A stretch of 64,000 nucleotides of DNA from contig DAOWCY010000006.1 in NCBI GenBank assembly GCA_030639305.1, positions 16,563-80,562 of the forward strand, given 5' to 3'. The translations under genes were made by a program, and so were the position numbers. The notes under the pieces are model-generated. The model was not told where the DNA came from and searched no databases. It saw only the letters and a program-made list of their open reading frames with translations. Positions 1 through 64,000 of the stretch are shown in pieces (positions within the stretch are counted from its first letter, which is position 1; each line of letters starts with the position of its first letter). The stretch comes from Candidatus Aminicenantes bacterium (GTDB lineage Bacteria; Acidobacteriota; Aminicenantia; UBA2199).

Positions 1-988
1 CTATTTCCCTGGATATTTTAGTCAAAATATTGCCTCTAATAAATTCTTTACTGAGGTTGATGGCGTTCTTGACGGCGTTCTTACTGGACCTGCCGTGGCC
101 GATGATAACGATGCCGTTTACACCTAATAGTAATGCACCGCCATATTCGGTATAGTCGAGTTTCTTCTTGAGCCTTCGTAAAGAACTTTTCAAGAAGAAA
201 AAACCGACCCTGGCCAGCAGGTCGGACATGGTTTCCCGCTTCAACATAGAGTGCATGGCGGAGATAACGCCTTCGGAAACCTTTATCATTATATTGCCGG
301 TAAATCCGTCGGTAACGATCAAATCGGTTTCACCGGCATAGACATCCTTGCCTTCCACATTGCCGACAAAATTTATATCTAAGGATTTTAACAAGTTGTG
401 GGTCACTTTAGTTAATTCGTTACCTTTTACATCTTCTTCACCCACGCTCATCAAGCCGATACGGGGCCTCTTTATGCCGTGCATAGCCTCTAAATATACT
501 TTCCCCATTAAAGCGAATTGAACCAGGTTCTTCGGTGTCGAATCTACGTTTGCCCCCACGTCCACCAGCAGGGCATTGCTTTTAAGCGTGGGTATCATAA
601 CCGCTAAGGCCGGCCTGTCGATACTCTTCAACATGCCCAACACCGTTTTGGCAATGGCCATGACAGCGCCGGTATTACCGGCAGAAACCATGGCCTGGGC
701 TTTTTTTTGTTTAACCAGGTCTAAGGCTTTTTTTATCGACGTCCTCTCTCTTTTGCGCCAGTAGGAAAAGAATTGTTCCCGCATGGAAACAGCTTCCAGT
801 GCATTAACGATTTCGATTTTTTCCGCACCTAAAGAATTGTTTTTCCTTAATTCTTTTTTTATTTCTTTCTCTTTTCCTACTAAAGTCAGGCCGATATCTT
901 TATGATAATCTCTTAGATAGTCGATTGCTCCCTCGATAATCACTCCCGGGCCGGTATCGCCGCCCATGGCATCGATTGCAATCTTCAT
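1..988 (-). CDS. plsX: Phosphate acyltransferase PlsX. Partial: C-terminus runs off the window start. Start at ATG 988, alternative 997.
   Basis: Minus-strand translation begins MDNMKIAIDAMGGDTGPGVIIEGAIDYL and continues with typical PlsX sequence. It sits immediately downstream of rpmF in the conserved yceD-rpmF-plsX order. The +strand ORF 576..764 is antisense noise. Confidence 0.85.
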   Translation of the reverse strand, partial: MKIAIDAMGGDTGPGVIIEGAIDYLRDYHKDIGLTLVGKEKEIKKELRKNNSLGAEKIEIVNALEAVSMREQFFSYWRKRERTSIKKALDLVKQKKAQAMVSAGNTGAVMAIAKTVLGMLKSIDRPALAVMIPTLKSNALLVDVGANVDSTPKNLVQFALMGKVYLEAMHGIKRPRIGLMSVGEEDVKGNELTKVTHNLLKSLDINFVGNVEGKDVYAGETDLIVTDGFTGNIMIKVSEGVISAMHSMLKRETMSDLLARVGFFFLKSSLRRLKKKLDYTEYGGALLLGVNGIVIIGHGRSSKNAVKNAINLSKEFIRGNILTKISREI

Positions 989-1001
989 ATTATCCATATA
1001 A

Positions 1002-1184
1002 TTATTCTTCTTCGCCCTTTACAACCTGGCGGCCGTCGTAATAACCGCAATTCGTACACGCTCTGTGGGGAAGTTTAGCCTCGTTACACTGGGGACAACG
1101 TGATTGTCCCTCAACTTTTAGAGCTTGATGCGACCTTCTTTTATGTGACCTCTGATGCGAATGTCTTCTCTTTGGCAGTGCCAT
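1002..1184 (-). CDS. rpmF: 50S ribosomal protein L32
   Basis: 60 aa, MALPKRRHSHQRSHKRRSHQALK..., with a CPQC...CTNC zinc ribbon. Conserved position between yceD and plsX. Confidence 0.9.
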   Translation of the reverse strand: MALPKRRHSHQRSHKRRSHQALKVEGQSRCPQCNEAKLPHRACTNCGYYDGRQVVKGEEE

Positions 1185-1187
1185 TTT

Positions 1188-1694
1188 TCACCTCGTTATA
1201 TTGTTGAATAGAAAATTCATGCTATTTAATGAATTTTCACATTTACACTGATGATAGTTTAAATTTATCCCGCAATTGGGACAAATCCCTTTACAGTCCG
1301 GGCTGCACATCGGGTTAAAGGGAATAAAAAGATTTACCTGTTCCATCAGTATCTTAGATAAATCTATCTTGTCGCCTTCATAAAATATATATTCCATTTC
1401 ATCAGGATTAAGGGCTTTGTTCAGGTCCACCAAATCACCGGGAAATAAAATAATATCGAACTTAGAATTTATTTTCATCTCGAATTGTTCTAAGCAGTAC
1501 ACGCAGAGCAGGGAGACGGAAGTTATGATCCGTCCTTTGGCTTTGACCTGGCTGCCTTCACGTTTAAGAAAGATGTTATAAGCGATATCGCCAAGGAAAA
1601 AACTGCCGTCTTCGATCAGCATATTTTCATCTAACTCTACGCTGTCATCGAGCAAAAGCCCTTTTCCGCTTATCTTGTTTATATCAACGAGCAT
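1188..1694 (-). CDS. yceD: YceD/DUF177 family protein (large ribosomal RNA accumulation protein)
   Basis: 168 aa with a C-terminal Cys cluster (CSPDCKGICPNCGINLN...CKC) typical of DUF177. Canonical position upstream of rpmF-plsX. Confidence 0.75.
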   Translation of the reverse strand: MLVDINKISGKGLLLDDSVELDENMLIEDGSFFLGDIAYNIFLKREGSQVKAKGRIITSVSLLCVYCLEQFEMKINSKFDIILFPGDLVDLNKALNPDEMEYIFYEGDKIDLSKILMEQVNLFIPFNPMCSPDCKGICPNCGINLNYHQCKCENSLNSMNFLFNNITR

Positions 1695-1871
1695 GCGACA
1701 TTCCTCACAAATTTAAACTTGTTATCCTCTGATTTTTAAGTTAATTCATCAAATTACAGACTCTTTTTTAACATATTTAACGGCTAAAGTCAAGATGCGG
1801 CGAAAAATAAGTCGGTCTCGAATGTCGAATGTTAAGACATAACGCTGCTAATGTATTGTTGAATTCCAAAA

Positions 1872-3068
1872 CTAACCTCTATCCATATCACTTTTAAAAA
1901 CGATCTTAAAAACCGTCCCTTTGCTCCTGTCTAAAGAGATGCTGCCGTTTATCTTTTTGCACAGCAGCCTGACCAACTGCATTCCTAAAGCCTCGGATTT
2001 GCGGAAATCTAAATAGTCGGGGAAACCTTTGCCATTGTCACCTATAGTTAATACATAGGTGTTGTTCTTAGAAATAAAGTCGATGACAATTTCCCCTTTT
2101 TTCCCCGGCGGAAAAGCAAATTTCAAGGAGTTCGAGACCAGCTCATTGATAATCAGCCCGCAGGGGATGGCGGTATTGATTTCTAAGAATACATTGCTAA
2201 CATTCTTCTTGAGATTAATATCATCGGGACTGACGGCATAAGTGGTAAATAAATCGGGCAAAAGACTGTCTACATATTCGGAAAAATCAATACTGGAAAA
2301 ATCCCTGGAATTGTATAATTTCTCATGGATCAGGGCCATGGAGCGGATGCGGTTCCAGCTTTCCCGGAAAGCTTTTTTTGCTTTTTCGTCTTTTATTTGC
2401 AGTTCCTGGATGCTGAGCATGCTGGATATGATTTGCATATTGTCGTTAACGCGGTGGTGAATCTCTTTGAGCAGGAGCTCTTTTTCGCGCAGCGATGCTT
2501 TGGTATGCTCTTCCGCCCGTTTGCGTTCGACGATTTCCCGCTGCAGGTCGAAATTGGCTTCCGCCAATTTGGCGGTGCGTTCCCTGACCATCTCTTCTAA
2601 ATGGTCGCGGTGCCGCCGCAGTTCTTCTTCTATCCGGCGGCGCTCGGCCAACTCGCGCTGCAGTTCGTGCAGCAGCCGTTTGTTTTCTATTACCAAATGC
2701 TGCTTCTCTAAGCTCTCCTCGATAGTGGATAGTACTTCATCTATATCTAAGGGTTTGGTGATGTAAGAAGAAGCTCCTTCATTCATGGCCTGTACCGCGG
2801 TCTCTAAAGAAGCGTGACCGGTTACCATGATAATCACTATGTCGGGAAACATTTGTTTTAACAGCGGTATCAGTTCGATTCCCTCCATGTCGGGCAGTTT
2901 GATGTCCAACAGCGCCACATTAAAAAACCGTTCGTGAACTTTGCTGATGGCTTCCCGCCCTGTTTCCACCGCGATGGTTTCATAACCTTTCTTTTTAAAT
3001 ATTAACGATAGACTTCTGCGTGTGCTTTCGGAGTCGTCAACAATCAGGATACTCTCTTTCTCAGCCAT
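1872..3068 (-). CDS. Hybrid response regulator / histidine kinase: N-terminal REC, coiled coil, HisKA_2-like H-box and HATPase_c
   Basis: REC motifs ILIVDDSE...[11 protein letters not shown]...KPLD. A long charged coiled coil. H-box [17 protein letters not shown]. ATPase boxes [13 protein letters not shown] and GDNGKGFP. Start moved to MAEKES (ATG 3068), 2 nt after the stop of the upstream gene; the track start at 3101 overlaps that gene. Confidence 0.8.
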
Positions 3069-3819
3069 CTTTCTTTTCCTTTTTTCTTTCCAATATCTCA
3101 TTGGTGAGATTTAGCATTTCCTTCATGTTCAAGGGTTTGTAGAGACAGGCGTAGGCATTGTTATACAGGGCCGTTTCCACTAACTCGGCCATCTCCTGCC
3201 TGTAGCCAGTCATCATCACGGCCACTGCCCGGGGATTGACTTTTTTGATGGCCAAATAGGTCTCCAGGCCGTTTAAAGTGGGCAGCTTCATGTCGATGAA
3301 AATGATGTCGTAGGTTTCCTGTCCTGCTGTCTCTATGGCTTCTTCACCGGTGTGGGCGATACCTACCCGGAAACCCTTCTTGATCAAAATGTTTTTCAGG
3401 GTGGTGCAGGTACTGGGGTCGTCGTCAACAACCAGTATCAGCGCCCCTTCATTGTTCTGCCGGGCGGTTTCCACCAATTCCAGGATCTTTTCGATGTCTA
3501 TGGGTTTATAGATGATACCGAAGGCGCCCTCTTCTAAGGCCTGCTGCACTAAGTCTTCCACTGCGTAGGCTGTCATCATCATTACTTTGGTGTCCGGGCG
3601 GATCTTTTTGATTCTTTTGTAAGCTTCTACCCCGTTCATCAGGGGCATTTTGATATCCATGAAAATGATATCGAAAGGCTGCTTCTCTACCATTTCTATG
3701 GCTTGAGGCCCGTTCTCGGCAATGGAGACGGTGTAACCTTTGCGCTGCATGATAAAAGCCATGGTTTTACACTGGCTGACATTATCGTCCACTATCAAGA
3801 TATTTGCACTATCCGACAT
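3061..3819 (-). CDS. Response regulator with two tandem receiver (REC) domains and no output domain
   Basis: 252 aa with two complete REC domains (ILIVDDN...[14 protein letters not shown]...KPID and ILVVDDD...[14 protein letters not shown]...KPLN). Its start lies 2 nt from the upstream kinase stop, and 2 nt separate its stop from the downstream gene's start. Confidence 0.8.
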
Positions 3820-3820
3820 T

Positions 3821-5209
3821 TTATCCCTCCTGTAAACCGGTGGGCAGTTTTACCGTAAAGGTCGTGCCTACACCGGTCTCACTTTTTACTTCGATACTAC
3901 CTCCGTGCCCCTCTACAAAGGTTTTCGTGATGGCCATACCCAGGCCGATGCCTTTGGCTTTGCCGGTGAAGAGGGGTTCGAAGATTCTCTTCAGGTGTTC
4001 CTCGGGTATGCCCACTCCTGTGTCCGCAAAAGAGAGAGCCACCCAACCCGGGGCAGTAACCCGGTACTCGATTTGTAGACGTCCTCCTTCGGCCATGGCC
4101 TGGAAGGCGTTTTGTATGATATTGTCGAAAACCCTGGCCAGTTGGTCCGGATCAGCCATGACCAAAGGCAGAGCTTCGTCTAAGCGATTCTCTACTTCGA
4201 TGTTTTCCGCTTTTTTGACACGGTTGAGCGTTTCCCGGATGATGCGACCGAGCTCGATTTTGCGCTTGAGCGGGGGTTTGGCCCGGGCAAAATCCAATAA
4301 ACTGCTGATGATGCGCTCGGAACCATCGACTTCCTTTTCTAAGATAGTTAGCGTCTCCTTTATTTCGGGATCGGGATTCTCCAAAACCATGTTTAAGAAG
4401 TAAACGGAATTCTTTATGGCGCCTAAAGGGTTGCGCAGTTCGTGCCCCACACCGCCGGCCAATTGGCCGATCACGGCCAACCGCTCCTGGCGCATTTGTC
4501 TTTCCTCTTCCAACTGTTTGCGCTCGGTGATATCGTGGATTACACAGACGATTCCCTCTACCTGGCCGCCTTCTCCCTGCATTACCGAACCGGAAAAAGA
4601 GACCGGTATTTTGCGGCCATCTTTGGCTGCGCATATGGATTCCACACCGTTAATGACACCGGTTTTCAACAATTTATCGAAGCCTAATTCTGTGAAGGCC
4701 GGCGGGTCGAAAATTTCGCTTATATGCAGGCCTAACAGTTCGGCTTCCTTGTAGCCCAGCATGTGTGACGCAGCGAGATTCACTTTTTTGATTTTGGCCT
4801 GCGGGGTTAGCACAGTCAGGGTTTCGGACATGGATTGGATGATCTTGTCTAAGAAATCTACGGATACAGTGGAGGAGTGCAGCTCTTCGCCCAAAGCGTT
4901 CATGCCCGAAGCGATGGCGTCGAAGGTATCGCCTTTATCGCTGACAGGCACCCTTTTGCTGTAATCTAAGGTGGCGATGGCCATGATGACTGCCATGATC
5001 TCATCGAGCCTTTTTTCCGCTTCGGTCATGGAAATGAGTCGGTAGGTGAGTTCCTCGGCCAGCATGTTCAGCCCGATAATGATGCCGTCCAAATCATCGT
5101 CTTTCCCCGAGGGCATCTCCGTTTTGCTGAGATCGCCGGCGGCCAATCTCGTAATAAATTCGAGAATCCTGCCGATGCGATTATTGACAGGTGTTGTTTT
5201 TTTTGTCAT
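3821..5209 (-). CDS. Sensor histidine kinase: HAMP-like N-terminus, PAS, HisKA, HATPase_c
   Basis: H-box GHELRNPLGAIKNSVYFL. N/G boxes NIIQNAFQAM and DTGVGIPEEHLKRIFEPLFTGKAKGIGLGMAITK. A PAS-like core lies upstream. There is no evident TM segment, so it is probably cytoplasmic. Confidence 0.85.
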   Translation of the reverse strand: MTKKTTPVNNRIGRILEFITRLAAGDLSKTEMPSGKDDDLDGIIIGLNMLAEELTYRLISMTEAEKRLDEIMAVIMAIATLDYSKRVPVSDKGDTFDAIASGMNALGEELHSSTVSVDFLDKIIQSMSETLTVLTPQAKIKKVNLAASHMLGYKEAELLGLHISEIFDPPAFTELGFDKLLKTGVINGVESICAAKDGRKIPVSFSGSVMQGEGGQVEGIVCVIHDITERKQLEEERQMRQERLAVIGQLAGGVGHELRNPLGAIKNSVYFLNMVLENPDPEIKETLTILEKEVDGSERIISSLLDFARAKPPLKRKIELGRIIRETLNRVKKAENIEVENRLDEALPLVMADPDQLARVFDNIIQNAFQAMAEGGRLQIEYRVTAPGWVALSFADTGVGIPEEHLKRIFEPLFTGKAKGIGLGMAITKTFVEGHGGSIEVKSETGVGTTFTVKLPTGLQEG

Positions 5210-5284
5210 TTTTGAAATCCTCCCCGTTTTTTATTTGTCTCTTTTTTTGAAATTCTTTTCTTCAAGTTTACTCCTTTTATATAT

Positions 5285-5683
5285 CTAAGAATCGTCCTTT
5301 TCCGCGAAACCTTTCAACCAGGCTAAGGCTTTCTCTTCATCGGTAAAAAGTTTGGCATGATAGGCCGGTTTGCCTAATTTTATAAAAAGATTTCCGGTCA
5401 CTTTCGCCAAAGGGGAGACAGCGATTATGGCTGCGGCTTTCAGCAGCTTCGCTGCTTCTTCCGATGCGCCGTAATCCCGCGTTTTTTTGTCCGATGTTTT
5501 GATGCCTGCGATATCGAATAGCACCCGATTCTGATCATGGCCGCTTAACTGTTTATAAGACCTGGTAAGCTCCCGGATTTGTTCGATATTGATCCTTGTG
5601 TGGGGGGTGATCGATACCCGGATGATACCGTCTTCCCCTATCCAAAGTTTTGCGAAATCAAATTCGATTACTTTTTTCTTCAT
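5285..5683 (-). CDS. STAS/SpoIIAA-like domain protein, paralog 1 of 4 (the most divergent)
   Basis: 132 aa. Shares the ...SP(V/L)xKVxGNxF(L/I)xLxKP...KLFT(S/D)EEKAxxWL C-terminal signature with the three downstream paralogs. Family assignment is from recollection of the SpoIIAA-like STAS family. Confidence 0.55.
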   Translation of the reverse strand: MKKKVIEFDFAKLWIGEDGIIRVSITPHTRINIEQIRELTRSYKQLSGHDQNRVLFDIAGIKTSDKKTRDYGASEEAAKLLKAAAIIAVSPLAKVTGNLFIKLGKPAYHAKLFTDEEKALAWLKGFAEKDDS

Positions 5684-5704
5684 TTTTACACCTACTTATG
5701 TACT

Positions 5705-6103
5705 TTAAGACTCCTTTTTGTCGATAAATCCCCGCAGCCAGGATAATGCTTTTTCCTTCGAAGTGAACAACTTCGTGGGAAAGGGCGTCTTATTAATTCC
5801 TAAGAAAAAATTCCCGATCACCCTGCTTACCGGCGAACCGATTAAAAAAGCTTGAGCTAAAGCAGCTTTTAGGGCTTTCTCACTGGAAACATATGATCTC
5901 GCTTCCCGGGTTATATATTTCACTTCTCTTATATCCACAAGGACGGGAGATATTTTACCGCCAATAACATTATACACGGCTGCAGCGTTTTCTTTCATTT
6001 CGGCAAGCGCTATTTCAGCGTTAGGCGAATGCTCCACACAGCAGATATTTTCTTCGTTCAACCAAACCTTAGCAGTTTTTGTTTCGATTACTTCGCTCTT
6101 CAT
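5705..6103 (-). CDS. STAS/SpoIIAA-like domain protein, paralog 2
   Basis: 132 aa, MKSEVIETKTAKVWL...GSPVSRVIGNFFLGINKTPFPTKLFTSKEKALSWLRGF. Roughly 50–60% identical to paralogs 3 and 4. Confidence 0.6.
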   Translation of the reverse strand: MKSEVIETKTAKVWLNEENICCVEHSPNAEIALAEMKENAAAVYNVIGGKISPVLVDIREVKYITREARSYVSSEKALKAALAQAFLIGSPVSRVIGNFFLGINKTPFPTKLFTSKEKALSWLRGFIDKKES

Positions 6104-6128
6104 TCTCTCACATCCTTAATACAAACCA

Positions 6129-6530
6129 TTAGTTTTCCTCCTGCTCCAGGAATGTTTTTAACCATTCTACCGCTTTTTCCTCCGAAGTGAACAACTTAAT
6201 AGGATGGGTCGGGGGTTTATTTAATCCTAAGAAAAAATTCCCGACCACCTTGCTTACCGGCGAACCGGTTAAAAGGGCAGCGGCAGCAGTGACTTTTTCC
6301 ATTTCCCGGCCTGAAGGATATAATCTCGCCTCCCGGGTCATATATTTAACTTTTCTTATATCGATAAAGATAAGAGCTTTTTTGCCGCCAACGACGTTAT
6401 ACGTGGCAGCAACATTTTTTTTCATGTCATCGAGCGTTATTTCAACATCAGGCAATAGCTCCACATGACAGATATTGTCTCTACTCAACCAAATCTTAGT
6501 AGTGCTTGTCTCTGTCACTTCGTTCTTCAT
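6129..6530 (-). CDS. STAS/SpoIIAA-like domain protein, paralog 3
   Basis: 133 aa, MKNEVTETSTTKIWL...GSPVSKVVGNFFLGLNKPPTHPIKLFTSEEKAVEWLKTF. Confidence 0.6.
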   Translation of the reverse strand: MKNEVTETSTTKIWLSRDNICHVELLPDVEITLDDMKKNVAATYNVVGGKKALIFIDIRKVKYMTREARLYPSGREMEKVTAAAALLTGSPVSKVVGNFFLGLNKPPTHPIKLFTSEEKAVEWLKTFLEQEEN

Positions 6531-6555
6531 TCTCTCTCCTCCTTAATACAAACCA

Positions 6556-6951
6556 TTAGTTCTCCTCCTGCTCCAGGAACGATTTTAACCACGCGGTCGC
6601 TTTTTCTTCCGAATTAAACATCCTGGAAGGGAACCGGGGCTTGTTGATGGCCATGAAAAAATTCCCGATCACCTTGCTTACCGGCGAAGTCACCAGGAGA
6701 GCCAGGACTGTGTGAATCTTTTCCGCCTCCTCGCCGGATAAATGCCTCCTGGCGTCCCGGTCTATGGACTTAATAGTCCTGATATCGGTCAGCACCGGGG
6801 TTTTTTTGCCCCCGGTAAGTTTGGCATGGATTTTGAGATGTTCCCTGGCTAATCCGAGATCCATTTCGGCGTTGGGGTGGGTCTCGGAATGAAAAATACC
6901 GTCTTCCAACCACAGTTTGGCTCCTTTTGTTTCGATTACTTCGCTCTTCAT
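6556..6951 (-). CDS. STAS/SpoIIAA-like domain protein, paralog 4. The track start at 6975 adds MPKEEEKE; MKSEV at 6951 matches the paralogs and follows a GAGGAGG Shine-Dalgarno.
   Basis: MKSEVIETKGAKLWL...TSPVSKVIGNFFMAINKPRFPSRMFNSEEKATAWLKSF. Confidence 0.6.
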   Translation of the reverse strand: MKSEVIETKGAKLWLEDGIFHSETHPNAEMDLGLAREHLKIHAKLTGGKKTPVLTDIRTIKSIDRDARRHLSGEEAEKIHTVLALLVTSPVSKVIGNFFMAINKPRFPSRMFNSEEKATAWLKSFLEQEEN

Positions 6952-7185
6952 TTCTTTTTCCTCCTCTTTCGGCATAAATGCCGGACCGCATAAGAGAGCC
7001 GCTTAAGACTCTACATGGCACTCCTACCTCTACTGTTGGGTGAAAATCCTGTTCCGGTGTAACGATAATTTAGCGTTTTGGAGTGTACGACTCTATTTTA
7101 AAAGAAATCTTTCAAGAATTCAATATGTTTGTTGATTTTTTTTTCATAAACCGGTTTTTCTATCGCTTTTCCCCAAATTTGAATC

Positions 7186-7214
7186 TTGCATTTTTGAAAA
7201 AAATAAGGGATAAT
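7186..7214 (+). promoter_or_regulatory. Sigma70-like promoter: TTGCAT, 17 nt spacer, GATAAT. A GGAGG Shine-Dalgarno follows 6 nt before ATG 7231.
   Basis: Read directly: cTTGCATttttgaaaaaaataaggGATAATattagcGGAGGttattATG. Confidence 0.5.
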
Positions 7215-7230
7215 ATTAGCGGAGGTTATT

Positions 7231-8046
7231 ATGGAGTGTCCATATTGTCATAAAATTGCTCCGGACACTAATTATAAGTGTCCACACTGCCGCCAGGTTA
7301 TAAAAGATGGCCTCGATCCCCTCAGCCGGTACGAAAAACAAAAACAGGCTGAAAAAAACGATCATCCGCCAACCACAGGGTCACGACCTACAGGGAAACC
7401 CACGGCGGTGAAAACATACTATTTCGTTTTAGCTGCTGTTATTGTCGGTCTGGCTTTGATCGGTTTTTACATGTTACAGCAGAGTCAGGCGCCCAAAACC
7501 GGTAAAAGCAGCGATTCTTCCAGCTACTCACAGCAGTCCCAAAGCGGCGATGATTCTTATGGGAGCGGCACAGAGAGCGGGGAAACCGGCAGGAACTCCG
7601 GGGACAGCGAAGAACCGGAATGGTATGAACCGGAAGAACAACCCGGCGACAAGCCTGTAAGCTATGGATCGAAACCAAGTCGATCATATGAAGAACCGCC
7701 CCGGGTCGCTTATGAACCCGGACAGGAAGTAGAGATCGAAGACCTAATGCAAAGCGGTAAAATCAACATCTTTGATTTTTACAGTGAATTTTGTCCTCCA
7801 TGCCGGCGAATTTCTCCCAAGCTTGAACAGTTAGACCGGCGCAGGGACGACGTCGTGGTGATAAAGATCGATATCAACCGGGAAAATACCCGCGGCATCG
7901 ATTGGAAATCGCCGCTGGCCCGGCAGTATAATCTTTCCAGTATTCCCCATTTTATTATCTACGATGCCGAAGGCCGGCGCACCCACGAAGGCAACTCCGC
8001 TGCTACGCAGGTTATGCAAATGCTCAACAAGGAAGGGATTCGTTGA
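7231..8046 (+). CDS. Membrane-anchored thioredoxin-like protein: N-terminal zinc ribbon, one TM helix, Ser/Gly/Glu-rich linker, C-terminal thioredoxin fold with CPPC
   Basis: CPYCHK...CPHC zinc ribbon. Hydrophobic YYFVLAAVIVGLALIGFYML. Low-complexity SSDSSSYSQQSQSGDDSYGSGTESGETG. Thioredoxin-like FDFYSEFCPPCRRISPKL...IPHFIIYD. Confidence 0.6.
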   Translation: MECPYCHKIAPDTNYKCPHCRQVIKDGLDPLSRYEKQKQAEKNDHPPTTGSRPTGKPTAVKTYYFVLAAVIVGLALIGFYMLQQSQAPKTGKSSDSSSYSQQSQSGDDSYGSGTESGETGRNSGDSEEPEWYEPEEQPGDKPVSYGSKPSRSYEEPPRVAYEPGQEVEIEDLMQSGKINIFDFYSEFCPPCRRISPKLEQLDRRRDDVVVIKIDINRENTRGIDWKSPLARQYNLSSIPHFIIYDAEGRRTHEGNSAATQVMQMLNKEGIR

Positions 8047-8845
8047 TCCCATCCCAGGCATGGTTGATCACCCGGGTGGCTTCATCGAGCTGATGAGGGC
8101 TTTGCAGGGCGCCGGTGATATAAGTTTTGGCTTGCGATACCGCTTCTCTTAAACCCAATCCGCACGCCAACCGGGCAGTAATGGCAGCGGCAAAAGTACA
8201 TCCCGAACCGTGGTTGTTTACACCTTTTACTAAACCTGTTGAAAAAATCGCCGTGCCCCGGTTATCGCAGAGCACATCACAAGCGCTGCCTGGGAAATGA
8301 CCACCCTTCAACAGCACCGGGATTTTAAATTTTTTATATAATTCCACTGCCGCCTTTTCCAGCCCGGCTGGCGTTGTTATATCTATATTTATGTCACCCA
8401 GGATTTCAGCCTCCGCTATATTGGGGGTTACCAAAACAGATAGGGGAAAAAGTTCACGCTCGAGCAAAACAACAGCTTCTTCCCGGAGCAGTGTTCGACC
8501 CGATGTAGAAGCCAGCACCGGGTCGATAACTAACGGCAGGCCGGGGTACCGTTTGAGAATCCCGGCGGCGGTTTCGATAATTTCAGCGGAAAAAAGCATC
8601 CCGGTTTTGATCGCTTTAATTGGGAAACTTCCAAGCACCGCGATTAATTGTTTTTCTACTATTTCGGGGTCTATAGGCTGAACAGCAGTGACTTCCCGGA
8701 AATCCTGGGCGGTGACGGCGGTGATGACCGCAGTGCCGTAAACTCCTAAAGCAAAGAAAGTTTTCAGGTCCGCGTAGACCCCCGCACCCGCACCCGGATC
8801 AGAACCGGCAATCGTTAACGCTGCTATATTTTCTACCATCTTCAT
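8024..8845 (-). CDS. thiD: Hydroxymethylpyrimidine/phosphomethylpyrimidine kinase
   Basis: LTIAGSDPGAGAGVYADLKTF and ...NHGSGCTFAAAITARLA are ThiD hallmarks. The track N-terminal extension (MAPGRAAGGKNL...) is a translation of the repeat element at 8897-9015, so the start is set at MKMVEN (8845). Confidence 0.85.
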   Translation of the reverse strand: MKMVENIAALTIAGSDPGAGAGVYADLKTFFALGVYGTAVITAVTAQDFREVTAVQPIDPEIVEKQLIAVLGSFPIKAIKTGMLFSAEIIETAAGILKRYPGLPLVIDPVLASTSGRTLLREEAVVLLERELFPLSVLVTPNIAEAEILGDINIDITTPAGLEKAAVELYKKFKIPVLLKGGHFPGSACDVLCDNRGTAIFSTGLVKGVNNHGSGCTFAAAITARLACGLGLREAVSQAKTYITGALQSPHQLDEATRVINHAWDGINESLPC

Positions 8846-8896
8846 TTGCGCCTCAATCCCCATTATAGGAGAGCTTCCCCGGTTTGTCAAATTCTT

Positions 8897-9015
8897 ACCT
8901 CCGGCGGCCCTGCCGGGGGCCAAACTTTTGTAAAAGTTTGATCAAAACTTTTGATTAGCGATACGCTTTTCTGCTTTGAGGAACGTTCTTCGTTTGCACC
9001 GCGTCCCGGGGCCTA
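8897..9015. repeat. Intergenic modular repeat element, orientation 1 (GCCTCCGGCGGCCCTGCCGGGGGCCAAACTTTTG.AAAAGTTTGATCAAAACTTTTG...)
   Basis: Matches the family seen about 20 times in this window. Contains the GATC-centred palindrome AAAGTTTGATCAAAACTTT. Confidence 0.8.
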
Positions 9016-9113
9016 CAATTGACCGGTGGTAATAGCTGTATAGACTATATTAAAAACTACCCGCCCATCTTATACCGACCGGCAGCCCCTTATAGGCTCC
9101 CCGCACCGCGGGG

Positions 9114-9926
9114 TTAATAAAAGATAATGCCGACCTCCGCGCCGATGCGGGCTTGCAAGAGAGAGGCGGCAGAACCCCGGTTGACGGCGATCTCTAAGTT
9201 CCGGTGGCTGCCGATCAACATAAACGGCCCCGATCCGGCCAGGGCATAAGTTTTAAAAAAACCCTCGATCTCCCGGCCGTTAACTTCTACTTTAAAACCC
9301 CCCGCCCCCGCCTCCTCGAGAGCAGTATAAAGAAAATCTTCGCTCACATTAGTCATAATATTACCGAATTTGTCGATATAAGCCACCCGGGCGCTGATGG
9401 AGTTTTGAGTTTTTGTGGGCAAATAGGCGGCATCTACGATAAAATCACAGTAGGGGGAAGCGATTTCCTCCAGGGCGATGCCTGCCCCTAAGTAAGCTGC
9501 CGCAGGCGCCATCTTGTCCCGGGCTTCGAAAGTAGAATTACCGCGGATCAAAAAATATTTTTCCTTATCTAAGATAGAGACCGTTGTGTTTTCTTTTTGT
9601 AAGATAGGCGTCAGTACGCCGTTATCCGGGCCGATAAAATATCGCTCTTCGTGCCTGGCCAGGAGTATGCCGCGCCCAGTGCCCACACCCGGGTCCACCA
9701 CTACCAAAAAAATCGTCCCGGTGGGGAAAAAGGGGTAGGTTTTTTCTACTACGAAAGAGGCGGCTATAGTGCTGTATGAAGGGATTTCGTTGGTTATGTC
9801 GATGACTTCCATATGGGGATTTATTTGTTTGATTACCCCTTTCAGGACGCCGCTGAAGAAATCCTGATTGCCGAAATCGGTGATTAGCCCGCAGTAGGAT
9901 TTATTTGTTTTCCCGGTTTGCTTCAT
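9114..9926 (-). CDS. SAM hydroxide adenosyltransferase family protein (DUF62; fluorinase/chlorinase-like SAM hydrolase fold)
   Basis: N-terminal GLITDFGNQDFFSGVLKGVI matches the DUF62 LTTDFG..D.YVG.MKGVI signature. Length is 270 aa. Confidence 0.7.
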   Translation of the reverse strand: MKQTGKTNKSYCGLITDFGNQDFFSGVLKGVIKQINPHMEVIDITNEIPSYSTIAASFVVEKTYPFFPTGTIFLVVVDPGVGTGRGILLARHEERYFIGPDNGVLTPILQKENTTVSILDKEKYFLIRGNSTFEARDKMAPAAAYLGAGIALEEIASPYCDFIVDAAYLPTKTQNSISARVAYIDKFGNIMTNVSEDFLYTALEEAGAGGFKVEVNGREIEGFFKTYALAGSGPFMLIGSHRNLEIAVNRGSAASLLQARIGAEVGIIFY

Positions 9927-9951
9927 TTTTTGCTCCTTAGTTTAGAGTCGA

Positions 9952-10519
9952 TTATAAAATTTTTTCTAAGATTTTATAAACTTCGGTTGAGGTTCCTTTG
10001 AGTTTCCCCGACTTCTTGTTCTCTTCATCGAGCTTTTTGGCATTCTCTATCGCCTTGTTTAAATTCTTTTTTAACATTTCGTAGAAATTTTTCTTTTTTT
10101 GATAGTTTTGTGATTTTTGATAATCGGGGATATATTTCTTTAGTTCATGGGTGATGAGGCCGGCGCAGTTATTAAATTCTTTGGCTGTAAATTTATAATG
10201 CAGTAAGAACCATATCTCGAAGCAGGGAGTTGAGATAATAAATTCGATTTTAGGCCCTTGTTTTAAATCGCCTTGCTTTAATGCATCACCGTCTACAATA
10301 CAGAATGCCATGTCATAGTCCCGTTCTTTCTGTTTCTTTTTTGCATATTTCCGACGGCGTTGACCTTTTGGGATTGTATATGTCTATTTTTATATTTGAC
10401 AGCCTTTCCTTTCTTTTTAAATTCTCAAAGTAAATTTTTTCACATGAGCCTTCGCATACAACCAGGAAAGTACTCTTTAAAGGGCGATATTTCTTTCTTC
10501 TCTTAAAATCTTTACTCAC
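9952..10519 (-). pseudogene. RloB-like (AbiLii-like, TOPRIM-related) protein split by a 1-nt frameshift near 10311-10315
   Basis: Upstream piece (10313..10519) has LVVCEGSCEKIYF, an RloB-type CEGxxTExxYF N-terminus. Downstream piece (9952..10311) continues in another frame. Reading that frame upstream gives ERDYDMAFCIVDGD, which contains the family acidic motif, so the two ORFs were one gene. Confidence 0.55.
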
Positions 10520-11813
10520 TTAAAATATTCCCCAATACAGGCAGAGCACCGTAAGCACCGTTTAGATAACCGTTCTTAATGGATTTGTCTTTGCGCGGTT
10601 TCGGTTTAAAATCGGTAAGAGAGAATAACTCGGTGCTGCCGTCTTCTTTTTTTTCGGTAAACCAGATTTCGTCCCGGCGCAGCAACCTGTCTTCCAGCAG
10701 TTGGACATTATGGCTGGTAAATATAATTTGGGCTTCCGTTGAATTTTTAAAAAATTCCGCGAGCAATTTTTTTTGCAGGTCGAAATGGAGCGAGTCTTCG
10801 AGTTCATCGACAATTAAAACACCACCTTGCTCGATTATATCGAGCAGGGGGCCTGCCAATTCGAATATCCTGACGGTACCCTTGGATTCATTCATGAAGT
10901 CGATGTTTGCCGTGACTTCATTATTATCGGAAATCGCACTGTGGATCATTTCTATGTCGAAAATCTTGCCTTCTTCTACTTCTTTTTTTACTTCATCCGG
11001 AAATTTATCGAAATCGGTGAATTGTTCTTTTTTCAGTTTTTCAACTTTAACATCATTTATTCCTAAATCGGCTGATTTTAAGAGAGAAACGACTTTCTTT
11101 TTTTGATTATCGCTTTCTTCGATAAAATTCAAAGTGAATACAGTCAATCCCCTTGTCCCCTGAGCGATTCCCGGTCTCAAGAATCCCAAAAACCAGGAAA
11201 AAACTCTTTCAAGAATAGGGTGAGCAAATTGGGCGCCCACCGTTAAATATAAAGAATCCCGCCTGGTTAAGGACTCTATTTTTTTCTTTTCTCCTTTAAA
11301 ATTATTGCCGAATTTGTGGGTGTACCGGGGTTTTTTTTCTTCGGAAGCGGATAGCTCGAGGTTCTTTTCCTCAACTATCTTTCGCTCAAACAGGAGCACT
11401 TTTTTTTTACCAGGGTAAAAATAGAGCCACTCTTCTATTACTTTTTCCCTGTCTATCTTGAAACCATAAATATATTTTTTTTTCTTTAGGATAAAAGCGG
11501 CTTCAAAAAATCCCGGTTCATCCTGGGTCTTTCGATCTAACTTAAATGGCTCATGACCGGTTTTTTTTCTCATTTTTTCCCCGGAAGTAGACTCGATTAT
11601 AAAATTTCTCATGAAAAAAAGCGCCTGGAGTAAATTCGATTTGCCGGAAGCATTGGCGCCGAAAATAGCAGCAGACTTCAGGAGTTTTAGATTTACTCCA
11701 GTCGGTTCTATACAGTGGGTCTGCTCCATCTCTGTATCCTTGTCGGCAATCATACTCAACTGCTGCCTGCCTTTAAAAGACAAGAAATTCTCGACCTCGA
11801 ATCGAATCAACAT
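10512..11813 (-). CDS. AAA_21-type ABC/SMC-like ATPase (RloA/AbiLi-like)
   Basis: MLIRFEVENFLSFKG...FGANASGKSNLLQAL Walker A. C-terminal VLIVDELEDSLHFDLQKKLL...IIFTSHN Walker B/D-loop. Overlaps the RloB-like ORF start by 8 nt. Start set at ATG 11813 (MLIRFEV). Confidence 0.7.
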   Translation of the reverse strand: MLIRFEVENFLSFKGRQQLSMIADKDTEMEQTHCIEPTGVNLKLLKSAAIFGANASGKSNLLQALFFMRNFIIESTSGEKMRKKTGHEPFKLDRKTQDEPGFFEAAFILKKKKYIYGFKIDREKVIEEWLYFYPGKKKVLLFERKIVEEKNLELSASEEKKPRYTHKFGNNFKGEKKKIESLTRRDSLYLTVGAQFAHPILERVFSWFLGFLRPGIAQGTRGLTVFTLNFIEESDNQKKKVVSLLKSADLGINDVKVEKLKKEQFTDFDKFPDEVKKEVEEGKIFDIEMIHSAISDNNEVTANIDFMNESKGTVRIFELAGPLLDIIEQGGVLIVDELEDSLHFDLQKKLLAEFFKNSTEAQIIFTSHNVQLLEDRLLRRDEIWFTEKKEDGSTELFSLTDFKPKPRKDKSIKNGYLNGAYGALPVLGNILSE

Positions 11814-12033
11814 GATTCCTCCTTTTTTTATGGTATTATACACCATTTTTTGTGATTTTTCCACAAAAACAACCGTTTTTTTTGAGATTCGGGGCATTTT
11901 TTTTATTTCGTTGTCTTCATTTTTTTAATTCTTCGATATTCGATATTCGGAGTTCGCTGTTCGATATTCTACCCGGTGTTCACTTTTTACAGCCTCTTTT
12001 TTTACCGGGAAACAGGAATTTTTTCGATAACTC

Positions 12034-12062
12034 TTGACAAAGAGGGAATAATTTCTTATATT
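12034..12062 (+). promoter_or_regulatory. Sigma70-like promoter: TTGACA, 17 nt spacer, TATATT. An AGGAGG Shine-Dalgarno follows 8 nt before ATG 12090.
   Basis: cTTGACAaagagggaataatttctTATATTgtatactattaaccAGGAGGaaaaattATG. Confidence 0.5.
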
Positions 12063-12089
12063 GTATACTATTAACCAGGAGGAAAAATT

Positions 12090-14174
12090 ATGAAAAGTTT
12101 TTCAAGTGAACACTTAAGAAATATCGCTTTAATAGGACACGGCTCTACCGGGAAAACAAGCCTCGTTTCCGCTGTCCTTTTCAATACCCAGATGATCAAC
12201 AGGCTGGCTAAAGTTGAGCAGGGTAATACAGTTACCGACTACGACGAAGATGAAATCGAAAAAAAAATATCTATCCAGGCCGCTGTCGCCTTTGCCCACA
12301 AAGATAAATACAAAATCAATATGATAGACACACCGGGTTTTGCTAATTTTATCTGGGAAGCAAGGGTCGGTTTGAGGGCGGTTGAGACCGGGGTCATGCT
12401 GGTCAGCGCCACCGAAGGCGTGGAAGTGCAGACGGAAAAGATTTTCGAATACGCCGAAGAATTAAATAAATCGATGATCTTTGTGATTAATAAAATGACC
12501 AAAGAGTTTGCCGATTTCGACAAAGCCTTCGATTCCATCGTCGAGTCTTTCGGGAAGAACGCCGTGCCGGTGCAATACCCAATAGGCAGCGGAGCCGATT
12601 TTACCGGCGTCATCGACGTGATCGAGATGAAAGCTTATAAGTACAGCGGCGATGAAAAAGGCGATTTCGAAGAGACGGAGATTCCCGCTGACTTAAAAGA
12701 CACCCTGCAAGCAAAACGGGAAGAGTTGATCGAAAAAATTGCCGAAAATGATGAAGCATTAATGGAAAAATATTTCGAGGATGGCGATTTGAGTCTCGAA
12801 GATATCGCTGTCGGGCTAAAAGCGGGTATATTGAACAGGAATATTTTCCCGGTACTGGTTACCGACGCCCTGACCAATATCGGGGTCAACCACTTCGTTG
12901 ATTTTGTCACAAAGTATACTCCCTCTATAATCGACGTGGGAGAAACAGCGGCAGTAGAAGGAACCGTGAAACCGGACCAGGCAGCGCCTTTTTCGTCATT
13001 TGTCTTTAAGACCATCTCGGATCCTTATACCGGCAAAATATCGTTAATAAAAGTGCTCTCCGGTGTGTTTAAACCGGATAGTTCTTATGTGAATGTCAAT
13101 AAAGAGGCCAGCGAGAGAGTTGGCGGACTATTTTTCCTGCAGGGTAAAGAGCAGGCTTCGGGAGGAGACGTCCACCCCGGCGATATCGTAGCTGTGGCCA
13201 AATTAAAAGAGACCCAGACCGGCGATACTTTAACCGTTAAAGGCAATGATGTCCGTTTCCCGGAGATAAAATTCCCCATCCCCTCCATCTCTTTTGCAAT
13301 CGAACCCAAGACCCGTGAAGATGAGAACAAAATATCCGTGGCTTTCCAGAAAATTTGCGAAGAGGACCCCACGATTAAATCTTTAAGGGATCCCCAGACC
13401 AAAGAGCTGGTAATTTCCGGCAATGGTCAACTGCATGTGGAACTTGTGGTAAACAAGTTGAAAAAGAGGTACGGCGTAGAGGTAGAAATGAAACCGCCGC
13501 GTATTCCTTATCTGGAAACTATCAGCGGCAAAGCCGACGTCAATATAAAACATAAAAAACAGAGCGGCGGTCGCGGTCAATATGGCCATGTCATGATCAA
13601 GATGGATCCCCAGCCCAGGGGTTCCGGTTTCGTATTCGAGGATACCATTTTTGGCGGTTCTATCCCAAAGAACTATATTCCCGCTGTGGAAAAGGGGATC
13701 AGGGAAGTCATACACAGCGGCATTTTGGCCGGATACCAGGTGGTGGATTTCAAAGTTAATCTTTATGACGGCAGTTATCATGATGTCGATTCTTCCGATA
13801 TGGCTTTTAAGATTGCCGCTTCCAAAGCTTTTAAGCAAGGCATGAAAGAAGCCAAACCCACTTTATTGGAACCCATCGTAAAAGTAGAAGTTGTCACTCC
13901 CGAGGAATTTATGGGTGATATAAACGGTAATCTCAGCGGCCGGCGGGGTAAGATTCAGGGTATGTCGTCGAAAGGCAAGAATACTATAATCAACGCCATG
14001 GTGCCTATGGTAGAGATGTTGGATTTTAATCCCAACCTTATTTCCATCACCGGCGGCAGGGGTTCTTACTTCATGGAATTCGATCATTATGAAGAGGTCC
14101 CGGCCCATCTGCAGACCAGGATAATCGCGGATGCCAGGAAAGAAGGTCGCGTCAGGGAAGTTGAAGAAGAGTGA
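12090..14174 (+). CDS. Elongation factor G family GTPase (EF-G paralog with variant P-loop)
   Basis: 694 aa with EF-G domain order and motifs (DTPGFANF, INKMTKEF, ...). The G1 box is GHGSTGKTS rather than the canonical AHIDAGKTT, which suggests an EF-G2-type paralog. Confidence 0.8.
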   Translation: MKSFSSEHLRNIALIGHGSTGKTSLVSAVLFNTQMINRLAKVEQGNTVTDYDEDEIEKKISIQAAVAFAHKDKYKINMIDTPGFANFIWEARVGLRAVETGVMLVSATEGVEVQTEKIFEYAEELNKSMIFVINKMTKEFADFDKAFDSIVESFGKNAVPVQYPIGSGADFTGVIDVIEMKAYKYSGDEKGDFEETEIPADLKDTLQAKREELIEKIAENDEALMEKYFEDGDLSLEDIAVGLKAGILNRNIFPVLVTDALTNIGVNHFVDFVTKYTPSIIDVGETAAVEGTVKPDQAAPFSSFVFKTISDPYTGKISLIKVLSGVFKPDSSYVNVNKEASERVGGLFFLQGKEQASGGDVHPGDIVAVAKLKETQTGDTLTVKGNDVRFPEIKFPIPSISFAIEPKTREDENKISVAFQKICEEDPTIKSLRDPQTKELVISGNGQLHVELVVNKLKKRYGVEVEMKPPRIPYLETISGKADVNIKHKKQSGGRGQYGHVMIKMDPQPRGSGFVFEDTIFGGSIPKNYIPAVEKGIREVIHSGILAGYQVVDFKVNLYDGSYHDVDSSDMAFKIAASKAFKQGMKEAKPTLLEPIVKVEVVTPEEFMGDINGNLSGRRGKIQGMSSKGKNTIINAMVPMVEMLDFNPNLISITGGRGSYFMEFDHYEEVPAHLQTRIIADARKEGRVREVEEE

Positions 14175-14400
14175 TCTTTTTTACCACGAAGGACACGAAG
14201 GGCACGAAGCGGGATTGTGTCCGCAATTGGCGAAGAGTTTTTTGTAACGATGAACCGGGGCTTACCTGGCGCCGCAGGGAACGCTTTTGATTCTAAATTA
14301 TAAAAAGTTTTGATTAAACTTTTTCAAAGGTGCGGTGTGCCGCGGCCCCCAACTTCAATTTAATGGGGGCATCACCCGGCAGGGTCGCCGAAGGCAAGTA
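14170..14400. repeat. Intergenic modular repeat element, orientation 2 (...AAAAGTTTTGATTAAACTTTTTCAAAG...CCCGGCAGGGTCGCCGAAGGCAAG)
   Basis: Same family. Its 3' module creates the false N-terminal extension ...ASPGRVAEGK of ORF 14330. Confidence 0.75.
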
Positions 14401-14404
14401 TTAT

Positions 14405-15376
14405 ATGAAATTAAAATATAAAGAAGTAGCAGAAGGAATCTATGAAATAGAGACCCATTATTTAAACAGGGAGAAATTCGCCTGTTGTTACCTGATCGAG
14501 GATGGCGGTGAAGCCGCCGTAATCGAGACCAACACCAACAACGCCGTATCTCATATACTCCGCACTATCGACAATGTCGGCTTAGACAGGAAACAGGTAA
14601 AATATGTGATCGTCACCCACATCCACTTAGATCATGCCGGTGGCAGCGGTGAGTTGATGAGACACCTGCCTGGAGCCCGGTTCGTGGTTCACCCCAGGGG
14701 CAAACGTCATATGATAAACCCTGAGAAACTGATCGCCAGCGTCAAGCAGGTTTATGGCGAAGAGAAGTACCGCGAATATTACGGCGAAATCGTTCCGGTG
14801 GAGAAAAAACGGGTGCACACGGCGGTGGACGGCGAAATACTCCGCTTAGGCGGCAGGGAACTGCTGTTAGTGGAAACACCGGGCCATGCCAAGCACCACA
14901 TCGTTATCTTCGATAAAAAGACCGGGTCTCTTTTCAGCGGGGATGCTTTCGGTATCGGTTATCCCCGTTATGAACCGGGCAAACCGGGATTGATTTTCCC
15001 CTCTACTTCTCCTACCCAATTCGATCCCGAAGCAGCGCTCGAGACGCTGCGGAAAATTGTCGAGCTAAAACCGGCCCGCGTCCTGCGAACCCATACCGGG
15101 GCCATAGAAAGTGTCGCAGCCAATGCGCAGCGTTTGCAAGAGTGGATAGAGTTTTCGGTAAGTATTGCTGAAAAGAGATATGGCGAAGGATACCGGGACG
15201 ACGAATTAACCGGGAAGTTAACCGGCGACATCTGGGCGAAATTTGAAAAGACCTTAAAAGATGAGCTAAACCGCGGTTTAGATGAAGAGGAGCGGGAGTT
15301 TCTAAGCATCGACGCCGAACTGAATGCCCAGGGATTGGCCCATTACGTGACAAAGCTCAAAGCCGAAGACCAATGA
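14405..15376 (+). CDS. MBL-fold metallo-hydrolase
   Basis: HIHLDHAGG (HxHxDH) and downstream His/Asp ligands. Start set at MKLKYKE (14405); the upstream part is repeat-derived. Confidence 0.7.
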   Translation: MKLKYKEVAEGIYEIETHYLNREKFACCYLIEDGGEAAVIETNTNNAVSHILRTIDNVGLDRKQVKYVIVTHIHLDHAGGSGELMRHLPGARFVVHPRGKRHMINPEKLIASVKQVYGEEKYREYYGEIVPVEKKRVHTAVDGEILRLGGRELLLVETPGHAKHHIVIFDKKTGSLFSGDAFGIGYPRYEPGKPGLIFPSTSPTQFDPEAALETLRKIVELKPARVLRTHTGAIESVAANAQRLQEWIEFSVSIAEKRYGEGYRDDELTGKLTGDIWAKFEKTLKDELNRGLDEEEREFLSIDAELNAQGLAHYVTKLKAEDQ

Positions 15377-16050
15377 CCCGGACGATTTTATCAGCCGTTA
15401 ACATCAGCAAGAGTTTCCAGCAGCCCGACAAAAGCAAATTAGAGGTTTTACAGGACCTATCTCTCGACGTAGCGGAAGGCACTGTTATTGCCGTAACCGG
15501 CGCATCCGGTTCCGGGAAAAGCACCCTGCTTCATCTTCTCGGCGCTTTAGATGCTCCCGACCGGGGTGAAATATTATTCGACGGGGAAAGCATCCTGGGT
15601 TTCAAAGGAAAAAAAAGGGCTGCTTATCGCAATCGTTCCATCGGTTTCGTGTTTCAATTTCATTATTTGATGCCTGAATTGACAGTGTTGGAGAATGTTT
15701 CTTTTCCCGCCTTAATAAAAAATTTCAACAAAGAAGATGCCTATGAGCGAGCCGGTAAGCTCCTAAAAGATGTCGATCTGGGGGATAGAAAAGACAACAT
15801 GCCTTTTCATTTATCCGGCGGTGAGAGGCAGCGGGTTGCCATAGCCCGCAGTTTGATTAATTCTCCGCGGCTGTTGTTTGCCGACGAACCCACCGGCAAT
15901 TTGGACTGGAAAACCGGCCAGAAGGTATTCGGCGTATTCAGGGAGTTGATAAAGGAACGTAATTTAACCGCCGTTTTGGTGACTCACAACGAGCAGTTGG
16001 CCGATTTAGTAGACAGCAAGTACCATCTCCACGAAGGCAAACTAAGTTAA
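15373..16050 (+). CDS. ABC transporter ATP-binding protein (LolD/MacB-type)
   Basis: [15 protein letters not shown] Walker [16 protein letters not shown] signature. [12 protein letters not shown] Walker B. 4-nt overlap with the upstream gene. Confidence 0.85.
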
Positions 16051-16330
16051 CCTCACGGCGCACCCAGCCTATAAGCCGCTTCGCGGCAGGAGCCAACGAT
16101 GGCTGTTTATTGTGTAGAAAAACGTATCGCTCATAAAAAGTTTTGCCCCGTGCGCACGGGGAGGCGTTGAGCGGCTTCGCCGCAGGAGCCAACGATGGCC
16201 GTATATTGTGTAGAAAAGCGTATCGCTCATCAAAAGTTTTTGGAAGTCCAGAAACCTTTTTTCAAAAAAGTTTTTGGTCGCCGAAGGCAAAGCCCCCGGC
16301 AGGGTCGCCGAAGGCAAAGTAATTTCATAG
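16040..16330. repeat. Composite repeat block with an internal tandem duplication (two copies of about 100 bp containing GCCGCTTCGCGGCAGGAGCCAACGATGGC...TGTGTAGAAAA.CGTATCGCTCAT.AAAAGTTTT) plus hairpin module CCCCGTGCGCACGGGG and the terminal GGCAGGGTCGCCGAAGGCAAAG module
   Basis: Direct reading: the two copies at about 16070-16145 and 16170-16245 are nearly identical. ORFs 15938..16192, 16069..16317, 16195..16437 and 16230..16415 are translations of this repeat. Confidence 0.75.
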
Positions 16331-16408
16331 TAGTAGAGAGAGTTGGCAAAAAAGATAATCCTGTGATAAAATATAGTTTAATAGAGAAATTTAACAGGAG
16401 GTACGAAA

Positions 16409-16642
16409 ATGTCATTAACAGTGGATCAGATATATAATGAAGCGATTCAACTTCCTGATGAATCGAAGGTATTTTTGACTGAACGTCTTGTCGAATATTT
16501 GGAAACCAATATAGACCCTAACCTGGAACTCTTACATATAGAAACCGCAAAAAGGCGCAGGGATGACATTCGCTCAGGGCGGGTTCAACCGGTAGAGGGA
16601 AAAGAAGCGTTGGCCCATGTGCGGCGTGTAGTAAAGGGATGA
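16409..16642 (+). CDS. Putative addiction-module antitoxin (TIGR02574-like)
   Basis: 77 aa. A 4-nt ATGA overlap with the downstream ParE/RelE-like toxin. ...AIQLPDESKVFLTERLVEYLE...RRRDDIRSG pattern. Confidence 0.55.
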   Translation: MSLTVDQIYNEAIQLPDESKVFLTERLVEYLETNIDPNLELLHIETAKRRRDDIRSGRVQPVEGKEALAHVRRVVKG

Positions 16643-16938
16643 GATATATTTTTCACCCGGAAGCGCTCCGGGAATATGAGGAAACTGCTTTATATTATGG
16701 CGAAGTATCTGCTGCATTAGCTGAGGCTTTTATTAAATCCATGGAAAAGGGTATCGAGCAAATACTTGATTTCCCCGGAGCATGGCAGTTAGTTGAAGAA
16801 GATGTTCGCCGCCACCTGCTGCACCGTTTCCCTTTTGGGATATACTATACTATCGAAGAAGATTATATTATGATAGTGGCAGTAACGCACATGAGCCGCA
16901 ATCCAGGGTATTGGAAAAATCGTCTAAAAGCAAGATAA
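16639..16938 (+). CDS. Type II toxin-antitoxin system RelE/ParE family toxin
   Basis: 99 aa. ...FPGAWQLVEEDVRRHLLHRFPFGIYYTIEEDYIMIVAVTHMSRNP is typical of ParE/RelE plasmid-stabilization toxins. Confidence 0.65.
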   Translation: MRYIFHPEALREYEETALYYGEVSAALAEAFIKSMEKGIEQILDFPGAWQLVEEDVRRHLLHRFPFGIYYTIEEDYIMIVAVTHMSRNPGYWKNRLKAR

Positions 16939-16980
16939 GATAAAACAATTTAAACGTATAATATAGATATTCAAATGAGT

Positions 16981-17856
16981 CTATCCTGCCGCTTCGTCGT
17001 CGATTTCGGCTAAGATTTGCTCTAAATAATTAAGCCGCTTGCGGTCTCCTTTCTCCTGCCAGCGGTCCCCCGCCCGCAGCAATTCTTCGCGGATGATTCC
17101 CAACCCCCTTTCCAAATCAGCGCCGCTCAAATAACGCTTGCAAAAACGAACCCGGTTGCGTTGGAAATAAAAAGTCGTATAAAGCGGTTTTTTATGACAG
17201 GTTTGTCCTACACCGTGGGCTATTTTGGCTTCGTAACAGCGGGCCTGGGGGATATTTTCCCGGTGGGCGCGGAAACTCAGGTCTACATCTTCCCAGTAGG
17301 TAAAGTAAGATTCGTCCGTGCCGCCCAGGGCCTTAAAAGCATCCCGGTGAATCCACAAAGCGGTGCCGGGAATATAGTCTTTGCCCGGTTCCAACAGCAC
17401 AGGTAAATCCCGCTTTCGGTAGTGGTGAAGAGTGCAGCCTGTGGGGTCGAAATAACCGCCGCTGGAATCTATCTCAGCGGGCCGGGAAAGATAGGTAATA
17501 CAGGGCGCGATGATCCCGGCCCCGGTCTGCCGGGCGGTTTGCCGGCAGTTTTCCAGGGCAGAAGGATAAACCACAGTATCGTTGGTACAAAACAAAACAG
17601 AAGATACACCATCGGCAAAGACCGGTTCTAAAGCTTTGTTGAAACCGCCGGAAAAACCGCGGTTTTGTTCAGTCCGGTAATGCTGTACCCGGGGAAAGGC
17701 TTTTTGCAATTCCGCAAAAACTTCCGGTTTAGAACCGTTATCGAAACAAAACACCTGTTCCGCCGGGTACCCGGCCTGCAATATCGAAGTTACGCAGCTT
17801 TTAGTGAGACGGCTTTTGTTATAGTAGAGTACCACCAGAGCATCTTTCGGTTTCAA
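16981..17856 (-). CDS. Glycosyltransferase family 2
   Basis: VVLYYNKSRLTKSCVTSIL...CFDNGS...(GT-A fold DxD-type motifs). 291 aa. Confidence 0.7.
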   Translation of the reverse strand: MKPKDALVVLYYNKSRLTKSCVTSILQAGYPAEQVFCFDNGSKPEVFAELQKAFPRVQHYRTEQNRGFSGGFNKALEPVFADGVSSVLFCTNDTVVYPSALENCRQTARQTGAGIIAPCITYLSRPAEIDSSGGYFDPTGCTLHHYRKRDLPVLLEPGKDYIPGTALWIHRDAFKALGGTDESYFTYWEDVDLSFRAHRENIPQARCYEAKIAHGVGQTCHKKPLYTTFYFQRNRVRFCKRYLSGADLERGLGIIREELLRAGDRWQEKGDRKRLNYLEQILAEIDDEAAG

Positions 17857-18079
17857 ATCGGCCTCCTAAGGTCCCGTTCAACCGGGTTGGTCTATTATAC
17901 CATGAATCGCTCCCCTGTACTACTCATGGGGAAGTAACAATCCAGTTTTGGAAAAACCGGATTGTTACAGCCTTCAGCTTTCGGCCTTCAGCAAACGGGC
18001 ATTCGAGAACTCAAAGGGGTACGGAGCAGTCCGGCTGAATGCCGAATGCTGAAAGTTGCTATCGGCTGTTTTCTAATTT

Positions 18080-18475
18080 TTACTTTTGTCTTTTTTTGTC
18101 TTTGTCGGCGCTGTTTTTTAACTCTTTATATTTACCGGGAGATGCGCCGAAATATTCTCTGAAAACCCGGATAAAATAATCATAACAATAGTATCCGGTT
18201 TTTTCCGCTATCTCTCTTATCGATAAACCGGGTTCCTCTTGTAATAAAAAAGCAGCCTGGTTGATTTTTATCCTGAATATATATTCTTCGATGGTTATTT
18301 TTTTTTCTTTTTTGAAACTCCGCCATAATCGTGTTCGGCTAAGGCCTAATTCGCCGGCAATACTTTCAACCGAGAGAGTCTCCAGTTCTTCAAATTGTAG
18401 TGTTAATACATATTCTACGACAAGGTCGGATTCGGTTAAATTTTTTTCACTTAAATATATACCCATGGTGGCCAC
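18080..18475 (-). CDS. AraC-family helix-turn-helix transcriptional regulator (HTH domain only, 131 aa)
   Basis: ...LSIREIAEKTGYYCYDYFIRVFREYFGASPGKY AraC HTH_18 signature. Confidence 0.7.
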   Translation of the reverse strand: MATMGIYLSEKNLTESDLVVEYVLTLQFEELETLSVESIAGELGLSRTRLWRSFKKEKKITIEEYIFRIKINQAAFLLQEEPGLSIREIAEKTGYYCYDYFIRVFREYFGASPGKYKELKNSADKDKKRQK

Positions 18476-19134
18476 ATGTTTGTGTTAAAAAATAACGAAT
18501 TGGTTTCTTTTAGCCATTCTCAGGATTCATCTATCATAGTAACATTAATTGGATATAGAGAGCAACCATGAAAATTGTTACAATATATGCCCGGCGTTAA
18601 CCTTAGATACGGAAAGACTGTCTATAACAAGGTCTTCGTGGTTTGAGGGAGAGGTGCTGCCGCCTAAAATTCACCTTTTCTCAAAACCGGGGGAAAATTT
18701 TCAAGGCTGAAAAACCGCATCAGAAGAGGGTCTTGGGGAAAAATGCCCTTAACCCCGGATTGTAACAATTTTCATGGTTCCCGGCAGATATGGCTCCCGG
18801 TAATGGAATAATGGTATATTATTTCCCAGGCATAGGAAATCGAGCAAAAAGTGGGCGGCGCCCACAACCTATGAGGGGCTGGTCAATTAACATTTAAACA
18901 ATTAGCATTTAGCATGTTAAATCCGACAAAGGCTGGTGTTGTCGGATGCTAAATTTTCAATGTTAATTGCTAATTTTACAATGTTCCGCACCTTTCCGCG
19001 AACATCCCGAACATTTACTTTAAAACGCTTGACAAAGGATACTATTTCTGATATAAAGTTTTCCTGGACCTGTTAGTCCGTATCGGTAGCTAAGAACAAC
19101 GAAAACTACAGCAGCTAATCACCACAGCGAATTC

Positions 19135-19275
19135 TCACCCGGATACCGGGAAAAACAAAGCCCGCGGCGCGGGCACCCTATAAGCAGAACCGCGGGGGGA
19201 CGGCGTCCCCAGCCTATAAGCCGCTGCGCGGCAAAAACAGCAGCGGCGGGGAATCCAAAACCCGAAGTGTGATAA
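19135..19275. repeat. Repeat element of the hairpin sub-family (GCCCGCGGCGCGGGC...GGGACGGCGTCCCC...AGCCTATAAGCCGCTGCGCGGCAAAAACAGCAGCGGCGGGGAATCCAAAACCCG)
   Basis: The same module occurs in reverse orientation at 45880-45960 and inside CDS 22863..24470 (about 23522-23583). Confidence 0.7.
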
Positions 19276-19307
19276 AAAAAAACAAACTTTAAAATAGGAG
19301 GAAAAAT

Positions 19308-20177
19308 ATGACATCAACAAAAAAACTCTCTCACGGGAAAACTTTAAGTTTATTACTGGTGTTTTCCTTAGTATTAAGTGTTAGCCTCTCGGCCACTCCA
19401 CCACCGGTGCCGAAATTCGCTGTGGTGGTAGTAGGCGCCAATCAAGCCGACCCGGAAAGTATGCATATCGCTTTCGGGAATACCGGCGACCGGGTGTACA
19501 GCACCCTGAAAACAAAAGGCTTTACGGACGCCAACATTCTCTATTTAAGCTGGGATTTCGGCCCTAACCCGAATGTGGACGGTCTCTCCACGAAAGCCAA
19601 TATCTCCTGGGGTTTGCAAACCTGGCTGCGTAACAACCTCAACAACGGCCTGATGGACGAAACCGTGGTGATCTATTTTATCGATCACGGCGGTGTGAAT
19701 GTGGGCGGTTATTTTTTCGTACCCTTTGATAACCCCACCAATTTCGTTTATGATTGGGAACTCAGCAATTGGGTCAACATAGGGCTGTCCGAATGGGTTA
19801 TCACCACGAATTACAATGTTTGCAACATCGTTATCGAAACCTGTTTCAGCGGCAACCTCATCGGTTGGACCCCCACCGGCCTCAGCGGTCCGAACCGGAT
19901 CGTAGTTACCGCTACGGATACTATGCTGCAAGCCTATTCCTGGTGGATGCCGCCCCAGATATGGTATGACCAGCGCCCGGCAGATTCCAACGGGGAGGCG
20001 ATTTTTTCTTACTACTTCTTGAAGATGATCGGTGCCGGCAGAGATGTGCAGATGGCTTTTAACCGGTCTTTTATCCAGACGGTTAATGAAGTCCTTCGCC
20101 TGGCTTTACTCTCCGGGGGCAATGAGCAGCAGAATCCCATGATCGACAATCAATGTCCAGGTCAACTTTTCTGGTAG
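19308..20177 (+). CDS. Secreted clan-CD cysteine peptidase, legumain (C13)-like
   Basis: Signal peptide KTLSLLLVFSLVLSVSLSA. His-Gly and Cys catalytic dyad context (...VVIYFIDHGG... and ...IVIETCFSGNLIG) resembles the legumain HG / EACxSG arrangement. Confidence 0.5.
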   Translation: MTSTKKLSHGKTLSLLLVFSLVLSVSLSATPPPVPKFAVVVVGANQADPESMHIAFGNTGDRVYSTLKTKGFTDANILYLSWDFGPNPNVDGLSTKANISWGLQTWLRNNLNNGLMDETVVIYFIDHGGVNVGGYFFVPFDNPTNFVYDWELSNWVNIGLSEWVITTNYNVCNIVIETCFSGNLIGWTPTGLSGPNRIVVTATDTMLQAYSWWMPPQIWYDQRPADSNGEAIFSYYFLKMIGAGRDVQMAFNRSFIQTVNEVLRLALLSGGNEQQNPMIDNQCPGQLFW

Positions 20178-20329
20178 AGAATTAGCTATCCCGTTTTTCA
20201 ACAAGCAGCCCGGGAGTTGTTTTAATTCCCGGGCTGCCTGTTCTCCAACGTAACTATTCACCCGGTTGTTTATCGATTTGGGATATGGTATAGTGTTGCC
20301 TTCGACTTCGTCGTAAGAGGTAATCTATC

Positions 20330-20893
20330 ATGTCTAAAAAAAACAACGAAAATTCTCGATATACGGAAAAGAAGAGCCGCGGCGGTAGATATGTCGGCCT
20401 CAAAATATTTTCCGGTATCGTTTCGGTGGCCCTGATCGCAGCCACTATCCACATCCAGGGCGTAAAAAACGTTCATAAAAAAGAACTGGTAAAAATCAGT
20501 TTACAATTCCAGGATTTGAATGAACAGGTTTCCCAAATCGAAAATACCAAAAAGAAAAGAAGCGATTTTTTCAAAAACAAATTCCTGATCGACTATCCGC
20601 CGCGTTATTCTTTTGCAGTTTCCGATTTTACCCGGCGCTTAAGTTTGACCGCCCCAGGCGGCATGAAGTTCGACTCCATGGAGATAAGACCCGGGCCGCG
20701 GAATTTTACTTTTTCTCTCAGCGGCAGGGTAAAACCCGCCGAAAGTGGAAAAATGAACCGGCTGTTTTTCGAGTTTTACCGCGAATTAGAGAGTTTCGAC
20801 AACCTGATGCATGTTGTACCTTCTAAGAAAGAGGTCGATGCAGCGGGCCGGGGTTTGTTTTTTAGCATAGACGGGGAGGTGGAAGTAGAATGA
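20330..20893 (+). CDS. Membrane-anchored hypothetical protein (possible PilN/GspL-like assembly component)
   Basis: One N-terminal TM (LKIFSGIVSVALIAATIHI) followed by a coiled-coil segment. 4-nt overlap with the next gene. Family assignment is weak. Confidence 0.35.
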   Translation: MSKKNNENSRYTEKKSRGGRYVGLKIFSGIVSVALIAATIHIQGVKNVHKKELVKISLQFQDLNEQVSQIENTKKKRSDFFKNKFLIDYPPRYSFAVSDFTRRLSLTAPGGMKFDSMEIRPGPRNFTFSLSGRVKPAESGKMNRLFFEFYRELESFDNLMHVVPSKKEVDAAGRGLFFSIDGEVEVE

Positions 20894-21654
20894 AGAAAGG
20901 ACGCTTAATGGTTGGGATAAGCGGTATTTTATTAATTATCGCAGTAGTGTTTGTTTATTTATCGTTCTATTTTTTTCCCACTGTAGAAGACATCAACAAG
21001 TATAGACGGGAAGCAAAAGATATAAAAGCGCGGCTAGCTGATTTCGGGCAAGTGGAGAGAAATTTTTCTTTTCCCGACGAAAAAGAGGAAGATTATTTTG
21101 AAAAAGCGGGAAAGGAATTTAAAAATAAAATCCCCAAAATAAGGGGCAAAGGTGATTTAGCCCGGCTGCTGGACCCGGTTTCCGGTTATTTGCGGGAACT
21201 GGCCGGGGCAGATGGCATCGCAGCTCTTGTTATCGAGCCGGGCAGCGAAGAGGCTGGGAAAGAAGCAGCGGGTTTTTTAAAATACCGGGTTATGCTGCTG
21301 CGTTTTACCGGGGAATTAGGAAAAGGGCTTAATTTTATCAACCACATTCCCTGGGGTAAATATTACATAGGCGTGGATAAAATCACCCTATCCGGGAGCG
21401 GGGAGCTGCCCGGCTTCGGGGTTAAACTCAGGGTCTATTATTTCGCTACCGGAGGAGCTTCCGCGCAAACGGACGCAGCCCGGGATACTGCAAAAACCGG
21501 CGAAGGGGGTTTAGAGATCGATTTCGATTCGGAAATCTTATTGGAGCGGGTGTATTATAATGTACCCGAACGTTACATAAAAAGAGAACTGCCCACCGCC
21601 CCACTCGCGCCCCGTACGCAGGGGCAGCGTGTGAGCGCTTTTGATTTTAAATAA
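20890..21654 (+). CDS. Membrane-anchored hypothetical protein (possible PilO/GspM-like). The last 20 residues are encoded by a repeat element.
   Basis: N-terminal TM (MVGISGILLIIAVVFVYLSFYFF) then a coiled coil. The C-terminal ...PTAPLAPRTQGQRVSAFDFK is a translation of repeat module GGGGCAGCGTGTGAGCGCTTTTGATTTTAAA (21596-21655). Confidence 0.35.
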   Translation: MKKGRLMVGISGILLIIAVVFVYLSFYFFPTVEDINKYRREAKDIKARLADFGQVERNFSFPDEKEEDYFEKAGKEFKNKIPKIRGKGDLARLLDPVSGYLRELAGADGIAALVIEPGSEEAGKEAAGFLKYRVMLLRFTGELGKGLNFINHIPWGKYYIGVDKITLSGSGELPGFGVKLRVYYFATGGASAQTDAARDTAKTGEGGLEIDFDSEILLERVYYNVPERYIKRELPTAPLAPRTQGQRVSAFDFK

Positions 21655-21720
21655 ACAAAAGTTTTGATCAAACTTTTTCAAAAGTTTGGCCCCCGGCAGG
21701 GCCGCCCAATCCTGTGTCTT
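21596..21720. repeat. Modular repeat element (orientation 2) overlapping the 3' ends of two convergent genes
   Basis: ...CAGGGGCAGCGTGTGAGCGCTTTTGATTTTAAATAAACAAAAGTTTTGATCAAACTTTTTCAAAAGTTTGGCCCCCGGCAGGGCCGCC. Confidence 0.8.
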
Positions 21721-21865
21721 TAGCGATTTCCTGACATTTTTGCAGGGCTTCCCTGGCATATTCTATGCCTAATTTCTCTTTTAATTCGGAGAATGAAATC
21801 TTTGCTTTTTTAAATCCATGCTTAACAAAATCAACCTCGTTAATAGAAACGCTTAAAGTCCTCAT
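21668..21865 (-). CDS. Small hypothetical protein, possibly ribbon-helix-helix-like. The C-terminal 14 aa are repeat-derived.
   Basis: MRTLSVSINEVDFVKHGFKKAKISFSELKEKLGIEYAREALQKCQEIAKDTG, then GLGGPAGGQTFEKV from the repeat. Confidence 0.25.
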   Translation of the reverse strand: MRTLSVSINEVDFVKHGFKKAKISFSELKEKLGIEYAREALQKCQEIAKDTGLGGPAGGQTFEKV

Positions 21866-21994
21866 AAATTTTTCCTCGTTATAAATATATAGTATAAATC
21901 GCCGCAAAAATCAACCCCGGCAAAAAAAATCATGCCTTTACTCCTTGCCGGAGGCCCCGCGGCGCGGGGAGAGGAAATTCCTGAACGCAGCCAA

Positions 21995-22786
21995 CTAAAT
22001 TTCGATGATTTTGCCGGTTCCTAAAGTGACGAAATTTTCCCCGAAGGCCGCTTTGATCGCTGCGATGGCCTTATCACCGGTACAGTGAGTAGCACCGATT
22101 TTTTTTATGCCTAACTCTTTGAAACGCTCGATAATTTTTTCTAATTCCACCGCGGATTTTCTCATCAGGTGAAAACCCCCGAAAACAAAGTAAACCTCTT
22201 TGTTTTTAAACATCTTTTTGGCCTGTTCTACTATTTCGACGATTCCCGGGTGGGCGCAGCCGGTCAAGACGATTAGTCCTTTGGGACTGTCTATAACCAG
22301 GGACTGTTCTTTTATTTTATCTCCCATTTCCCCGGTCAGGAATACATGTTTGCAAATTTCTTTGGGCTTTGCTTCACGAAAAGCCGCAGCCCCGGTTTTT
22401 TCGATTTTTTTTATATATTTGTCCGGGGTGGAAGCCGGCATGTAGACCGGGACATCGTTCTTCACCTTCAGCGCTTCGAAAAGTCCGCCGGTGTGGTCAT
22501 AGTGATTGTGTGAGATGGCGATGATTTCCATTTTTTGTAGGTTGACGCCCAATTTTTGTAGGTTGTGGAGTAGAATCGGGGGTTTGGTGCCCGTATCGAA
22601 TAGGATGGTTTTTTCCGTACCTTCGATCAAACAGGCGAAACCCCAATCTGCTTTGGTTCCTTCGCTAAACACATAGTTATCGTAGAGGATGGTTATTGTG
22701 AGGGAAGGGGCGTCCCCGGCGTTAAGCATCCCCCCTGAAGCAAAAACAAAAGACACACCCATTACTAAAGAAACTAAATTTTTCAT
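21995..22786 (-). CDS. Secreted MBL-fold metallo-hydrolase
   Basis: Signal peptide MKNLVSLVMGVSFVFASGGMLNA. ISHNHYDHTGG motif. Confidence 0.65.
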   Translation of the reverse strand: MKNLVSLVMGVSFVFASGGMLNAGDAPSLTITILYDNYVFSEGTKADWGFACLIEGTEKTILFDTGTKPPILLHNLQKLGVNLQKMEIIAISHNHYDHTGGLFEALKVKNDVPVYMPASTPDKYIKKIEKTGAAAFREAKPKEICKHVFLTGEMGDKIKEQSLVIDSPKGLIVLTGCAHPGIVEIVEQAKKMFKNKEVYFVFGGFHLMRKSAVELEKIIERFKELGIKKIGATHCTGDKAIAAIKAAFGENFVTLGTGKIIEI

Positions 22787-22862
22787 TGAATACCTCCGAA
22801 ATTAAATATCCTTATATTATTATACTATTTGTCGGCGTATTTGGTTTTCTCTCTCTTTTTCA

Positions 22863-24470
22863 TTGAAATCCGGCTGTTTTTTGTATAAAATAAACAATGG
22901 TAAAAAAAACGATATGAATAAATTGCAAAACGAAATCCCAGGCAGCCGGGCAAAACTATATATGTACCTCTATATTATTATTACCTGCCTGCTCTGTTTC
23001 GGGGCAACCGTTTTCCTGCCCTTAGATCCGGGCTATAAAAGACTGCTGGAACAACCGACTAAAATCCTGTTGAAAACTCCGATGGCGGCGCTCTTTTTTA
23101 CTTTTTGTTTTGTGATGCTGTTCTTTTTGCAATTCAAACTGACTGAAACTATTAATAAGAAAAAAGCCGTCCTGATCTTAATTATCGTGGGAATTATTTA
23201 TTTTGTTTCCATGCCTTTTTTCTCATCGGATATTTTCCTGTATACTTTCAAAGGAAAAATACAAGCCGAACTTTCTCTTAATCCTTACGAATTCGTGAAA
23301 TATTTCGATACCCCTTACCAATACCTGTCGCCCTGGGTTTTCGTGCCCCTGGCCTACGGCCCTTTGACCAATTTGGTTTTTAAAACTTTTTATTTCCAGG
23401 GCCTTTCGCCGGTGGCAAATATGTATGTCCTGAAAGCTGTTTTCCTGCTCTTTTATGCAGGCACCGTCCTAATGGTCTACAAATATCTACAGCGGGAAAA
23501 CAAGCCCAGCACCCAGCGGGTGCACCCTATGAGCCGCGGCGCGGCAAAAACAATAGACGACGGGGAATCCAAAACCCGCAGTTTGCTAAACAAGCAGAGC
23601 CTAAACGACGAAACGGGGAAAAATTTCGTGTTTTTTGCTCTTTCACCGCTGCTCCTCATCGAAGGTCTCCTCTGCGCCCACTTAGATGTGATGCCGCTTT
23701 TTTATTTTATTCTTTCGCTTATTTTTTTACAGAGTGGAGCTTCAGAAATCATCAAAAACGTGCCTCCGGCGGCCAAAAACCTTTTTGAAAAAAGGTTTCC
23801 GGACTTCCAAAAACTTCTGTTGAGCCGCTTCGCGGCAAATGTTTTTTTTCCGCTCAGTTTTTTCTGCCTGGGGATGGCCGCCGCATTCAAAGTAAACTAT
23901 GCCATTTTTATGCTTCCCTTCCTGATCGAAAGCATGAGAAAAAATAAATGGCACTTCCTGCACGGCGCTTTTTTTGTCCTGCCGGTGGCTGCTTCCATGA
24001 TATTCTATCCCGATATTAACAAATATATCGGCTCTATTAAATACGTGGCCTCGCTGACCGGCGTCTCCTGTATAAAACTTTTCGATAAAATCAAACCGCT
24101 GCAGTACCTGTTTCTTGTTTTAATCGCAGCGGCATTCGTTTACTTTCTTTATCTCTACCTCAAAAAAAGAATCGACGTTTTTCGATTCTCTTTTATTTTT
24201 TTTATGATCTTCCTGTTTTTTAACAAAATTTTCCAACCCTGGCATATTTTCCCCATCTACGGGCTGCTCCTATTCCTAAAACCGCGAAAATTCGATTATT
24301 TCGGTTTGCTGTCCATGACAGGGATATATTCGGTGTATTTTATTTTTTACCAGTGGAATGAGATGCAGAACTTTATCGCATCTGTAATAATCCTGTGCGC
24401 AATCGGTTATACGGTTATTTCAGAATTAATCGCCGTCAAAAAAACAGCAGGGAGGCAGAGTGCAAGATAA
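22863..24470 (+). CDS. Polytopic membrane protein (GT-C / DUF2029-like glycosyltransferase candidate) with two in-frame repeat-element-derived segments
   Basis: More than 12 hydrophobic helices. Residues ...VHPMSRGAAKTIDDGESKTRSLL... (about 23522-23583) and ...PPAAKNLFEKRFPDFQKLLLSRFAAN... (about 23762-23843) are translations of repeat modules also seen at 19160-19270 and 16230-16270 (revcomp). The ORF stays open across both. Confidence 0.45.
   Translation: MKSGCFLYKINNGKKNDMNKLQNEIPGSRAKLYMYLYIIITCLLCFGATVFLPLDPGYKRLLEQPTKILLKTPMAALFFTFCFVMLFFLQFKLTETINKKKAVLILIIVGIIYFVSMPFFSSDIFLYTFKGKIQAELSLNPYEFVKYFDTPYQYLSPWVFVPLAYGPLTNLVFKTFYFQGLSPVANMYVLKAVFLLFYAGTVLMVYKYLQRENKPSTQRVHPMSRGAAKTIDDGESKTRSLLNKQSLNDETGKNFVFFALSPLLLIEGLLCAHLDVMPLFYFILSLIFLQSGASEIIKNVPPAAKNLFEKRFPDFQKLLLSRFAANVFFPLSFFCLGMAAAFKVNYAIFMLPFLIESMRKNKWHFLHGAFFVLPVAASMIFYPDINKYIGSIKYVASLTGVSCIKLFDKIKPLQYLFLVLIAAAFVYFLYLYLKKRIDVFRFSFIFFMIFLFFNKIFQPWHIFPIYGLLLFLKPRKFDYFGLLSMTGIYSVYFIFYQWNEMQNFIASVIILCAIGYTVISELIAVKKTAGRQSAR
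23522..23583. repeat. Repeat module inserted in-frame inside CDS 22863..24470
   Basis: CACCCTATGAGCCGCGGCGCGGCAAAAACAATAGACGACGGGGAATCCAAAACCCGCAGT versus 19215-19265. Confidence 0.65.
23762..23843. repeat. Second repeat module inserted in-frame inside CDS 22863..24470
   Basis: GCCTCCGGCGGCCAAAAACCTTTTTGAAAAAAGGTTTCCGGACTTCCAAAAACTTCTGTTGAGCCGCTTCGCGGCA. Confidence 0.65.
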
Positions 24471-25281
24471 ATCGAAAGAAAAAGCCTTTTTCGACCGTTT
24501 TTCCGCTGTCAAAGAGTACGATGTGTTTACGCCCTACGGCTATAGATCGATCATCGAAGATTATCTAAAGTTAATCGGCAGCCGAGTTGCTAAAAAGGGT
24601 ACACCTGGGGAAACTAAACAAAAGTTTTTTGGGGGGTCCAGGGGGGCGATTTTTCAAAAAAGCCCCCCTGGTCGCCGAAGGCAAGAAAAGATAATCGACT
24701 TAGGCTGCGGCACCGGGAATTTTACTCGCAGGTTCGCCGCATCTTACGAAGCCCGTTTTTTCGGCCTCGATATTTCGCAAAAATCGGCGGCCCTGGCTGC
24801 CCGGTTGGACCCGGGGATAAACTACTGCGCCGGGGATATCGAACATTGTTGTTTTAAAAAGGAAAACTTCGACATAGTGCTTTTTTCCGGCGTACTGCAT
24901 CATTTCGAGGATTACGAAACCTGCCTGCGGGAAGGTTTCCGTTTATTAAAAAAAGGCGGCTGTATGCTCTCTTATGACCCCAATATTAAGAATCCCGCTA
25001 TGTGGCTCTACCGCCACCCGGCCTCTCCTTTTTTCTCGAAAAAAGGCAAAACCGACAACGAACAACTGCTCTCGGTTTCCCAATTAGCGTTATCTTTGCA
25101 AAAAACAGGCTTTACGAATATAGACGTCCACGGCATCGGCGGCGTCACTTTCAAGTATGTAGAATCGCGTGTAGGGCGGCTTTTACTGCCTTTTTACAAC
25201 CTTTTCGAAGCGCTGTTGGGACTCATTCCCCCGGCCAAAAAATACGGTTCTTTTGTTATCGCCTATGGAGAGAAAGCATGA
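24460..25281 (+). CDS. Class I SAM-dependent methyltransferase with a repeat-derived in-frame insertion just before motif I
   Basis: Motif I IIDLGCGTGNFT; acidic/post-I motifs follow. Residues KGTPGETKQKFFGGSRGAIFQKSPPGRRRQEK (about 24618-24695) are translated from the repeat module AAAAGTTTTTTGGGGGGTCCAGGGGGGCGATTTTTCAAAAAAGCCCCCCTGGTCGCCGAAGGCAAG (compare 46690-46765). Confidence 0.7.
   Translation: MQDKSKEKAFFDRFSAVKEYDVFTPYGYRSIIEDYLKLIGSRVAKKGTPGETKQKFFGGSRGAIFQKSPPGRRRQEKIIDLGCGTGNFTRRFAASYEARFFGLDISQKSAALAARLDPGINYCAGDIEHCCFKKENFDIVLFSGVLHHFEDYETCLREGFRLLKKGGCMLSYDPNIKNPAMWLYRHPASPFFSKKGKTDNEQLLSVSQLALSLQKTGFTNIDVHGIGGVTFKYVESRVGRLLLPFYNLFEALLGLIPPAKKYGSFVIAYGEKA
24618..24695. repeat. 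Repeat module inserted in-frame in the methyltransferase gene
   Basis: See the CDS 24460..25281 evidence. Confidence 0.65.
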
Positions 25282-26669
25282 AAATAGTCCTGATAGTTCC
25301 CCCCAGCCACACTCATTATGTGGTCCAGCCCCTGGGTCTAGGTTACTTAGCCACTGCTCTGCGCAGGGCCGGGTTCGACGATGTTTCGATTTTAGACAGC
25401 TTAAAGGAAAACCTCGATTTCGACAGCCTGCAGGAACGGCTTTTACAGATGCAGCCCGCGGTTGTTGGTTTTCAAGCCTATTCTTATGACTTTTCGCTGG
25501 TTGCCCGCAGCATTAGCGCCATAAAAAAGAAACTCCCCGATACCCTGACTGTATTGGGCGGACCGCATGTATCGGCCACCGGCGCTCTTGCCATGGAAGA
25601 ACTGCCCGCTTTAGATTTTGCTTTTGGGGGCGAAGGGGAAACCGGGCTGCCCCTATTAATGAAACGAATTCTGCAGGACGAAGAAATTCCCTACCGGGAA
25701 ATTCCCGGGCTCATTTACCGGGAAAGCGGCAAGGTACAGCAGGTGCCGCGAGCTGTGATCGAGGAGATAGACTCATTGGGTTTCCCCGCCTGGGATTTGA
25801 TGGTTCCCGGGGAGTATCCCGACAGTCCCCAGGGCGGGTTTTACAAGCAGTTTCCCATAGCTTCTATATCTACAACCCGCGGCTGTCCTTATTTGTGCAC
25901 TTTTTGTGGCAGCGCAGTCAACATGGGCAGGAAGCTGCGTTTCCGGGATATTTCCAGGGTACTTGAAGAGATTCGATTATTATATAACGATTACGGGGTA
26001 CGTGAATTTCATATTATCGACGACATGTTTAACGCCAAAAAGGAGCGGGTAGTGGAGTTTTGCGAAGGTATCCGCAAGTACAAGTTGGACATTAATTACA
26101 CCTTTCCCAATGGGCTGCGGCTCAACCTATTGGATTTAGAGATGCTGCGAATGATGAAAGAAACCGGCGCATATTCGTTTAATGTCGGCATCGAAAGCGG
26201 TTCGCAGCGTATTTTAGACAAGATGAAAAAGAACCTCACCTTACAGTTGATCGAAGAGAAAGTCGATTTGATCGTAGAAGCCGGTTTAGAACCCTGCGGA
26301 TTTTTTATAATCGGGTTCCCCGGCGAAACCGAGGAGGACATAAAAGCTACTATTAAATTTGCCAAAAAGTTAAAATTAAAGCGTGCTCATTTCAGTAATT
26401 TTCTGCCGCTGCCCGGTACGGAGGCCACCCGGGAGTTGTTGGCAAGCAAAGAGATATCGAAACTTTCCTGGGAGGAAATGTTTTATTCGAAGGTGCCTTA
26501 TGCGCCCAGGGGAATATCTAAGAAAAGGTTAAAAGCCTTACAGCGGCGGGCGTATCTTGAATTTCATTTACGGCCCTCGATATTGTTTAAGGTGGTTCGT
26601 GACATAAAGAGTCTCAATCATTTGAAGTTAACTTTGAAAAGGATAAAAGACTACCTCTTCAAACGATAA
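25278..26669 (+). CDS. B12-binding-domain radical SAM protein
   Basis: Start MKIVLIVPP (ATGA overlap with the methyltransferase stop). The N-terminal Rossmann-like B12-binding region has ...VVGFQAYSYDF. The radical SAM CxxxCxxC is TTRGCPYLCTFCGS. The track start at 25002 is an out-of-context upstream extension overlapping the methyltransferase gene. Confidence 0.8.
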   Translation: MKIVLIVPPSHTHYVVQPLGLGYLATALRRAGFDDVSILDSLKENLDFDSLQERLLQMQPAVVGFQAYSYDFSLVARSISAIKKKLPDTLTVLGGPHVSATGALAMEELPALDFAFGGEGETGLPLLMKRILQDEEIPYREIPGLIYRESGKVQQVPRAVIEEIDSLGFPAWDLMVPGEYPDSPQGGFYKQFPIASISTTRGCPYLCTFCGSAVNMGRKLRFRDISRVLEEIRLLYNDYGVREFHIIDDMFNAKKERVVEFCEGIRKYKLDINYTFPNGLRLNLLDLEMLRMMKETGAYSFNVGIESGSQRILDKMKKNLTLQLIEEKVDLIVEAGLEPCGFFIIGFPGETEEDIKATIKFAKKLKLKRAHFSNFLPLPGTEATRELLASKEISKLSWEEMFYSKVPYAPRGISKKRLKALQRRAYLEFHLRPSILFKVVRDIKSLNHLKLTLKRIKDYLFKR

Positions 26670-26800
26670 GCCCCACATGCGTGGGGGAGCGTTGAGCCGC
26701 TTCGCGGCAGAGCAGCGTTTTTGATTCTAAATTATAAAAAGTTTTGATCAAACTTTTTCAAAAGTTTGGCCCCCGGCAGGGTCGCCGAAGGCAAAGAAAT
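26670..26800. repeat. Full-length modular repeat element (orientation 2), reference copy
   Basis: CCCCACATGCGTGGGGG-AGCGTTGAGCCGCTTCGCGGCAGAGCAGCGTTTTTGATTCTAAATTATAAAAAGTTTTGATCAAACTTTTTCAAAAGTTTGGCCCCCGGCAGGGTCGCCGAAGGCAAAG. Confidence 0.85.
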
Positions 26801-26815
26801 TAAAAGAAAATAAAA

Positions 26816-28174
26816 ATGACTAAAACAAAAAAAATTGCCATTTGTGGAGCCGGCATCATGGGGCTTACGGCCGCCCATGAATTATTAAGGAAGGGCTTCG
26901 ACGTTACTATATTTGAGAAAGACGACCGGGTAGGTGGTATGTCTGCTTCTTTTGATTTCGACGGTTTAAAGATCGAGCGGTACTATCATTTTTTTTGTAA
27001 GCCGGACGCCCCGGTTTTTGAGATGTTGGCGGAGTTCGGTCTTTCCGGGCGATTAAAGTGGGTAGAAACCAAAATGGGTTTTTTTTACCGGGGCGAGCTT
27101 TTTAAATGGGGCAACCCTATTGCTCTTTTACTGTTCCCGCACTTAGGTTTTTTGTCGAAAATTCGTTTCGGCTTACAGGTATTTCTTTCTATCAGGCGGA
27201 AGAACTGGGATAAGTTAGACAGGGTAAGCGCCCTTCGTTGGATTAAAGATTTTACCGGTGAGAAAACCTACGAAGTATTGTGGGAAAGTTTGTTGGATTT
27301 GAAATTTCACCGGTATAAAGACCGATTGTCTGCTGCCTGGGTAGGGCGGCGGTTGAAGCGGGTCGGTTTATCGAGAAAAAATATTTTGACTGAAGAGTTG
27401 GCTTATTTGGAAGGAGGTGTGGAAGTGCTGCTCGATGCCCTAACAGCGCGGATAAAAGAACTGGGCGGCAGGATTTTTTTGAATGCCGAAGTCACCCGGA
27501 TCAGCCGCGGAAAAGAAACCCTCAGTCTAGCTGTAGATGACCGGGAGTTGTCTTTCGATAAGGTTCTTTCTACCATGCCGCTGCCTTATATTCCCCGAAT
27601 GGTTCCCGGGCTGCCCGGCGGGGTGCTGGAGAAGTATAAGCAGTTGGAGAATATCGGCGTCGTTTGTGTGATCTTGAAGTTGACCGGGTCTTTGACGGAG
27701 AATTTCTGGTTAAATATAAGTGACCCGGAGATCGCGCTGCCCGGCATCATCGAATTTTCCAATATTCGTCCTTTGCCTGACAAAGTGGTTTATTTTCCTT
27801 TTTATTTACCCCGCGACCACGGGAATTTTTCCAAATCCGACGATTATTTTCTCGCGGAAGTTAAAGCTTACTGTAAAAAGATCAACCCTAATTTTGAAGA
27901 GAATTGGGTTTTGGCTGCCGGGGTTCACCGTTATGAATATGCCCAGCCCGTGTGTCCGCCCGGATTTTTGGGAATGCTGCCGCCCATCGAAACCGGGTTA
28001 GAGGGTTTTTACGCGGTAGATACTTCTTATTATTATCCTGAAGACCGGTCTATTTCCGAGAGCATCCTGATGGGCAAAGGGGCGGCGAATCTTCTTTTAG
28101 GAGACAAAAAATTGCAGCAAGAGGGGCAAAAAAAATACGTTACACTAATGCGTTTAAAAACCGCGAAGCGCTGA
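26816..28174 (+). CDS. NAD(P)/FAD-dependent oxidoreductase (amine oxidase / phytoene-desaturase-like fold)
   Basis: N-terminal dinucleotide-binding IAICGAGIMGLTAAHELLRKGFDVTIFEKDDRVGG (GxGxxG...E...GG). Confidence 0.7.
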   Translation: MTKTKKIAICGAGIMGLTAAHELLRKGFDVTIFEKDDRVGGMSASFDFDGLKIERYYHFFCKPDAPVFEMLAEFGLSGRLKWVETKMGFFYRGELFKWGNPIALLLFPHLGFLSKIRFGLQVFLSIRRKNWDKLDRVSALRWIKDFTGEKTYEVLWESLLDLKFHRYKDRLSAAWVGRRLKRVGLSRKNILTEELAYLEGGVEVLLDALTARIKELGGRIFLNAEVTRISRGKETLSLAVDDRELSFDKVLSTMPLPYIPRMVPGLPGGVLEKYKQLENIGVVCVILKLTGSLTENFWLNISDPEIALPGIIEFSNIRPLPDKVVYFPFYLPRDHGNFSKSDDYFLAEVKAYCKKINPNFEENWVLAAGVHRYEYAQPVCPPGFLGMLPPIETGLEGFYAVDTSYYYPEDRSISESILMGKGAANLLLGDKKLQQEGQKKYVTLMRLKTAKR

Positions 28175-29321
28175 TCACCCGGATTTCATCACTCATGAAA
28201 TCGACATCCTCTTCCATCACGACCTGGAATAAAAACGGGATATCCATTCGATCCGAAAAATATTTCAAATGTTTGGAGACATTTTTCCCCGACCGTTTTA
28301 CTTCTACGGCAAACCAGGGTTTTTCGCCCACAGTGATAATAAAATCGATTTCCCTGCCTTCCCTGTCCCTGAGAAAATAAACTTTGGTGTTGTATCCTTC
28401 GGTATCGGTCAAAAAATGACAAAACTTCAACAGGTGAGAAGCCACGATATTTTCAAGTTTTGCTCCTATATTGTCTTCGATTTGGGACCAGTCCCAGAGG
28501 AATAGTTTCGGCATTTTTTTTAGTGATTTTACCGGGCTGCGGGAAAATGGGTAAACCCGGAAATGGTAATAGAAATTTTCGAGGATTTCCAACCAGCGCT
28601 GTATGGTTTTATGGGAGACAGACAAATCCTCCGTCAGAGAATTCACGGACAGTAGTGACGCCACCTTACCGGGCAGGTTGTCTGCCAGTACCTGGAGGCT
28701 CGACAATTCGCTAATAGTTTCTAAGTCGTTAATATCTTCCCGGGTAATACGTTCCAGGCGCATATGGTGCCATCTTCTCAGGGTCCGTTCGTTTTGTTTC
28801 AACAGCGGCTCAGGAAATCCGCCAAATTTTAGCAGGAGATTAAAAAATTCTATCCCGCTTTTAGCAGTAGGTGGAATCTCCAGTTCCTTCATGACCTGGA
28901 TTTTTTTTTTTGAATTCATAAGTTCAGCGAGCGAAAAAGGATGCAGCCTGTAATAATAATCTCTACCCATCAAAGAGTCTCCGCCTTTGCGGAAAACATT
29001 TAGCCGGGCGCTGCCGGTAACCAATAGCTTAAACCGGTCTTTTTTTTTATCGAAAATACCTTTGATGAAGTTTTTCCAGTGTTTGTATTTGTGAATTTCG
29101 TCGAGAATGATCAATTGGCTGTCCGGGCTGAAGCGAAGATCTAATATTTTTTTCCTGTCTTCGCCGAAGTCCCAGTTCAGATAGGTAATATTAGAGAATT
29201 TTTTCCCGACGATATCCCGGGCCAGGGTGGTTTTTCCCACTTGCCGGGGACCGCTCATCAGTACCATTTTTTCTTCCAGGTCTTCGAACACATAATTGAA
29301 AAGGTATCTATTTTCTATCAT
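28140..29321 (-). CDS. AAA-family ATPase with C-terminal DUF4143 (archaeal-ATPase-like, PF13173-type)
   Basis: Walker A MSGPRQVGKTTLARDI. Walker B LIILDEIH. C-terminal region with ...HLLKF...EGREIDFII, as in DUF4143. Confidence 0.7.
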   Translation of the reverse strand: MIENRYLFNYVFEDLEEKMVLMSGPRQVGKTTLARDIVGKKFSNITYLNWDFGEDRKKILDLRFSPDSQLIILDEIHKYKHWKNFIKGIFDKKKDRFKLLVTGSARLNVFRKGGDSLMGRDYYYRLHPFSLAELMNSKKKIQVMKELEIPPTAKSGIEFFNLLLKFGGFPEPLLKQNERTLRRWHHMRLERITREDINDLETISELSSLQVLADNLPGKVASLLSVNSLTEDLSVSHKTIQRWLEILENFYYHFRVYPFSRSPVKSLKKMPKLFLWDWSQIEDNIGAKLENIVASHLLKFCHFLTDTEGYNTKVYFLRDREGREIDFIITVGEKPWFAVEVKRSGKNVSKHLKYFSDRMDIPFLFQVVMEEDVDFMSDEIRVISASRFLNALV

Positions 29322-29499
29322 ATTTGCTCCTTAAAAAAAACACGAACAAATTATACCACACTCCAAAAAAATGGCAAACTTTTTGGAGTCCTCTCCAAAA
29401 AAGTCGTGTTTTGGGGGATTTTTTTTGAACTGTTGGCAGGGTGATTTTTTTCTCCTTTTGCCGGTCGCTGCAGCCCTTGAGAAAAATATTTGTTTATTG

Positions 29500-29528
29500 T
29501 TGATAAATTTGGCAAATGTGATTATAAT
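29500..29528 (+). promoter_or_regulatory. Sigma70-like promoter: TTGATA, 17 nt spacer, TATAAT, upstream of the STAND NTPase gene
   Basis: gTTGATAaatttggcaaatgtgatTATAATagattataacgaattgccgcagtaaaggccGGAGGTGatcttttATG. Confidence 0.5.
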
Positions 29529-29572
29529 AGATTATAACGAATTGCCGCAGTAAAGGCCGGAGGTGATCTTTT

Positions 29573-32338
29573 ATGAAGAAAAAAGTATTTGTAGGCCGCG
29601 AGAATGAGCTGGAACAATTTAGACAGGCCATGCGCAAGCTGCTGGAAGAGCAGCAGAAAGAAGAGAACTGGGGCAATACTTTCCTGGTTTGCGGAGTGGG
29701 CGGGATGGGCAAAACCACCCTGTGCGAAAAATTTAAAGAAATTACGGGAAACGAATTCCCCGGTGTGGGGATCATCAGTATAGATTGGGACTTGTGCAAA
29801 AGCCGGGGTTCTACTTTTACGCCCGAAGAGTTGTTGGACACGGTTGCGCGTGAGTTTAAAGGGTCTTTTCCTAAAGAGATGAAGCCCTACCTAAATGCCA
29901 AAAAAGACATCCGCAAAGTACAGGAACAGGTCGAAAAACTGCTGGAACAAAAGCGGCAGGCTTTAGGCCCGGTTTCCGAACTGGCCGGTGAAGCAGCGGC
30001 AGTTACAAGCGGCATTCCAATTTTAGGCACGGTGGTTAAGACAAGTTTGGGATTGATCGGAAAAGCCTTGAGCAAATCAAATGTGAAGTTTTTGAAAGAG
30101 AGAGCCGGGGTGAGCGAAGAGAAGCTGCTGCTCTACACCGACCCGCATATCGCCCTGGCTCGCCACCTGCGGGATTGTATCCACGCTGTTACGGGCAATA
30201 AAAAGAAAAACAAAATACTGCTGCTTTTCGATACTTGCGAATTAATCGTTTACGTGGAACAATGGTTTACCGACCATTTCCTGATACCGCTAATGAATGG
30301 GAACCGTGATGTCGCACTGGTTTTTTCAGGGCGCTATTATCCTTATGCCCAGCGCACGGTAGTGATAGACGGCAGGGCCATCGACATTCGCGGCATGGCC
30401 GACCGCATGTCTTTTCCGCCGCAGGTGATCGACATGAAGCTGTTCAGCCGCCCCGATATAGAAAAATACCTGCGGGAATCGGGCTGTGACGGCGGCGAAG
30501 ACAAGGTGGCCGACTTTGTGCAGTCATATTCCCGCGGAGTGCCTTTTGCGGTTGACCTGCTGACAAATGCTTTGCAGAGAATCGGCCCGGATTGCATCTT
30601 GCAAGATTTTGCCGGGGCGGATTTTGAAAAACAATTAAAAGAAGCCGAATCCAATGAAGAAGTGATTCGCTGCGTATCGCGGCGTTTCCTGAAATACTGC
30701 CTGGATGAAAGGGGGAACAGTTTAGACCGGCAGCGGATTTTTAGCATCGCGGTTTTGGGCGATACCGGCCCGGAGATTTTAAGAGAGGTCTGGCAGGTAG
30801 GGAATAGCGGTGCAGTCCTGGAAGAACTGCAAGCCAAATACGCGCTTTTTACCGGCAGAGGCAAGCTGCACGATGTGGTGAAAGATTTCCTGGTGGATCA
30901 TATATTGGAAGATGACAGCCTGCGTTTGGAGACTGCCGCGCCTTTTGCTCAAAAAGCGCTGCCCCTGTACGAGAAAAAGTATGCAGCGGAATGTGAAGAG
31001 GAACCGGTGTGGGCAGAGCGGTTCCGCGAAGATATCTGGAAAGAGGCGCTGCTGCATTTGATGAACGTTAAGACCTGGATCGACCCCAATGAAGCGGTTG
31101 ATTTTTTTATCCGGCGCGGCATCGAGTTGTTTCTTTTTAGTCCTGCCTTAGTGCGGCAGATGAAGGGGCTTTTGGACAGGTTTTTAAAATTGGAAAATGT
31201 GGTGCGGCGCAGGAAACGGCGCAAAATAAACGCCCTGATTGAGGCTTTGGATGCTTTTAGTTGGACTATATGGTCCGATAAAAAGCGAGAAGGATTAACC
31301 CAAGTGCTTTCTTTTTGCCGGGAGGCCTTAGATGACTGGGAGTTGGACCCGGTTCATCAGGCAGTTATCCAGCTTCTCAAAGGCCGCACTGAGTACCTGC
31401 AAAAGAATTACGACGCCGCTTTAAAAACCCTGTTAGAACAGGTAGACGATACCCGGTTCGACAAAAGTTTGAAAGACAGGTTAGCCGAAGCCTTAGATGA
31501 AGTGGGGACAAAATTCTGTTTAGATGAGAGCAATAGTTTTTTCTTTTCCGGGAAAGCGTTACAGGCTTTCGAGAAGGTGGTGCAATTGAACGACAAAAAA
31601 TCATCCTATTTGTACCACCTGGGTGCGATGATCTATTTAAGCGGCAATCCCCAAGAAGCCCTGTCTTATTACTTGAAAGCGATAGAATTAGACCCAAAGA
31701 ATAAATATATGATAAATGGTTTAGGCATTGTTTACCGGCAATTAGCCGATTACGACAAAGCCATCGAAATGTATGAAAAAGCGATAGCCCTGGATGCAAA
31801 ATATGCTTCGCCTTACAATGGCTTAGGTGCGGTTTATCAGACCTTTGGAGAATACGATAAAGCCATCGCGATGTATGAAAAAGCGATAGACCTGGATGAA
31901 AAATATATTCCCCCAATCAATGGCCTGGGATACCTGTATCTTTGCCGGGGGCATTACCGGGAGGCCATTCCCTACCTGCTAAAAAGTATAGAAATCGAAC
32001 CGCATATTGTTACCTACGTGAATTTAGGCATTGCCTATTATAGTCTGGATGAAGTAAAAAAGGGCAAAGATTGTTTTGAAAAAGGGCTGTCCTGTAAGCA
32101 TAAGGGCGAGAATCTTTACGATCGCTTGAACGAAGTAACCGCACTTTTAGGTTCAGAAAAAAAAGATGAAGCGTTAAGTCTGCTGGGAAAGATCGCCGAG
32201 AAACCTCTGCCGGGAGGTCTTTTGAAAGACTTTTTTACAGATTGGAATATCCTCGCCTCCGCGCCCCACCCGCCCCCGGGCAGCGCCGATTTTATTACAC
32301 AAGCGCGGCACATGTTGAAATATGAGGAAAAGGATTAA
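29573..32338 (+). CDS. STAND-class P-loop NTPase (NB-ARC-like) with C-terminal TPR repeat array
   Basis: Walker A LVCGVGGMGKTTLCEKF. Walker B KILLLFDTCE. C-terminal tandem TPRs (AIELDPKNKYMINGLGIVYRQLADYDKAIEMYEKAIALDAKYASPYNGLGAVYQTFGEYDKAIAMYEKAIDLDEKY...). No recognisable N-terminal effector domain. Confidence 0.7.
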   Translation: MKKKVFVGRENELEQFRQAMRKLLEEQQKEENWGNTFLVCGVGGMGKTTLCEKFKEITGNEFPGVGIISIDWDLCKSRGSTFTPEELLDTVAREFKGSFPKEMKPYLNAKKDIRKVQEQVEKLLEQKRQALGPVSELAGEAAAVTSGIPILGTVVKTSLGLIGKALSKSNVKFLKERAGVSEEKLLLYTDPHIALARHLRDCIHAVTGNKKKNKILLLFDTCELIVYVEQWFTDHFLIPLMNGNRDVALVFSGRYYPYAQRTVVIDGRAIDIRGMADRMSFPPQVIDMKLFSRPDIEKYLRESGCDGGEDKVADFVQSYSRGVPFAVDLLTNALQRIGPDCILQDFAGADFEKQLKEAESNEEVIRCVSRRFLKYCLDERGNSLDRQRIFSIAVLGDTGPEILREVWQVGNSGAVLEELQAKYALFTGRGKLHDVVKDFLVDHILEDDSLRLETAAPFAQKALPLYEKKYAAECEEEPVWAERFREDIWKEALLHLMNVKTWIDPNEAVDFFIRRGIELFLFSPALVRQMKGLLDRFLKLENVVRRRKRRKINALIEALDAFSWTIWSDKKREGLTQVLSFCREALDDWELDPVHQAVIQLLKGRTEYLQKNYDAALKTLLEQVDDTRFDKSLKDRLAEALDEVGTKFCLDESNSFFFSGKALQAFEKVVQLNDKKSSYLYHLGAMIYLSGNPQEALSYYLKAIELDPKNKYMINGLGIVYRQLADYDKAIEMYEKAIALDAKYASPYNGLGAVYQTFGEYDKAIAMYEKAIDLDEKYIPPINGLGYLYLCRGHYREAIPYLLKSIEIEPHIVTYVNLGIAYYSLDEVKKGKDCFEKGLSCKHKGENLYDRLNEVTALLGSEKKDEALSLLGKIAEKPLPGGLLKDFFTDWNILASAPHPPPGSADFITQARHMLKYEEKD

Positions 32339-32436
32339 TTTTTATTTTTTTGTTGAAATCGCAACCTTTTTCTAATAAAATATAGTTGAGAGCAAGACGA
32401 AACTTGTTCTCGAAAGATAGATTACGGAGTCAAACT

Positions 32437-32709
32437 ATGGCTACATTAAACGAAACACTAAGAACGCTGCCGGAAAACGCCAAGCAGGAGGTGATCGATT
32501 TCGCGGAATTTATAGCGCAAAAGTACCGGAAAAAACAAATAAAAACCGCTGCTTCCACCAAAAGGGTATTAAGATTTGCCGGGGTCTGGAAAGACATGAA
32601 AGAAAAGGATTATCAAGGCTTAATAGATGATGTCTACGCCAGACGGGAAAAAGCCTTCTCACAAAGACGTAACACATTTCTCAAGAATCAAAGAAATCGA
32701 AATTTTTAA
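32437..32709 (+). CDS. DUF2281-like small protein (putative antitoxin-type)
   Basis: MATLNETLRTLPENAKQEVIDFAEFIAQKY... resembles the DUF2281 LPeevkqEVlDFveFL motif. Start set at 32437 after a GGAG Shine-Dalgarno; the track start at 32386 is less likely. Confidence 0.4.
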   Translation: MATLNETLRTLPENAKQEVIDFAEFIAQKYRKKQIKTAASTKRVLRFAGVWKDMKEKDYQGLIDDVYARREKAFSQRRNTFLKNQRNRNF

Positions 32710-32740
32710 CTGGAGTCTTTAATATTTAAGGAGAAATTAA

Positions 32741-32947
32741 ATGACCGGTAGAATGCAAGGTCGAAAAATAACCGTGGAATTCGATGTAGGCGAATATAAT
32801 CCCGATATCATAGATTTTCTTACCCTATTGGACATCACGTCAAAAAGTAAAGCAGGCGACCGGGACATAAAAAATCTATCGGATGAGATCGGTAAAAACT
32901 GGTGGGCAGAGAATAAAGAAAAACTGTTAAATGAAAGCCATCATTGA
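32741..32947 (+). CDS. Hypothetical small protein (68 aa)
   Basis: ORF follows the DUF2281-like gene with a GGAG Shine-Dalgarno (aaGGAGaaattaaATG). No recognisable motif. Confidence 0.25.
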   Translation: MTGRMQGRKITVEFDVGEYNPDIIDFLTLLDITSKSKAGDRDIKNLSDEIGKNWWAENKEKLLNESHH

Positions 32948-33404
32948 AAATGAGGAAAAGGGGCCAGGCTAATTTTTTCCTGACTCCAATTTTTTTTCGC
33001 AGGACTGACGAACCCTGATCGTACAGGAAAAGGTTGCCTAATCGTAAAGTTTTGCCATTTCCCGGCAAAAAATTTTTTTTCAAGCCTGGAAACTGTTTGT
33101 TATAGAGCGCTTACAGGGCAAAACAATATAAACGATTATTGATTGACCGGCCAAAATTCCCCTCTTCGAGAGGGGTGGCGCTGAGGGGCTTTTTTGCTTT
33201 TTGCCCCGAAGCGACGGGGTGTGTTAGCTCGGTGAATAGCACGTTCGACAATCTTATAATTTTTTCCCAAAGACGTAAAACATGAAAAAGTATTAATGCT
33301 GTAACCGGAAAAGAAAAATCACAATTTTAAGCTCAATATCATCTAAAAATTGAGCGTTTTCTTCTAAATACTGCGTGATGGTTCCAAATATTGGAAGATA
33401 AAGC

Positions 33405-33680
33405 GCTCTTGCCTCCGGCGGCCCCTGCCGGGGAGGCCAAACTTTTAAAAAAGTTTGATCAAAACTTTTTATAATTTAAAATCAAAAGCGCTCACACGCT
33501 GCCTCTTGCGGCGAAGCCGCTTATACCCTGCCCACGTGGTGGGGTGCCTCCGGCGGCCCTGCCGGGGGCCAAACTTTTGAAAAAGTTTGATCAAAACTTT
33601 TGTTTATTTAGAAGCAAAAGCGCTCACACGCTGCGAAGCGGCTTATCGCCTCCCCGTGCGCACGGGGTTAAAATCCAAAG
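33405..33680. repeat. Two tandem copies of the modular repeat element (orientation 1)
   Basis: GCCTCCGGCGGCCC.TGCCGGGG.GGCCAAACTTTT.AAAAAGTTTGATCAAAACTTTT...AAAAGCGCTCACACGCTGC...GCGAAGC(C/G)GCTTAT appears twice in a row, ending in the CCCCGTGCGCACGGGG hairpin. Confidence 0.8.
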
Positions 33681-33689
33681 CGCCCCTTA

Positions 33690-36600
33690 CTACCTCTTAA
33701 ATTTCCAGCGGAAACGCGTCCGCAAACCGCTGTCCTCAAACTGCATCGAAACCCCAAGAAAAGTAAATCCGGCTAATAATCCAAATTCCCGGTCACCCTC
33801 CCTATACGCGGGCTGCCTCTGCTTGAAAACCGTGCCGTAAACAGAACTCCCGATATGGAAGTTTTCCCATACAAAATGACCTTCACCGGGATGCCTGGGC
33901 GTGAAACCGAATAACTGCGCGTGCTTCGCCGCCGCTCCCTCTATAGACGCGCTGCCACTAAGCACAATAGGAAATAAATGACCGGCGCCTTCAAAAGCTT
34001 CAAACAATTTACCGTCCTGGTGGGCTTCAAATAACCCGGGCAATTGCAGTTCACAAGCATCAGGATAAGCCCGCAGAGAAAATCCCTGTAAACTGCCCTG
34101 ATCCACGGCGGTAATCTTCTCCCGGTGCGACCAGGGTATATTCCGTATGAGCAAAAAGCGGTCCTGTAACTCGACGCCGAATCGAAGCTTGATAATCCCG
34201 GCTATGCCAAAAGAAAAAACCCACTGGTCGCGGTTTTCCACCTGGTGCACCCGCACCTGTAATTCGCGCCAGCGATCGCGCTGCCTGAGCGCAGGCACGG
34301 ACCTCTTCAAAAAACTGAGGGTGCGCCCCGGGTCCCGGGTCTCTATAATCAAGGTGCAGGGCCGGGTGAGCACCGAAAGCAAAACCGGCAGCGAAAGCAT
34401 CCCGCTGGCTGACGACCCGCCGAAATTAGCATCGAATATCCCCAACAAGTCGCCACTGCCTAAAGCGATGACCGGGTCGGCGTCATGTACGGTTAGATGC
34501 AGCCCGGGCCCGAAATCCTCGAATATGGCGGGGTGTATAGGCAAATATCGCGATAATAAACTGTAACCGTCTTTGACAATGCCCCGCCAGGCTTCCTCGC
34601 CAAGATTGAGCGAAAGCATAAGCACCGGGTCCCGGGACAAGCGCGGGATATTTAACGGTTCATTGTCCGTTTTGCTTTTTAATGCGCCTTTTAAAGAGTT
34701 ATAAATAGTGTTATCCACCAGCGGCAGGATAAAAATTTCCGCTTCCAAAAAACCGTCCTCAGCTTCATCTAAACGCAGCGCTATAGGATCGAAATACTCC
34801 CGCCAATAACTGGAATACTGATCTACATAACCTTTGTAAGCCTTTTTTTCCTTTTCCGAGACGCGCTGCACCGGAGCTTGCGAGATGGGCTTCATATGAG
34901 CCAGGGTGCCGTAGGTTTTGGAGTGCAAGATGTGATCCTTATCGAAATAATATTCCCCGCCCGGGCTGCCGTCCCGCGCAGATACCGCTGCTTCGCCCTT
35001 TACAGTTGGGGCTGGACGCGCCGCCGCCCTCCTGGAAATATAGCCGTAATCTATCAGGCTTTCGATGGAAAAGGGGGATCCTCTGCCGTCCAATTGGGCC
35101 AGCAGGGAGCGGGAAGTGAGGTATTCCATGTAGGCCCGGGCCCGGATGCGCCGCAGTTGGCCGATCTTAACCGCGGGCCCCACTAACCGGCGAATAAAAG
35201 GATCGGAAAAATAAACGTAACCCCAGGTGGATTTTTTAAGCGGCAGCTTGCTTAACATGTAACGAAATTCATCGCTAAGCCCTAAACTGCCTTTACCGCC
35301 GCTGTTCTTTAACTGTAAAATTTTCGCCACTTCATTTTTATTAGTGCCGATTAGCAGCAGGTCGTCCCAAAAAGACCAGTAGACGTTGGCACCGTTCTTT
35401 GATCGGAAAGCGGTTATGCGTTTTTCGGCCAGCTCTTTTTTACCCAGCAGTTGCAGCAGGGATTTTATCGCGCCGGGTTTGCTCAAACGCGCGGCCACAG
35501 TGACGTCGGTGCCGTCGATAAAAAAAAGATCGGGAAAAATCAGGGCGCACTCTTTAATGATCCCGGCTTCTAATAATGTGCGCAGCAGCTTGCGGTCGAA
35601 TCCTAAACGGGCGGGGTATTTCTTGTCTAATTCGTAATCCACGCCATTGCCGGTAAAGGCGGTGCCCATGCGGTGCAAAAAACCGCAGCCCTGGTCCAAA
35701 AAAGCAAGAATGTCGCGGGGATTGGCTATGTAAACGAAAAAACGGTTTTGGGGCGTCACATCGGCCAGGGGCAGCGTGCCGCTTTTGCCACTGCTTTTTT
35801 TTAACATTTCCCGGAAAGGGTGGGATTCGACTTGTACGCCTGCTATAGATTCCACGTCGATGACGTAGTCCGCGGGCCGCTCCCCCGCGGCGTTTGCCCC
35901 GCCTGCCAGCACCTGCATTTGCAGGGTTTCCCGCACCGCGGCCCGGCCTCCCAATATATCGAAAACCGAGAGACTTTTCCCCCGCCTGTCCCAGCGCTCC
36001 CACGAGAAAAAGAAATCATCGTCGTCTCCTTCTTTTAGGGCTGTCAACCAGGTGGTCAACAGCGGCGATTGAGAAAGCCCGGCATAGGGTAACCAGGTGG
36101 CGAAACGCTGCTTATCAATGTCGATATGTTCACCTTCTTTTGCCTGGACGGCTCTGCGCATATCCCATTTTATTTCCATGGTATCGCCGGAATAGGCATT
36201 CTCCACAGTGAGCAGCAGCGGTTTTCCCGGTTTTGCTTTACATACCGCGGTCAGGGTATAGGAGTGCTTATCCGGTTCTATTACCGGCATCTCTTTTTTT
36301 TTCGGGATAACCGGATGAATGGTCTGTTTATATTTTTTAAGCAGCTTTTTGTCTACCGGCAGGCGCTGGCAGGAGCCGCCGGTATCGAGCACCCAATGTT
36401 TGCCGTCATCCACGTAGGGCCGCAGTTCGAAGGCTAATGTCTCTTTATCTTTTGCCCGGACGAATCTGTCTTTTTCCTGGAAACGGAAATTTGCCCGGGG
36501 AACCAGGAAGATAAAAGGCCCTTTTATATCCTGCCCGGCAGGGGAATCATAAGGCGACCGGGCAAGATTTTTTTGCAGGTATTTATATCTTTTTTCTTCA

Positions 36601-37022
36601 ATAATATCTTGGATGGATGAAGGCCCTGTATTACCGTGTTTCCCGGCGTATTCGGCGCAGGGCCAATAAAGGCGCTGCAAAAAGTGGCGTCCTTTCGTTA
36701 TTTGTTTTTTTTCCGTGATGGCTTTTAAACGTCCGCCCTGCCGGTCATTGTGCAGCGGCGTCGTGGGCTGCAGGTACAGTTCCGTGATATTTTTTTTAGC
36801 TGCGCCGCCGGAATCGACGATCTGCCAATATCCCTGCACCGGGAGCTGCACTTCGCCCCGGTATTTAGTATAGAACGAACCGGGCTGCCGGAAAAAAAGG
36901 CTTTTTTTTACACTCAGCGGGGCCAGTTTATTCAGCGCCCCGTAAGTTAGGACAAAAAATAATCCCAAAACCGCCGCCCACTTGACATATGATGAAATGT
37001 TTTTTATTTTTTTCTTTTCCAT
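33690..37022 (-). CDS. Large secreted hypothetical protein (1110 aa)
   Basis: N-terminal signal/anchor VKWAAVLGLFFVLTYGALN. A long uninterrupted ORF with no motif I can assign. The antisense ORFs 34147.., 34878.., 35386.., 35554.., 35820.., 35894.. and 36126.. are shadows of it. Confidence 0.5.
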   Translation of the reverse strand: MEKKKIKNISSYVKWAAVLGLFFVLTYGALNKLAPLSVKKSLFFRQPGSFYTKYRGEVQLPVQGYWQIVDSGGAAKKNITELYLQPTTPLHNDRQGGRLKAITEKKQITKGRHFLQRLYWPCAEYAGKHGNTGPSSIQDIIEEKRYKYLQKNLARSPYDSPAGQDIKGPFIFLVPRANFRFQEKDRFVRAKDKETLAFELRPYVDDGKHWVLDTGGSCQRLPVDKKLLKKYKQTIHPVIPKKKEMPVIEPDKHSYTLTAVCKAKPGKPLLLTVENAYSGDTMEIKWDMRRAVQAKEGEHIDIDKQRFATWLPYAGLSQSPLLTTWLTALKEGDDDDFFFSWERWDRRGKSLSVFDILGGRAAVRETLQMQVLAGGANAAGERPADYVIDVESIAGVQVESHPFREMLKKSSGKSGTLPLADVTPQNRFFVYIANPRDILAFLDQGCGFLHRMGTAFTGNGVDYELDKKYPARLGFDRKLLRTLLEAGIIKECALIFPDLFFIDGTDVTVAARLSKPGAIKSLLQLLGKKELAEKRITAFRSKNGANVYWSFWDDLLLIGTNKNEVAKILQLKNSGGKGSLGLSDEFRYMLSKLPLKKSTWGYVYFSDPFIRRLVGPAVKIGQLRRIRARAYMEYLTSRSLLAQLDGRGSPFSIESLIDYGYISRRAAARPAPTVKGEAAVSARDGSPGGEYYFDKDHILHSKTYGTLAHMKPISQAPVQRVSEKEKKAYKGYVDQYSSYWREYFDPIALRLDEAEDGFLEAEIFILPLVDNTIYNSLKGALKSKTDNEPLNIPRLSRDPVLMLSLNLGEEAWRGIVKDGYSLLSRYLPIHPAIFEDFGPGLHLTVHDADPVIALGSGDLLGIFDANFGGSSASGMLSLPVLLSVLTRPCTLIIETRDPGRTLSFLKRSVPALRQRDRWRELQVRVHQVENRDQWVFSFGIAGIIKLRFGVELQDRFLLIRNIPWSHREKITAVDQGSLQGFSLRAYPDACELQLPGLFEAHQDGKLFEAFEGAGHLFPIVLSGSASIEGAAAKHAQLFGFTPRHPGEGHFVWENFHIGSSVYGTVFKQRQPAYREGDREFGLLAGFTFLGVSMQFEDSGLRTRFRWKFKR

Positions 37023-37039
37023 GATCCTATTTTAAAAAA

Positions 37040-37320
37040 AAATAAAAGAAATTGCAAGCCTCCGGCAGGGGGGCAGCGCGCCCAACATCTTAGCCTCCGG
37101 CGGCCCTGCCGGGGGCCAAACTTTTGAAAAAGTTTGATCAAAACTTCTTATGATTTAGAATCAAAAGCGCTCACACGCTGCTTCTTGCGGCGAAGCCGCT
37201 TATTGCCTCCCCACGCAGTGGGGCTTTTGAAAAAGTTTGATCAAAACTTCTTATGATTTAGAATCAAAAGCGCCTCTTGCGGCGAAGCGGCTTATTGCCT
37301 CCCCGTGCGCACGGGGTTAG
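37040..37320. repeat. About 1.5–2 tandem copies of the modular repeat element (orientation 1)
   Basis: GCCTCCGGCGGCCCTGCCGGGGGCCAAACTTTTGAAAAAGTTTGATCAAAACTTCTTATGATTTAGAATCAAAAGCGCTCACACGCTGC..., then a second partial copy ending CCCCGTGCGCACGGGG. Confidence 0.8.
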
Positions 37321-38561
37321 TGAGGTTTTATCACTAAAATGATTTCGTCTACTTTCCGCTTTCCCATCTGCCTGACAATTAGCTGATAGTCTTTGATTTT
37401 TATCTTTGTTCTTACCCTGGGGAATTTCCCGAAGAAATAGATAAACATGCCGGACATTATAGTGTACTCTTTTTTGACAGGCAGTTCGATGCCTAACCGG
37501 GCATTCACTTCTTCCACCGGGACACTTCCTTTTATAAAATACGTATGCTTGTCTACTTTTTTTATGGGCTGTTGGGCAATATTAAGCCCGCCGAATATTT
37601 CTTTAAAAATATCGTTCAACGTCAGGATACCGATGGTTGTGCCGTATTCATCGAGAACCACGGCAATGTTTACATCATACTTTTTGAATTCTTTTAATAC
37701 GTAATTTAAAGAAGAAAACTCGGATACGAAAACCGGTTTGTCGGCAATTTCTTTTAGGTTTAAATCTTTGAATTCTTTGTCCAATAAAAGAGCGGCGATA
37801 TCCCTCGTGTGGATGATGCCCGTAATGTTATCGAGAGTGCCTTTGTATATAGGAATCTTATAAACGCCCTTTTCGCGGATGATTTTTTTCAAACCGGCAA
37901 TGTCTGAATTTTCCTCCAGGGCGATTATATTAGGCCGCGGTTTCATCAGGCTTTTAATATCTTTCTCCGCCGTATCTATAAGCTCATGTAACATGCGCAG
38001 GGTCTCCGGGATATAGTGAAAAAGTTTCGTCTCCGAGGATAAAAGATGTTTGATCTCCTCGATATTAAGTTCTTTTTTATCGCCGGCCGACCCCTTCTTT
38101 CTAAAGAGTAAATTGGAAAGAGCCGAGAGAACTTTAACAAAAGGAAAAAATAGGTAGGTGAAAAACTTAATCGGGTAAGCATAAATAAAGGACATCTTTT
38201 CACTGTGCCTGAAGGCATAGGATTTGGGGATAACTTCGGCAAATATCAAAATGATAATAGTTGTGGCCAATGTGGTAGCCAGTAAAGCCAACTGCTCACT
38301 GCCTGCGAAAATCTTTGCGAACAGGATGGCCGATATGGAGGCTGCCGCAATATTTACCAGGTTATTCCCGATCAGGATAGTTGAAAAGAATTCGTCCGGT
38401 TCCGCCAATAATTTATTTAGGAATATGGCCTTCTTATTTTTCTTGTTTGCTTTGAGGTTCAGCTTAATCTTGTTTAAGGACAGCAGCGAAGTCTCGGCGG
38501 AAGAAAAGAAAGCGCTGAATAGGATTAAAACAAAAAAAATGATTAGATATAACACTAACAT
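37317..38561 (-). CDS. CNNM/DUF21 transmembrane domain, CBS pair and CorC_HlyC domain protein (hemolysin-family / Mg-Co efflux CorC-type)
   Basis: N-terminal four-TM DUF21 (MLVLYLIIFFVLILFSAFFSSAETSL...). Tandem CBS domains. C-terminal transporter-associated domain. Start set at MLVLY (38561). Confidence 0.8.
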   Translation of the reverse strand: MLVLYLIIFFVLILFSAFFSSAETSLLSLNKIKLNLKANKKNKKAIFLNKLLAEPDEFFSTILIGNNLVNIAAASISAILFAKIFAGSEQLALLATTLATTIIILIFAEVIPKSYAFRHSEKMSFIYAYPIKFFTYLFFPFVKVLSALSNLLFRKKGSAGDKKELNIEEIKHLLSSETKLFHYIPETLRMLHELIDTAEKDIKSLMKPRPNIIALEENSDIAGLKKIIREKGVYKIPIYKGTLDNITGIIHTRDIAALLLDKEFKDLNLKEIADKPVFVSEFSSLNYVLKEFKKYDVNIAVVLDEYGTTIGILTLNDIFKEIFGGLNIAQQPIKKVDKHTYFIKGSVPVEEVNARLGIELPVKKEYTIMSGMFIYFFGKFPRVRTKIKIKDYQLIVRQMGKRKVDEIILVIKPH

Positions 38562-38611
38562 CTTAACCGCTCCCCGCACCGCACAGCCGCGGAGCAAAAC
38601 AAAAAAAACGC

Positions 38612-39277
38612 TTATTTATGATAAATTTGATATACCACTTTATACAAAGAGGCGCCGATACAATCATTGACTAATTGAACGCCCTTTATTCCCTTAGCAA
38701 GTTTCAGTATCCTGGGGGAATAGTTTACGATACCTTTAATCCCTAATTCTACCAGTTTGTCGAGTATTTCCTGGGCCACGCTCTCCGGTACGGTTAACAG
38801 GGCTATCTTTACATGTGTGTTTTCCTTTACATATTCTTCAAGACGCTCGATGTGGTAGATAGGCGTTTTCCTCCCTTTTATATCGACTATTGTGCCTACC
38901 AGGTCCGGTTTTACATCGAAGAGCGCCGTCACATGGATGTTCCTGATTTTGAATAACTTGTACTCGGAAAGGGCCCGCCCCAATCTACCTGCTCCTACAA
39001 CAATGACTTCCGCGCCTCGATCTACCGATAAAACCCTCCTTAAAGCACGGAAAAGTTTTTCTACATGGTAACCTTTTTTTTGCTTGCCGATGGAGATGCC
39101 GAGATAGAAAAAATCCTGTCTGACCTGGTTGCATGACACCCCGGTTATCTCTTCCAACTTTTTGGAAGAGATAAAGGAATCCTGGGGCAGGTCTAATTTT
39201 AGCAGCGCTTCATAGTAGAATGATACCCTGGTTATCACTCTCAAGCTCATCTTCTTCTCTTGTTTGTCGTTTTTCAT
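38612..39277 (-). CDS. rex: Redox-sensing transcriptional repressor Rex
   Basis: N-terminal winged-helix (...RVSFYYEALLK...GVSCNQVRQDFFYLG). Rossmann NADH-binding VIVVGAGRLGRALSEY. Start set at MKNDKQ (39277); the alternative is 39331. Confidence 0.75.
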   Translation of the reverse strand: MKNDKQEKKMSLRVITRVSFYYEALLKLDLPQDSFISSKKLEEITGVSCNQVRQDFFYLGISIGKQKKGYHVEKLFRALRRVLSVDRGAEVIVVGAGRLGRALSEYKLFKIRNIHVTALFDVKPDLVGTIVDIKGRKTPIYHIERLEEYVKENTHVKIALLTVPESVAQEILDKLVELGIKGIVNYSPRILKLAKGIKGVQLVNDCIGASLYKVVYQIYHK

Positions 39278-39569
39278 GTACGCCTCGAAAATATCGTTTA
39301 CTTTTAAACTATATATTACTTGAGAAATCATTCAATGTCAAGTTAAAATATGACCTTTTAGGTATTTTAAATAATACTTCGCCAGGGTTTGCTAAAAAAA
39401 CAAGCTTTTTGGTCGATCCGGTCGGGTATGCGGCTTCCAGGTCCCTCATAGGGTGCGAACGCCGTCCGCTTTTAAAAAAATTAAAAAAAATTGATTTTTT
39501 GCTTGACTTTTGTTTTTTGTTAATGGTAAAATTACGGTGCAACTAAAATTAATCTTCACGGAGGAAGAT

Positions 39570-39785
39570 ATGGAAAAATTAAACAGTATTGAAGTAACAC
39601 CGAATGTGGAATTTAGTCTGAAAATTTTGGGCGATTCCCTGGAAAGCATCCCGGAAGGCGAAAAAAGAGAGAATGCGAAAAAGGCGCTGGGTTATTTGCA
39701 AACGGTTGCTGCGGGCGAAAATCCTAAAGCGGTTAAAAGGTGTTTTGTGCCCAAATTATTTTACCCGAACGATTCGGTAGGATAA
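39570..39785 (+). CDS. Small hypothetical protein (71 aa), candidate precursor peptide for the downstream radical SAM pair
   Basis: GGAGGAagatATG start. MEKLNSIEVTPNVEFSLKILGDSLESIPEGEKRENAKKALGYLQTVAAGENPKAVKRCFVPKLFYPNDSVG. Acidic, helical leader-like N-terminal part and a C-terminal tail (CFVPKLFYPNDSVG) that could serve as a core. Assignment is inferential. Confidence 0.35.
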   Translation: MEKLNSIEVTPNVEFSLKILGDSLESIPEGEKRENAKKALGYLQTVAAGENPKAVKRCFVPKLFYPNDSVG

Positions 39786-39892
39786 ATTTAGCACTTCATT
39801 TGCGCTTTAAAAACCTGTGCAGATATGGCGCTGCATTTAAAGAAAGTAGAGGTATATCGTAATTTGAGGAGGCGAATGAAAGAGGTGAAAAA

Positions 39893-41269
39893 GTGAAATT
39901 TTTATTGATCCAGCCGCCATTATCGGATGCCGGTTATAATGAGTTTAATTTCTCCCCAGGCCATCTGTTCACCCTTTTTTCTTACTTAAAGCACAATAAT
40001 CCCGGCTTACAGGTGGATGTACTGGATTGGCCGCGCGCCCATGTCGAAGAGCCGGAAACGACAGCAGAGCGCGGCGATTTGCTGTTTTCCAATAGATTAA
40101 AAAAACAATTGAAAAAATATGCCCCGGATGTCATCGGTATTTCCTGTTACACCAGTATGCATTATATCATTACACAGTTGGTGGCGCTCATCTACAAGGA
40201 AGAAAACCCGGATGGAATCGTGATTGTCGGCGGTTTTCATCCCACTTTTGTACCTGACGATTTTACCGCCCCGGCAGCCCCTTACGATTATATCATACAG
40301 GGTGAAGGCGAAGTAGCCCTGTCCAGGTTGTTAAAGCAGCCGCTTCGTCCCCGGCAGCGGGCAAAAGTGGTGCCGGGAATTCCCTTAGACTTAGAAACAG
40401 AAGTATTAATGTGGGATGATTATCCTTATTTCGATAAGGGGGCAAAAGTGACCCTATTTTTTAGCCGCGGTTGTCCTTTCGAGTGCAATTTCTGCGTAGA
40501 ACCGAACCGGCTGCGAAATCCCGGTGCGCGCTACCGGGTTTATTCCTCGACCAAAGCCCGCCGCACTATCGAGACCCTAATTAAAAGATTAACCCCGGAG
40601 GGTATTTTCTTTGGGGAAGCTGCCTTCGGTTTGAATCCCCAATGGCGCCGGCAATTTTTAAAAGACCTGGCGGAAGTGGCGCCGGGTATCCTTTTTTGGG
40701 GGGAAACCCGGGTGGACACGTTCTCTAAAGAGGATGTAGATTTACTGAAACCGCTTCGTTTCCGGTTAGACTTAGGACTCGACGCCATTGTGCCGGATAA
40801 TATCCTCAGGCAGAATAAATCACGTAACCCCGAGGAATATATCCGCCGTTTTACCGCATTGGACGACTATATGAACGAGCAGGAATTGCCTCATTCAATT
40901 TTTATACTGCACAATTTTCCCGGCGAGACGCCGCGCACCTATGCGCAGACAAAACAAAGACTGTTGGACATTGCCGGGAAACGCAGCTATAATTATTCTT
41001 GTTTCGGGCCGCAGCCCTATTGTTTATATCCCGGCTCGTCGGCCTACCGCGATATGAAACACTATGAGGAAAAATACGGCAGCCGGTTTCCTAATGACGG
41101 TTGGTGGCGGGAGATCAGCGATGACCGCAATGCCCTTGCCAGGGCGATCGTTGCCGGTAAGGAAATGGAAGGCAAGGATATCGACTTTTTGGCGGAGGCC
41201 AAACAATTAATGGATAAAATTATCCCGGATAAGAAATTGCTCCATTGGCCTTTCCGATGGGGTTCGTGA
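39893..41269 (+). CDS. B12-binding-domain radical SAM protein (class B radical SAM methyltransferase-like)
   Basis: GTG start after a GAGGTG Shine-Dalgarno. N-terminal B12-binding-like Rossmann region (...DVIGISCYTSMHY...IVIVGGFHPT). Radical SAM FFSRGCPFECNFCVEP (CxxxCxxC). Confidence 0.75.
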   Translation: MKFLLIQPPLSDAGYNEFNFSPGHLFTLFSYLKHNNPGLQVDVLDWPRAHVEEPETTAERGDLLFSNRLKKQLKKYAPDVIGISCYTSMHYIITQLVALIYKEENPDGIVIVGGFHPTFVPDDFTAPAAPYDYIIQGEGEVALSRLLKQPLRPRQRAKVVPGIPLDLETEVLMWDDYPYFDKGAKVTLFFSRGCPFECNFCVEPNRLRNPGARYRVYSSTKARRTIETLIKRLTPEGIFFGEAAFGLNPQWRRQFLKDLAEVAPGILFWGETRVDTFSKEDVDLLKPLRFRLDLGLDAIVPDNILRQNKSRNPEEYIRRFTALDDYMNEQELPHSIFILHNFPGETPRTYAQTKQRLLDIAGKRSYNYSCFGPQPYCLYPGSSAYRDMKHYEEKYGSRFPNDGWWREISDDRNALARAIVAGKEMEGKDIDFLAEAKQLMDKIIPDKKLLHWPFRWGS

Positions 41270-41272
41270 GAA

Positions 41273-42352
41273 ATGGCCGCGCTTATTTCGGATATGAAAC
41301 TACCTGCTCTCCTGTTAATGGTAACCGATGATTGCAATTTCGGGTGTAAATACTGTTACCAGACCAAAGGGAATCGATATATGAGCTGGGAGACGGCAAA
41401 AAAAACACTGGATTTTTTCCTGCCCCGGTTGGGAAAAAATTATCGTCTCGCTTTTTTGGGAGGCGAACCTTTTCTCGCTTTCGACTTGATAAAAGAGGCA
41501 GTCGCTTATTTAAAAATAAAAAATAAAGAACTGTCTAAGACCGTGCATTATGCGGCCAATAGCAACGGCAGCCTGTTAGATGACGCTGTACTCGATTTTT
41601 TGCAGCAAAATAATTTTACGCTGGCCGTCAGTTTCGATGCGTTTAAACAGGATTGGGGACGAAAAAAAAATAGTTTTAACCTGGTCCAGGCTGCTGTTAA
41701 AAAGGCGCTGGCCCGGCCCGGCATTCGCCTGGAAATCGCCAGTACATTTACTCCCGGCACTGTGGCCGGTTTGTGTGAATCTTTAGAATATATCATCGGT
41801 TTAGGAGTGCCGAAAGCGTCGTTTTCCTTAGATATGACCGTGGCATGGGACCGGGCGTCCTTAGACCGGTTGGCCCGGGAACTTGCCTCTCTAAGAAAGT
41901 TCCTCTTAAAGAATTATCCCGACGGCAAAAAAACACCGGTGCGTTTTTTTAGTGAAGGAGAGTGGAGCGGCATCTGGCAGTGTGCCGCGGGTCTTACCCA
42001 ATTACTGGTTACACCCACCGGGCAAATATGGGGCTGTCCTCTTTTTTACGAATTCTTTAAAGGAAAAGAGTCGAGCCCGGCTTACGGGGAGTATTGTTTC
42101 GGCGGACTACCGGATTTCGTAAACACTTACCGCCGGGTGCCGGCAAATTACGCCCGTTTCAGGATGGACAATTTTCACCGGTCAAATTCTCCCTGTTTTT
42201 TGTGTCCTTTAGTAGAAAAATGCATCATCTGCCCGGTCAGCAGGCCGGAGGGGGATGCCCCCCGTCTTTTGGTGGCCTCTTATTTATGTGAAATGAGTAA
42301 AATCCTCATCGCCGAGAAAGAAAAATTCGCCCGTGGCACGGGCACCCTATAA
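41273..42352 (+). CDS. Radical SAM protein with C-terminal SPASM/twitch Cys-rich domain (peptide-modifying maturase-like)
   Basis: CNFGCKYC radical SAM cluster motif. C-terminal auxiliary-cluster cysteines ...CAAG...GQIWGCP...CFLCPLVEKCIICP. Confidence 0.75.
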   Translation: MAALISDMKLPALLLMVTDDCNFGCKYCYQTKGNRYMSWETAKKTLDFFLPRLGKNYRLAFLGGEPFLAFDLIKEAVAYLKIKNKELSKTVHYAANSNGSLLDDAVLDFLQQNNFTLAVSFDAFKQDWGRKKNSFNLVQAAVKKALARPGIRLEIASTFTPGTVAGLCESLEYIIGLGVPKASFSLDMTVAWDRASLDRLARELASLRKFLLKNYPDGKKTPVRFFSEGEWSGIWQCAAGLTQLLVTPTGQIWGCPLFYEFFKGKESSPAYGEYCFGGLPDFVNTYRRVPANYARFRMDNFHRSNSPCFLCPLVEKCIICPVSRPEGDAPRLLVASYLCEMSKILIAEKEKFARGTGTL

Positions 42353-42458
42353 GGGGCTGCCTATCGAGATATGATAGCCGGGTAGTTTCTACTATTGGTT
42401 ATACAGTACAATTACAACCGGTCATTTGTAAGCCCCGGGGCGCGGCATTGAAGATCGA

Positions 42459-45400
42459 TCATTGATTATTGTTCAGGCGCTGTAGTTGTGTGTGGGCGTC
42501 TTCTATTTCGATTTGGCCGGGGTCTGCTTTTTCCCACAAACGGAGGAATTCTTTATAATTTTCCAGCGCCTCTTTTTCCCGGCCTAATTCTTGATAGATT
42601 TTCCCCAGGTAATAGAAACTCTTAACATAGACGTCCCCGAAATAGAACCGCCCTAAAGTTAAAGCCGTTATCTTATCGAATTGCCGGCCGGCCTTTTCCC
42701 AGGAACCCTTTTTATAATATGTGAGAGCCAGTTCAAACAAGCACATAGCCTGCTGGTTTGAAAAAAAACTCTCCTTATACTCATGAGGGCCGTATGACAG
42801 CGCCTTTTTCAAATAGGAAACCGCCCGGTCGAAGTTTTTGTTTTCTCTTTCGAGCCTACTTTTAGCAAGATAATAATACCTGTAATCTTTTTTGAAGGGG
42901 CTTTTTTTGCAGTTGCCTTCTAATTCTTTGATCGTTTTTCCGGCTTCCCGGTTTTGCCCTAATTTAAGATACGCCAGGGCTTCGTAGAAAAGTTTTCTGC
43001 CCAGGAAGTAAACGGGCCAAGGCGTTTCATCTAACTTTATATAATTTTTTATGGCCGCCAGCGCCCGGTGCGGTTTACCCAACCTTAAATAGAGATGAAC
43101 CAATTCGTATGCAGTGAGCAGTTTATCTTCTTTGTCTTTCATCCCGGCAAAATTTTCTTTTAGGAGCTTAATGGATTCAGCAAACCTGCCCTGGTGCAGG
43201 TACAGGAGTCTCAGGTTTCTAATTCTATCGGAATAATATCTTTCATCTTTTTCGTCCCGCGGCATATTTTTAAATTCTTGTTCGGCTTTTTCTAAATCTC
43301 CGCGGTATAGATAAATTTTCCCTTTATTGAATTTGAAAATCGCAAGTTTGTTATCTTCCGCGGCGATCTTTTCATTCACTTCCCAGGCCAGGAGGAAAGC
43401 TTTTTTGATAAGATGTATGTCGAATACTAAACCGTACAGCATCGGCCTTATTTTCCCCGGGAAGTTACGGTGGTAATTTTTCTCCACTGCCACTGCTTTA
43501 TCGTACCTCCCTTCCGCCATGTAAGTCCAGGTAAGGAATATATAGGGCATCTGTTCATCGTTGATCCCGTCTGCTGCCCGTTCTAAATATGGAAGCGCAC
43601 GCCGCCAATCTTGCAGTAACGTAAGCAGCCCTCCAAAGTGGGTGTTGGCTTCATAATTACCGGGATATATTTTTAGAAGTTTTTTAAAAGACGAGACCGC
43701 TTTTTTAAAGGTTTCTTCAGCGTTGCTGAAAAAACCTGCTTCCAGCAGTAATCTTTTTTTTGCAGATAAATGCTGCCTGTACTGCATGGCTTTATCGTAA
43801 TATTTTTTCTTTTGGTCCTCTTTTTGCAGTACAGCATATGCCAGGGCTATCTCTTTATAAACTAAGGCATAACCGGGATCCAATTCAATGGCTTCCTTGA
43901 ACAAAAGAATACTTTCTTCATATTTTTCTTCGTTGAATTTCAGTTTGCCCGCACTGTATCGTTCTAATGCCTCGCGAGAAGAAGTGGTAATGGTTTCGAT
44001 GTTTTCGTCCACATCCGCTTCAAGTTTATCATGGGGGATATTGAAGGCTGCTTTGATATCCGGGGTCAAACTGTCTACAATGGAAAATATCGCTTCCTCC
44101 TCCTTCATGTCTTCTGTGAAAGTAGAGAGATTTTCCCCACTCCGCGGATTCAGAATTCTTACGGTGACTCGCATCTTGCCCCCGGAAGTCATATAGCTGC
44201 CGATTAAAAAGTAATCGATATTTTCTTCCGAAGTAATTTTTTTATATACTTCAGTGGTGTAGGGGCTGCCTATTTTATGTTTTATTTTACCGAATATGTC
44301 GAGCAGGCGGTTCTCCGGCAGCACCCAAAAAAATTTGGATTGTTCCAGGTCTGTTGTCAATAGGTGAAAAAAAGTAAACTCCAGGTTGTTTTGGAGTGGT
44401 TGTCCGGTTAGTTCCGTGAAAGGCAGCACTGCCACCCGTATCTTTTTTGGGGGAAAGATTTCTTCTTCTTTTAAAAGTTCCGCTAACTTGAATGCCCCAA
44501 ATAAAGCCAATAGAATAAATATAAATATGGCAGTTAGGCGGGGCAGCCGGTTCTGTTTAAACCGCTGCAGGAAAGGGCCTTTAAAGATGGCGCTGGAATC
44601 CATATCCACCAGCAGGTCTGTAATACATTGGTAGCGGTACTTTCTTTTTTTCTCCAGGCATTTTTTCACGATATTTTTAAGGTAAGTGGGAATTTTTTTC
44701 CCCGGTTTATCAGGGAAAACCGGTTTGGCTCTTAAATGTTTATGCAGGTAGCCGAGATCTGTTTCGGACACAAAGGGATGCTCTCCGGTTATCATTTCGA
44801 ATATGATGATGCCCAACATATAGATGTCCACACGGTTGTCTACTTTCTCTCCCAACCACTGCTCCGGAGCGATATAGCGGGGGGTGCCGACCAACGCCCC
44901 GGAATGAGTGATACCTGTGCTGTCAGCCGATTTTGCCAGGCCGAAATCGGTGATATATACATTGTTTCCCTTATCGATCATAATATTGTTGGGGTTTAAA
45001 TCGCGGTGTACTATTCCCTTCTTATGAGCCGCCAGCAGCCCCATACAGATTTGTTTTAAGATAGCTTTTGTTTTCTCGATAGGCAGCGGGCCTGATTCGG
45101 CCAGCATATCTTTTAGACTTATTCCTTCGATATACTGCATGGAGATAAACTTCACTTCCCCCACTTCGCCGAAATCATAGATGCGCACCACATTTTCGTG
45201 GGCGATTTCCCTGGCCAGCCGTATCTCCTCTTTAAACCGGCTTATCATCCGCTGGTCCGTAAGGAATTCAGGCTTGATGGTTTTTAATGCCGCGGTGGTA
45301 TTTAAAACTTTGTCTTCGGCTTTGTAGACTATCCCCATGCCGCCTCTGCCGAGTTCCTCGATTATCTTATAGCGGCTGCCGAAATCATCGCCCGGGGAAA

Positions 45401-45539
45401 ATATAAAGGGGTTGTCTTCGCTAAAGTCTTTAGTAGTTTCCGCCGGGTGGTTAGCTTTTTTGTCCCGCAGGGAACTGCCGCACTTATGGCAGTAAAAATT
45501 ATCGGCAGGGACTTCGGTTTTACATTTCGGACAATTCAT
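42459..45539 (-). CDS. Serine/threonine protein kinase with N-terminal zinc ribbon, single TM and a long C-terminal TPR-repeat region
   Basis: CPKCKTEV...CHKCG zinc ribbon. Kinase subdomains GRGGMGIVYKA, HRDLNPNNIMI, DFGLAK, GTPRYIAPE. Hydrophobic LTAIFIFILLALFGAF. Many TPR-like helices follow. Confidence 0.8.
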   Translation of the reverse strand: MNCPKCKTEVPADNFYCHKCGSSLRDKKANHPAETTKDFSEDNPFIFSPGDDFGSRYKIIEELGRGGMGIVYKAEDKVLNTTAALKTIKPEFLTDQRMISRFKEEIRLAREIAHENVVRIYDFGEVGEVKFISMQYIEGISLKDMLAESGPLPIEKTKAILKQICMGLLAAHKKGIVHRDLNPNNIMIDKGNNVYITDFGLAKSADSTGITHSGALVGTPRYIAPEQWLGEKVDNRVDIYMLGIIIFEMITGEHPFVSETDLGYLHKHLRAKPVFPDKPGKKIPTYLKNIVKKCLEKKRKYRYQCITDLLVDMDSSAIFKGPFLQRFKQNRLPRLTAIFIFILLALFGAFKLAELLKEEEIFPPKKIRVAVLPFTELTGQPLQNNLEFTFFHLLTTDLEQSKFFWVLPENRLLDIFGKIKHKIGSPYTTEVYKKITSEENIDYFLIGSYMTSGGKMRVTVRILNPRSGENLSTFTEDMKEEEAIFSIVDSLTPDIKAAFNIPHDKLEADVDENIETITTSSREALERYSAGKLKFNEEKYEESILLFKEAIELDPGYALVYKEIALAYAVLQKEDQKKKYYDKAMQYRQHLSAKKRLLLEAGFFSNAEETFKKAVSSFKKLLKIYPGNYEANTHFGGLLTLLQDWRRALPYLERAADGINDEQMPYIFLTWTYMAEGRYDKAVAVEKNYHRNFPGKIRPMLYGLVFDIHLIKKAFLLAWEVNEKIAAEDNKLAIFKFNKGKIYLYRGDLEKAEQEFKNMPRDEKDERYYSDRIRNLRLLYLHQGRFAESIKLLKENFAGMKDKEDKLLTAYELVHLYLRLGKPHRALAAIKNYIKLDETPWPVYFLGRKLFYEALAYLKLGQNREAGKTIKELEGNCKKSPFKKDYRYYYLAKSRLERENKNFDRAVSYLKKALSYGPHEYKESFFSNQQAMCLFELALTYYKKGSWEKAGRQFDKITALTLGRFYFGDVYVKSFYYLGKIYQELGREKEALENYKEFLRLWEKADPGQIEIEDAHTQLQRLNNNQ

Positions 45540-45659
45540 GTTTAGTTATAAGCTCGGTGTGCTGAAGAATTTTTCAACATCTATAACATTATATCATAGT
45601 GCAGCCGTTGGTTGCAAATAAAAAAATCGTAACTATTCAGTTCTGTAAAAAATTAAAAC

Positions 45660-45745
45660 AGACTTGCCTCCGGCGGCCCTGCCGGGGGCCAAATTTTTGA
45701 AAAAGTTTGAACAAAACTTTTGTTTAAAAAAGCGAAAAACCCCCT
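45660..45745. repeat. Partial modular repeat element (orientation 1)
   Basis: GCCTCCGGCGGCCCTGCCGGGGGCCAAATTTTTGAAAAAGTTTGAACAAAACTTTTG. Confidence 0.75.
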
Positions 45746-45869
45746 ATAAAAGCTTTGAATTTTTCTTTTTCCAAAACTGAACACTTACAAAAAATCGTAA
45801 CGATTCAATTTTGGAGAAATCGATATCTACGCAGTTCATATTCCGCTCACGTCCCTATCTCCAAAGTTT

Positions 45870-46080
45870 TTTTTTTCACACTGCGAGTATTGGATTCCCC
45901 GGCTGCTGCTGTTTTTGCCGCGGAGCGGTTTATAGGGTGCCCGCGCCGCGGGCTTTTACAGGATAATAATATAATGGTATAATGTTTTTTCAAGAGCGGA
46001 CGGCGTCCGCAGCTTATGAGGGGCCTGGGCGGGCGGCGTCCGCACCCCCGTGCCACGGGCCTGCTCGCCGAAGTTAGGAG
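45870..46080. repeat. Hairpin sub-family repeat block (reverse orientation of the 19135-19275 type). Contains GGTGCCCGCGCCGCGGGC and AGCGGACGGCGTCCGC hairpins.
   Basis: GGATTCCCCGGCTGCTGCTGTTTTTGCCGCGGAGCGGTTTATAGGGTGCCCGCGCCGCGGGC..., matching the revcomp of 19200-19265. ORFs 45755..45982 and 45847..46056 are translations of it. Confidence 0.7.
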
Positions 46081-46089
46081 AAGTAAATT

Positions 46090-46626
46090 ATGAAATTTAT
46101 CGAATTAGTAAAAAAAAGAGAAAGCACCCGCGGTTATTCATCCCGGCCCGTGCCCCGGGAGATCATCGACCAATGTTTAGAAGCAGCCCGGTTAGCGCCC
46201 TCCGCCTGTAATTCGCAGCCCTGGTCTTTTATTGTTTTAGACGATGAAGAGACGAAGAATCGAGTAGTAGAAAAGTCCCTGACCGGTATTTACCGCATGA
46301 ATAATTTTGTCAAAGAAGCCCCCGTACTTATCGTTGTTGTCACTGAACGCTCAACATATATTGCCCGGATGGGCGGCATGTTAAGACATGTAAAGTACAA
46401 CCTGATAGATATCGGCATCGCCTGCGATCACCTGACGCTGCAGGCCGAAGATTTGGGATTGGGCACCTGCTGGCTCGGATGGTTCGATGAGAAAGCAGTC
46501 AAAAAAGTACTCAACCTACCTCAAAAAACCAGGATCGACGTCATGATTTCTTTAGGTTATCCTGAGGAAGGCGAGGTGAGAAAGAAGCTGCGCAAACCAT
46601 TGGACAAAGTAAGAAAGTACTATTAG
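46090..46626 (+). CDS. Nitroreductase family protein
   Basis: RESTRGYSSRPVPREIIDQCLEAARLAPSACNSQPWSFIVL, the typical NfsB/NfnB-like N-terminus. Confidence 0.75.
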   Translation: MKFIELVKKRESTRGYSSRPVPREIIDQCLEAARLAPSACNSQPWSFIVLDDEETKNRVVEKSLTGIYRMNNFVKEAPVLIVVVTERSTYIARMGGMLRHVKYNLIDIGIACDHLTLQAEDLGLGTCWLGWFDEKAVKKVLNLPQKTRIDVMISLGYPEEGEVRKKLRKPLDKVRKYY

Positions 46627-46765
46627 GCCCACCACGTGGGCAGGGTATAAGCTGCTTCGCAGCAGGGGCAGCGGGTGAGCGCTTTTGATTTTCACTCATA
46701 AAAAGTTTTTTGGGGGTCCAGGGGGCAATTTTACAAAAACGCCCCCTGGCCGCCGGAGGCAAGGC
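46625..46765. repeat. Modular repeat element (orientation 2, GGGGGTCCAGGGGGC variant)
   Basis: CCCACCACGTGGG hairpin ...GCTGCTTCGCAGCAGGGGCAGCGGGTGAGCGCTTTTGATTTTCACTCATAAAAAGTTTTTTGGGGGTCCAGGGGGCAATTTTACAAAAACGCCCCCTGGCCGCCGGAGGCAAGGC. Confidence 0.8.
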
Positions 46766-46810
46766 TCGATTTTCTCTTGAGGGCCGCCGTTATTCATGAT
46801 ATAATAATTT

Positions 46811-48517
46811 GTGGGAAAAATAAAAGAATTAGAAGCTGAAGTATTCCGTAAGATCGCTGCCGGGGAGGTAGTGGAACGTCCCCTCTCCGCGGTCAAGGAA
46901 TTGGTGGAAAATTCCATAGACGCCGGGGCCGGTGAGATCAAAGTCGAAGTCCGCGACGGCGGCAAAAGATTTATCAAAGTTACCGACAACGGCGACGGCT
47001 TCGAACCCGACGATATCGAAAAAGCCTTCAAAAGACACTCTACTTCGAAATTAAACCGGTTAGAGGATTTTAACAGTCTCGACACCCTGGGGTTCCGTGG
47101 TGAAGCGCTGCCCTCGATTTTGGAAGTCTCGAAAATCCTCTTGAAGACTTCTTCTAATACTGAAGGAAAGGGCACCTTTTGTACTTTTGAGGAGGGCAAA
47201 TTAGTCGAACGGGAGGAAATCGCTTTTAATAAAGGCGCAGCCATCGAAATCCAGGACCTTTTTTATAATTTCCCCGTCAGGAAAAAATTTTTAAAAAGCG
47301 AAAGGAGCGAATTAAACCAGGTTATCGCTTTTCTCGAGCAGACTGCCCTGTCTAACTTTCACATCGCCTTTTCTTTGAGCAATAATGACCGGCTAATCTT
47401 TTTTTACAATAAAGCCGCCACTTTGAAAGAGAGAATCTACCAGGTATTCGGCAAAGAATTTCTCGACGGTCTGCAGGAAGTGAATTTCGAGTATGGTCAA
47501 TATAAACTAAACGGTTTTATCTCGAAGATCAATACCGGCGTCGCAGTCAAGAAGTACCAGCATTTTTTTGTCAACAAACGGCCTATCCGGGAGAGAACCC
47601 TCTTCGCCGCCCTAAACAACACCTTCCGGCGTTTCCTCGAAAAGAGCAAGAATCCCGTCGGCATATTGTCTTTAGAAGTACCGCCCCGGGAGATCGACGT
47701 GAACGTCCACCCCATGAAATTAGAGATCAAATTCGAGGATTCCAGCGCCATCTATCAATTAGTAAAACGGGGTATAGAGAGTACTTTCGGCAGCAGCGGC
47801 GGCGCAGCCGCGGACAGGTCTTTAGATTTTCTTTACCGGGATAAGAGCAGCCCGGAACAGCCCCCCGACGCTTTCACCGCCTCCCCCGGTCAAACCGCCC
47901 CCGGACCTGGATTCGCCCAGGCGCAGTTATTCAGCGGTGAGATAGCTCACATCGAGGAAGGGTTTTACCTGATCGGGCAGTACCTGAACTCTTACATCCT
48001 GGTAGAGAAAGAAGGCGCACTGTTGGTCGTTGACCAGCACAATGCCGACGAGCGGGTGAATTTCGATCACCTAAAAAAAGAGTACCGGGAGAACAAAGTG
48101 GTATCTATTACGCCTCTTTTCCCTATCATCATCGAGCTGACCCACTCGGAAGTATCCCGTTTAGATGAGCGCAAGCAGGAGATGCTCAGCAAAGTCGGTT
48201 TTGATTTACGGCCTTTGAGTGGAAATTCGTATGATGTGAAATCTTTTCCCCAGGTATTGGATGAGAGAAGCATTAAGGATGCTGTTTTGACTATATTGCA
48301 TTTGCAGCAAGGGGATGTAGATTTCGAGGACAAGGTTTTGGCTGAGGTTGCCTGCAAGAGTGCGATAAAGGTGAATCACCGGCTTTCCCCCGAGAAAATG
48401 AGGAGTATAGTCAAGGATTTATTTCGTTCTACTAATGCGTATTTTTGTCCTCACAAGCGGCCGATTATAGTGGAGTTTGGCCGGGAGCAGATCGAGAAGC
48501 TTCTCAAGCGCAAGTGA
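46811..48517 (+). CDS. mutL: DNA mismatch repair protein MutL
   Basis: N-terminal GHKL ATPase IAAGEVVERPLSAVKELVENSIDAGAGEIKVEV...DNGDG. C-terminal dimerization region. Confidence 0.85.
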   Translation: MGKIKELEAEVFRKIAAGEVVERPLSAVKELVENSIDAGAGEIKVEVRDGGKRFIKVTDNGDGFEPDDIEKAFKRHSTSKLNRLEDFNSLDTLGFRGEALPSILEVSKILLKTSSNTEGKGTFCTFEEGKLVEREEIAFNKGAAIEIQDLFYNFPVRKKFLKSERSELNQVIAFLEQTALSNFHIAFSLSNNDRLIFFYNKAATLKERIYQVFGKEFLDGLQEVNFEYGQYKLNGFISKINTGVAVKKYQHFFVNKRPIRERTLFAALNNTFRRFLEKSKNPVGILSLEVPPREIDVNVHPMKLEIKFEDSSAIYQLVKRGIESTFGSSGGAAADRSLDFLYRDKSSPEQPPDAFTASPGQTAPGPGFAQAQLFSGEIAHIEEGFYLIGQYLNSYILVEKEGALLVVDQHNADERVNFDHLKKEYRENKVVSITPLFPIIIELTHSEVSRLDERKQEMLSKVGFDLRPLSGNSYDVKSFPQVLDERSIKDAVLTILHLQQGDVDFEDKVLAEVACKSAIKVNHRLSPEKMRSIVKDLFRSTNAYFCPHKRPIIVEFGREQIEKLLKRK

Positions 48518-48665
48518 CCCCGTGCGCACGGGGAGGCGATAAGCGGCTTCGCCGCATGGGGCAGCGTGTGAGCGTTTTTGATTCTAACTCATAAAAAGTT
48601 TTGATCAAACTTTTTCAAAAGTTTGGCCCCCGGCAGGGCCGGCGGCGGCGGTGAATTCTGGATAA
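48515..48665. repeat. Full modular repeat element (orientation 2)
   Basis: CCCCGTGCGCACGGGGAGGCGATAAGCGGCTTCGCCGCATGGGGCAGCGTGTGAGCGTTTTTGATTCTAACTCATAAAAAGTTTTGATCAAACTTTTTCAAAAGTTTGGCCCCCGGCAGGGCCGGCGG. Confidence 0.85.
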
Positions 48666-48789
48666 AAAGCTGTCTTGATTTTTTTTGAGAAAAAGGTATA
48701 ATATAGGAATGGAATACTGCAACATGAATTGCCTGCAAGTCAGGAGAACAAGACCGGGGTTTTGCCGGGATTCCGGGAAATGCTGAACT

Positions 48790-49404
48790 ATGAATAAAAT
48801 CGGCTTAACAGGAGGAATTTGCGCGGGAAAAACTTTTGTACTCAACCTCCTTAAAGAACTGGGCTGTTACACCCTGAGAGCGGACGATATCGCTAAAAAT
48901 ATAATATTTTCCGGGAATTCTAAAATTTCGCAAGAGATTATAAAAGTTTTTGGCCCGGATATTTACGATGATAAGCAGGGCTTAAAAAAGGAAGAATTCA
49001 CGAAAATTTTATTCGAAGACGCGGAAAAACGAAATTTTATCAACAATATCGTTCATCCCCTGGTCACCGCTGAGAGAAATAAAATCTATGAAGATTTAAA
49101 CATCACCAAAGCCTTCCATTTTTTTATATATGAATCGGCGCTGTTGGTGGAAGCGGGGATTTATAAAGATTTCGACAAAATAATACTGGTCTATACCACC
49201 CATGAAGAGCAGTTGAAGCGGCTGATGGCCAGGGACGGTATAAAAAAAGAGGAAGCTGAAGCAAGGATAAAAGCCCAGTTTCCTATAAGTGAAAAGTTAA
49301 AGGTGGCGCACTATACGATAGATACCAGCGATACCTTTGAGAATGCAAAAGCGCAGACTTTAGAAACTTTTCACCTGATGAAAAAAGATTTTAAAGTGCC
49401 CTGA
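48790..49404 (+). CDS. coaE: Dephospho-CoA kinase
   Basis: MNKIGLTGGICAGKTFV P-loop at the N-terminus. About 200 aa. Confidence 0.8.
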   Translation: MNKIGLTGGICAGKTFVLNLLKELGCYTLRADDIAKNIIFSGNSKISQEIIKVFGPDIYDDKQGLKKEEFTKILFEDAEKRNFINNIVHPLVTAERNKIYEDLNITKAFHFFIYESALLVEAGIYKDFDKIILVYTTHEEQLKRLMARDGIKKEEAEARIKAQFPISEKLKVAHYTIDTSDTFENAKAQTLETFHLMKKDFKVP

Positions 49405-49536
49405 AATGAGCAGAAATTATATTAATCTATTGACATATTATAAGATTTTATTTAATATATTATTTTAAACATATGGGTTTTCTTAATAGCTCTTTCCAGC
49501 TTGACCGGATGGGAATGGCTGTAAAAGGAGGTAAAC

Positions 49537-52500
49537 ATGTTAGGCACAGTTATTTCGCACTACAAAATATTTGAGAAAATCGGCGAAGGTGGCATGGGAG
49601 TCGTTTACAAAGCCGAAGACACCAAGCTTAAACGCACAGTTGCCCTAAAATTCCTCCCCAAAGATTTGACCCGTAACCAGGAAGCCAGGGAACGGTTCCA
49701 GTTGGAAGCCCAGGCAGCCGCCTCATTAAACAACCCCAATATCGTCACCATCCACGAAATAGACGAATATGACGGCCGCGTATATATAGCCATGGAATAC
49801 GTTGAAGGCGACACCCTGAGAGACAGGATGCCCTACACCTGGGAACAGCGCGATACCCCCTTAGAAGATTTCGACGATTTTAAAACCAGGAAAATTTCCC
49901 CCGGCCCCGCAGCGGAACCCGAAGTTAAACCCATGGACATAAACGAGGTGCTCGACATCGCTATCCAGGTTTGCCGGGGGTTGAAAGCAACCCATAAGTT
50001 GGGAATTATCCACCGGGACATTAAACCCCAGAATATAATCCTCAATCCTGAAGGTGTAGTTAAAATATTGGATTTCGGTGTTGCCAAACTCACCCGGGGC
50101 ACCAATGTCACCAAAGAATTCGCCACTGTAGGCACTGTGCACTACATGTCACCCGATCAACTGACCGGCAAAGAGATAGATCAACGCACCGACATCTGGT
50201 CTTTGGGCGTGGTGCTTTATGAAATGCTGACCGCCAACTTACCTTTTAAACAGGACTCCATGCAGTCGATCATGTATTCTATCGTAAATGACAACCCGCT
50301 TCCCCCCTCGGAACTAAGCGACGACGTGCCCCGGCCTTTGGAAAGAATCATATTAAGGTGTTTACGAAAAGAGCAGGAAGATCGCTATCAATCGGTAGAG
50401 TTTCTCCTTAAAGACCTTAAAAAAATATTGGACGGCCTGCGCAAAGATTCCCAGGAATTGAAAATAAAGAAAAAAGCATCGCTCCGCAAAGAGAAGGAAC
50501 GCCGCACTGCCACGGTAATCTCCGCGGAAATCAGCGGGTACGGCGAAATGATGGAAACCTTAGACGCGGAAGAAGTGGCCACCACCATGAGTGATTATTC
50601 CGATATGTTCACTGCCGCCGCCGCAAAATATGAAGGCACTTTAGATAAAACATCAGGCAGTACGTTTACGGTTCTTTTCGGCGTCCCCCTGGCAGTGGAA
50701 AATGGGCCGGTAAAAGCAGTGCAGGCCGCGGTGGAGATGCGTCGTCAATTGGAGCAGTACCTGCGCAGGAGAAAACTCGAGGTTCCGCTAAACATTCGTA
50801 TCGGCGTCAACACAGGGGTGGTGATTGCCGGTGTGATGGGCAAGGACGAGGAAAAATATTCGGTGATCGGCGACGCCGTCAACCTGGCTAATCAATTGAA
50901 AGACGCAGCGCCGAAAGGAAAAATCTATATAGGCGCCCAAACCCAAAAAACTACCAAAAATAACTTCGAATATAAGGAACTCAAACCTATCACCCCAAAA
51001 GGTAAAAAACAGCCTATCACAGCCTATGAGTTTTTATCCGTAAAGTCGAAATCGGATCAGGCCCGCAAAGGCGCTGAACGAATGATCTTTGCCGGGATGG
51101 TGGGCCGGGATAGGGAATTAGACAAATTACAACTGCACCTGCTCAAGCTTGTCAACGGCGAAGGCTCTATTATCAACATTATCGGCGAAGCCGGTATCGG
51201 CAAGTCGCGCTTAATCGGCGAACTCCGTGCTAAAGATGCCTTTAAACGGGTGAAACTCCTGGAAGGCAGGGCATTGTCTATGGGCAAGAACCTCAGTTTT
51301 CACCCCCTGATCGCCATCATCAAAAATTGGGCGCAAATAACTGAGAAAGACACTGCCCAGGAAGCCTACAATAAGCTGGAGAAAACCGTCAAGGATGTCT
51401 ATCCCGAAGCTGTGGGTGAAATTTTCCCCTTTATCGCCACCCTGATGGGCATGAAACTAAGCGGCCAATACGCCGAACGGCTCGAAGGCATCGAAGGAGA
51501 CGCTTTAGAAAAACTGATGAAGAAGAATTTCCGCGAACTCATCATGAAAGCAGCCGAACAACAGCCGCTGGTTTTTTTGATCGAAGACCTGCACTGGGCG
51601 GACATAAGTTCTATCGAATTATTGGAATCCCTTTCCCGGCTGGTGAAAGAGAGTTCCATATTATTCATTAATATTTTCCGTCCCGGCTACGAAGAAACCG
51701 GGGAACGGCTGCTGCTCACCATTAAAGAGAGGTATCCCGGTCTTCATGCCGAAATTTACCTGAAATCTTTAGATGAAAGCGAAACCAAAAAACTCATCGT
51801 CGGTCTTCTAAAAGTGAAGGGCCTGCCGGCCAACATCCTGGGTCTTATCATCAAAAGAACCGGCGGAAATCCCTTTTTTATCGAAGAGATTATTCGTTCT
51901 TTTATCGACGACGGCATCGTGGAACTCAAAAACGGCCATTTTAAAGTGACCGACAAAATCGAAAATGTGGTAATCCCGGAAACCATAAACGATGTGTTGA
52001 TGGGACGCATAGATAAATTAGAGGATGATACGCGGTCGCTGCTGAAAGTTGCCGCCGTCATCGGCAGGAACTTTTTTTATAAAGTCTTAGCCCGGGTGGC
52101 CCTGAATATCGACGAAATAGACGAGCGCATCGAATTTTTAAAAGATACGGAACTCATCCGCGAACGCACCCGCATGGACGAACTGGAATACGTCTTTAAA
52201 AACACCCTGATCCAGGAAGCCGCCTATAGTTCTATCCTGATGAAAAAACGGAAAGAACTCCACGGCAAGGTAGCAACCGCTATAGAGGGAGCTTTTTCAG
52301 AAAAACTGCGTGAATTTTACGGTATGCTGGCGCTGCATTACAGTATGGCCGAAGACCTGGAAAAAGCGGAGAAATACCTCACCAAAGCCGGGGAAGAAGC
52401 ATTAAAAGCCGCTGCATCCAGCGAAGCGCTGCATTTTTACCGGGAAGCATTGAGTCTCTACCTCAAGCAGCATAAGGACGGCGGGGACCCCGACACCGTA

Positions 52501-53895
52501 GCTAACTTTGAAAAAAACATCGCCGCGGCTCTTTATAATAAAGGCGCTATGAAAGAATCCGTAGAGCACTGTAATAAAGCCCTGCGTTTATTGGGAGAGA
52601 AGTTACCCGCCAATAAGTTTGTCGAATCCGTCAAGCTTGCCCTCGATTTATTTAAACTGTTGAAAGGACTCTACTTTCCTCCCAAAAAACCCAAAATAAA
52701 CATGGTACCGCGAGTGAATGATATCATCGAATTGACCATTTTCCGGGGCACAGCCCAGGCAACTTTCGACAATTACCGGATGTTTATGAGTAACGTAGAG
52801 ACACTGGCCAGGCTGCACAAACTCGACCTATCCAAAATCCCCAAAGCACTGCCGTTGTATTTGCAAGCCAGTCTCTTATTTTCTTTTATGGGTTGGTTTA
52901 ATGTCGGTAAGAAGATACTCGACTACCACAAAGTCAAAAAATATGTAGGCACAGGGCACCCGCGGGCCATTTTCGACTATAGGTATGCGGACATAATGCA
53001 TGGTTTTTTATCCGGCGATTGGCGGGAAGAACTCGATCATGGCGATGAGGGCGTAGTCGATATTTGTTTAAAACAAGGCGACACCTTTTCCGCCCTGGTA
53101 TACTTGCTCTGGCGCGGAATCTTTATGGAGGAGAAAGGTAATTTCGAATCGGCGAAAAAGTGTTCCGATCAACTGCTGGAGATGAGCGAAGTGTACGAAA
53201 GCGATTATCCCACCGCCGTAGCCTATATTGTCTCTTCGCGGAGCAAGTTGAAACGCCGGCAGATATCCGACGCTTTAGCCGACACCGAATCCAGTTATTT
53301 TTATTCCGACAGCGTCGATCAGCACCTGATGTGTTTAAATTCTAAAGGGCTGAGAGCCAACGTGCAGATATTGTCAGGCGATATCGAAGGAGCTGAGAAA
53401 TCGTTAGAGGAAGCCGGTGAAATCGCCTCCCGCGAGAAGATGATTGTGGCCTGGCATATCAGCAGTTTTCGTTTAAGCAGTTTTTTGCTCGATCTGTATT
53501 ATTTAAAGAAAAATATAGAAATGGACGATAAACCCTATATCAAGAAATACAGTAAAGCCGCTGCCCGCACCGGCAATTTAGCTTTAAAAAATGTGGCCCA
53601 CTATGCTGCTAACCGCACGGAAGTATACCGCCAGATGGGGAATTATTCCTGGTTGTTGGGCAAGCAGGCCAAAGCCTTTTCCTGGTATACGAAGAGCGGC
53701 GCCGCGGGTGAGAAGATGGGCGCCCGTACCGAGCTTGCCCGCACTTACCGGGAGATCGGTAACCGGCTCCAGGAAGACGGTTGTAAGATCGGGCATTTGA
53801 ATAATCTCGACAGTGAACAATATTTAAAGAAAGCCCGTGCCATGTACGACGCCATCGGCCTTGTTTGGGAATTAGACAGTCACCCCGTGGTTTAG
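49537..53895 (+). CDS. Multidomain signalling protein: Ser/Thr protein kinase, class III adenylate/guanylate cyclase, AAA/STAND ATPase and TPR-like C-terminal region
   Basis: Kinase motifs GEGGMGVVYKA, HRDIKPQNIIL, DFGVAK. Cyclase homology domain (TATVISAEISGY...FTVLFGVP...IGVNTGVVIAGVMG...YSVIGDAVNLANQL). P-loop IIGEAGIGKSRLIGEL. Helical repeats downstream. Confidence 0.8.
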   Translation: MLGTVISHYKIFEKIGEGGMGVVYKAEDTKLKRTVALKFLPKDLTRNQEARERFQLEAQAAASLNNPNIVTIHEIDEYDGRVYIAMEYVEGDTLRDRMPYTWEQRDTPLEDFDDFKTRKISPGPAAEPEVKPMDINEVLDIAIQVCRGLKATHKLGIIHRDIKPQNIILNPEGVVKILDFGVAKLTRGTNVTKEFATVGTVHYMSPDQLTGKEIDQRTDIWSLGVVLYEMLTANLPFKQDSMQSIMYSIVNDNPLPPSELSDDVPRPLERIILRCLRKEQEDRYQSVEFLLKDLKKILDGLRKDSQELKIKKKASLRKEKERRTATVISAEISGYGEMMETLDAEEVATTMSDYSDMFTAAAAKYEGTLDKTSGSTFTVLFGVPLAVENGPVKAVQAAVEMRRQLEQYLRRRKLEVPLNIRIGVNTGVVIAGVMGKDEEKYSVIGDAVNLANQLKDAAPKGKIYIGAQTQKTTKNNFEYKELKPITPKGKKQPITAYEFLSVKSKSDQARKGAERMIFAGMVGRDRELDKLQLHLLKLVNGEGSIINIIGEAGIGKSRLIGELRAKDAFKRVKLLEGRALSMGKNLSFHPLIAIIKNWAQITEKDTAQEAYNKLEKTVKDVYPEAVGEIFPFIATLMGMKLSGQYAERLEGIEGDALEKLMKKNFRELIMKAAEQQPLVFLIEDLHWADISSIELLESLSRLVKESSILFINIFRPGYEETGERLLLTIKERYPGLHAEIYLKSLDESETKKLIVGLLKVKGLPANILGLIIKRTGGNPFFIEEIIRSFIDDGIVELKNGHFKVTDKIENVVIPETINDVLMGRIDKLEDDTRSLLKVAAVIGRNFFYKVLARVALNIDEIDERIEFLKDTELIRERTRMDELEYVFKNTLIQEAAYSSILMKKRKELHGKVATAIEGAFSEKLREFYGMLALHYSMAEDLEKAEKYLTKAGEEALKAAASSEALHFYREALSLYLKQHKDGGDPDTVANFEKNIAAALYNKGAMKESVEHCNKALRLLGEKLPANKFVESVKLALDLFKLLKGLYFPPKKPKINMVPRVNDIIELTIFRGTAQATFDNYRMFMSNVETLARLHKLDLSKIPKALPLYLQASLLFSFMGWFNVGKKILDYHKVKKYVGTGHPRAIFDYRYADIMHGFLSGDWREELDHGDEGVVDICLKQGDTFSALVYLLWRGIFMEEKGNFESAKKCSDQLLEMSEVYESDYPTAVAYIVSSRSKLKRRQISDALADTESSYFYSDSVDQHLMCLNSKGLRANVQILSGDIEGAEKSLEEAGEIASREKMIVAWHISSFRLSSFLLDLYYLKKNIEMDDKPYIKKYSKAAARTGNLALKNVAHYAANRTEVYRQMGNYSWLLGKQAKAFSWYTKSGAAGEKMGARTELARTYREIGNRLQEDGCKIGHLNNLDSEQYLKKARAMYDAIGLVWELDSHPVV

Positions 53896-53899
53896 ATAA

Positions 53900-54060
53900 G
53901 GTTGTTTTTTTTGGTCGATCCCCACTCGCGTGGGGAGGCTATGAGCGGCTTCGCCGCAAGAGGCAGCGTGTGAGCGCTTTTGATTTTAAATAATAAGAAG
54001 TTTTGATCAAACTTTTACAAAAGTTTGGCCCCCGGCAGGGCCGCCGGAGGCAAGGATGGG
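53900..54060. repeat. Full modular repeat element (orientation 2)
   Basis: CCCCACTCGCGTGGGGAGGCTATGAGCGGCTTCGCCGCAAGAGGCAGCGTGTGAGCGCTTTTGATTTTAAATAATAAGAAGTTTTGATCAAACTTTTACAAAAGTTTGGCCCCCGGCAGGGCCGCCGGAGGCAAGG. Confidence 0.85.
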
Positions 54061-54072
54061 GCTGAATGCTTA

Positions 54073-56001
54073 TTATACCCACAGCAGCAGTTCGGTTAGT
54101 TCTTTTTTTCCTAACTGCGCCTTCGGCCCCAAACGCACCTGCACTACCCCTTCTTTGTCTTCAGATACGATGCGGCGCAGTTCGGTGGTCACCACCCGCA
54201 TACGGTCATAAGTAGATAAATCAAAACTGCGCCGCCTATCGAAAGCACTCTTCCTATATCCCGGCGGCGGCGGCAGTTCTACCGCTTCGTTAATATTTCC
54301 GGCAAAATCTTCACGGCTGCTGATTTGCCCGCCTTCGAAGCAGAGCAGGATTCGCTTTTTTTCTTTGCCCACCGACTCCTGCCAAAAGAGTGTCGATTCG
54401 CTCAAAAGAGAAAACCAGCGCGAACGCCGCAGCAGGTGAGCGCCATGGCGGATAATGCCTTCCAGCATCGACGCTGCCGCTTCAGGCGTCCAAACTTTCT
54501 CTTCTTTTTCATCCTCCGCGGAGCTGCCGTTCTCATCTATTTCCGTGCTGTTTTTTCCCTCTTCTTCGAGCCCGGCTGCGGCCAGTTCTTTTAATTTGCG
54601 GCGGCTCAGTTCCTTGCCCAAAAGCAGCACCCTGTTAACAATATTCCCCGGAGGTATCATACTTGTCTGTCCCTGTTTAGCCTCATCAAATTGGCCTGTC
54701 CCCAAAAACTCATCATGCTCCCGGTAAAACAACTCGACCCCCTGCAAAAAAACCTCCAAACCGGGGGCATACTCTTCGGGAATCCCCAATAATTCAGCAC
54801 AAAAATTATTTTTTGCCTCCGGCGGCCTTGCCGGGGGCCAAACTTTTGAAAAAGTTTGAACAAAACTTTTATTTAATTTAGCCTGAAATTGGCCTGTCCC
54901 CTTTTCGAGCAACTCGATAATACCGGCCAGGGATTGCAGCGTTTGTACCGAAACTACCGGGCCAAGACGGTACACCTTATCCACTCCGGGAGCAGATTGT
55001 CGCAAATCCGAAGAAAAATAAAAAAGCCGCCGCTCCCCTTTCCGCAACGCTGCATTATAAGGCGGCGAGTGTTTTTTGATCTCATCAGATTCCAGCAAAG
55101 CAGCTTCTAAAGCCGATCCGGTCACCGTAATATCTAATTTATTGGCCTGGGTCAACATCTCTAAAGTGCGTTCAGAATGTTTGGCGCTCTTACGGAAATA
55201 ACTACCCACCCGCTGCTTCAAAGACGTTGCTTTGCCGATATAAAGCAGGTCGCCGTTGGAACGCAGCATCCGGTAAACACCGGGCAAGCCGGGCAAACCG
55301 CTTCGTTCCTTCGCCGCCATGGGGTAAACCCTTCCGGCGGAACCGGCCCCGGAAACAGCGGGTGGAGCTTCCAGCCATTCCCGCAGTTCCGGCAAGGTGC
55401 GGACGCCCCGCTGCTCTAAAAGTTTAACCGTTTCTTTCCAGGTGAAATTAGTGGCTTCGATGTGAGAGGCGCTGCGGCGCAGTTCAGGCACCGAATACCC
55501 CAAATAACCGGCTGCTGCCCGCAGACCTTTGCGAGGCAATTGAGGCAGCAGGCGTTTGATCACCCGGTGGGTACAAATAATCTCGAAAGGAAAAGGTTTT
55601 CCGGGCGACCATTTTTGATGCATTTCCCTGAGATAAGGTTCCTCGAAACGGGCAAAATGAATCACCGTAGGGCATAGTCCTCTTTTATTGGCTGCCGCTG
55701 TTCTTTTTACCGCCCGAAACAGTTTTTTCCAAGCTTTTTTGGGGGGCAGGCCGCGGGCCGCGTCCTCCGCAGAAATGCCGGTGATGCGTTTTACCGCGGT
55801 AGGGATGATTTCGTCATGCGGCAGTTTGATGAGATAAGAGGTGATTTTTTCGTTATTTTCCCGGCTTGAAGCCCGCACCCTGGCCCAGCCGATTTCCAGC
55901 AGACGCCCTTTTGCCGGGTTAGAACCGGTAGCCTGGCAGTCTACTATTAATACTTCCAGGCTGGATAACAGGTTTTCTTTTTTGAGATTCGATACTCGCA
56001 T
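54073..56001 (-). CDS. DnaQ-like 3'-5' exonuclease domain fused to a GIY-YIG (Cho/UvrC-like) nuclease domain. Carries an in-frame repeat-derived segment.
   Basis: N-terminal LEVLIVDCQATGSNPAKGRLLEIGW (DEDD exonuclease motif I). GIY-YIG GVYRMLRSNGDLLYIGKATSLKQRVGSYF. Residues ...LNKSFVQTFSKVWPPARPPEAKNNF... are the translation (revcomp) of repeat module 54815-54880. Confidence 0.65.
   Translation of the reverse strand: MRVSNLKKENLLSSLEVLIVDCQATGSNPAKGRLLEIGWARVRASSRENNEKITSYLIKLPHDEIIPTAVKRITGISAEDAARGLPPKKAWKKLFRAVKRTAAANKRGLCPTVIHFARFEEPYLREMHQKWSPGKPFPFEIICTHRVIKRLLPQLPRKGLRAAAGYLGYSVPELRRSASHIEATNFTWKETVKLLEQRGVRTLPELREWLEAPPAVSGAGSAGRVYPMAAKERSGLPGLPGVYRMLRSNGDLLYIGKATSLKQRVGSYFRKSAKHSERTLEMLTQANKLDITVTGSALEAALLESDEIKKHSPPYNAALRKGERRLFYFSSDLRQSAPGVDKVYRLGPVVSVQTLQSLAGIIELLEKGTGQFQAKLNKSFVQTFSKVWPPARPPEAKNNFCAELLGIPEEYAPGLEVFLQGVELFYREHDEFLGTGQFDEAKQGQTSMIPPGNIVNRVLLLGKELSRRKLKELAAAGLEEEGKNSTEIDENGSSAEDEKEEKVWTPEAAASMLEGIIRHGAHLLRRSRWFSLLSESTLFWQESVGKEKKRILLCFEGGQISSREDFAGNINEAVELPPPPGYRKSAFDRRRSFDLSTYDRMRVVTTELRRIVSEDKEGVVQVRLGPKAQLGKKELTELLLWV
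54815..54880. repeat. Repeat module (orientation 1) lying in-frame inside CDS 54073..56001
   Basis: GCCTCCGGCGGCCTTGCCGGGGGCCAAACTTTTGAAAAAGTTTGAACAAAACTTTT. Confidence 0.7.
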
Positions 56002-56018
56002 CTTTTGTTTTTATTAGT

Positions 56019-56342
56019 TTAGTCTACAATCTTCTCTAATTTATCAGGATTCTGCCGGACATCGAAAACAGTAGCTATAATGACTCTTCTACCTTTTACT
56101 CTATAAATAATTTTATAATTCCCTTCCACAAGATACCTGTATACATCAGGCTTATGTTCTAACAAAGGTTCCTGTTGCCCTATCTCAGTAAAACCTTCTT
56201 CAAGCAGTTCTACTTTATCTAAAATTTTATTAATAACGCGCAGTGCTGCATTTTTAGAAAATTGAGAGAGATATTCAAAAATGTTTCGTAAATCTTTTTT
56301 AGCCGGGTTTGTCCATTTAGTTTTTTTTATGCTTTTTTCCAC
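56019..56342 (-). CDS. Type II toxin-antitoxin system RelE/ParE family toxin
   Basis: 107 aa. ...YRYLVEGNYKIIYRVKGRRVIIATVFDVRQNP, the typical ParE C-terminus. Overlaps the upstream antitoxin ORF by 16 nt. Confidence 0.6.
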   Translation of the reverse strand: MEKSIKKTKWTNPAKKDLRNIFEYLSQFSKNAALRVINKILDKVELLEEGFTEIGQQEPLLEHKPDVYRYLVEGNYKIIYRVKGRRVIIATVFDVRQNPDKLEKIVD

Positions 56343-56620
56343 GTTCTAACTTCTTCTCTCAATTCCTCTTGTGTGATAAAATCACCCCTTTCTGCGGCAC
56401 GCTCAGATTCTTCTATCTTTTCATAAAAAGACTCGAGACTCATTGGTGGCAGTGACTCTTCCGGCTTTTTCTTACTTACGCTTTCTATTAAACCCTTAAT
56501 TCGCTGTAGTATAATTTCATCCTGTATTTTCAGCAGATGTTCGATTAACCAGAGTTTTTCGGCTCTTATATCCATTTTTTCACTCAATCCTATATTAGCA
56601 GATTTTTCTCTATTTTTCAA
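56327..56620 (-). CDS. Putative antitoxin partner of the ParE-like toxin
   Basis: 97 aa, directly upstream of and overlapping the toxin. Its C-terminal region (...MSLESFYEKIEESERAAERGDFITQEELREEV) has a degenerate paralogous copy at 60769-60880. Confidence 0.45.
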   Translation of the reverse strand: MKNREKSANIGLSEKMDIRAEKLWLIEHLLKIQDEIILQRIKGLIESVSKKKPEESLPPMSLESFYEKIEESERAAERGDFITQEELREEVRTWKKA

Positions 56621-56639
56621 ATAAAATTATAATTTTTGC

Positions 56640-56830
56640 CCCATGCCTTCGGCGACCCTGCCGGGGGGGGCGGCGCACCTATGGATTATTTTTTTCTTGC
56701 CTTCGGCGACCCTGCCGGGGGCCAAACTTTTGAAAAAGTTTGAACAAAACTTTTTATAATTTAAAAGCAAAAGCACCAGCCTGCCGCGAAGCGGCTTATT
56801 GCCTCCCCACGCGAGTGGGGCCACGCCGCG
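56640..56830. repeat. Modular repeat element, about 1.5 copies (orientation 1)
   Basis: GCCTTCGGCGACCCTGCCGGGGG appears twice, then CCAAACTTTTGAAAAAGTTTGAACAAAACTTTTTATAATTTAAAAGCAAAAGCACCAGCCTGCCGCGAAGCGGCTTATTGCCTCCCCACGCGAGTGGGG. Confidence 0.8.
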
Positions 56831-56833
56831 GGC

Positions 56834-57991
56834 CTACGGTTGGGGCGGCCTGGGGATAACAACCTTGAACTGCTCTCCCTCGATGTCATTGTAAAACTCG
56901 ATGTCGGGCTGCTCTTTCAGCGCTTTAATTATTCCCGAACCCAATCCCCGGTACGGCAGCATCTTACTGGCAAAAGATGCGATTAACGAATTCCTTATGG
57001 CTGAATTACCATACTTTATGTTTTCAACTGTTAGAGAATTGGGCAGCGCTCCGGGGCTTATTATTTCGATGCGATTATCGAAAATCAATAACCTTATGGA
57101 GGCAACCTTAAAGTAATCCCGGTGAATGAGTGCATTCTGTAATAACTCCTGGAGAGCAACTTTAGAAACTTCCAGGATGCCCAGGCTGTTGAAATCCTGC
57201 CCCTGCTGAGTTTTATGCAAATTTTTTAATAAAAAAGACATCACTTTTTCAAATTGACTGCCGATGTCACCTTCGATATCTTCACTGTCCCTGTATTCCG
57301 TATCAGCCAGGGAATTACCGAAAAAACTGACCGCTTTTATAATAAAAACACGTAAGAACCTCGCCGGTTCTTTGCCGAAAAGAAGCAGCCCGGCCAGGTT
57401 AAGATTGCCGTCCCTGGCTAAATGGAGATTTTCCAGTAATTTCTCCATGGGGATTTCCATCTCGTCAAGTGTTTTCTCATACACTTTCTTGAAATAATTG
57501 TTGAATTTTTCCCGGTCTAAATCGTTAATAGTTGCGCCTTCTACAGGCATATGATCCGCCAATAATTTCCTGCTTTGCTGGAACAAACGCTGCATCTCCT
57601 CCGGCGCGGTAACTTTGCGTTTATCCGAACCGTTTTTGACCCAGTAAATGCCGTCGTTATCGCAGTAAGGCTTATTGACGCCTTCCCGGACATACACAAC
57701 GATCAATTTTTCCCCTTCGATGGTAAAGTTTTCAGTGATTACATTGACGGCCGGCCTGATATTATTGGTAGTGGCATTGGCGATATATTGATTAATCCGG
57801 CCTATTTCCACGGCACTTAGACCTTTTATCCCCCCTCTATCTGTAACCCCGATAATAATTTTCCCGCCCCGGGAATTGGAAAAGGCTGCGATTTCCTCGC
57901 CCAACTTTTTTGCGCCGGTTATTGTCTCTTTAAACTGGTGCCTACTGTCTTCACCGTTGTCTATTATTTCAAGTAATTCTAATTCTTCCAT
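56834..57991 (-). CDS. AlbA_2 (Schlafen-like divergent AAA) plus HATPase_c_4 domain protein (often annotated as an ATP-dependent DNA-binding/transcriptional regulator)
   Basis: N-terminal ...EDSRHQFKETI...EIAAFSNSRGGKIIIGVTDRGGIKGL (AlbA_2 signature). C-terminal ...LQELLQNALIHRDY (HATPase_c_4-like). Its start overlaps the stop of the upstream PHP-ATPase gene by 13 nt. Confidence 0.65.
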   Translation of the reverse strand: MEELELLEIIDNGEDSRHQFKETITGAKKLGEEIAAFSNSRGGKIIIGVTDRGGIKGLSAVEIGRINQYIANATTNNIRPAVNVITENFTIEGEKLIVVYVREGVNKPYCDNDGIYWVKNGSDKRKVTAPEEMQRLFQQSRKLLADHMPVEGATINDLDREKFNNYFKKVYEKTLDEMEIPMEKLLENLHLARDGNLNLAGLLLFGKEPARFLRVFIIKAVSFFGNSLADTEYRDSEDIEGDIGSQFEKVMSFLLKNLHKTQQGQDFNSLGILEVSKVALQELLQNALIHRDYFKVASIRLLIFDNRIEIISPGALPNSLTVENIKYGNSAIRNSLIASFASKMLPYRGLGSGIIKALKEQPDIEFYNDIEGEQFKVVIPRPPQP

Positions 57992-60615
57992 AGTTCGTAT
58001 ATCCTTTTTCTTTTGTCAAATGCCTCTTCGCCGCCTTCCATTACGTTTACGATTTCATCTTGAATGGATTTCCTATCGATGCTGCCTGTTTTTAAGTGGA
58101 TGGAATTTTCCGAATAACTGCATTGTAGAACTTGCTCGCACTCACCCAGCACCGGGATGTTGGGGTTATGCGTGGCGAAAATAAATTGAGTTTGCTGTTT
58201 CAGCTTGGTCAATTCTTTGATAACGTCATTATAAAGAGACTGGTTGTCCAGGTCGTCTTCGGGCTGGTCGATTATAATAATCTCGTGGTCTTTCTTTGCC
58301 AGGATAAAAACAATAAATGCAGACGCCCGCTGACCTAAAGAATGCTTGCTTAATTCCTTTTGATTATAATATAGTTCTACTTTATCCGGTACCCGGAAAG
58401 TTAAAAAATGGTCGCGTATGTCTTCAATACGTTCCTTGAACCGGAGCAGCAAGCTGCCTTCCGTTCCGGTTAGTATTTTTTCCAAAGAGCTATCCTTTTT
58501 AAAAAGATCGTCGTAAATGTCAATGGGGTCCCGGTAAGATTCACAAATTTTTTTTATATGGTTCGCCGACAGGTAGGTGCCTTTAAAATTATTTTTAAAA
58601 AAGTTCTCGAAAGCCTCTTTGTCCTCTTTGAATTCGATTTTTATCTTAATCGATAAATCCTTCTCTTTCAATCGGTCGGTCTCTTCTTTTAATAACAGAA
58701 ATTCCTTGTGCCGGAGGTCTTTCAAGTCCTGAAGGGAATCCTGAAGCCATCTTTTTAATCGGCTGAGTTCTTGCGATTTTTTCTCCAACTGCGATAGAGT
58801 GGCCTTAACGATAGTCAGCCTGTTGTTGAAATTTATAAAATCGTCGGCATTCAATGTGGGCAAATCGATTTTTCGTCTGATTTGGGCAAATTCTTCCTGA
58901 AGTTCGGCATTTAACCGGTGAAATTCCTCTTTGATTTCTTTTAATTTCGTGAGATATTCTTTTCCCTGGTGGGCAAGGCTGTCGATCTCAATGAATTTTT
59001 TATGGAATGCACGCAAGCTTTTTTTTATCTTTTCAAACAGGCTTTCATTGCCGGGACTTTTGTATTCCAAGTAGTGATCGAAACTTCCTTTATGCTCATC
59101 TATAATCCCGGTTAGGTCGTCAACTATTGTTTGTAGAAAATCGATTATCTCTTCGAGTTTATCCCGATCCCGGTTAAAATCAACCTGCCGCTGCAGTTTC
59201 TCGTCAACTTTATGTTCCTTGAATTTTCTTAATTTTTCTTCAATATTACTTTTTTCTTCCAGCAATTCATCTCTCTTCTTTATTTTTTCTTTCAGGATAT
59301 TTATGCTGTTTAAGGTTCTTATAATATCTTGTTCTTTATCGAAAACCTGTTTCCTCACCTCTTTGACTTCATTTTTATCTCCGAAAAACTTTTCGATCAA
59401 ATCCCCGGCAAACCCTTTGCCGCCGATTTCCGACAGGTCCTTCTGGCCGAAATATAGAACATCGACAAGCCCACCGGCTATCTTCATGGTGGGCACCCTA
59501 TTCTCACCGCGAAATATTTGCGGTTTCTCTTTGTGAATTTTTTCAATCCTATATTTTTCTCCATGTCGATCGACGATATTAACTACTATTTTTCCACCGC
59601 TGCCGAGTAGGTTGTTTACTAAATCATCTTTATACTCTTTGTCTTTCGATTGTTTGTCAAATTTGTAGTCCAGGGCGCACCGTATCGCTTCCAGCAGAGT
59701 CGATTTACCGCTGCCCCTTATGCCGATCAAGTTGTTCATATCGGGATTCAAATGAACGGTCTGCCCGTCTAACATCCCGCCGACAAATGAAATATCTTTT
59801 ATGTAACCGTTTTTACGCTTCGGAAAAGATTTCTTAATTCTCGTGGAATTGGCCAGCAGGGCATATTTGACGGCTTCGAAATTAAAATCTCCAATTTTTA
59901 TATAGGTGACTGAATCTCTTTGCCCGATATCATCGAGCGTTTTGGGATCGGAGCCATCCAAAAAGGCAGGTAATTTGTCGCTTCCATAGATTTCGATAAT
60001 CTCTTCCTTTGATTTGTCACTCTCCAGCTTTTGGAAGCCGATTACATGGTCCTTAAACAGGGGTTCACTGTAGATACCTCTCTCCCTGATCCCCCTGGCG
60101 GTTTCCTTGAAGAACCCTTTATCCCGGTCCACATGAGCCAAAATGATAAAATAACCGGCACGGAATTCATTTAACCTTTTAATAGTTTGCATCAATTTCT
60201 CTTCTGTGTTTCCGTCAGGTTTAATCGGTTTTGTTCCGAATGTTCCATTAAGAAATTTTTCGATATTGTTGATGTTTTTCTTATCGTCTACCCACGCTTC
60301 ATAATCGAAAACAACTAAAGTATGAATCCCGTTTTTTCCGTCCCCCACGTTCAATTCTACACCGGGTAATAGGAAAACGTCTCTTTTCCAGGCTTTTTTT
60401 CTCAATTCTTTAAATTCATCGTGGTAAAAACGATTGTGATTGGTGATTACCCCGACATTGATTTTTTGTTCTTCCAGCTTATCTAAAAAACGATTAAAAA
60501 AATCATTGGGATTATCCTCAAATTTTATGCCCAAAGGATCTGAAACTGTATGTAGGTGAAAATCAGCCCTCAGCCATTTGCTGCCGGTCTCGAAAAATTT
60601 AATTGTATTTTTCAT
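57979..60615 (-). CDS. PHP-family phosphoesterase domain fused to a RecF/SMC-like ABC ATPase with a long coiled-coil insert
   Basis: N-terminal RADFHLHTVSD and ...ILAHVDRDKG (PHP metal-binding His motifs). Walker [15 protein letters not shown]. About 350 aa of coiled coil. C-terminal Walker B/D-loop IIIIDQPEDDLD and ATHNPNIP. Confidence 0.7.
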   Translation of the reverse strand: MKNTIKFFETGSKWLRADFHLHTVSDPLGIKFEDNPNDFFNRFLDKLEEQKINVGVITNHNRFYHDEFKELRKKAWKRDVFLLPGVELNVGDGKNGIHTLVVFDYEAWVDDKKNINNIEKFLNGTFGTKPIKPDGNTEEKLMQTIKRLNEFRAGYFIILAHVDRDKGFFKETARGIRERGIYSEPLFKDHVIGFQKLESDKSKEEIIEIYGSDKLPAFLDGSDPKTLDDIGQRDSVTYIKIGDFNFEAVKYALLANSTRIKKSFPKRKNGYIKDISFVGGMLDGQTVHLNPDMNNLIGIRGSGKSTLLEAIRCALDYKFDKQSKDKEYKDDLVNNLLGSGGKIVVNIVDRHGEKYRIEKIHKEKPQIFRGENRVPTMKIAGGLVDVLYFGQKDLSEIGGKGFAGDLIEKFFGDKNEVKEVRKQVFDKEQDIIRTLNSINILKEKIKKRDELLEEKSNIEEKLRKFKEHKVDEKLQRQVDFNRDRDKLEEIIDFLQTIVDDLTGIIDEHKGSFDHYLEYKSPGNESLFEKIKKSLRAFHKKFIEIDSLAHQGKEYLTKLKEIKEEFHRLNAELQEEFAQIRRKIDLPTLNADDFINFNNRLTIVKATLSQLEKKSQELSRLKRWLQDSLQDLKDLRHKEFLLLKEETDRLKEKDLSIKIKIEFKEDKEAFENFFKNNFKGTYLSANHIKKICESYRDPIDIYDDLFKKDSSLEKILTGTEGSLLLRFKERIEDIRDHFLTFRVPDKVELYYNQKELSKHSLGQRASAFIVFILAKKDHEIIIIDQPEDDLDNQSLYNDVIKELTKLKQQTQFIFATHNPNIPVLGECEQVLQCSYSENSIHLKTGSIDRKSIQDEIVNVMEGGEEAFDKRKRIYELWKN

Positions 60616-60744
60616 ATTATTAATATATATACCGAAATGACCTTAAAATCAATACTTTTTATTAATATTATCCGATTTTTTCTAAATCATTGAACGATCC
60701 GCCGTTATTCAGCGGGATTTTGTTTAATTTAAATCCTCTGCTTC

Positions 60745-60880
60745 TATTAATTCTCTTGTTTTCCACGTCTAAACTTTTTCTCGCAATTCCGCTTGTGTAA
60801 TAAAATCACCTCTTTCCAGGGCACACTCGGATTCTTCTATCCTTTCATAAAAGGATTCAAAGTTCATTGGCGGCATAGTA
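60745..60880 (-). pseudogene. Degenerate remnant of an antitoxin gene 3' end plus the first nucleotides of a parE-like gene. About 80% identical over roughly 115 bp to 56325-56445.
   Basis: Direct alignment of TTCCACGTCTAAACTTTTTCTCGCAATTCCGCTTGTGTAATAAAATCACCTCTTTCC...GATTCTTCTATCCTTTCATAAAAGGATTCAAAGTTCATTGG with 56334-56450. The translated remnant ...FESFYERIEESECALERGDFITQAELREKV parallels the 56327..56620 protein. Confidence 0.5.
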
Positions 60881-60908
60881 TATAAAGGTGCGGAATCAGG
60901 CTTCATTT

Positions 60909-61841
60909 TCATTTTATATTGTGAGTCAAAAACGTGGGCCAGGACTTCACATGCCATGGGAGTATCTTTATATTAGACACTTCATAGGCGTAGTAATTTA
61001 TGGGGGCGGTTGAAGCTTTTGATCTCACTAAAACCGCAAATCGAAACTCTTTGGAGGGGAATTCTTTTCTGAAGAAATTAAGGGCCATTTGGGGTCTTTC
61101 ACCGATGGGAGTTGCCCCCTCTACAAGGAGGATTTTTTTCTGATCCTGCTCAATTGTGATGGTTTTATCATATATATGTTCGCGGTTTTTTACTCCATTG
61201 TGCTCTACATCTAAAAAATTCCAATTAAATCCCCTAAATGGTTTTGCCCCCAAATACCCGGCAATTAGCCCACCTATAATGCCCCCGCTTCTACCGATCC
61301 CGATCACTAAATCAGGATTATATGTCTCTTCTTCCATTTGGGAGACAATTCTGCCTATCCCTTTCTCTACATCCGGCCAGGTGAATTCGGATCTGTCTTC
61401 ATCCATGTCGGTGCAATAAACTTCGGTATTTTGGAGCCATTCTTTTATATCTTTCTCAGAATTTTCCCTGTTGTTTTTACTAATATCTATGGTTAAAATA
61501 CCGGTGAGATCTGTTGATATCTTCGGCTTCCCATCCACACATATGATCGCCTTTTTAATTCCTAATCGACCGGCAAATAATCCATACTCAATAAGGACAT
61601 TATCGCGGGGTTGCTTCGTGCTTTCGCTGCGGTTCTCTATAAGATCATCCTCCGAAAAAATAAAAACAGCCGCATCTATATTTTTACTAATCTCAATTAG
61701 TCGGGGAAAAGTGTATTCTCCCGGTGAAAAGAGAGATTTTTTGTCCCACCTGAGAGGTTTGTGACCAGCGGCCTTGATGCTTTTTTCGACCCAGCTTAAC
61801 GCTTCTGAAGATTCGGTTGAACTGCCGATAAATACTATCAT
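60909..61841 (-). CDS. Fusion protein: N-terminal TIR-like nucleotide-binding domain (PF10137 / CAP12-type) and C-terminal type-I phosphoribosyltransferase (PRTase)-like domain
   Basis: N-terminus MIVFIGSSTESSEALSWVEKSIKAAGHKPLRWDK...AVFIFSEDDL...DNVLIEYGLFAGRLG matches the TIR-like 'predicted nucleotide-binding protein' pattern (IFIGSS...FVF.pDD...NVifElGlf.G.LG). C-terminus has DLVIGIGRSGGIIGG and KILLVEGATPIGE, resembling the PRTase PRPP-binding loop. Confidence 0.5.
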   Translation of the reverse strand: MIVFIGSSTESSEALSWVEKSIKAAGHKPLRWDKKSLFSPGEYTFPRLIEISKNIDAAVFIFSEDDLIENRSESTKQPRDNVLIEYGLFAGRLGIKKAIICVDGKPKISTDLTGILTIDISKNNRENSEKDIKEWLQNTEVYCTDMDEDRSEFTWPDVEKGIGRIVSQMEEETYNPDLVIGIGRSGGIIGGLIAGYLGAKPFRGFNWNFLDVEHNGVKNREHIYDKTITIEQDQKKILLVEGATPIGERPQMALNFFRKEFPSKEFRFAVLVRSKASTAPINYYAYEVSNIKILPWHVKSWPTFLTHNIK

Positions 61842-61853
61842 GTTACCTCCTTT

Positions 61854-62195
61854 TCAAAGATGCACGGTCAACTTCCCGGACGCATACTGATGCACCAATG
61901 AACCGATAATTGTTTGATAAGGAATACCGACTTCCGATGCTCTCATTCGCAGCCTTTCCAGGTCTTGCTCCGTTAACCTGATACTGATACGCTTTGTCTT
62001 CGGCGCAGTATTCCAGACCGCCTCTATTAATTCTCTTTTTTTCTTTTCTCCGTCATCTACAGGTATAAGCTCACCCCTTTCATAAGCTTCCAATATTTCT
62101 TTTTCTTCATCGGGATCATCTATCAGTCCTATTTTCCCGCTTTCTAAAGCGTCTATAATAGCTTTTTTATCCTTAAATTTTTTTTTATTTTCCAT
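61854..62195 (-). CDS. brnA: BrnA-type antitoxin (ribbon-helix-helix-containing)
   Basis: 113 aa. ...KTKRISIRLTEQDLERLRMRASEVGIPYQTIIGSLVHQYASGKL matches the BrnA C-terminal signature. Immediately downstream of and overlapping the BrnT-like gene. Confidence 0.55.
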   Translation of the reverse strand: MENKKKFKDKKAIIDALESGKIGLIDDPDEEKEILEAYERGELIPVDDGEKKKRELIEAVWNTAPKTKRISIRLTEQDLERLRMRASEVGIPYQTIIGSLVHQYASGKLTVHL

Positions 62196-62475
62196 TTTTG
62201 TCCTCCTTTTTTAGATATTTCTTTGTGGCCTTCCTGCTCCTAAAAATTGTTTTCAAAAAATATTTTTCTTCGGCTTCTATAAAAGGAACAAGATAAGCAC
62301 TACCTTTGATTTCCACTACCATTATCTCCTGGTGTGGGTACTTTTTTTCATTCGAGTGTTTATACCTATCTAATAATTTTCCTTCTTTCAATGCAGTGAT
62401 GATTTCTTCAGAAGAAATTTCTCTCTTTTTTTTTAGCAGCTCATTTTTTTCTGCATTCCACTTGTATCGTTTCAT
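62185..62475 (-). CDS. brnT: BrnT-type ribonuclease toxin (DUF497)
   Basis: 96 aa. MKRYKWNAEKNELLKKKREISSEEI...MVVEIKGSAYLVPFIEAEEKYFLKTIFRSRKATKKY resembles the DUF497/BrnT pattern (f.WD..Kn..N..KHG.sFeE......RiISARkAt..E...Y). Confidence 0.6.
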   Translation of the reverse strand: MKRYKWNAEKNELLKKKREISSEEIITALKEGKLLDRYKHSNEKKYPHQEIMVVEIKGSAYLVPFIEAEEKYFLKTIFRSRKATKKYLKKEDKNGK

Positions 62476-62519
62476 GCTAATATTATATCCAAAACAGGCA
62501 CAATGTCAATACTTTCGCA

Positions 62520-62670
62520 CCAAGTTTTGCTTGCCTCCGGGGTGCGACGCACCCAGCCTTTTTGCCTCCCCGTGCGTACGGGGGCCGCGGGCTTGCAAAA
62601 ATGATACACTTCCTTTATAATCGAAATTTAAAAAGCGGACGGCGTCCGCACCCTATTGGACGGCAAAACC
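62520..62670. repeat. Partial repeat elements (hairpin modules GGTGCGACGCACC, CCCCGTGCGTACGGGGG, AGCGGACGGCGTCCGC)
   Basis: TTGCCTCCGGGGTGCGACGCACCCAGCC...GCCTCCCCGTGCGTACGGGGGCCGCGGGC...AAAAAGCGGACGGCGTCCGCACCCTATTGG. Confidence 0.6.
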
Positions 62671-62741
62671 TGAGCCATGTATAGACGGTTTGTTTTGGCA
62701 TACTTTTAGGGATAAAAATCAACAGGAAAAGGAGACTTGAA

Positions 62742-63569
62742 ATGCGTGATTTTGCAGGAAAAAATGCTTTAATTACAGGCGGAGCCAGCGGCATCGGTTT
62801 GGCCGCGGCAAAAGAATTGATTCGCAGCGGTGCGAATGTAACGATTTTCGACTTGAACGGCGAGGCGTTGGGCAGCGCTGTAAAAGAACTGGAAGCTTTT
62901 GCCGGTGAAGTGAATGCGGACGTGCGCTGTGAAGGCGAAACCGGTGATGTTACCGATTTCGAAGCCCTTAAAAAAGTTGTAGACAGCATGGAGGAAAAAG
63001 GTAACCCGGTGGACCTTTTATTAACTTGCGCCGGGATAGCACATCCCACTGCGCTGGCGGAATTAGATCTCGACATCATCAAAAAAACGGTAGATATAGA
63101 TTTATTGGGCACTATTTATTCCTGTCGCGCCGTATTGCCCGGTATGATAAAAAGGGACGGCAGAGGTCACATTGCCTTAGTCAGTTCTTTGGCCGGGATT
63201 CTCGGTGTTTATGGGTATTCCGCTTATGGAGCCGCCAAGTTCGGCGTCCGCGGGTTAGGCGAGGTGCTGCTCCAGGAATTGAAACCCTACGATATTAACG
63301 TCACTATTTTGTTTCCCCCGGATACGGACACCCCGCAGTTTGAATATGAGAACCGGTTCAAACCCGAAGCCACGAAAGCCATCGCCGGGACGATTAAGCC
63401 GGTTTCCGCCGAATATGTGGCCCGCTGTTTAGTAAAGGGGATCCGGAAGAACCGTTTCCAGGTGATACCTACTTTTACCGGCAAAGTTACGAATATGGCG
63501 TCTAAACTTTTTGCGCCTATCTTGCGTTGGGCCCTAGTCGGTGTGGTAAAGAAAGCAGTTAGAAAATAG
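62742..63569 (+). CDS. SDR-family NAD(P)-dependent oxidoreductase
   Basis: ALITGGASGIGLAAAKEL (TGxxxGxG). Catalytic SSLAG...YSAYGAAK (YxxxK). Confidence 0.85.
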   Translation: MRDFAGKNALITGGASGIGLAAAKELIRSGANVTIFDLNGEALGSAVKELEAFAGEVNADVRCEGETGDVTDFEALKKVVDSMEEKGNPVDLLLTCAGIAHPTALAELDLDIIKKTVDIDLLGTIYSCRAVLPGMIKRDGRGHIALVSSLAGILGVYGYSAYGAAKFGVRGLGEVLLQELKPYDINVTILFPPDTDTPQFEYENRFKPEATKAIAGTIKPVSAEYVARCLVKGIRKNRFQVIPTFTGKVTNMASKLFAPILRWALVGVVKKAVRK

Positions 63570-63660
63570 GCCCGCGGTCCGAGCACCCTAATTAAAAGTT
63601 TTGATCAACCCCACTGCGTGGGGAGGCGTTTAGCTGTTTCGCAGCAGGGAGGTGTTTTTG
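63570..63660. repeat. Short repeat element (AAAAGTTTTGATCAA, CCCCACTGCGTGGGG hairpin, GCTGTTTCGCAGCAGGG)
   Basis: CCTAATTAAAAGTTTTGATCAACCCCACTGCGTGGGGAGGCGTTTAGCTGTTTCGCAGCAGGGAGG. Confidence 0.65.
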
Positions 63661-63860
63661 GTTTCTCATACGTACACCACGTTTTCCAGTATATTTTTCT
63701 TTATCGTACTCTTCAGGGCGTTGGGGGTTACCAGGTCTACCGCCGTTCCTAATTGGTCTGTCAAAAAAGATTTTAACCTGGAGAATTCAAATAGATTCAC
63801 CGGGCGCATCCTTGTTTTGGCACCAATGTTGCACTCTATAATACAGGTAAGAAAAACTAT

Positions 63861-64000
63861 TCTTCCTTTTTCATATATTTTTCTTTATATTCATCCACTG
63901 CCTCTGTGATTTCCGGCGGCGCGTTACGCACCCTGGAAAGATACAGGTAAGCCCTAAAACGCACCCGGTGCTCCTTATCGTTTATAAAGGGGATCAGCAG
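63861..64000 (-). CDS. Partial CDS (C-terminal 46 codons plus stop; the gene runs off the window end), possibly HEAT-like repeat protein
   Basis: Minus-strand frame reads ...LLIPFINDKEHRVRFRAYLYLSRVRNAPPEITEAVDEYKEKYMKKEE* with stop at 63861-63863. Not in the ORF track because it is truncated. Confidence 0.2.

Follow-up and report, generated by a model that had tools for sequence, protein, structure and literature searches.

The minus-strand gene at positions 60909..61841 of the window, that is, the whole stretch of 64,000 nt of DNA that was analysed, encodes a rare fusion of a Cap12/Pycsar-type TIR domain with a domain of the phosphoribosyltransferase (PRTase) fold. According to the list of open reading frames (ORFs) the gene is intact, with an ATG start, a TGA stop and a product of 310 aa, exactly as reported in the preliminary description, and the motifs quoted there (IVFIGSS, AVFIFSEDD, NVLIEYGLFAGRLG and VEGATPIGE) are all present in the protein. 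An identical protein (P0001) is found in NCBI/ENA/Logan under the title 'MAG: nucleotide-binding protein [Candidatus Aminicenantes bacterium]'. The TIR-PRTase fusion was detected in approximately 17 of 5.8 billion protein clusters, every one of metagenome or MAG origin, and a repeat homologue search with a profile of the distant fusions gave zero new members. Both halves are under purifying selection, with dN/dS values of 0.12 and 0.22 for L001 versus L004, the sole pair without saturation at synonymous sites. The architecture had been put forward as unrecognised, and this agrees with the rarity of the fusion and with the literature searched for TIR-PRTase, PRTase with TIR and SLOG, PF10137, and EAD with PRTase, in which it is not described. 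Within that literature, a PRTase-fold partner for a TIR effector is previously undescribed.

The TIR domain and its NAD+ pocket

The N-terminal domain covers aa 3-121 (61479..61835, minus strand), with a helix continuing to approximately aa 137. Pfam CAP12-PCTIR_TIR (PF10137) matched aa 3-121 with an E-value of 1.7e-26 and 93 bits against a gathering score of 24.7, spanning 117 of the 119 profile positions. The PADLOC models of CBASS/Pycsar TIR effectors matched the same half at 1e-29 to 7e-17, the value for the PycTIR model being 7e-17. Among PDB sequences, the N-terminal half matched Cap12 TIR-STING (9lmq, 4e-14; 7un8, 1e-11) and PycTIR (8jsj, 2.5e-8). NCBIfam concurred with the other three sources on the TIR-like, CAP12/Pycsar-type character that had been proposed for this half, its Cap12 equivalogs scoring 67-76 bits against a cutoff of 450 and covering the TIR only. 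A LOG/SLOG or other non-TIR Rossmann family was rejected, as every library returned a TIR of the Cap12/PycTIR type.

The residues that form the NAD+ pocket and catalytic site of TIR-STING (SfSTING), including E84 and the trans-acting D110, have been described (PMC9402430), and we mapped these roles through a HMMER alignment to 7un8. Residues F4, S8, W32, F38, L48, R79, N81 and E85 align to SfSTING F6, S10, W33, F37, L47, R78, N80 and E84, and D111 aligns to D110, the trans-acting Asp of the DD loop. The codon of Glu85, the counterpart of the catalytic E84, was read from the sequence as GAG at 61587..61589 (minus strand). All nine residues are invariant in 12 close relatives (alignment A1), including the catalytic Glu whose conservation had been suggested as a check. 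The fusions with 30-36% identity keep the nine residues with these exceptions: P0093 has Lys in place of E85, and P0094 and P0095 both have Ala in place of S8. As judged from these alignments, the N-terminal domain is a TIR of the Cap12/PycTIR class with a complete predicted NAD+ pocket.

Compared to CBASS Cap12 (TIR-STING, SfSTING; 7un8, 9lmq), the protein has the same class of N-terminal TIR, the same NAD+-pocket residues and the same trans Asp, and also a similar layout of approximately 310 aa with an N-terminal TIR and a C-terminal domain of a nucleotide-binding fold. However, the C-terminal domain has a PRTase fold instead of STING and no CD-NTase is nearby: a scan of the ORFs between 42.5 and 63.6 kb gave none, nor did the loci of relatives. 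Membership of CBASS Cap12 was rejected on these grounds, the C-terminal half not being a STING receptor and a CD-NTase operon being absent. Pycsar PycTIR (8jsj) and PycTM share the TIR class and the use of one ligand-binding module with either a TIR or a TM, whereas PycTIR carries its cNMP-binding domain at the N terminus, in reversed order relative to the protein studied here. Pycsar PycTIR was rejected since Pfam gave no cNMP-binding domain in the protein and no PycC cyclase is adjacent; no cyclase gene was seen at the loci of relatives either, and the sole Guanylate_cyc domain in the window belongs to a kinase/STAND protein of 1452 aa at a distance of 7 kb. The PADLOC candidate PDC-S35 gave no full-length match and was likewise rejected, the alignment being limited to aa 49-129 (the TIR core) against the C-terminal third of the models. 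TIR domains that are 50-57% identical to this one are joined to many other C-terminal domains, prok_STING among them.

A PRTase-like domain with a degenerate PRPP loop

The C-terminal half has a true type I PRTase fold of the XGPRT/archaeal purine PRTase class at aa 155-302 (60936..61379, minus strand). Pfam Pribosyltran (PF00156) matched aa 155-302 with an E-value of 1.1e-7 and 31.7 bits against a gathering score of 26.3, and the PDB sequence matches were the purine PRTases 1vdm, 4trb and 4z1o. The full-length AF2 model (pLDDT 65.6) was too poor for interdomain geometry, and a domain model (pLDDT 90) was used instead. Fold and profile thus both confirm that this half is PRTase-like, as had been suggested. 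The domain shares its fold and PPi loop with XGPRT and archaeal purine PRTases (1vdm, 4z1o, 4trb, 7kl6) and with the ppGpp-bound PRTase-like structure 5vog, and it has in common with purine PRTases the position of the 5'-phosphate loop and a C-terminal 'PW' with the base-stacking Trp. The PPi loop, G183-R184-S185-G186-G187 (61281..61295, minus strand), is invariant in close and distant TIR-PRTase relatives, and G183, R184 and G186 are conserved in at least 90% of the best 150 subfamily representatives.

The PRPP loop, I237-LLVEGATPIGER-P250 (61092..61133, minus strand), is degenerate in alignments A1, A5 and A6. The acidic pair (DD/ED) that follows the hydrophobic strand in canonical purine PRTases is replaced by E241-G242 (LLV-E-G), and the Asp normally seen in the DTG turn is likewise gone. 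Position 242 is Gly in all TIR-PRTase relatives and in 114 of the best 150 subfamily representatives, and the first acidic position, 241, varies in close relatives between E, K (P0008) and L (P0012). The loop was described earlier as acidic, and in this respect the description has to be revised: an invariant Gly takes the place of the second acid, and the first one varies. According to these alignments the PRTase-like domain has lost the hallmark catalytic acidic residue. Down to 30% identity, the relatives show no change in GRSGG, G242-A243-T244, G247, P250 and LPWH, and the domain retains its base-stacking Trp and PPi loop together with the greater part of the 5'-phosphate loop. UPRT-type enzymes function with one acidic residue, so catalysis by a domain that retains these phosphate-binding elements is possible. 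Purine PRTases are constitutive oligomers, and for this reason the domain could also be a mere scaffold.

Some variation was observed in the turn of the 5'-phosphate loop, which reads PIGER in the window protein and TTGxT in relatives, with G247 invariant; the close relatives have TTTGKT, TTAGQT, TTNGER and TPIGER. Because the PIGER turn departs from that of the relatives, ligand binding in the window copy may be altered.

Sequence comparison places the module in a small, distinct subfamily apart from XGPRT and archaeal purine PRTases, with 1264 representatives at E<=1e-3, and unlike the purine PRTases the subfamily is mostly TM-anchored. The best 150 representatives are mostly proteins with one TM helix; five have a Cap12-type TIR, one a TIR_2, 18 a His_Phos_1 and one an EAD11 domain, and a few have an HTH. 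EAD11 is an adaptor that takes its name from its association with effectors. The His_Phos_1 and EAD11 fusions would suit an enzyme or effector role at least equally well, which counts against a sensor. Modules with 53-71% identity follow a single TM helix in P0014-16 and P0027; in P0013 the module follows a non-TIR N-terminal domain, for which the JGI label 'cupin' had no Pfam support at E<=0.01. A profile scan of genome contigs gave only seven distant relatives, six TM-anchored and one with an unassigned N-terminal domain, and the TIR fusion was absent from all seven. A cyclase-PRTase fusion in L011 (Acidobacteriota) that was seen by eye was rejected, Pfam giving no confirmation. In TIR-STING/TM-STING and in PycTIR/PycTM the ligand-binding domain stays constant and its partner alternates between TIR and TM, and by analogy the swapping of partners by the PRTase-like module resembles the swapping of effectors around STING and cNMP sensor domains.

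Genomic context

Immediately upstream of the gene are a BrnT-like toxin gene (62185..62475, minus strand; Pfam BrnT_toxin, E=2.6e-5, 24.9 bits, below the gathering score of 34.5; DUF4258) and a BrnA/CopG-type antitoxin-like gene (61854..62195, minus strand; Pfam CopG_antitoxin, 32.2 bits, above the gathering score of 28), the latter with weak matches to both Pfam BrnA_antitoxin and NCBIfam BrnA. The toxin comes first and the genes overlap by 11 nt, an order and overlap that fit BrnTA. A BrnT/BrnA-like pair is present at the place described before, with a correction of its distance from 13 to 12 nt: the spacer AAAGGAGGTAAC between the BrnA-like stop and the TIR-PRTase ATG (61842..61853, minus strand), which was read from the sequence, contains a Shine-Dalgarno. 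A sigma-70 promoter TTGACA-16-TATAAT with 12 of 12 consensus matches, and identified by consensus match only, lies upstream of BrnT (62482..62509, minus strand), and no terminator-like site was found on the minus strand in a scan from there to the end of the TIR-PRTase gene. Hence the site is likely the promoter of a BrnT-BrnA-TIR/PRTase operon, and the three genes are likely co-transcribed locally with the TIR-PRTase as third cistron, as far as can be read from the sequence.

The placement of the gene behind the pair had been pointed out before, and the relatives do not share it. BrnT/BrnA was absent next to the TIR-PRTase gene at every locus of a relative that was looked at, and BrnTA was rejected as a functional partner since it is not a feature of the family; the arrangement is thus a local operon and not part of a system. 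The stop of the TIR-PRTase gene overlaps, as ATGA, with the start of a 47-aa ORF (60769..60912, minus strand). This ORF was rejected as a conserved antitoxin or partner, since it matched no family and L001-L020 contain no counterpart of it.

The gene is located in an AT-rich island (gene GC 0.32-0.44, flanks 0.50-0.52) with genes of toxin-antitoxin and defence type, which also holds a ParE, a Schlafen/AlbA_2 protein, a TrlF/Ppl-like ATPase and BrnTA. No reverse transcriptase is among the neighbours and the window has no Rfam matches. Across the loci of relatives that were compared no partner gene is conserved: their neighbours include HNH and AAA_15/21 genes, a PycTM gene two genes off and a resolvase. 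Several TIR-PRTase relatives lie near housekeeping or DNA-repair-type genes and the TM-only relatives are without obvious defence neighbourhoods, observations that count against a role in defence. In several Aminicenantes-like contigs the gene has a fixed place with a DinG-like helicase on one side and Exo/GIY-YIG on the other; in the window, the Exo/GIY-YIG gene is 5 kb off behind inserted genes and DinG is absent. Both were rejected as partners, as more distant relatives have neither, and we take the flanking to reflect a chromosomal position in common rather than a system. The conservation of the TIR-PRTase (71%) compared to a flanking orthologue (47%) suggests mobility.

Proposed mechanism and alternatives

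We tentatively favour, with somewhat less than even confidence, that the protein would be a self-contained single-protein NADase, abortive-infection or stress-triggered, which is gated by a ligand-binding PRTase-like domain. The PRTase-like domain would then not be a salvage enzyme but a regulatory module for ligand binding and oligomerisation, taking the place that STING has in Cap12. In favour of this reading are the complete TIR pocket, the PRTase fold with its selectively altered site and purifying selection on both halves, the swapping of partners as is typical of sensor-effector proteins, the lack of a conserved partner gene, and the island and neighbourhoods described above. Its ligand may be of the phosphoribosyl type (PRPP, a purine NMP or a (p)ppGpp-like alarmone) with a level that shifts on infection. 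Binding of the ligand, or its loss, would lead to TIR-TIR packing. In TIR-STING the pocket is active only once two TIRs are packed such that the Asp corresponding to Asp111 extends into the site of the partner. In the proposed mechanism NAD+ hydrolysis would follow and growth would stop before phage mature, and a dedicated signal synthase would be unnecessary. PRTase folds also serve as PRPP or nucleotide sensors in regulators of the PurR/PyrR type, the sequence similarity being at the level of the fold only and the output here being a predicted TIR NADase and not DNA or RNA binding. In the preliminary description, effector-type depletion and the synthesis or binding of a signalling nucleotide had been raised as alternatives; binding of a nucleotide-type ligand probably fits the comparative data better than its synthesis does.

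The main alternative, which we regard as unlikely but deserving of weight, is a toxin with two active domains: the TIR would hydrolyse NAD+ and the PRTase-like domain would consume PRPP or phosphoribosylate a base or a product of the TIR (nicotinamide), so that the cell would be hit twice and PRPP-dependent re-synthesis of NAD+ by the phage would be blocked. It is consistent with the conserved PPi loop, stacking Trp and most of the 5'-phosphate loop, with the subfamily fusions to histidine phosphatase (18 of the best 150) and EAD11, and with the joining of close TIR relatives to the enzyme-like GGACT, Macro, methyltransferase and ATP-grasp domains. PADLOC also contains a PRTase effector model for retron type III-A, and toxicity of a PRTase effector domain has been proven for ShosT, which has an N-terminal pyrophosphatase-like domain and a DprA-like antitoxin, ShosA (PMC11961720). 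The window protein resembles ShosT (ShosTA, a DprA-PRTase system) in being a defence-associated protein with a PRTase domain, but the PPase-like N-terminal domain, the DD pair and the DprA-like partner are all missing from the protein or locus. In ShosT, mutation of the acidic pair D331/D332 abolishes toxicity (PMC11961720); here this pair is E-G, with the Gly invariant and the Glu swapped for K or L, and the Asp of the canonical DTG is absent. The analogy with ShosT, which had been taken to make a toxic role plausible, is therefore weak. The ShosT and retron-PRTase models of PADLOC did not match the window protein at E<=0.1, only TIR models being hit. The retron PRTase_III-A model gave a weak match in P0027 only (7.6e-4), and a retron type III-A PRTase effector was rejected, as the window protein has no match to the model and no RT is among its neighbours. 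The variation of the 5'-phosphate turn among close relatives would also be unusual in a catalytic loop.

It is improbable that the protein generates a signal, with the TIR making a cADPR-type or other NAD-derived molecule as in Thoeris ThsB, the PRTase-like domain building or modifying it, and an effector elsewhere. Some TIR domains synthesise signals (bioRxiv 10.64898/2025.12.03.692087) and addition of a phosphoribosyl group by a PRTase is possible in principle, but the characterised PF10137 members (Cap12, PycTIR) are NAD+-depleting effectors, no neighbouring effector or sensor gene is conserved at the loci compared, and the catalytic motif of the PRTase is degenerate. A housekeeping function, with bases or nucleotides being recycled by a TIR-like N-glycosidase joined to a salvage PRTase, is quite improbable. 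The automatic annotation of JGI labels relatives as 'hypoxanthine phosphoribosyltransferase', the position between DinG-like helicase and Exo/GIY-YIG is fixed in several Aminicenantes-like contigs, and one distant relative sits amid genes of aromatic amino-acid biosynthesis. However, the fusion is extremely rare, the gene is AT-rich compared to its flanks and lies in a variable island, its higher conservation than that of the flanking orthologue suggests mobility, the TIR pocket equals an NADase pocket residue for residue, and the canonical PRTase acidic pair is gone. Very improbable is a decaying or regulatory-dead window copy that no longer senses the ligand of the family: the protein is an outlier among the 12 relatives at three diverged positions of the 5'-phosphate turn (P245, I246, R249), but variation at position 249 is tolerated, R249 being shared with P0012, the intact ORF has a strong Shine-Dalgarno and a promoter, and dN is low against the relatives with dS saturated.

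TIR effectors fused to sensors (STING, SAVED, cNMP-binding, SLOG) have a central part in the immunity of bacteria and in how innate immunity arose in eukaryotes. The TIR-PRTase protein is small and self-contained and is easily tested under either of the two leading readings, and were the two domains an NADase and a PRPP consumer, a toxin that defeats NAD+ re-synthesis by the phage would also be new. The fusion exposes a wider uncharacterised subfamily of PRTase-like proteins, with Gly in place of the second catalytic acid as its signature. It is conceivable, although we consider it doubtful, that this Gly-variant fold is an unrecognised receptor family that would report nucleotide status (PRPP, purine NMPs, alarmones of the (p)ppGpp/(p)ppApp type) to interchangeable outputs, which in the same joint reading would be a TIR NADase, a single-TM module, an HTH, EAD11 and a histidine phosphatase. 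As no signal-synthase gene lies alongside, some TIR effectors possibly read ordinary nucleotide metabolites directly. If the receptor reading is true, TIR-PRTase would be the first TIR immune effector to be gated by a core metabolite, in contrast to a trigger that is a cyclase-made second messenger or a phage protein.

The fusion gene and its TIR half

Based on the Pfam, PADLOC, NCBIfam and structure matches, the TIR-PRTase fusion is real and well beyond chance, as the preliminary description had proposed. The gene (60909..61841, minus strand) is an intact ORF of 310 aa with an ATG start and a TGA stop, and an identical protein (P0001) has been deposited under the name 'MAG: nucleotide-binding protein [Candidatus Aminicenantes bacterium]'. 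Pfam assigned aa 3-121 to the CAP12/Pycsar-effector TIR domain (E=1.7e-26, 93 bits) and aa 155-302 to Pribosyltran (E=1.1e-7; 31.7 bits, above the gathering score of 26.3). The only PADLOC matches were to CBASS/Pycsar TIR-effector and PycTIR models (aa 3-137), and the Cap12 equivalogs of NCBIfam matched the TIR part only, with scores far under their cutoffs. The nearest solved structures by sequence were Cap12 TIR-STING (9lmq, 7un8) and PycTIR (8jsj) for the N-terminal half, in line with the effector type suggested for it, and archaeal purine PRTases (1vdm, 4trb, 4z1o) for the C-terminal half.

According to Morehouse et al. 2022 (PMC9402430), the nicotinamide in the NADase pocket of SfSTING is stacked by F6, W33, F37 and L47, the phosphodiester linkage together with the adenosine ribose is coordinated by S10, R78 and N80, and E84 carries out catalysis. 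D110 acts in trans, coming from the other subunit of the dimer, and for this reason the enzyme is switched on by filament formation (PMC9402430). In a HMMER alignment to 7un8 (chain index = native + 8) these residues, in the order F6/W33/F37/L47/S10/R78/N80/E84/D110, correspond to F4/W32/F38/L48/S8/R79/N81/E85/D111 of the window protein. All nine were invariant in 12 out of 12 close relatives (alignment A1), including the catalytic Glu whose conservation had been singled out for checking. They were also kept in four fusions of 30-36% identity (alignment A6), except for Lys at E85 in P0093 and Ala at S8 in P0094 and P0095. Every sequence test thus places the TIR half with the oligomerisation-activated Cap12-class NADases, and this activity is predicted for it. 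P0093 (345 aa; contig ERZ1426827), with Lys replacing the catalytic Glu (NILFKMGLF) and intact PRTase-like loops, is possibly a variant whose TIR has no catalytic activity.

Both halves are under purifying selection: between the relatives' loci L001 and L004, the one pair used, as synonymous sites were saturated in all others, dN/dS was 0.12 in the TIR part and 0.22 in the PRTase part. Decay of the window copy, with its intact ORF, is a less likely reading.

The PRTase-like half and its exchange of partners

AF2 modelled the full-length protein poorly (pLDDT 65.6); a model of the C-terminal 165 aa reached a pLDDT of 90 and a pTM of 0.86 (alignment of 42 sequences). With Foldseek this second model matched the purine PRTase of P. 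horikoshii (1vdm; E=1e-11, TM 0.74-0.83), as well as Sulfolobus HGXPRT/APRT, H. pylori XGHPRT and E. coli XGPRT, which agrees with the PRTase-like assignment made earlier. Invariant down to 30% identity were the PPi loop G183-R-S-G-G187, G242-A243-T244, G247, P250 and a C-terminal L-P-W296-H at the position of the 'FPW' motif in XGPRT-type enzymes. In the acidic loop that had been proposed, E241-G242 stands where the canonical acidic pair (DD or ED) follows the hydrophobic strand. In alignment A1, G242 was invariant, P0008 had Lys and P0012 Leu instead of E241, and the 5'-phosphate turn was T-T-G-x-T in most relatives versus P-I-G-E-R in the window protein. In ShosT, a D331A/D332A double mutant of the acidic pair abolished toxicity (PMC11961720), whereas the window protein has E241-G242 at that pair, and the suggested analogy with ShosT is therefore weak.

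From 1.84 billion representatives, a profile of the domain retrieved only 1264 proteins with E<=1e-3, and 266 with E<=1e-10; judged by sequence, the domain belongs to a small clade and not to the bulk of PRTases. The hallmark of this wider subfamily (representatives P0087-P0234, loci L005-L010 and L012-L017) is a Gly where the PRPP motif has its second acid, and its typical member is about 190-210 aa long with a single N-terminal TM helix. Among the best 150 of the 1264, 114 had Gly at position 242. The motif comes in two types, VLLV-A-G-E-x-H-T-G-N-T and VLVV-E-G-A-T/S-T/S-x-G-x-T, the latter being found in every Cap12-TIR fusion among these 150. The majority were proteins of 180-215 aa with a single N-terminal hydrophobic helix; others carried a C-terminal His_Phos_1 (18), a Cap12-type TIR (5), TIR_2 plus His_Phos_1 (one, P0219), EAD11 (one, P0123) or, in a few cases such as P0233, an HTH domain.

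The PRTase-like module of the window protein was 53-54% identical to TM-anchored versions (P0014-16) and 71% identical to that of P0013, behind an unrelated N-terminal domain. Its TIR was 50-57% identical to TIRs with quite different C-terminal domains (GGACT/AIG2, Macro, methyltransferase, ATP-grasp, prok_STING and several without a family assignment). The same mix-and-match pattern is known from TIR-STING/TM-STING and PycTIR/PycTM, in which a constant domain, the ligand receptor, stands behind a TIR or a TM segment. The fusion itself was found in about 17 clusters (P0001-P0012, P0087, P0093-P0095 and the TIR_2 variant P0219) in searches of 5.8 billion clusters and of 1.84 billion representatives, all from metagenomes or MAGs. 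No description of the architecture was found in the literature searched, including papers with TIR and PRTase terms or PF10137, which bears out the novelty claimed for it.

Probable local operon, relatives' loci and the AT-rich island

A BrnT-like/BrnA(CopG)-like pair precedes the gene as previously noted, with a spacer of 12 nt, not 13, that contains AAGGAGG. Given a perfect TTGACA-16-TATAAT directly upstream of BrnT in a promoter scan, and no terminator-like site on that strand between this match and the end of the TIR-PRTase gene, the three genes are probably a single operon in this genome. A 47-aa ORF (MKMKPDSAPLYTMPPMNFESFYERIEESECALERGDFITQAELREKV; 60769..60912, minus strand), whose start codon overlaps the TIR-PRTase stop (ATGA), matched nothing in Pfam, PADLOC, NCBIfam or PHROG, and the related loci lack a counterpart.

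In L001, L002, L004 and the P0009 contig, TIR-PRTase is flanked by a DinG-like helicase on its upstream side and by an Exo(RNase_T)/GIY-YIG gene on its downstream side. The P0009 contig (Logan ERR13166147) also carries a PycTM-domain gene (Pfam PF18967) two genes downstream, after the Exo/GIY-YIG gene. The neighbours were HNH and AAA_15/21 genes in L003, a resolvase gene for P0095 and aromatic amino-acid biosynthesis genes for P0093. No partner gene was conserved among the relatives' loci examined, and the BrnTA linkage is therefore, like the ShosT analogy, a weak part of the preliminary description, whose domain calls and novelty stand. No recurrent neighbour was seen in the loci of TM-only PRTase-like relatives examined. 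In L012 (4701..7636) and L013, two F_bP_aldolase fragments (91 aa, 209 aa) flank a DeoC-family gene and a TM-PRTase-like gene (P0246), as though an aldolase gene had been split by their insertion.

In the window, the gene lies in an AT-rich island (56019..62475; gene GC 0.32-0.44 versus 0.50-0.52 in the flanks), bounded by an Exo/GIY-YIG gene and an SDR gene (GC 0.52 and 0.50, respectively). Besides TIR-PRTase, the island contains a Schlafen/AlbA_2 protein, a TrlF/Ppl-like ATPase and two TA-like pairs. The Exo/GIY-YIG orthologue (54073..56001) is 47% identical to that of L001, versus 71% between genomes for TIR-PRTase, and three elements part the two genes. The first is a ParE-family toxin (Pfam E=6.6e-14) with an overlapping upstream 97-aa ORF (56019..56620, minus strand), which had no family match and is presumably its antitoxin. 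The others are a Schlafen/AlbA_2-HATPase_c_4 gene (56834..57991) and a TrlF-family PHP and ABC/SMC-like ATPase gene of 878 aa (57979..60615, minus strand; NCBIfam 493 bits, cutoff 350), whose product also matches anti-phage Ppl models (aa 10-659, PADLOC 1e-35). The 3' end of the TrlF gene overlaps the Schlafen start by 13 nt, which suggests a two-gene unit. The island looks like an acquired, variable TA and defence hotspot; a housekeeping metabolic role for TIR-PRTase is less likely. Elsewhere in the window are two giant Ser/Thr-kinase proteins, of 1452 aa (49537..53895, plus strand; Pkinase, Guanylate_cyc, STAND-like AAA_16, TPR) and 1026 aa (42459..45539, minus strand; Pkinase, TPR). No tRNA or tmRNA genes, or Rfam families at gathering score, were detected in the whole 64 kb (1..64000).

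Proposed function

We tentatively propose that the gene encodes a NADase acting as a single protein and regulated by its PRTase-like domain, which would bind a ligand and bring about oligomerisation. The evidence consists of the intact TIR of the Cap12 class, the PRTase fold that keeps its phosphate loops but not the acidic pair, the exchange of partner domains, the island location, and the lack of a conserved partner gene in the loci examined. Candidate ligands would be phosphoribosyl compounds, e.g. PRPP, purine NMPs or (p)ppGpp, because of the retained sites and of structural neighbours that bind ppGpp or sense PRPP or nucleotides. PurR is a PRTase-fold protein that serves as such a PRPP/nucleotide sensor.

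The main rival, a double toxin in which the PRTase-like domain is still catalytic, appears rather unlikely; the His_Phos_1 and EAD11 fusions argue best for it, but the absence of the acidic pair and the variation in the 5'-phosphate turn argue best against it. Synthesis of a signal by the protein is also less likely. In its general design the protein would follow a known type, in which a TIR effector is coupled to a regulatory domain with a nucleotide fold; the fold of its partner domain, however, has no earlier description, and no signal synthase accompanies it.
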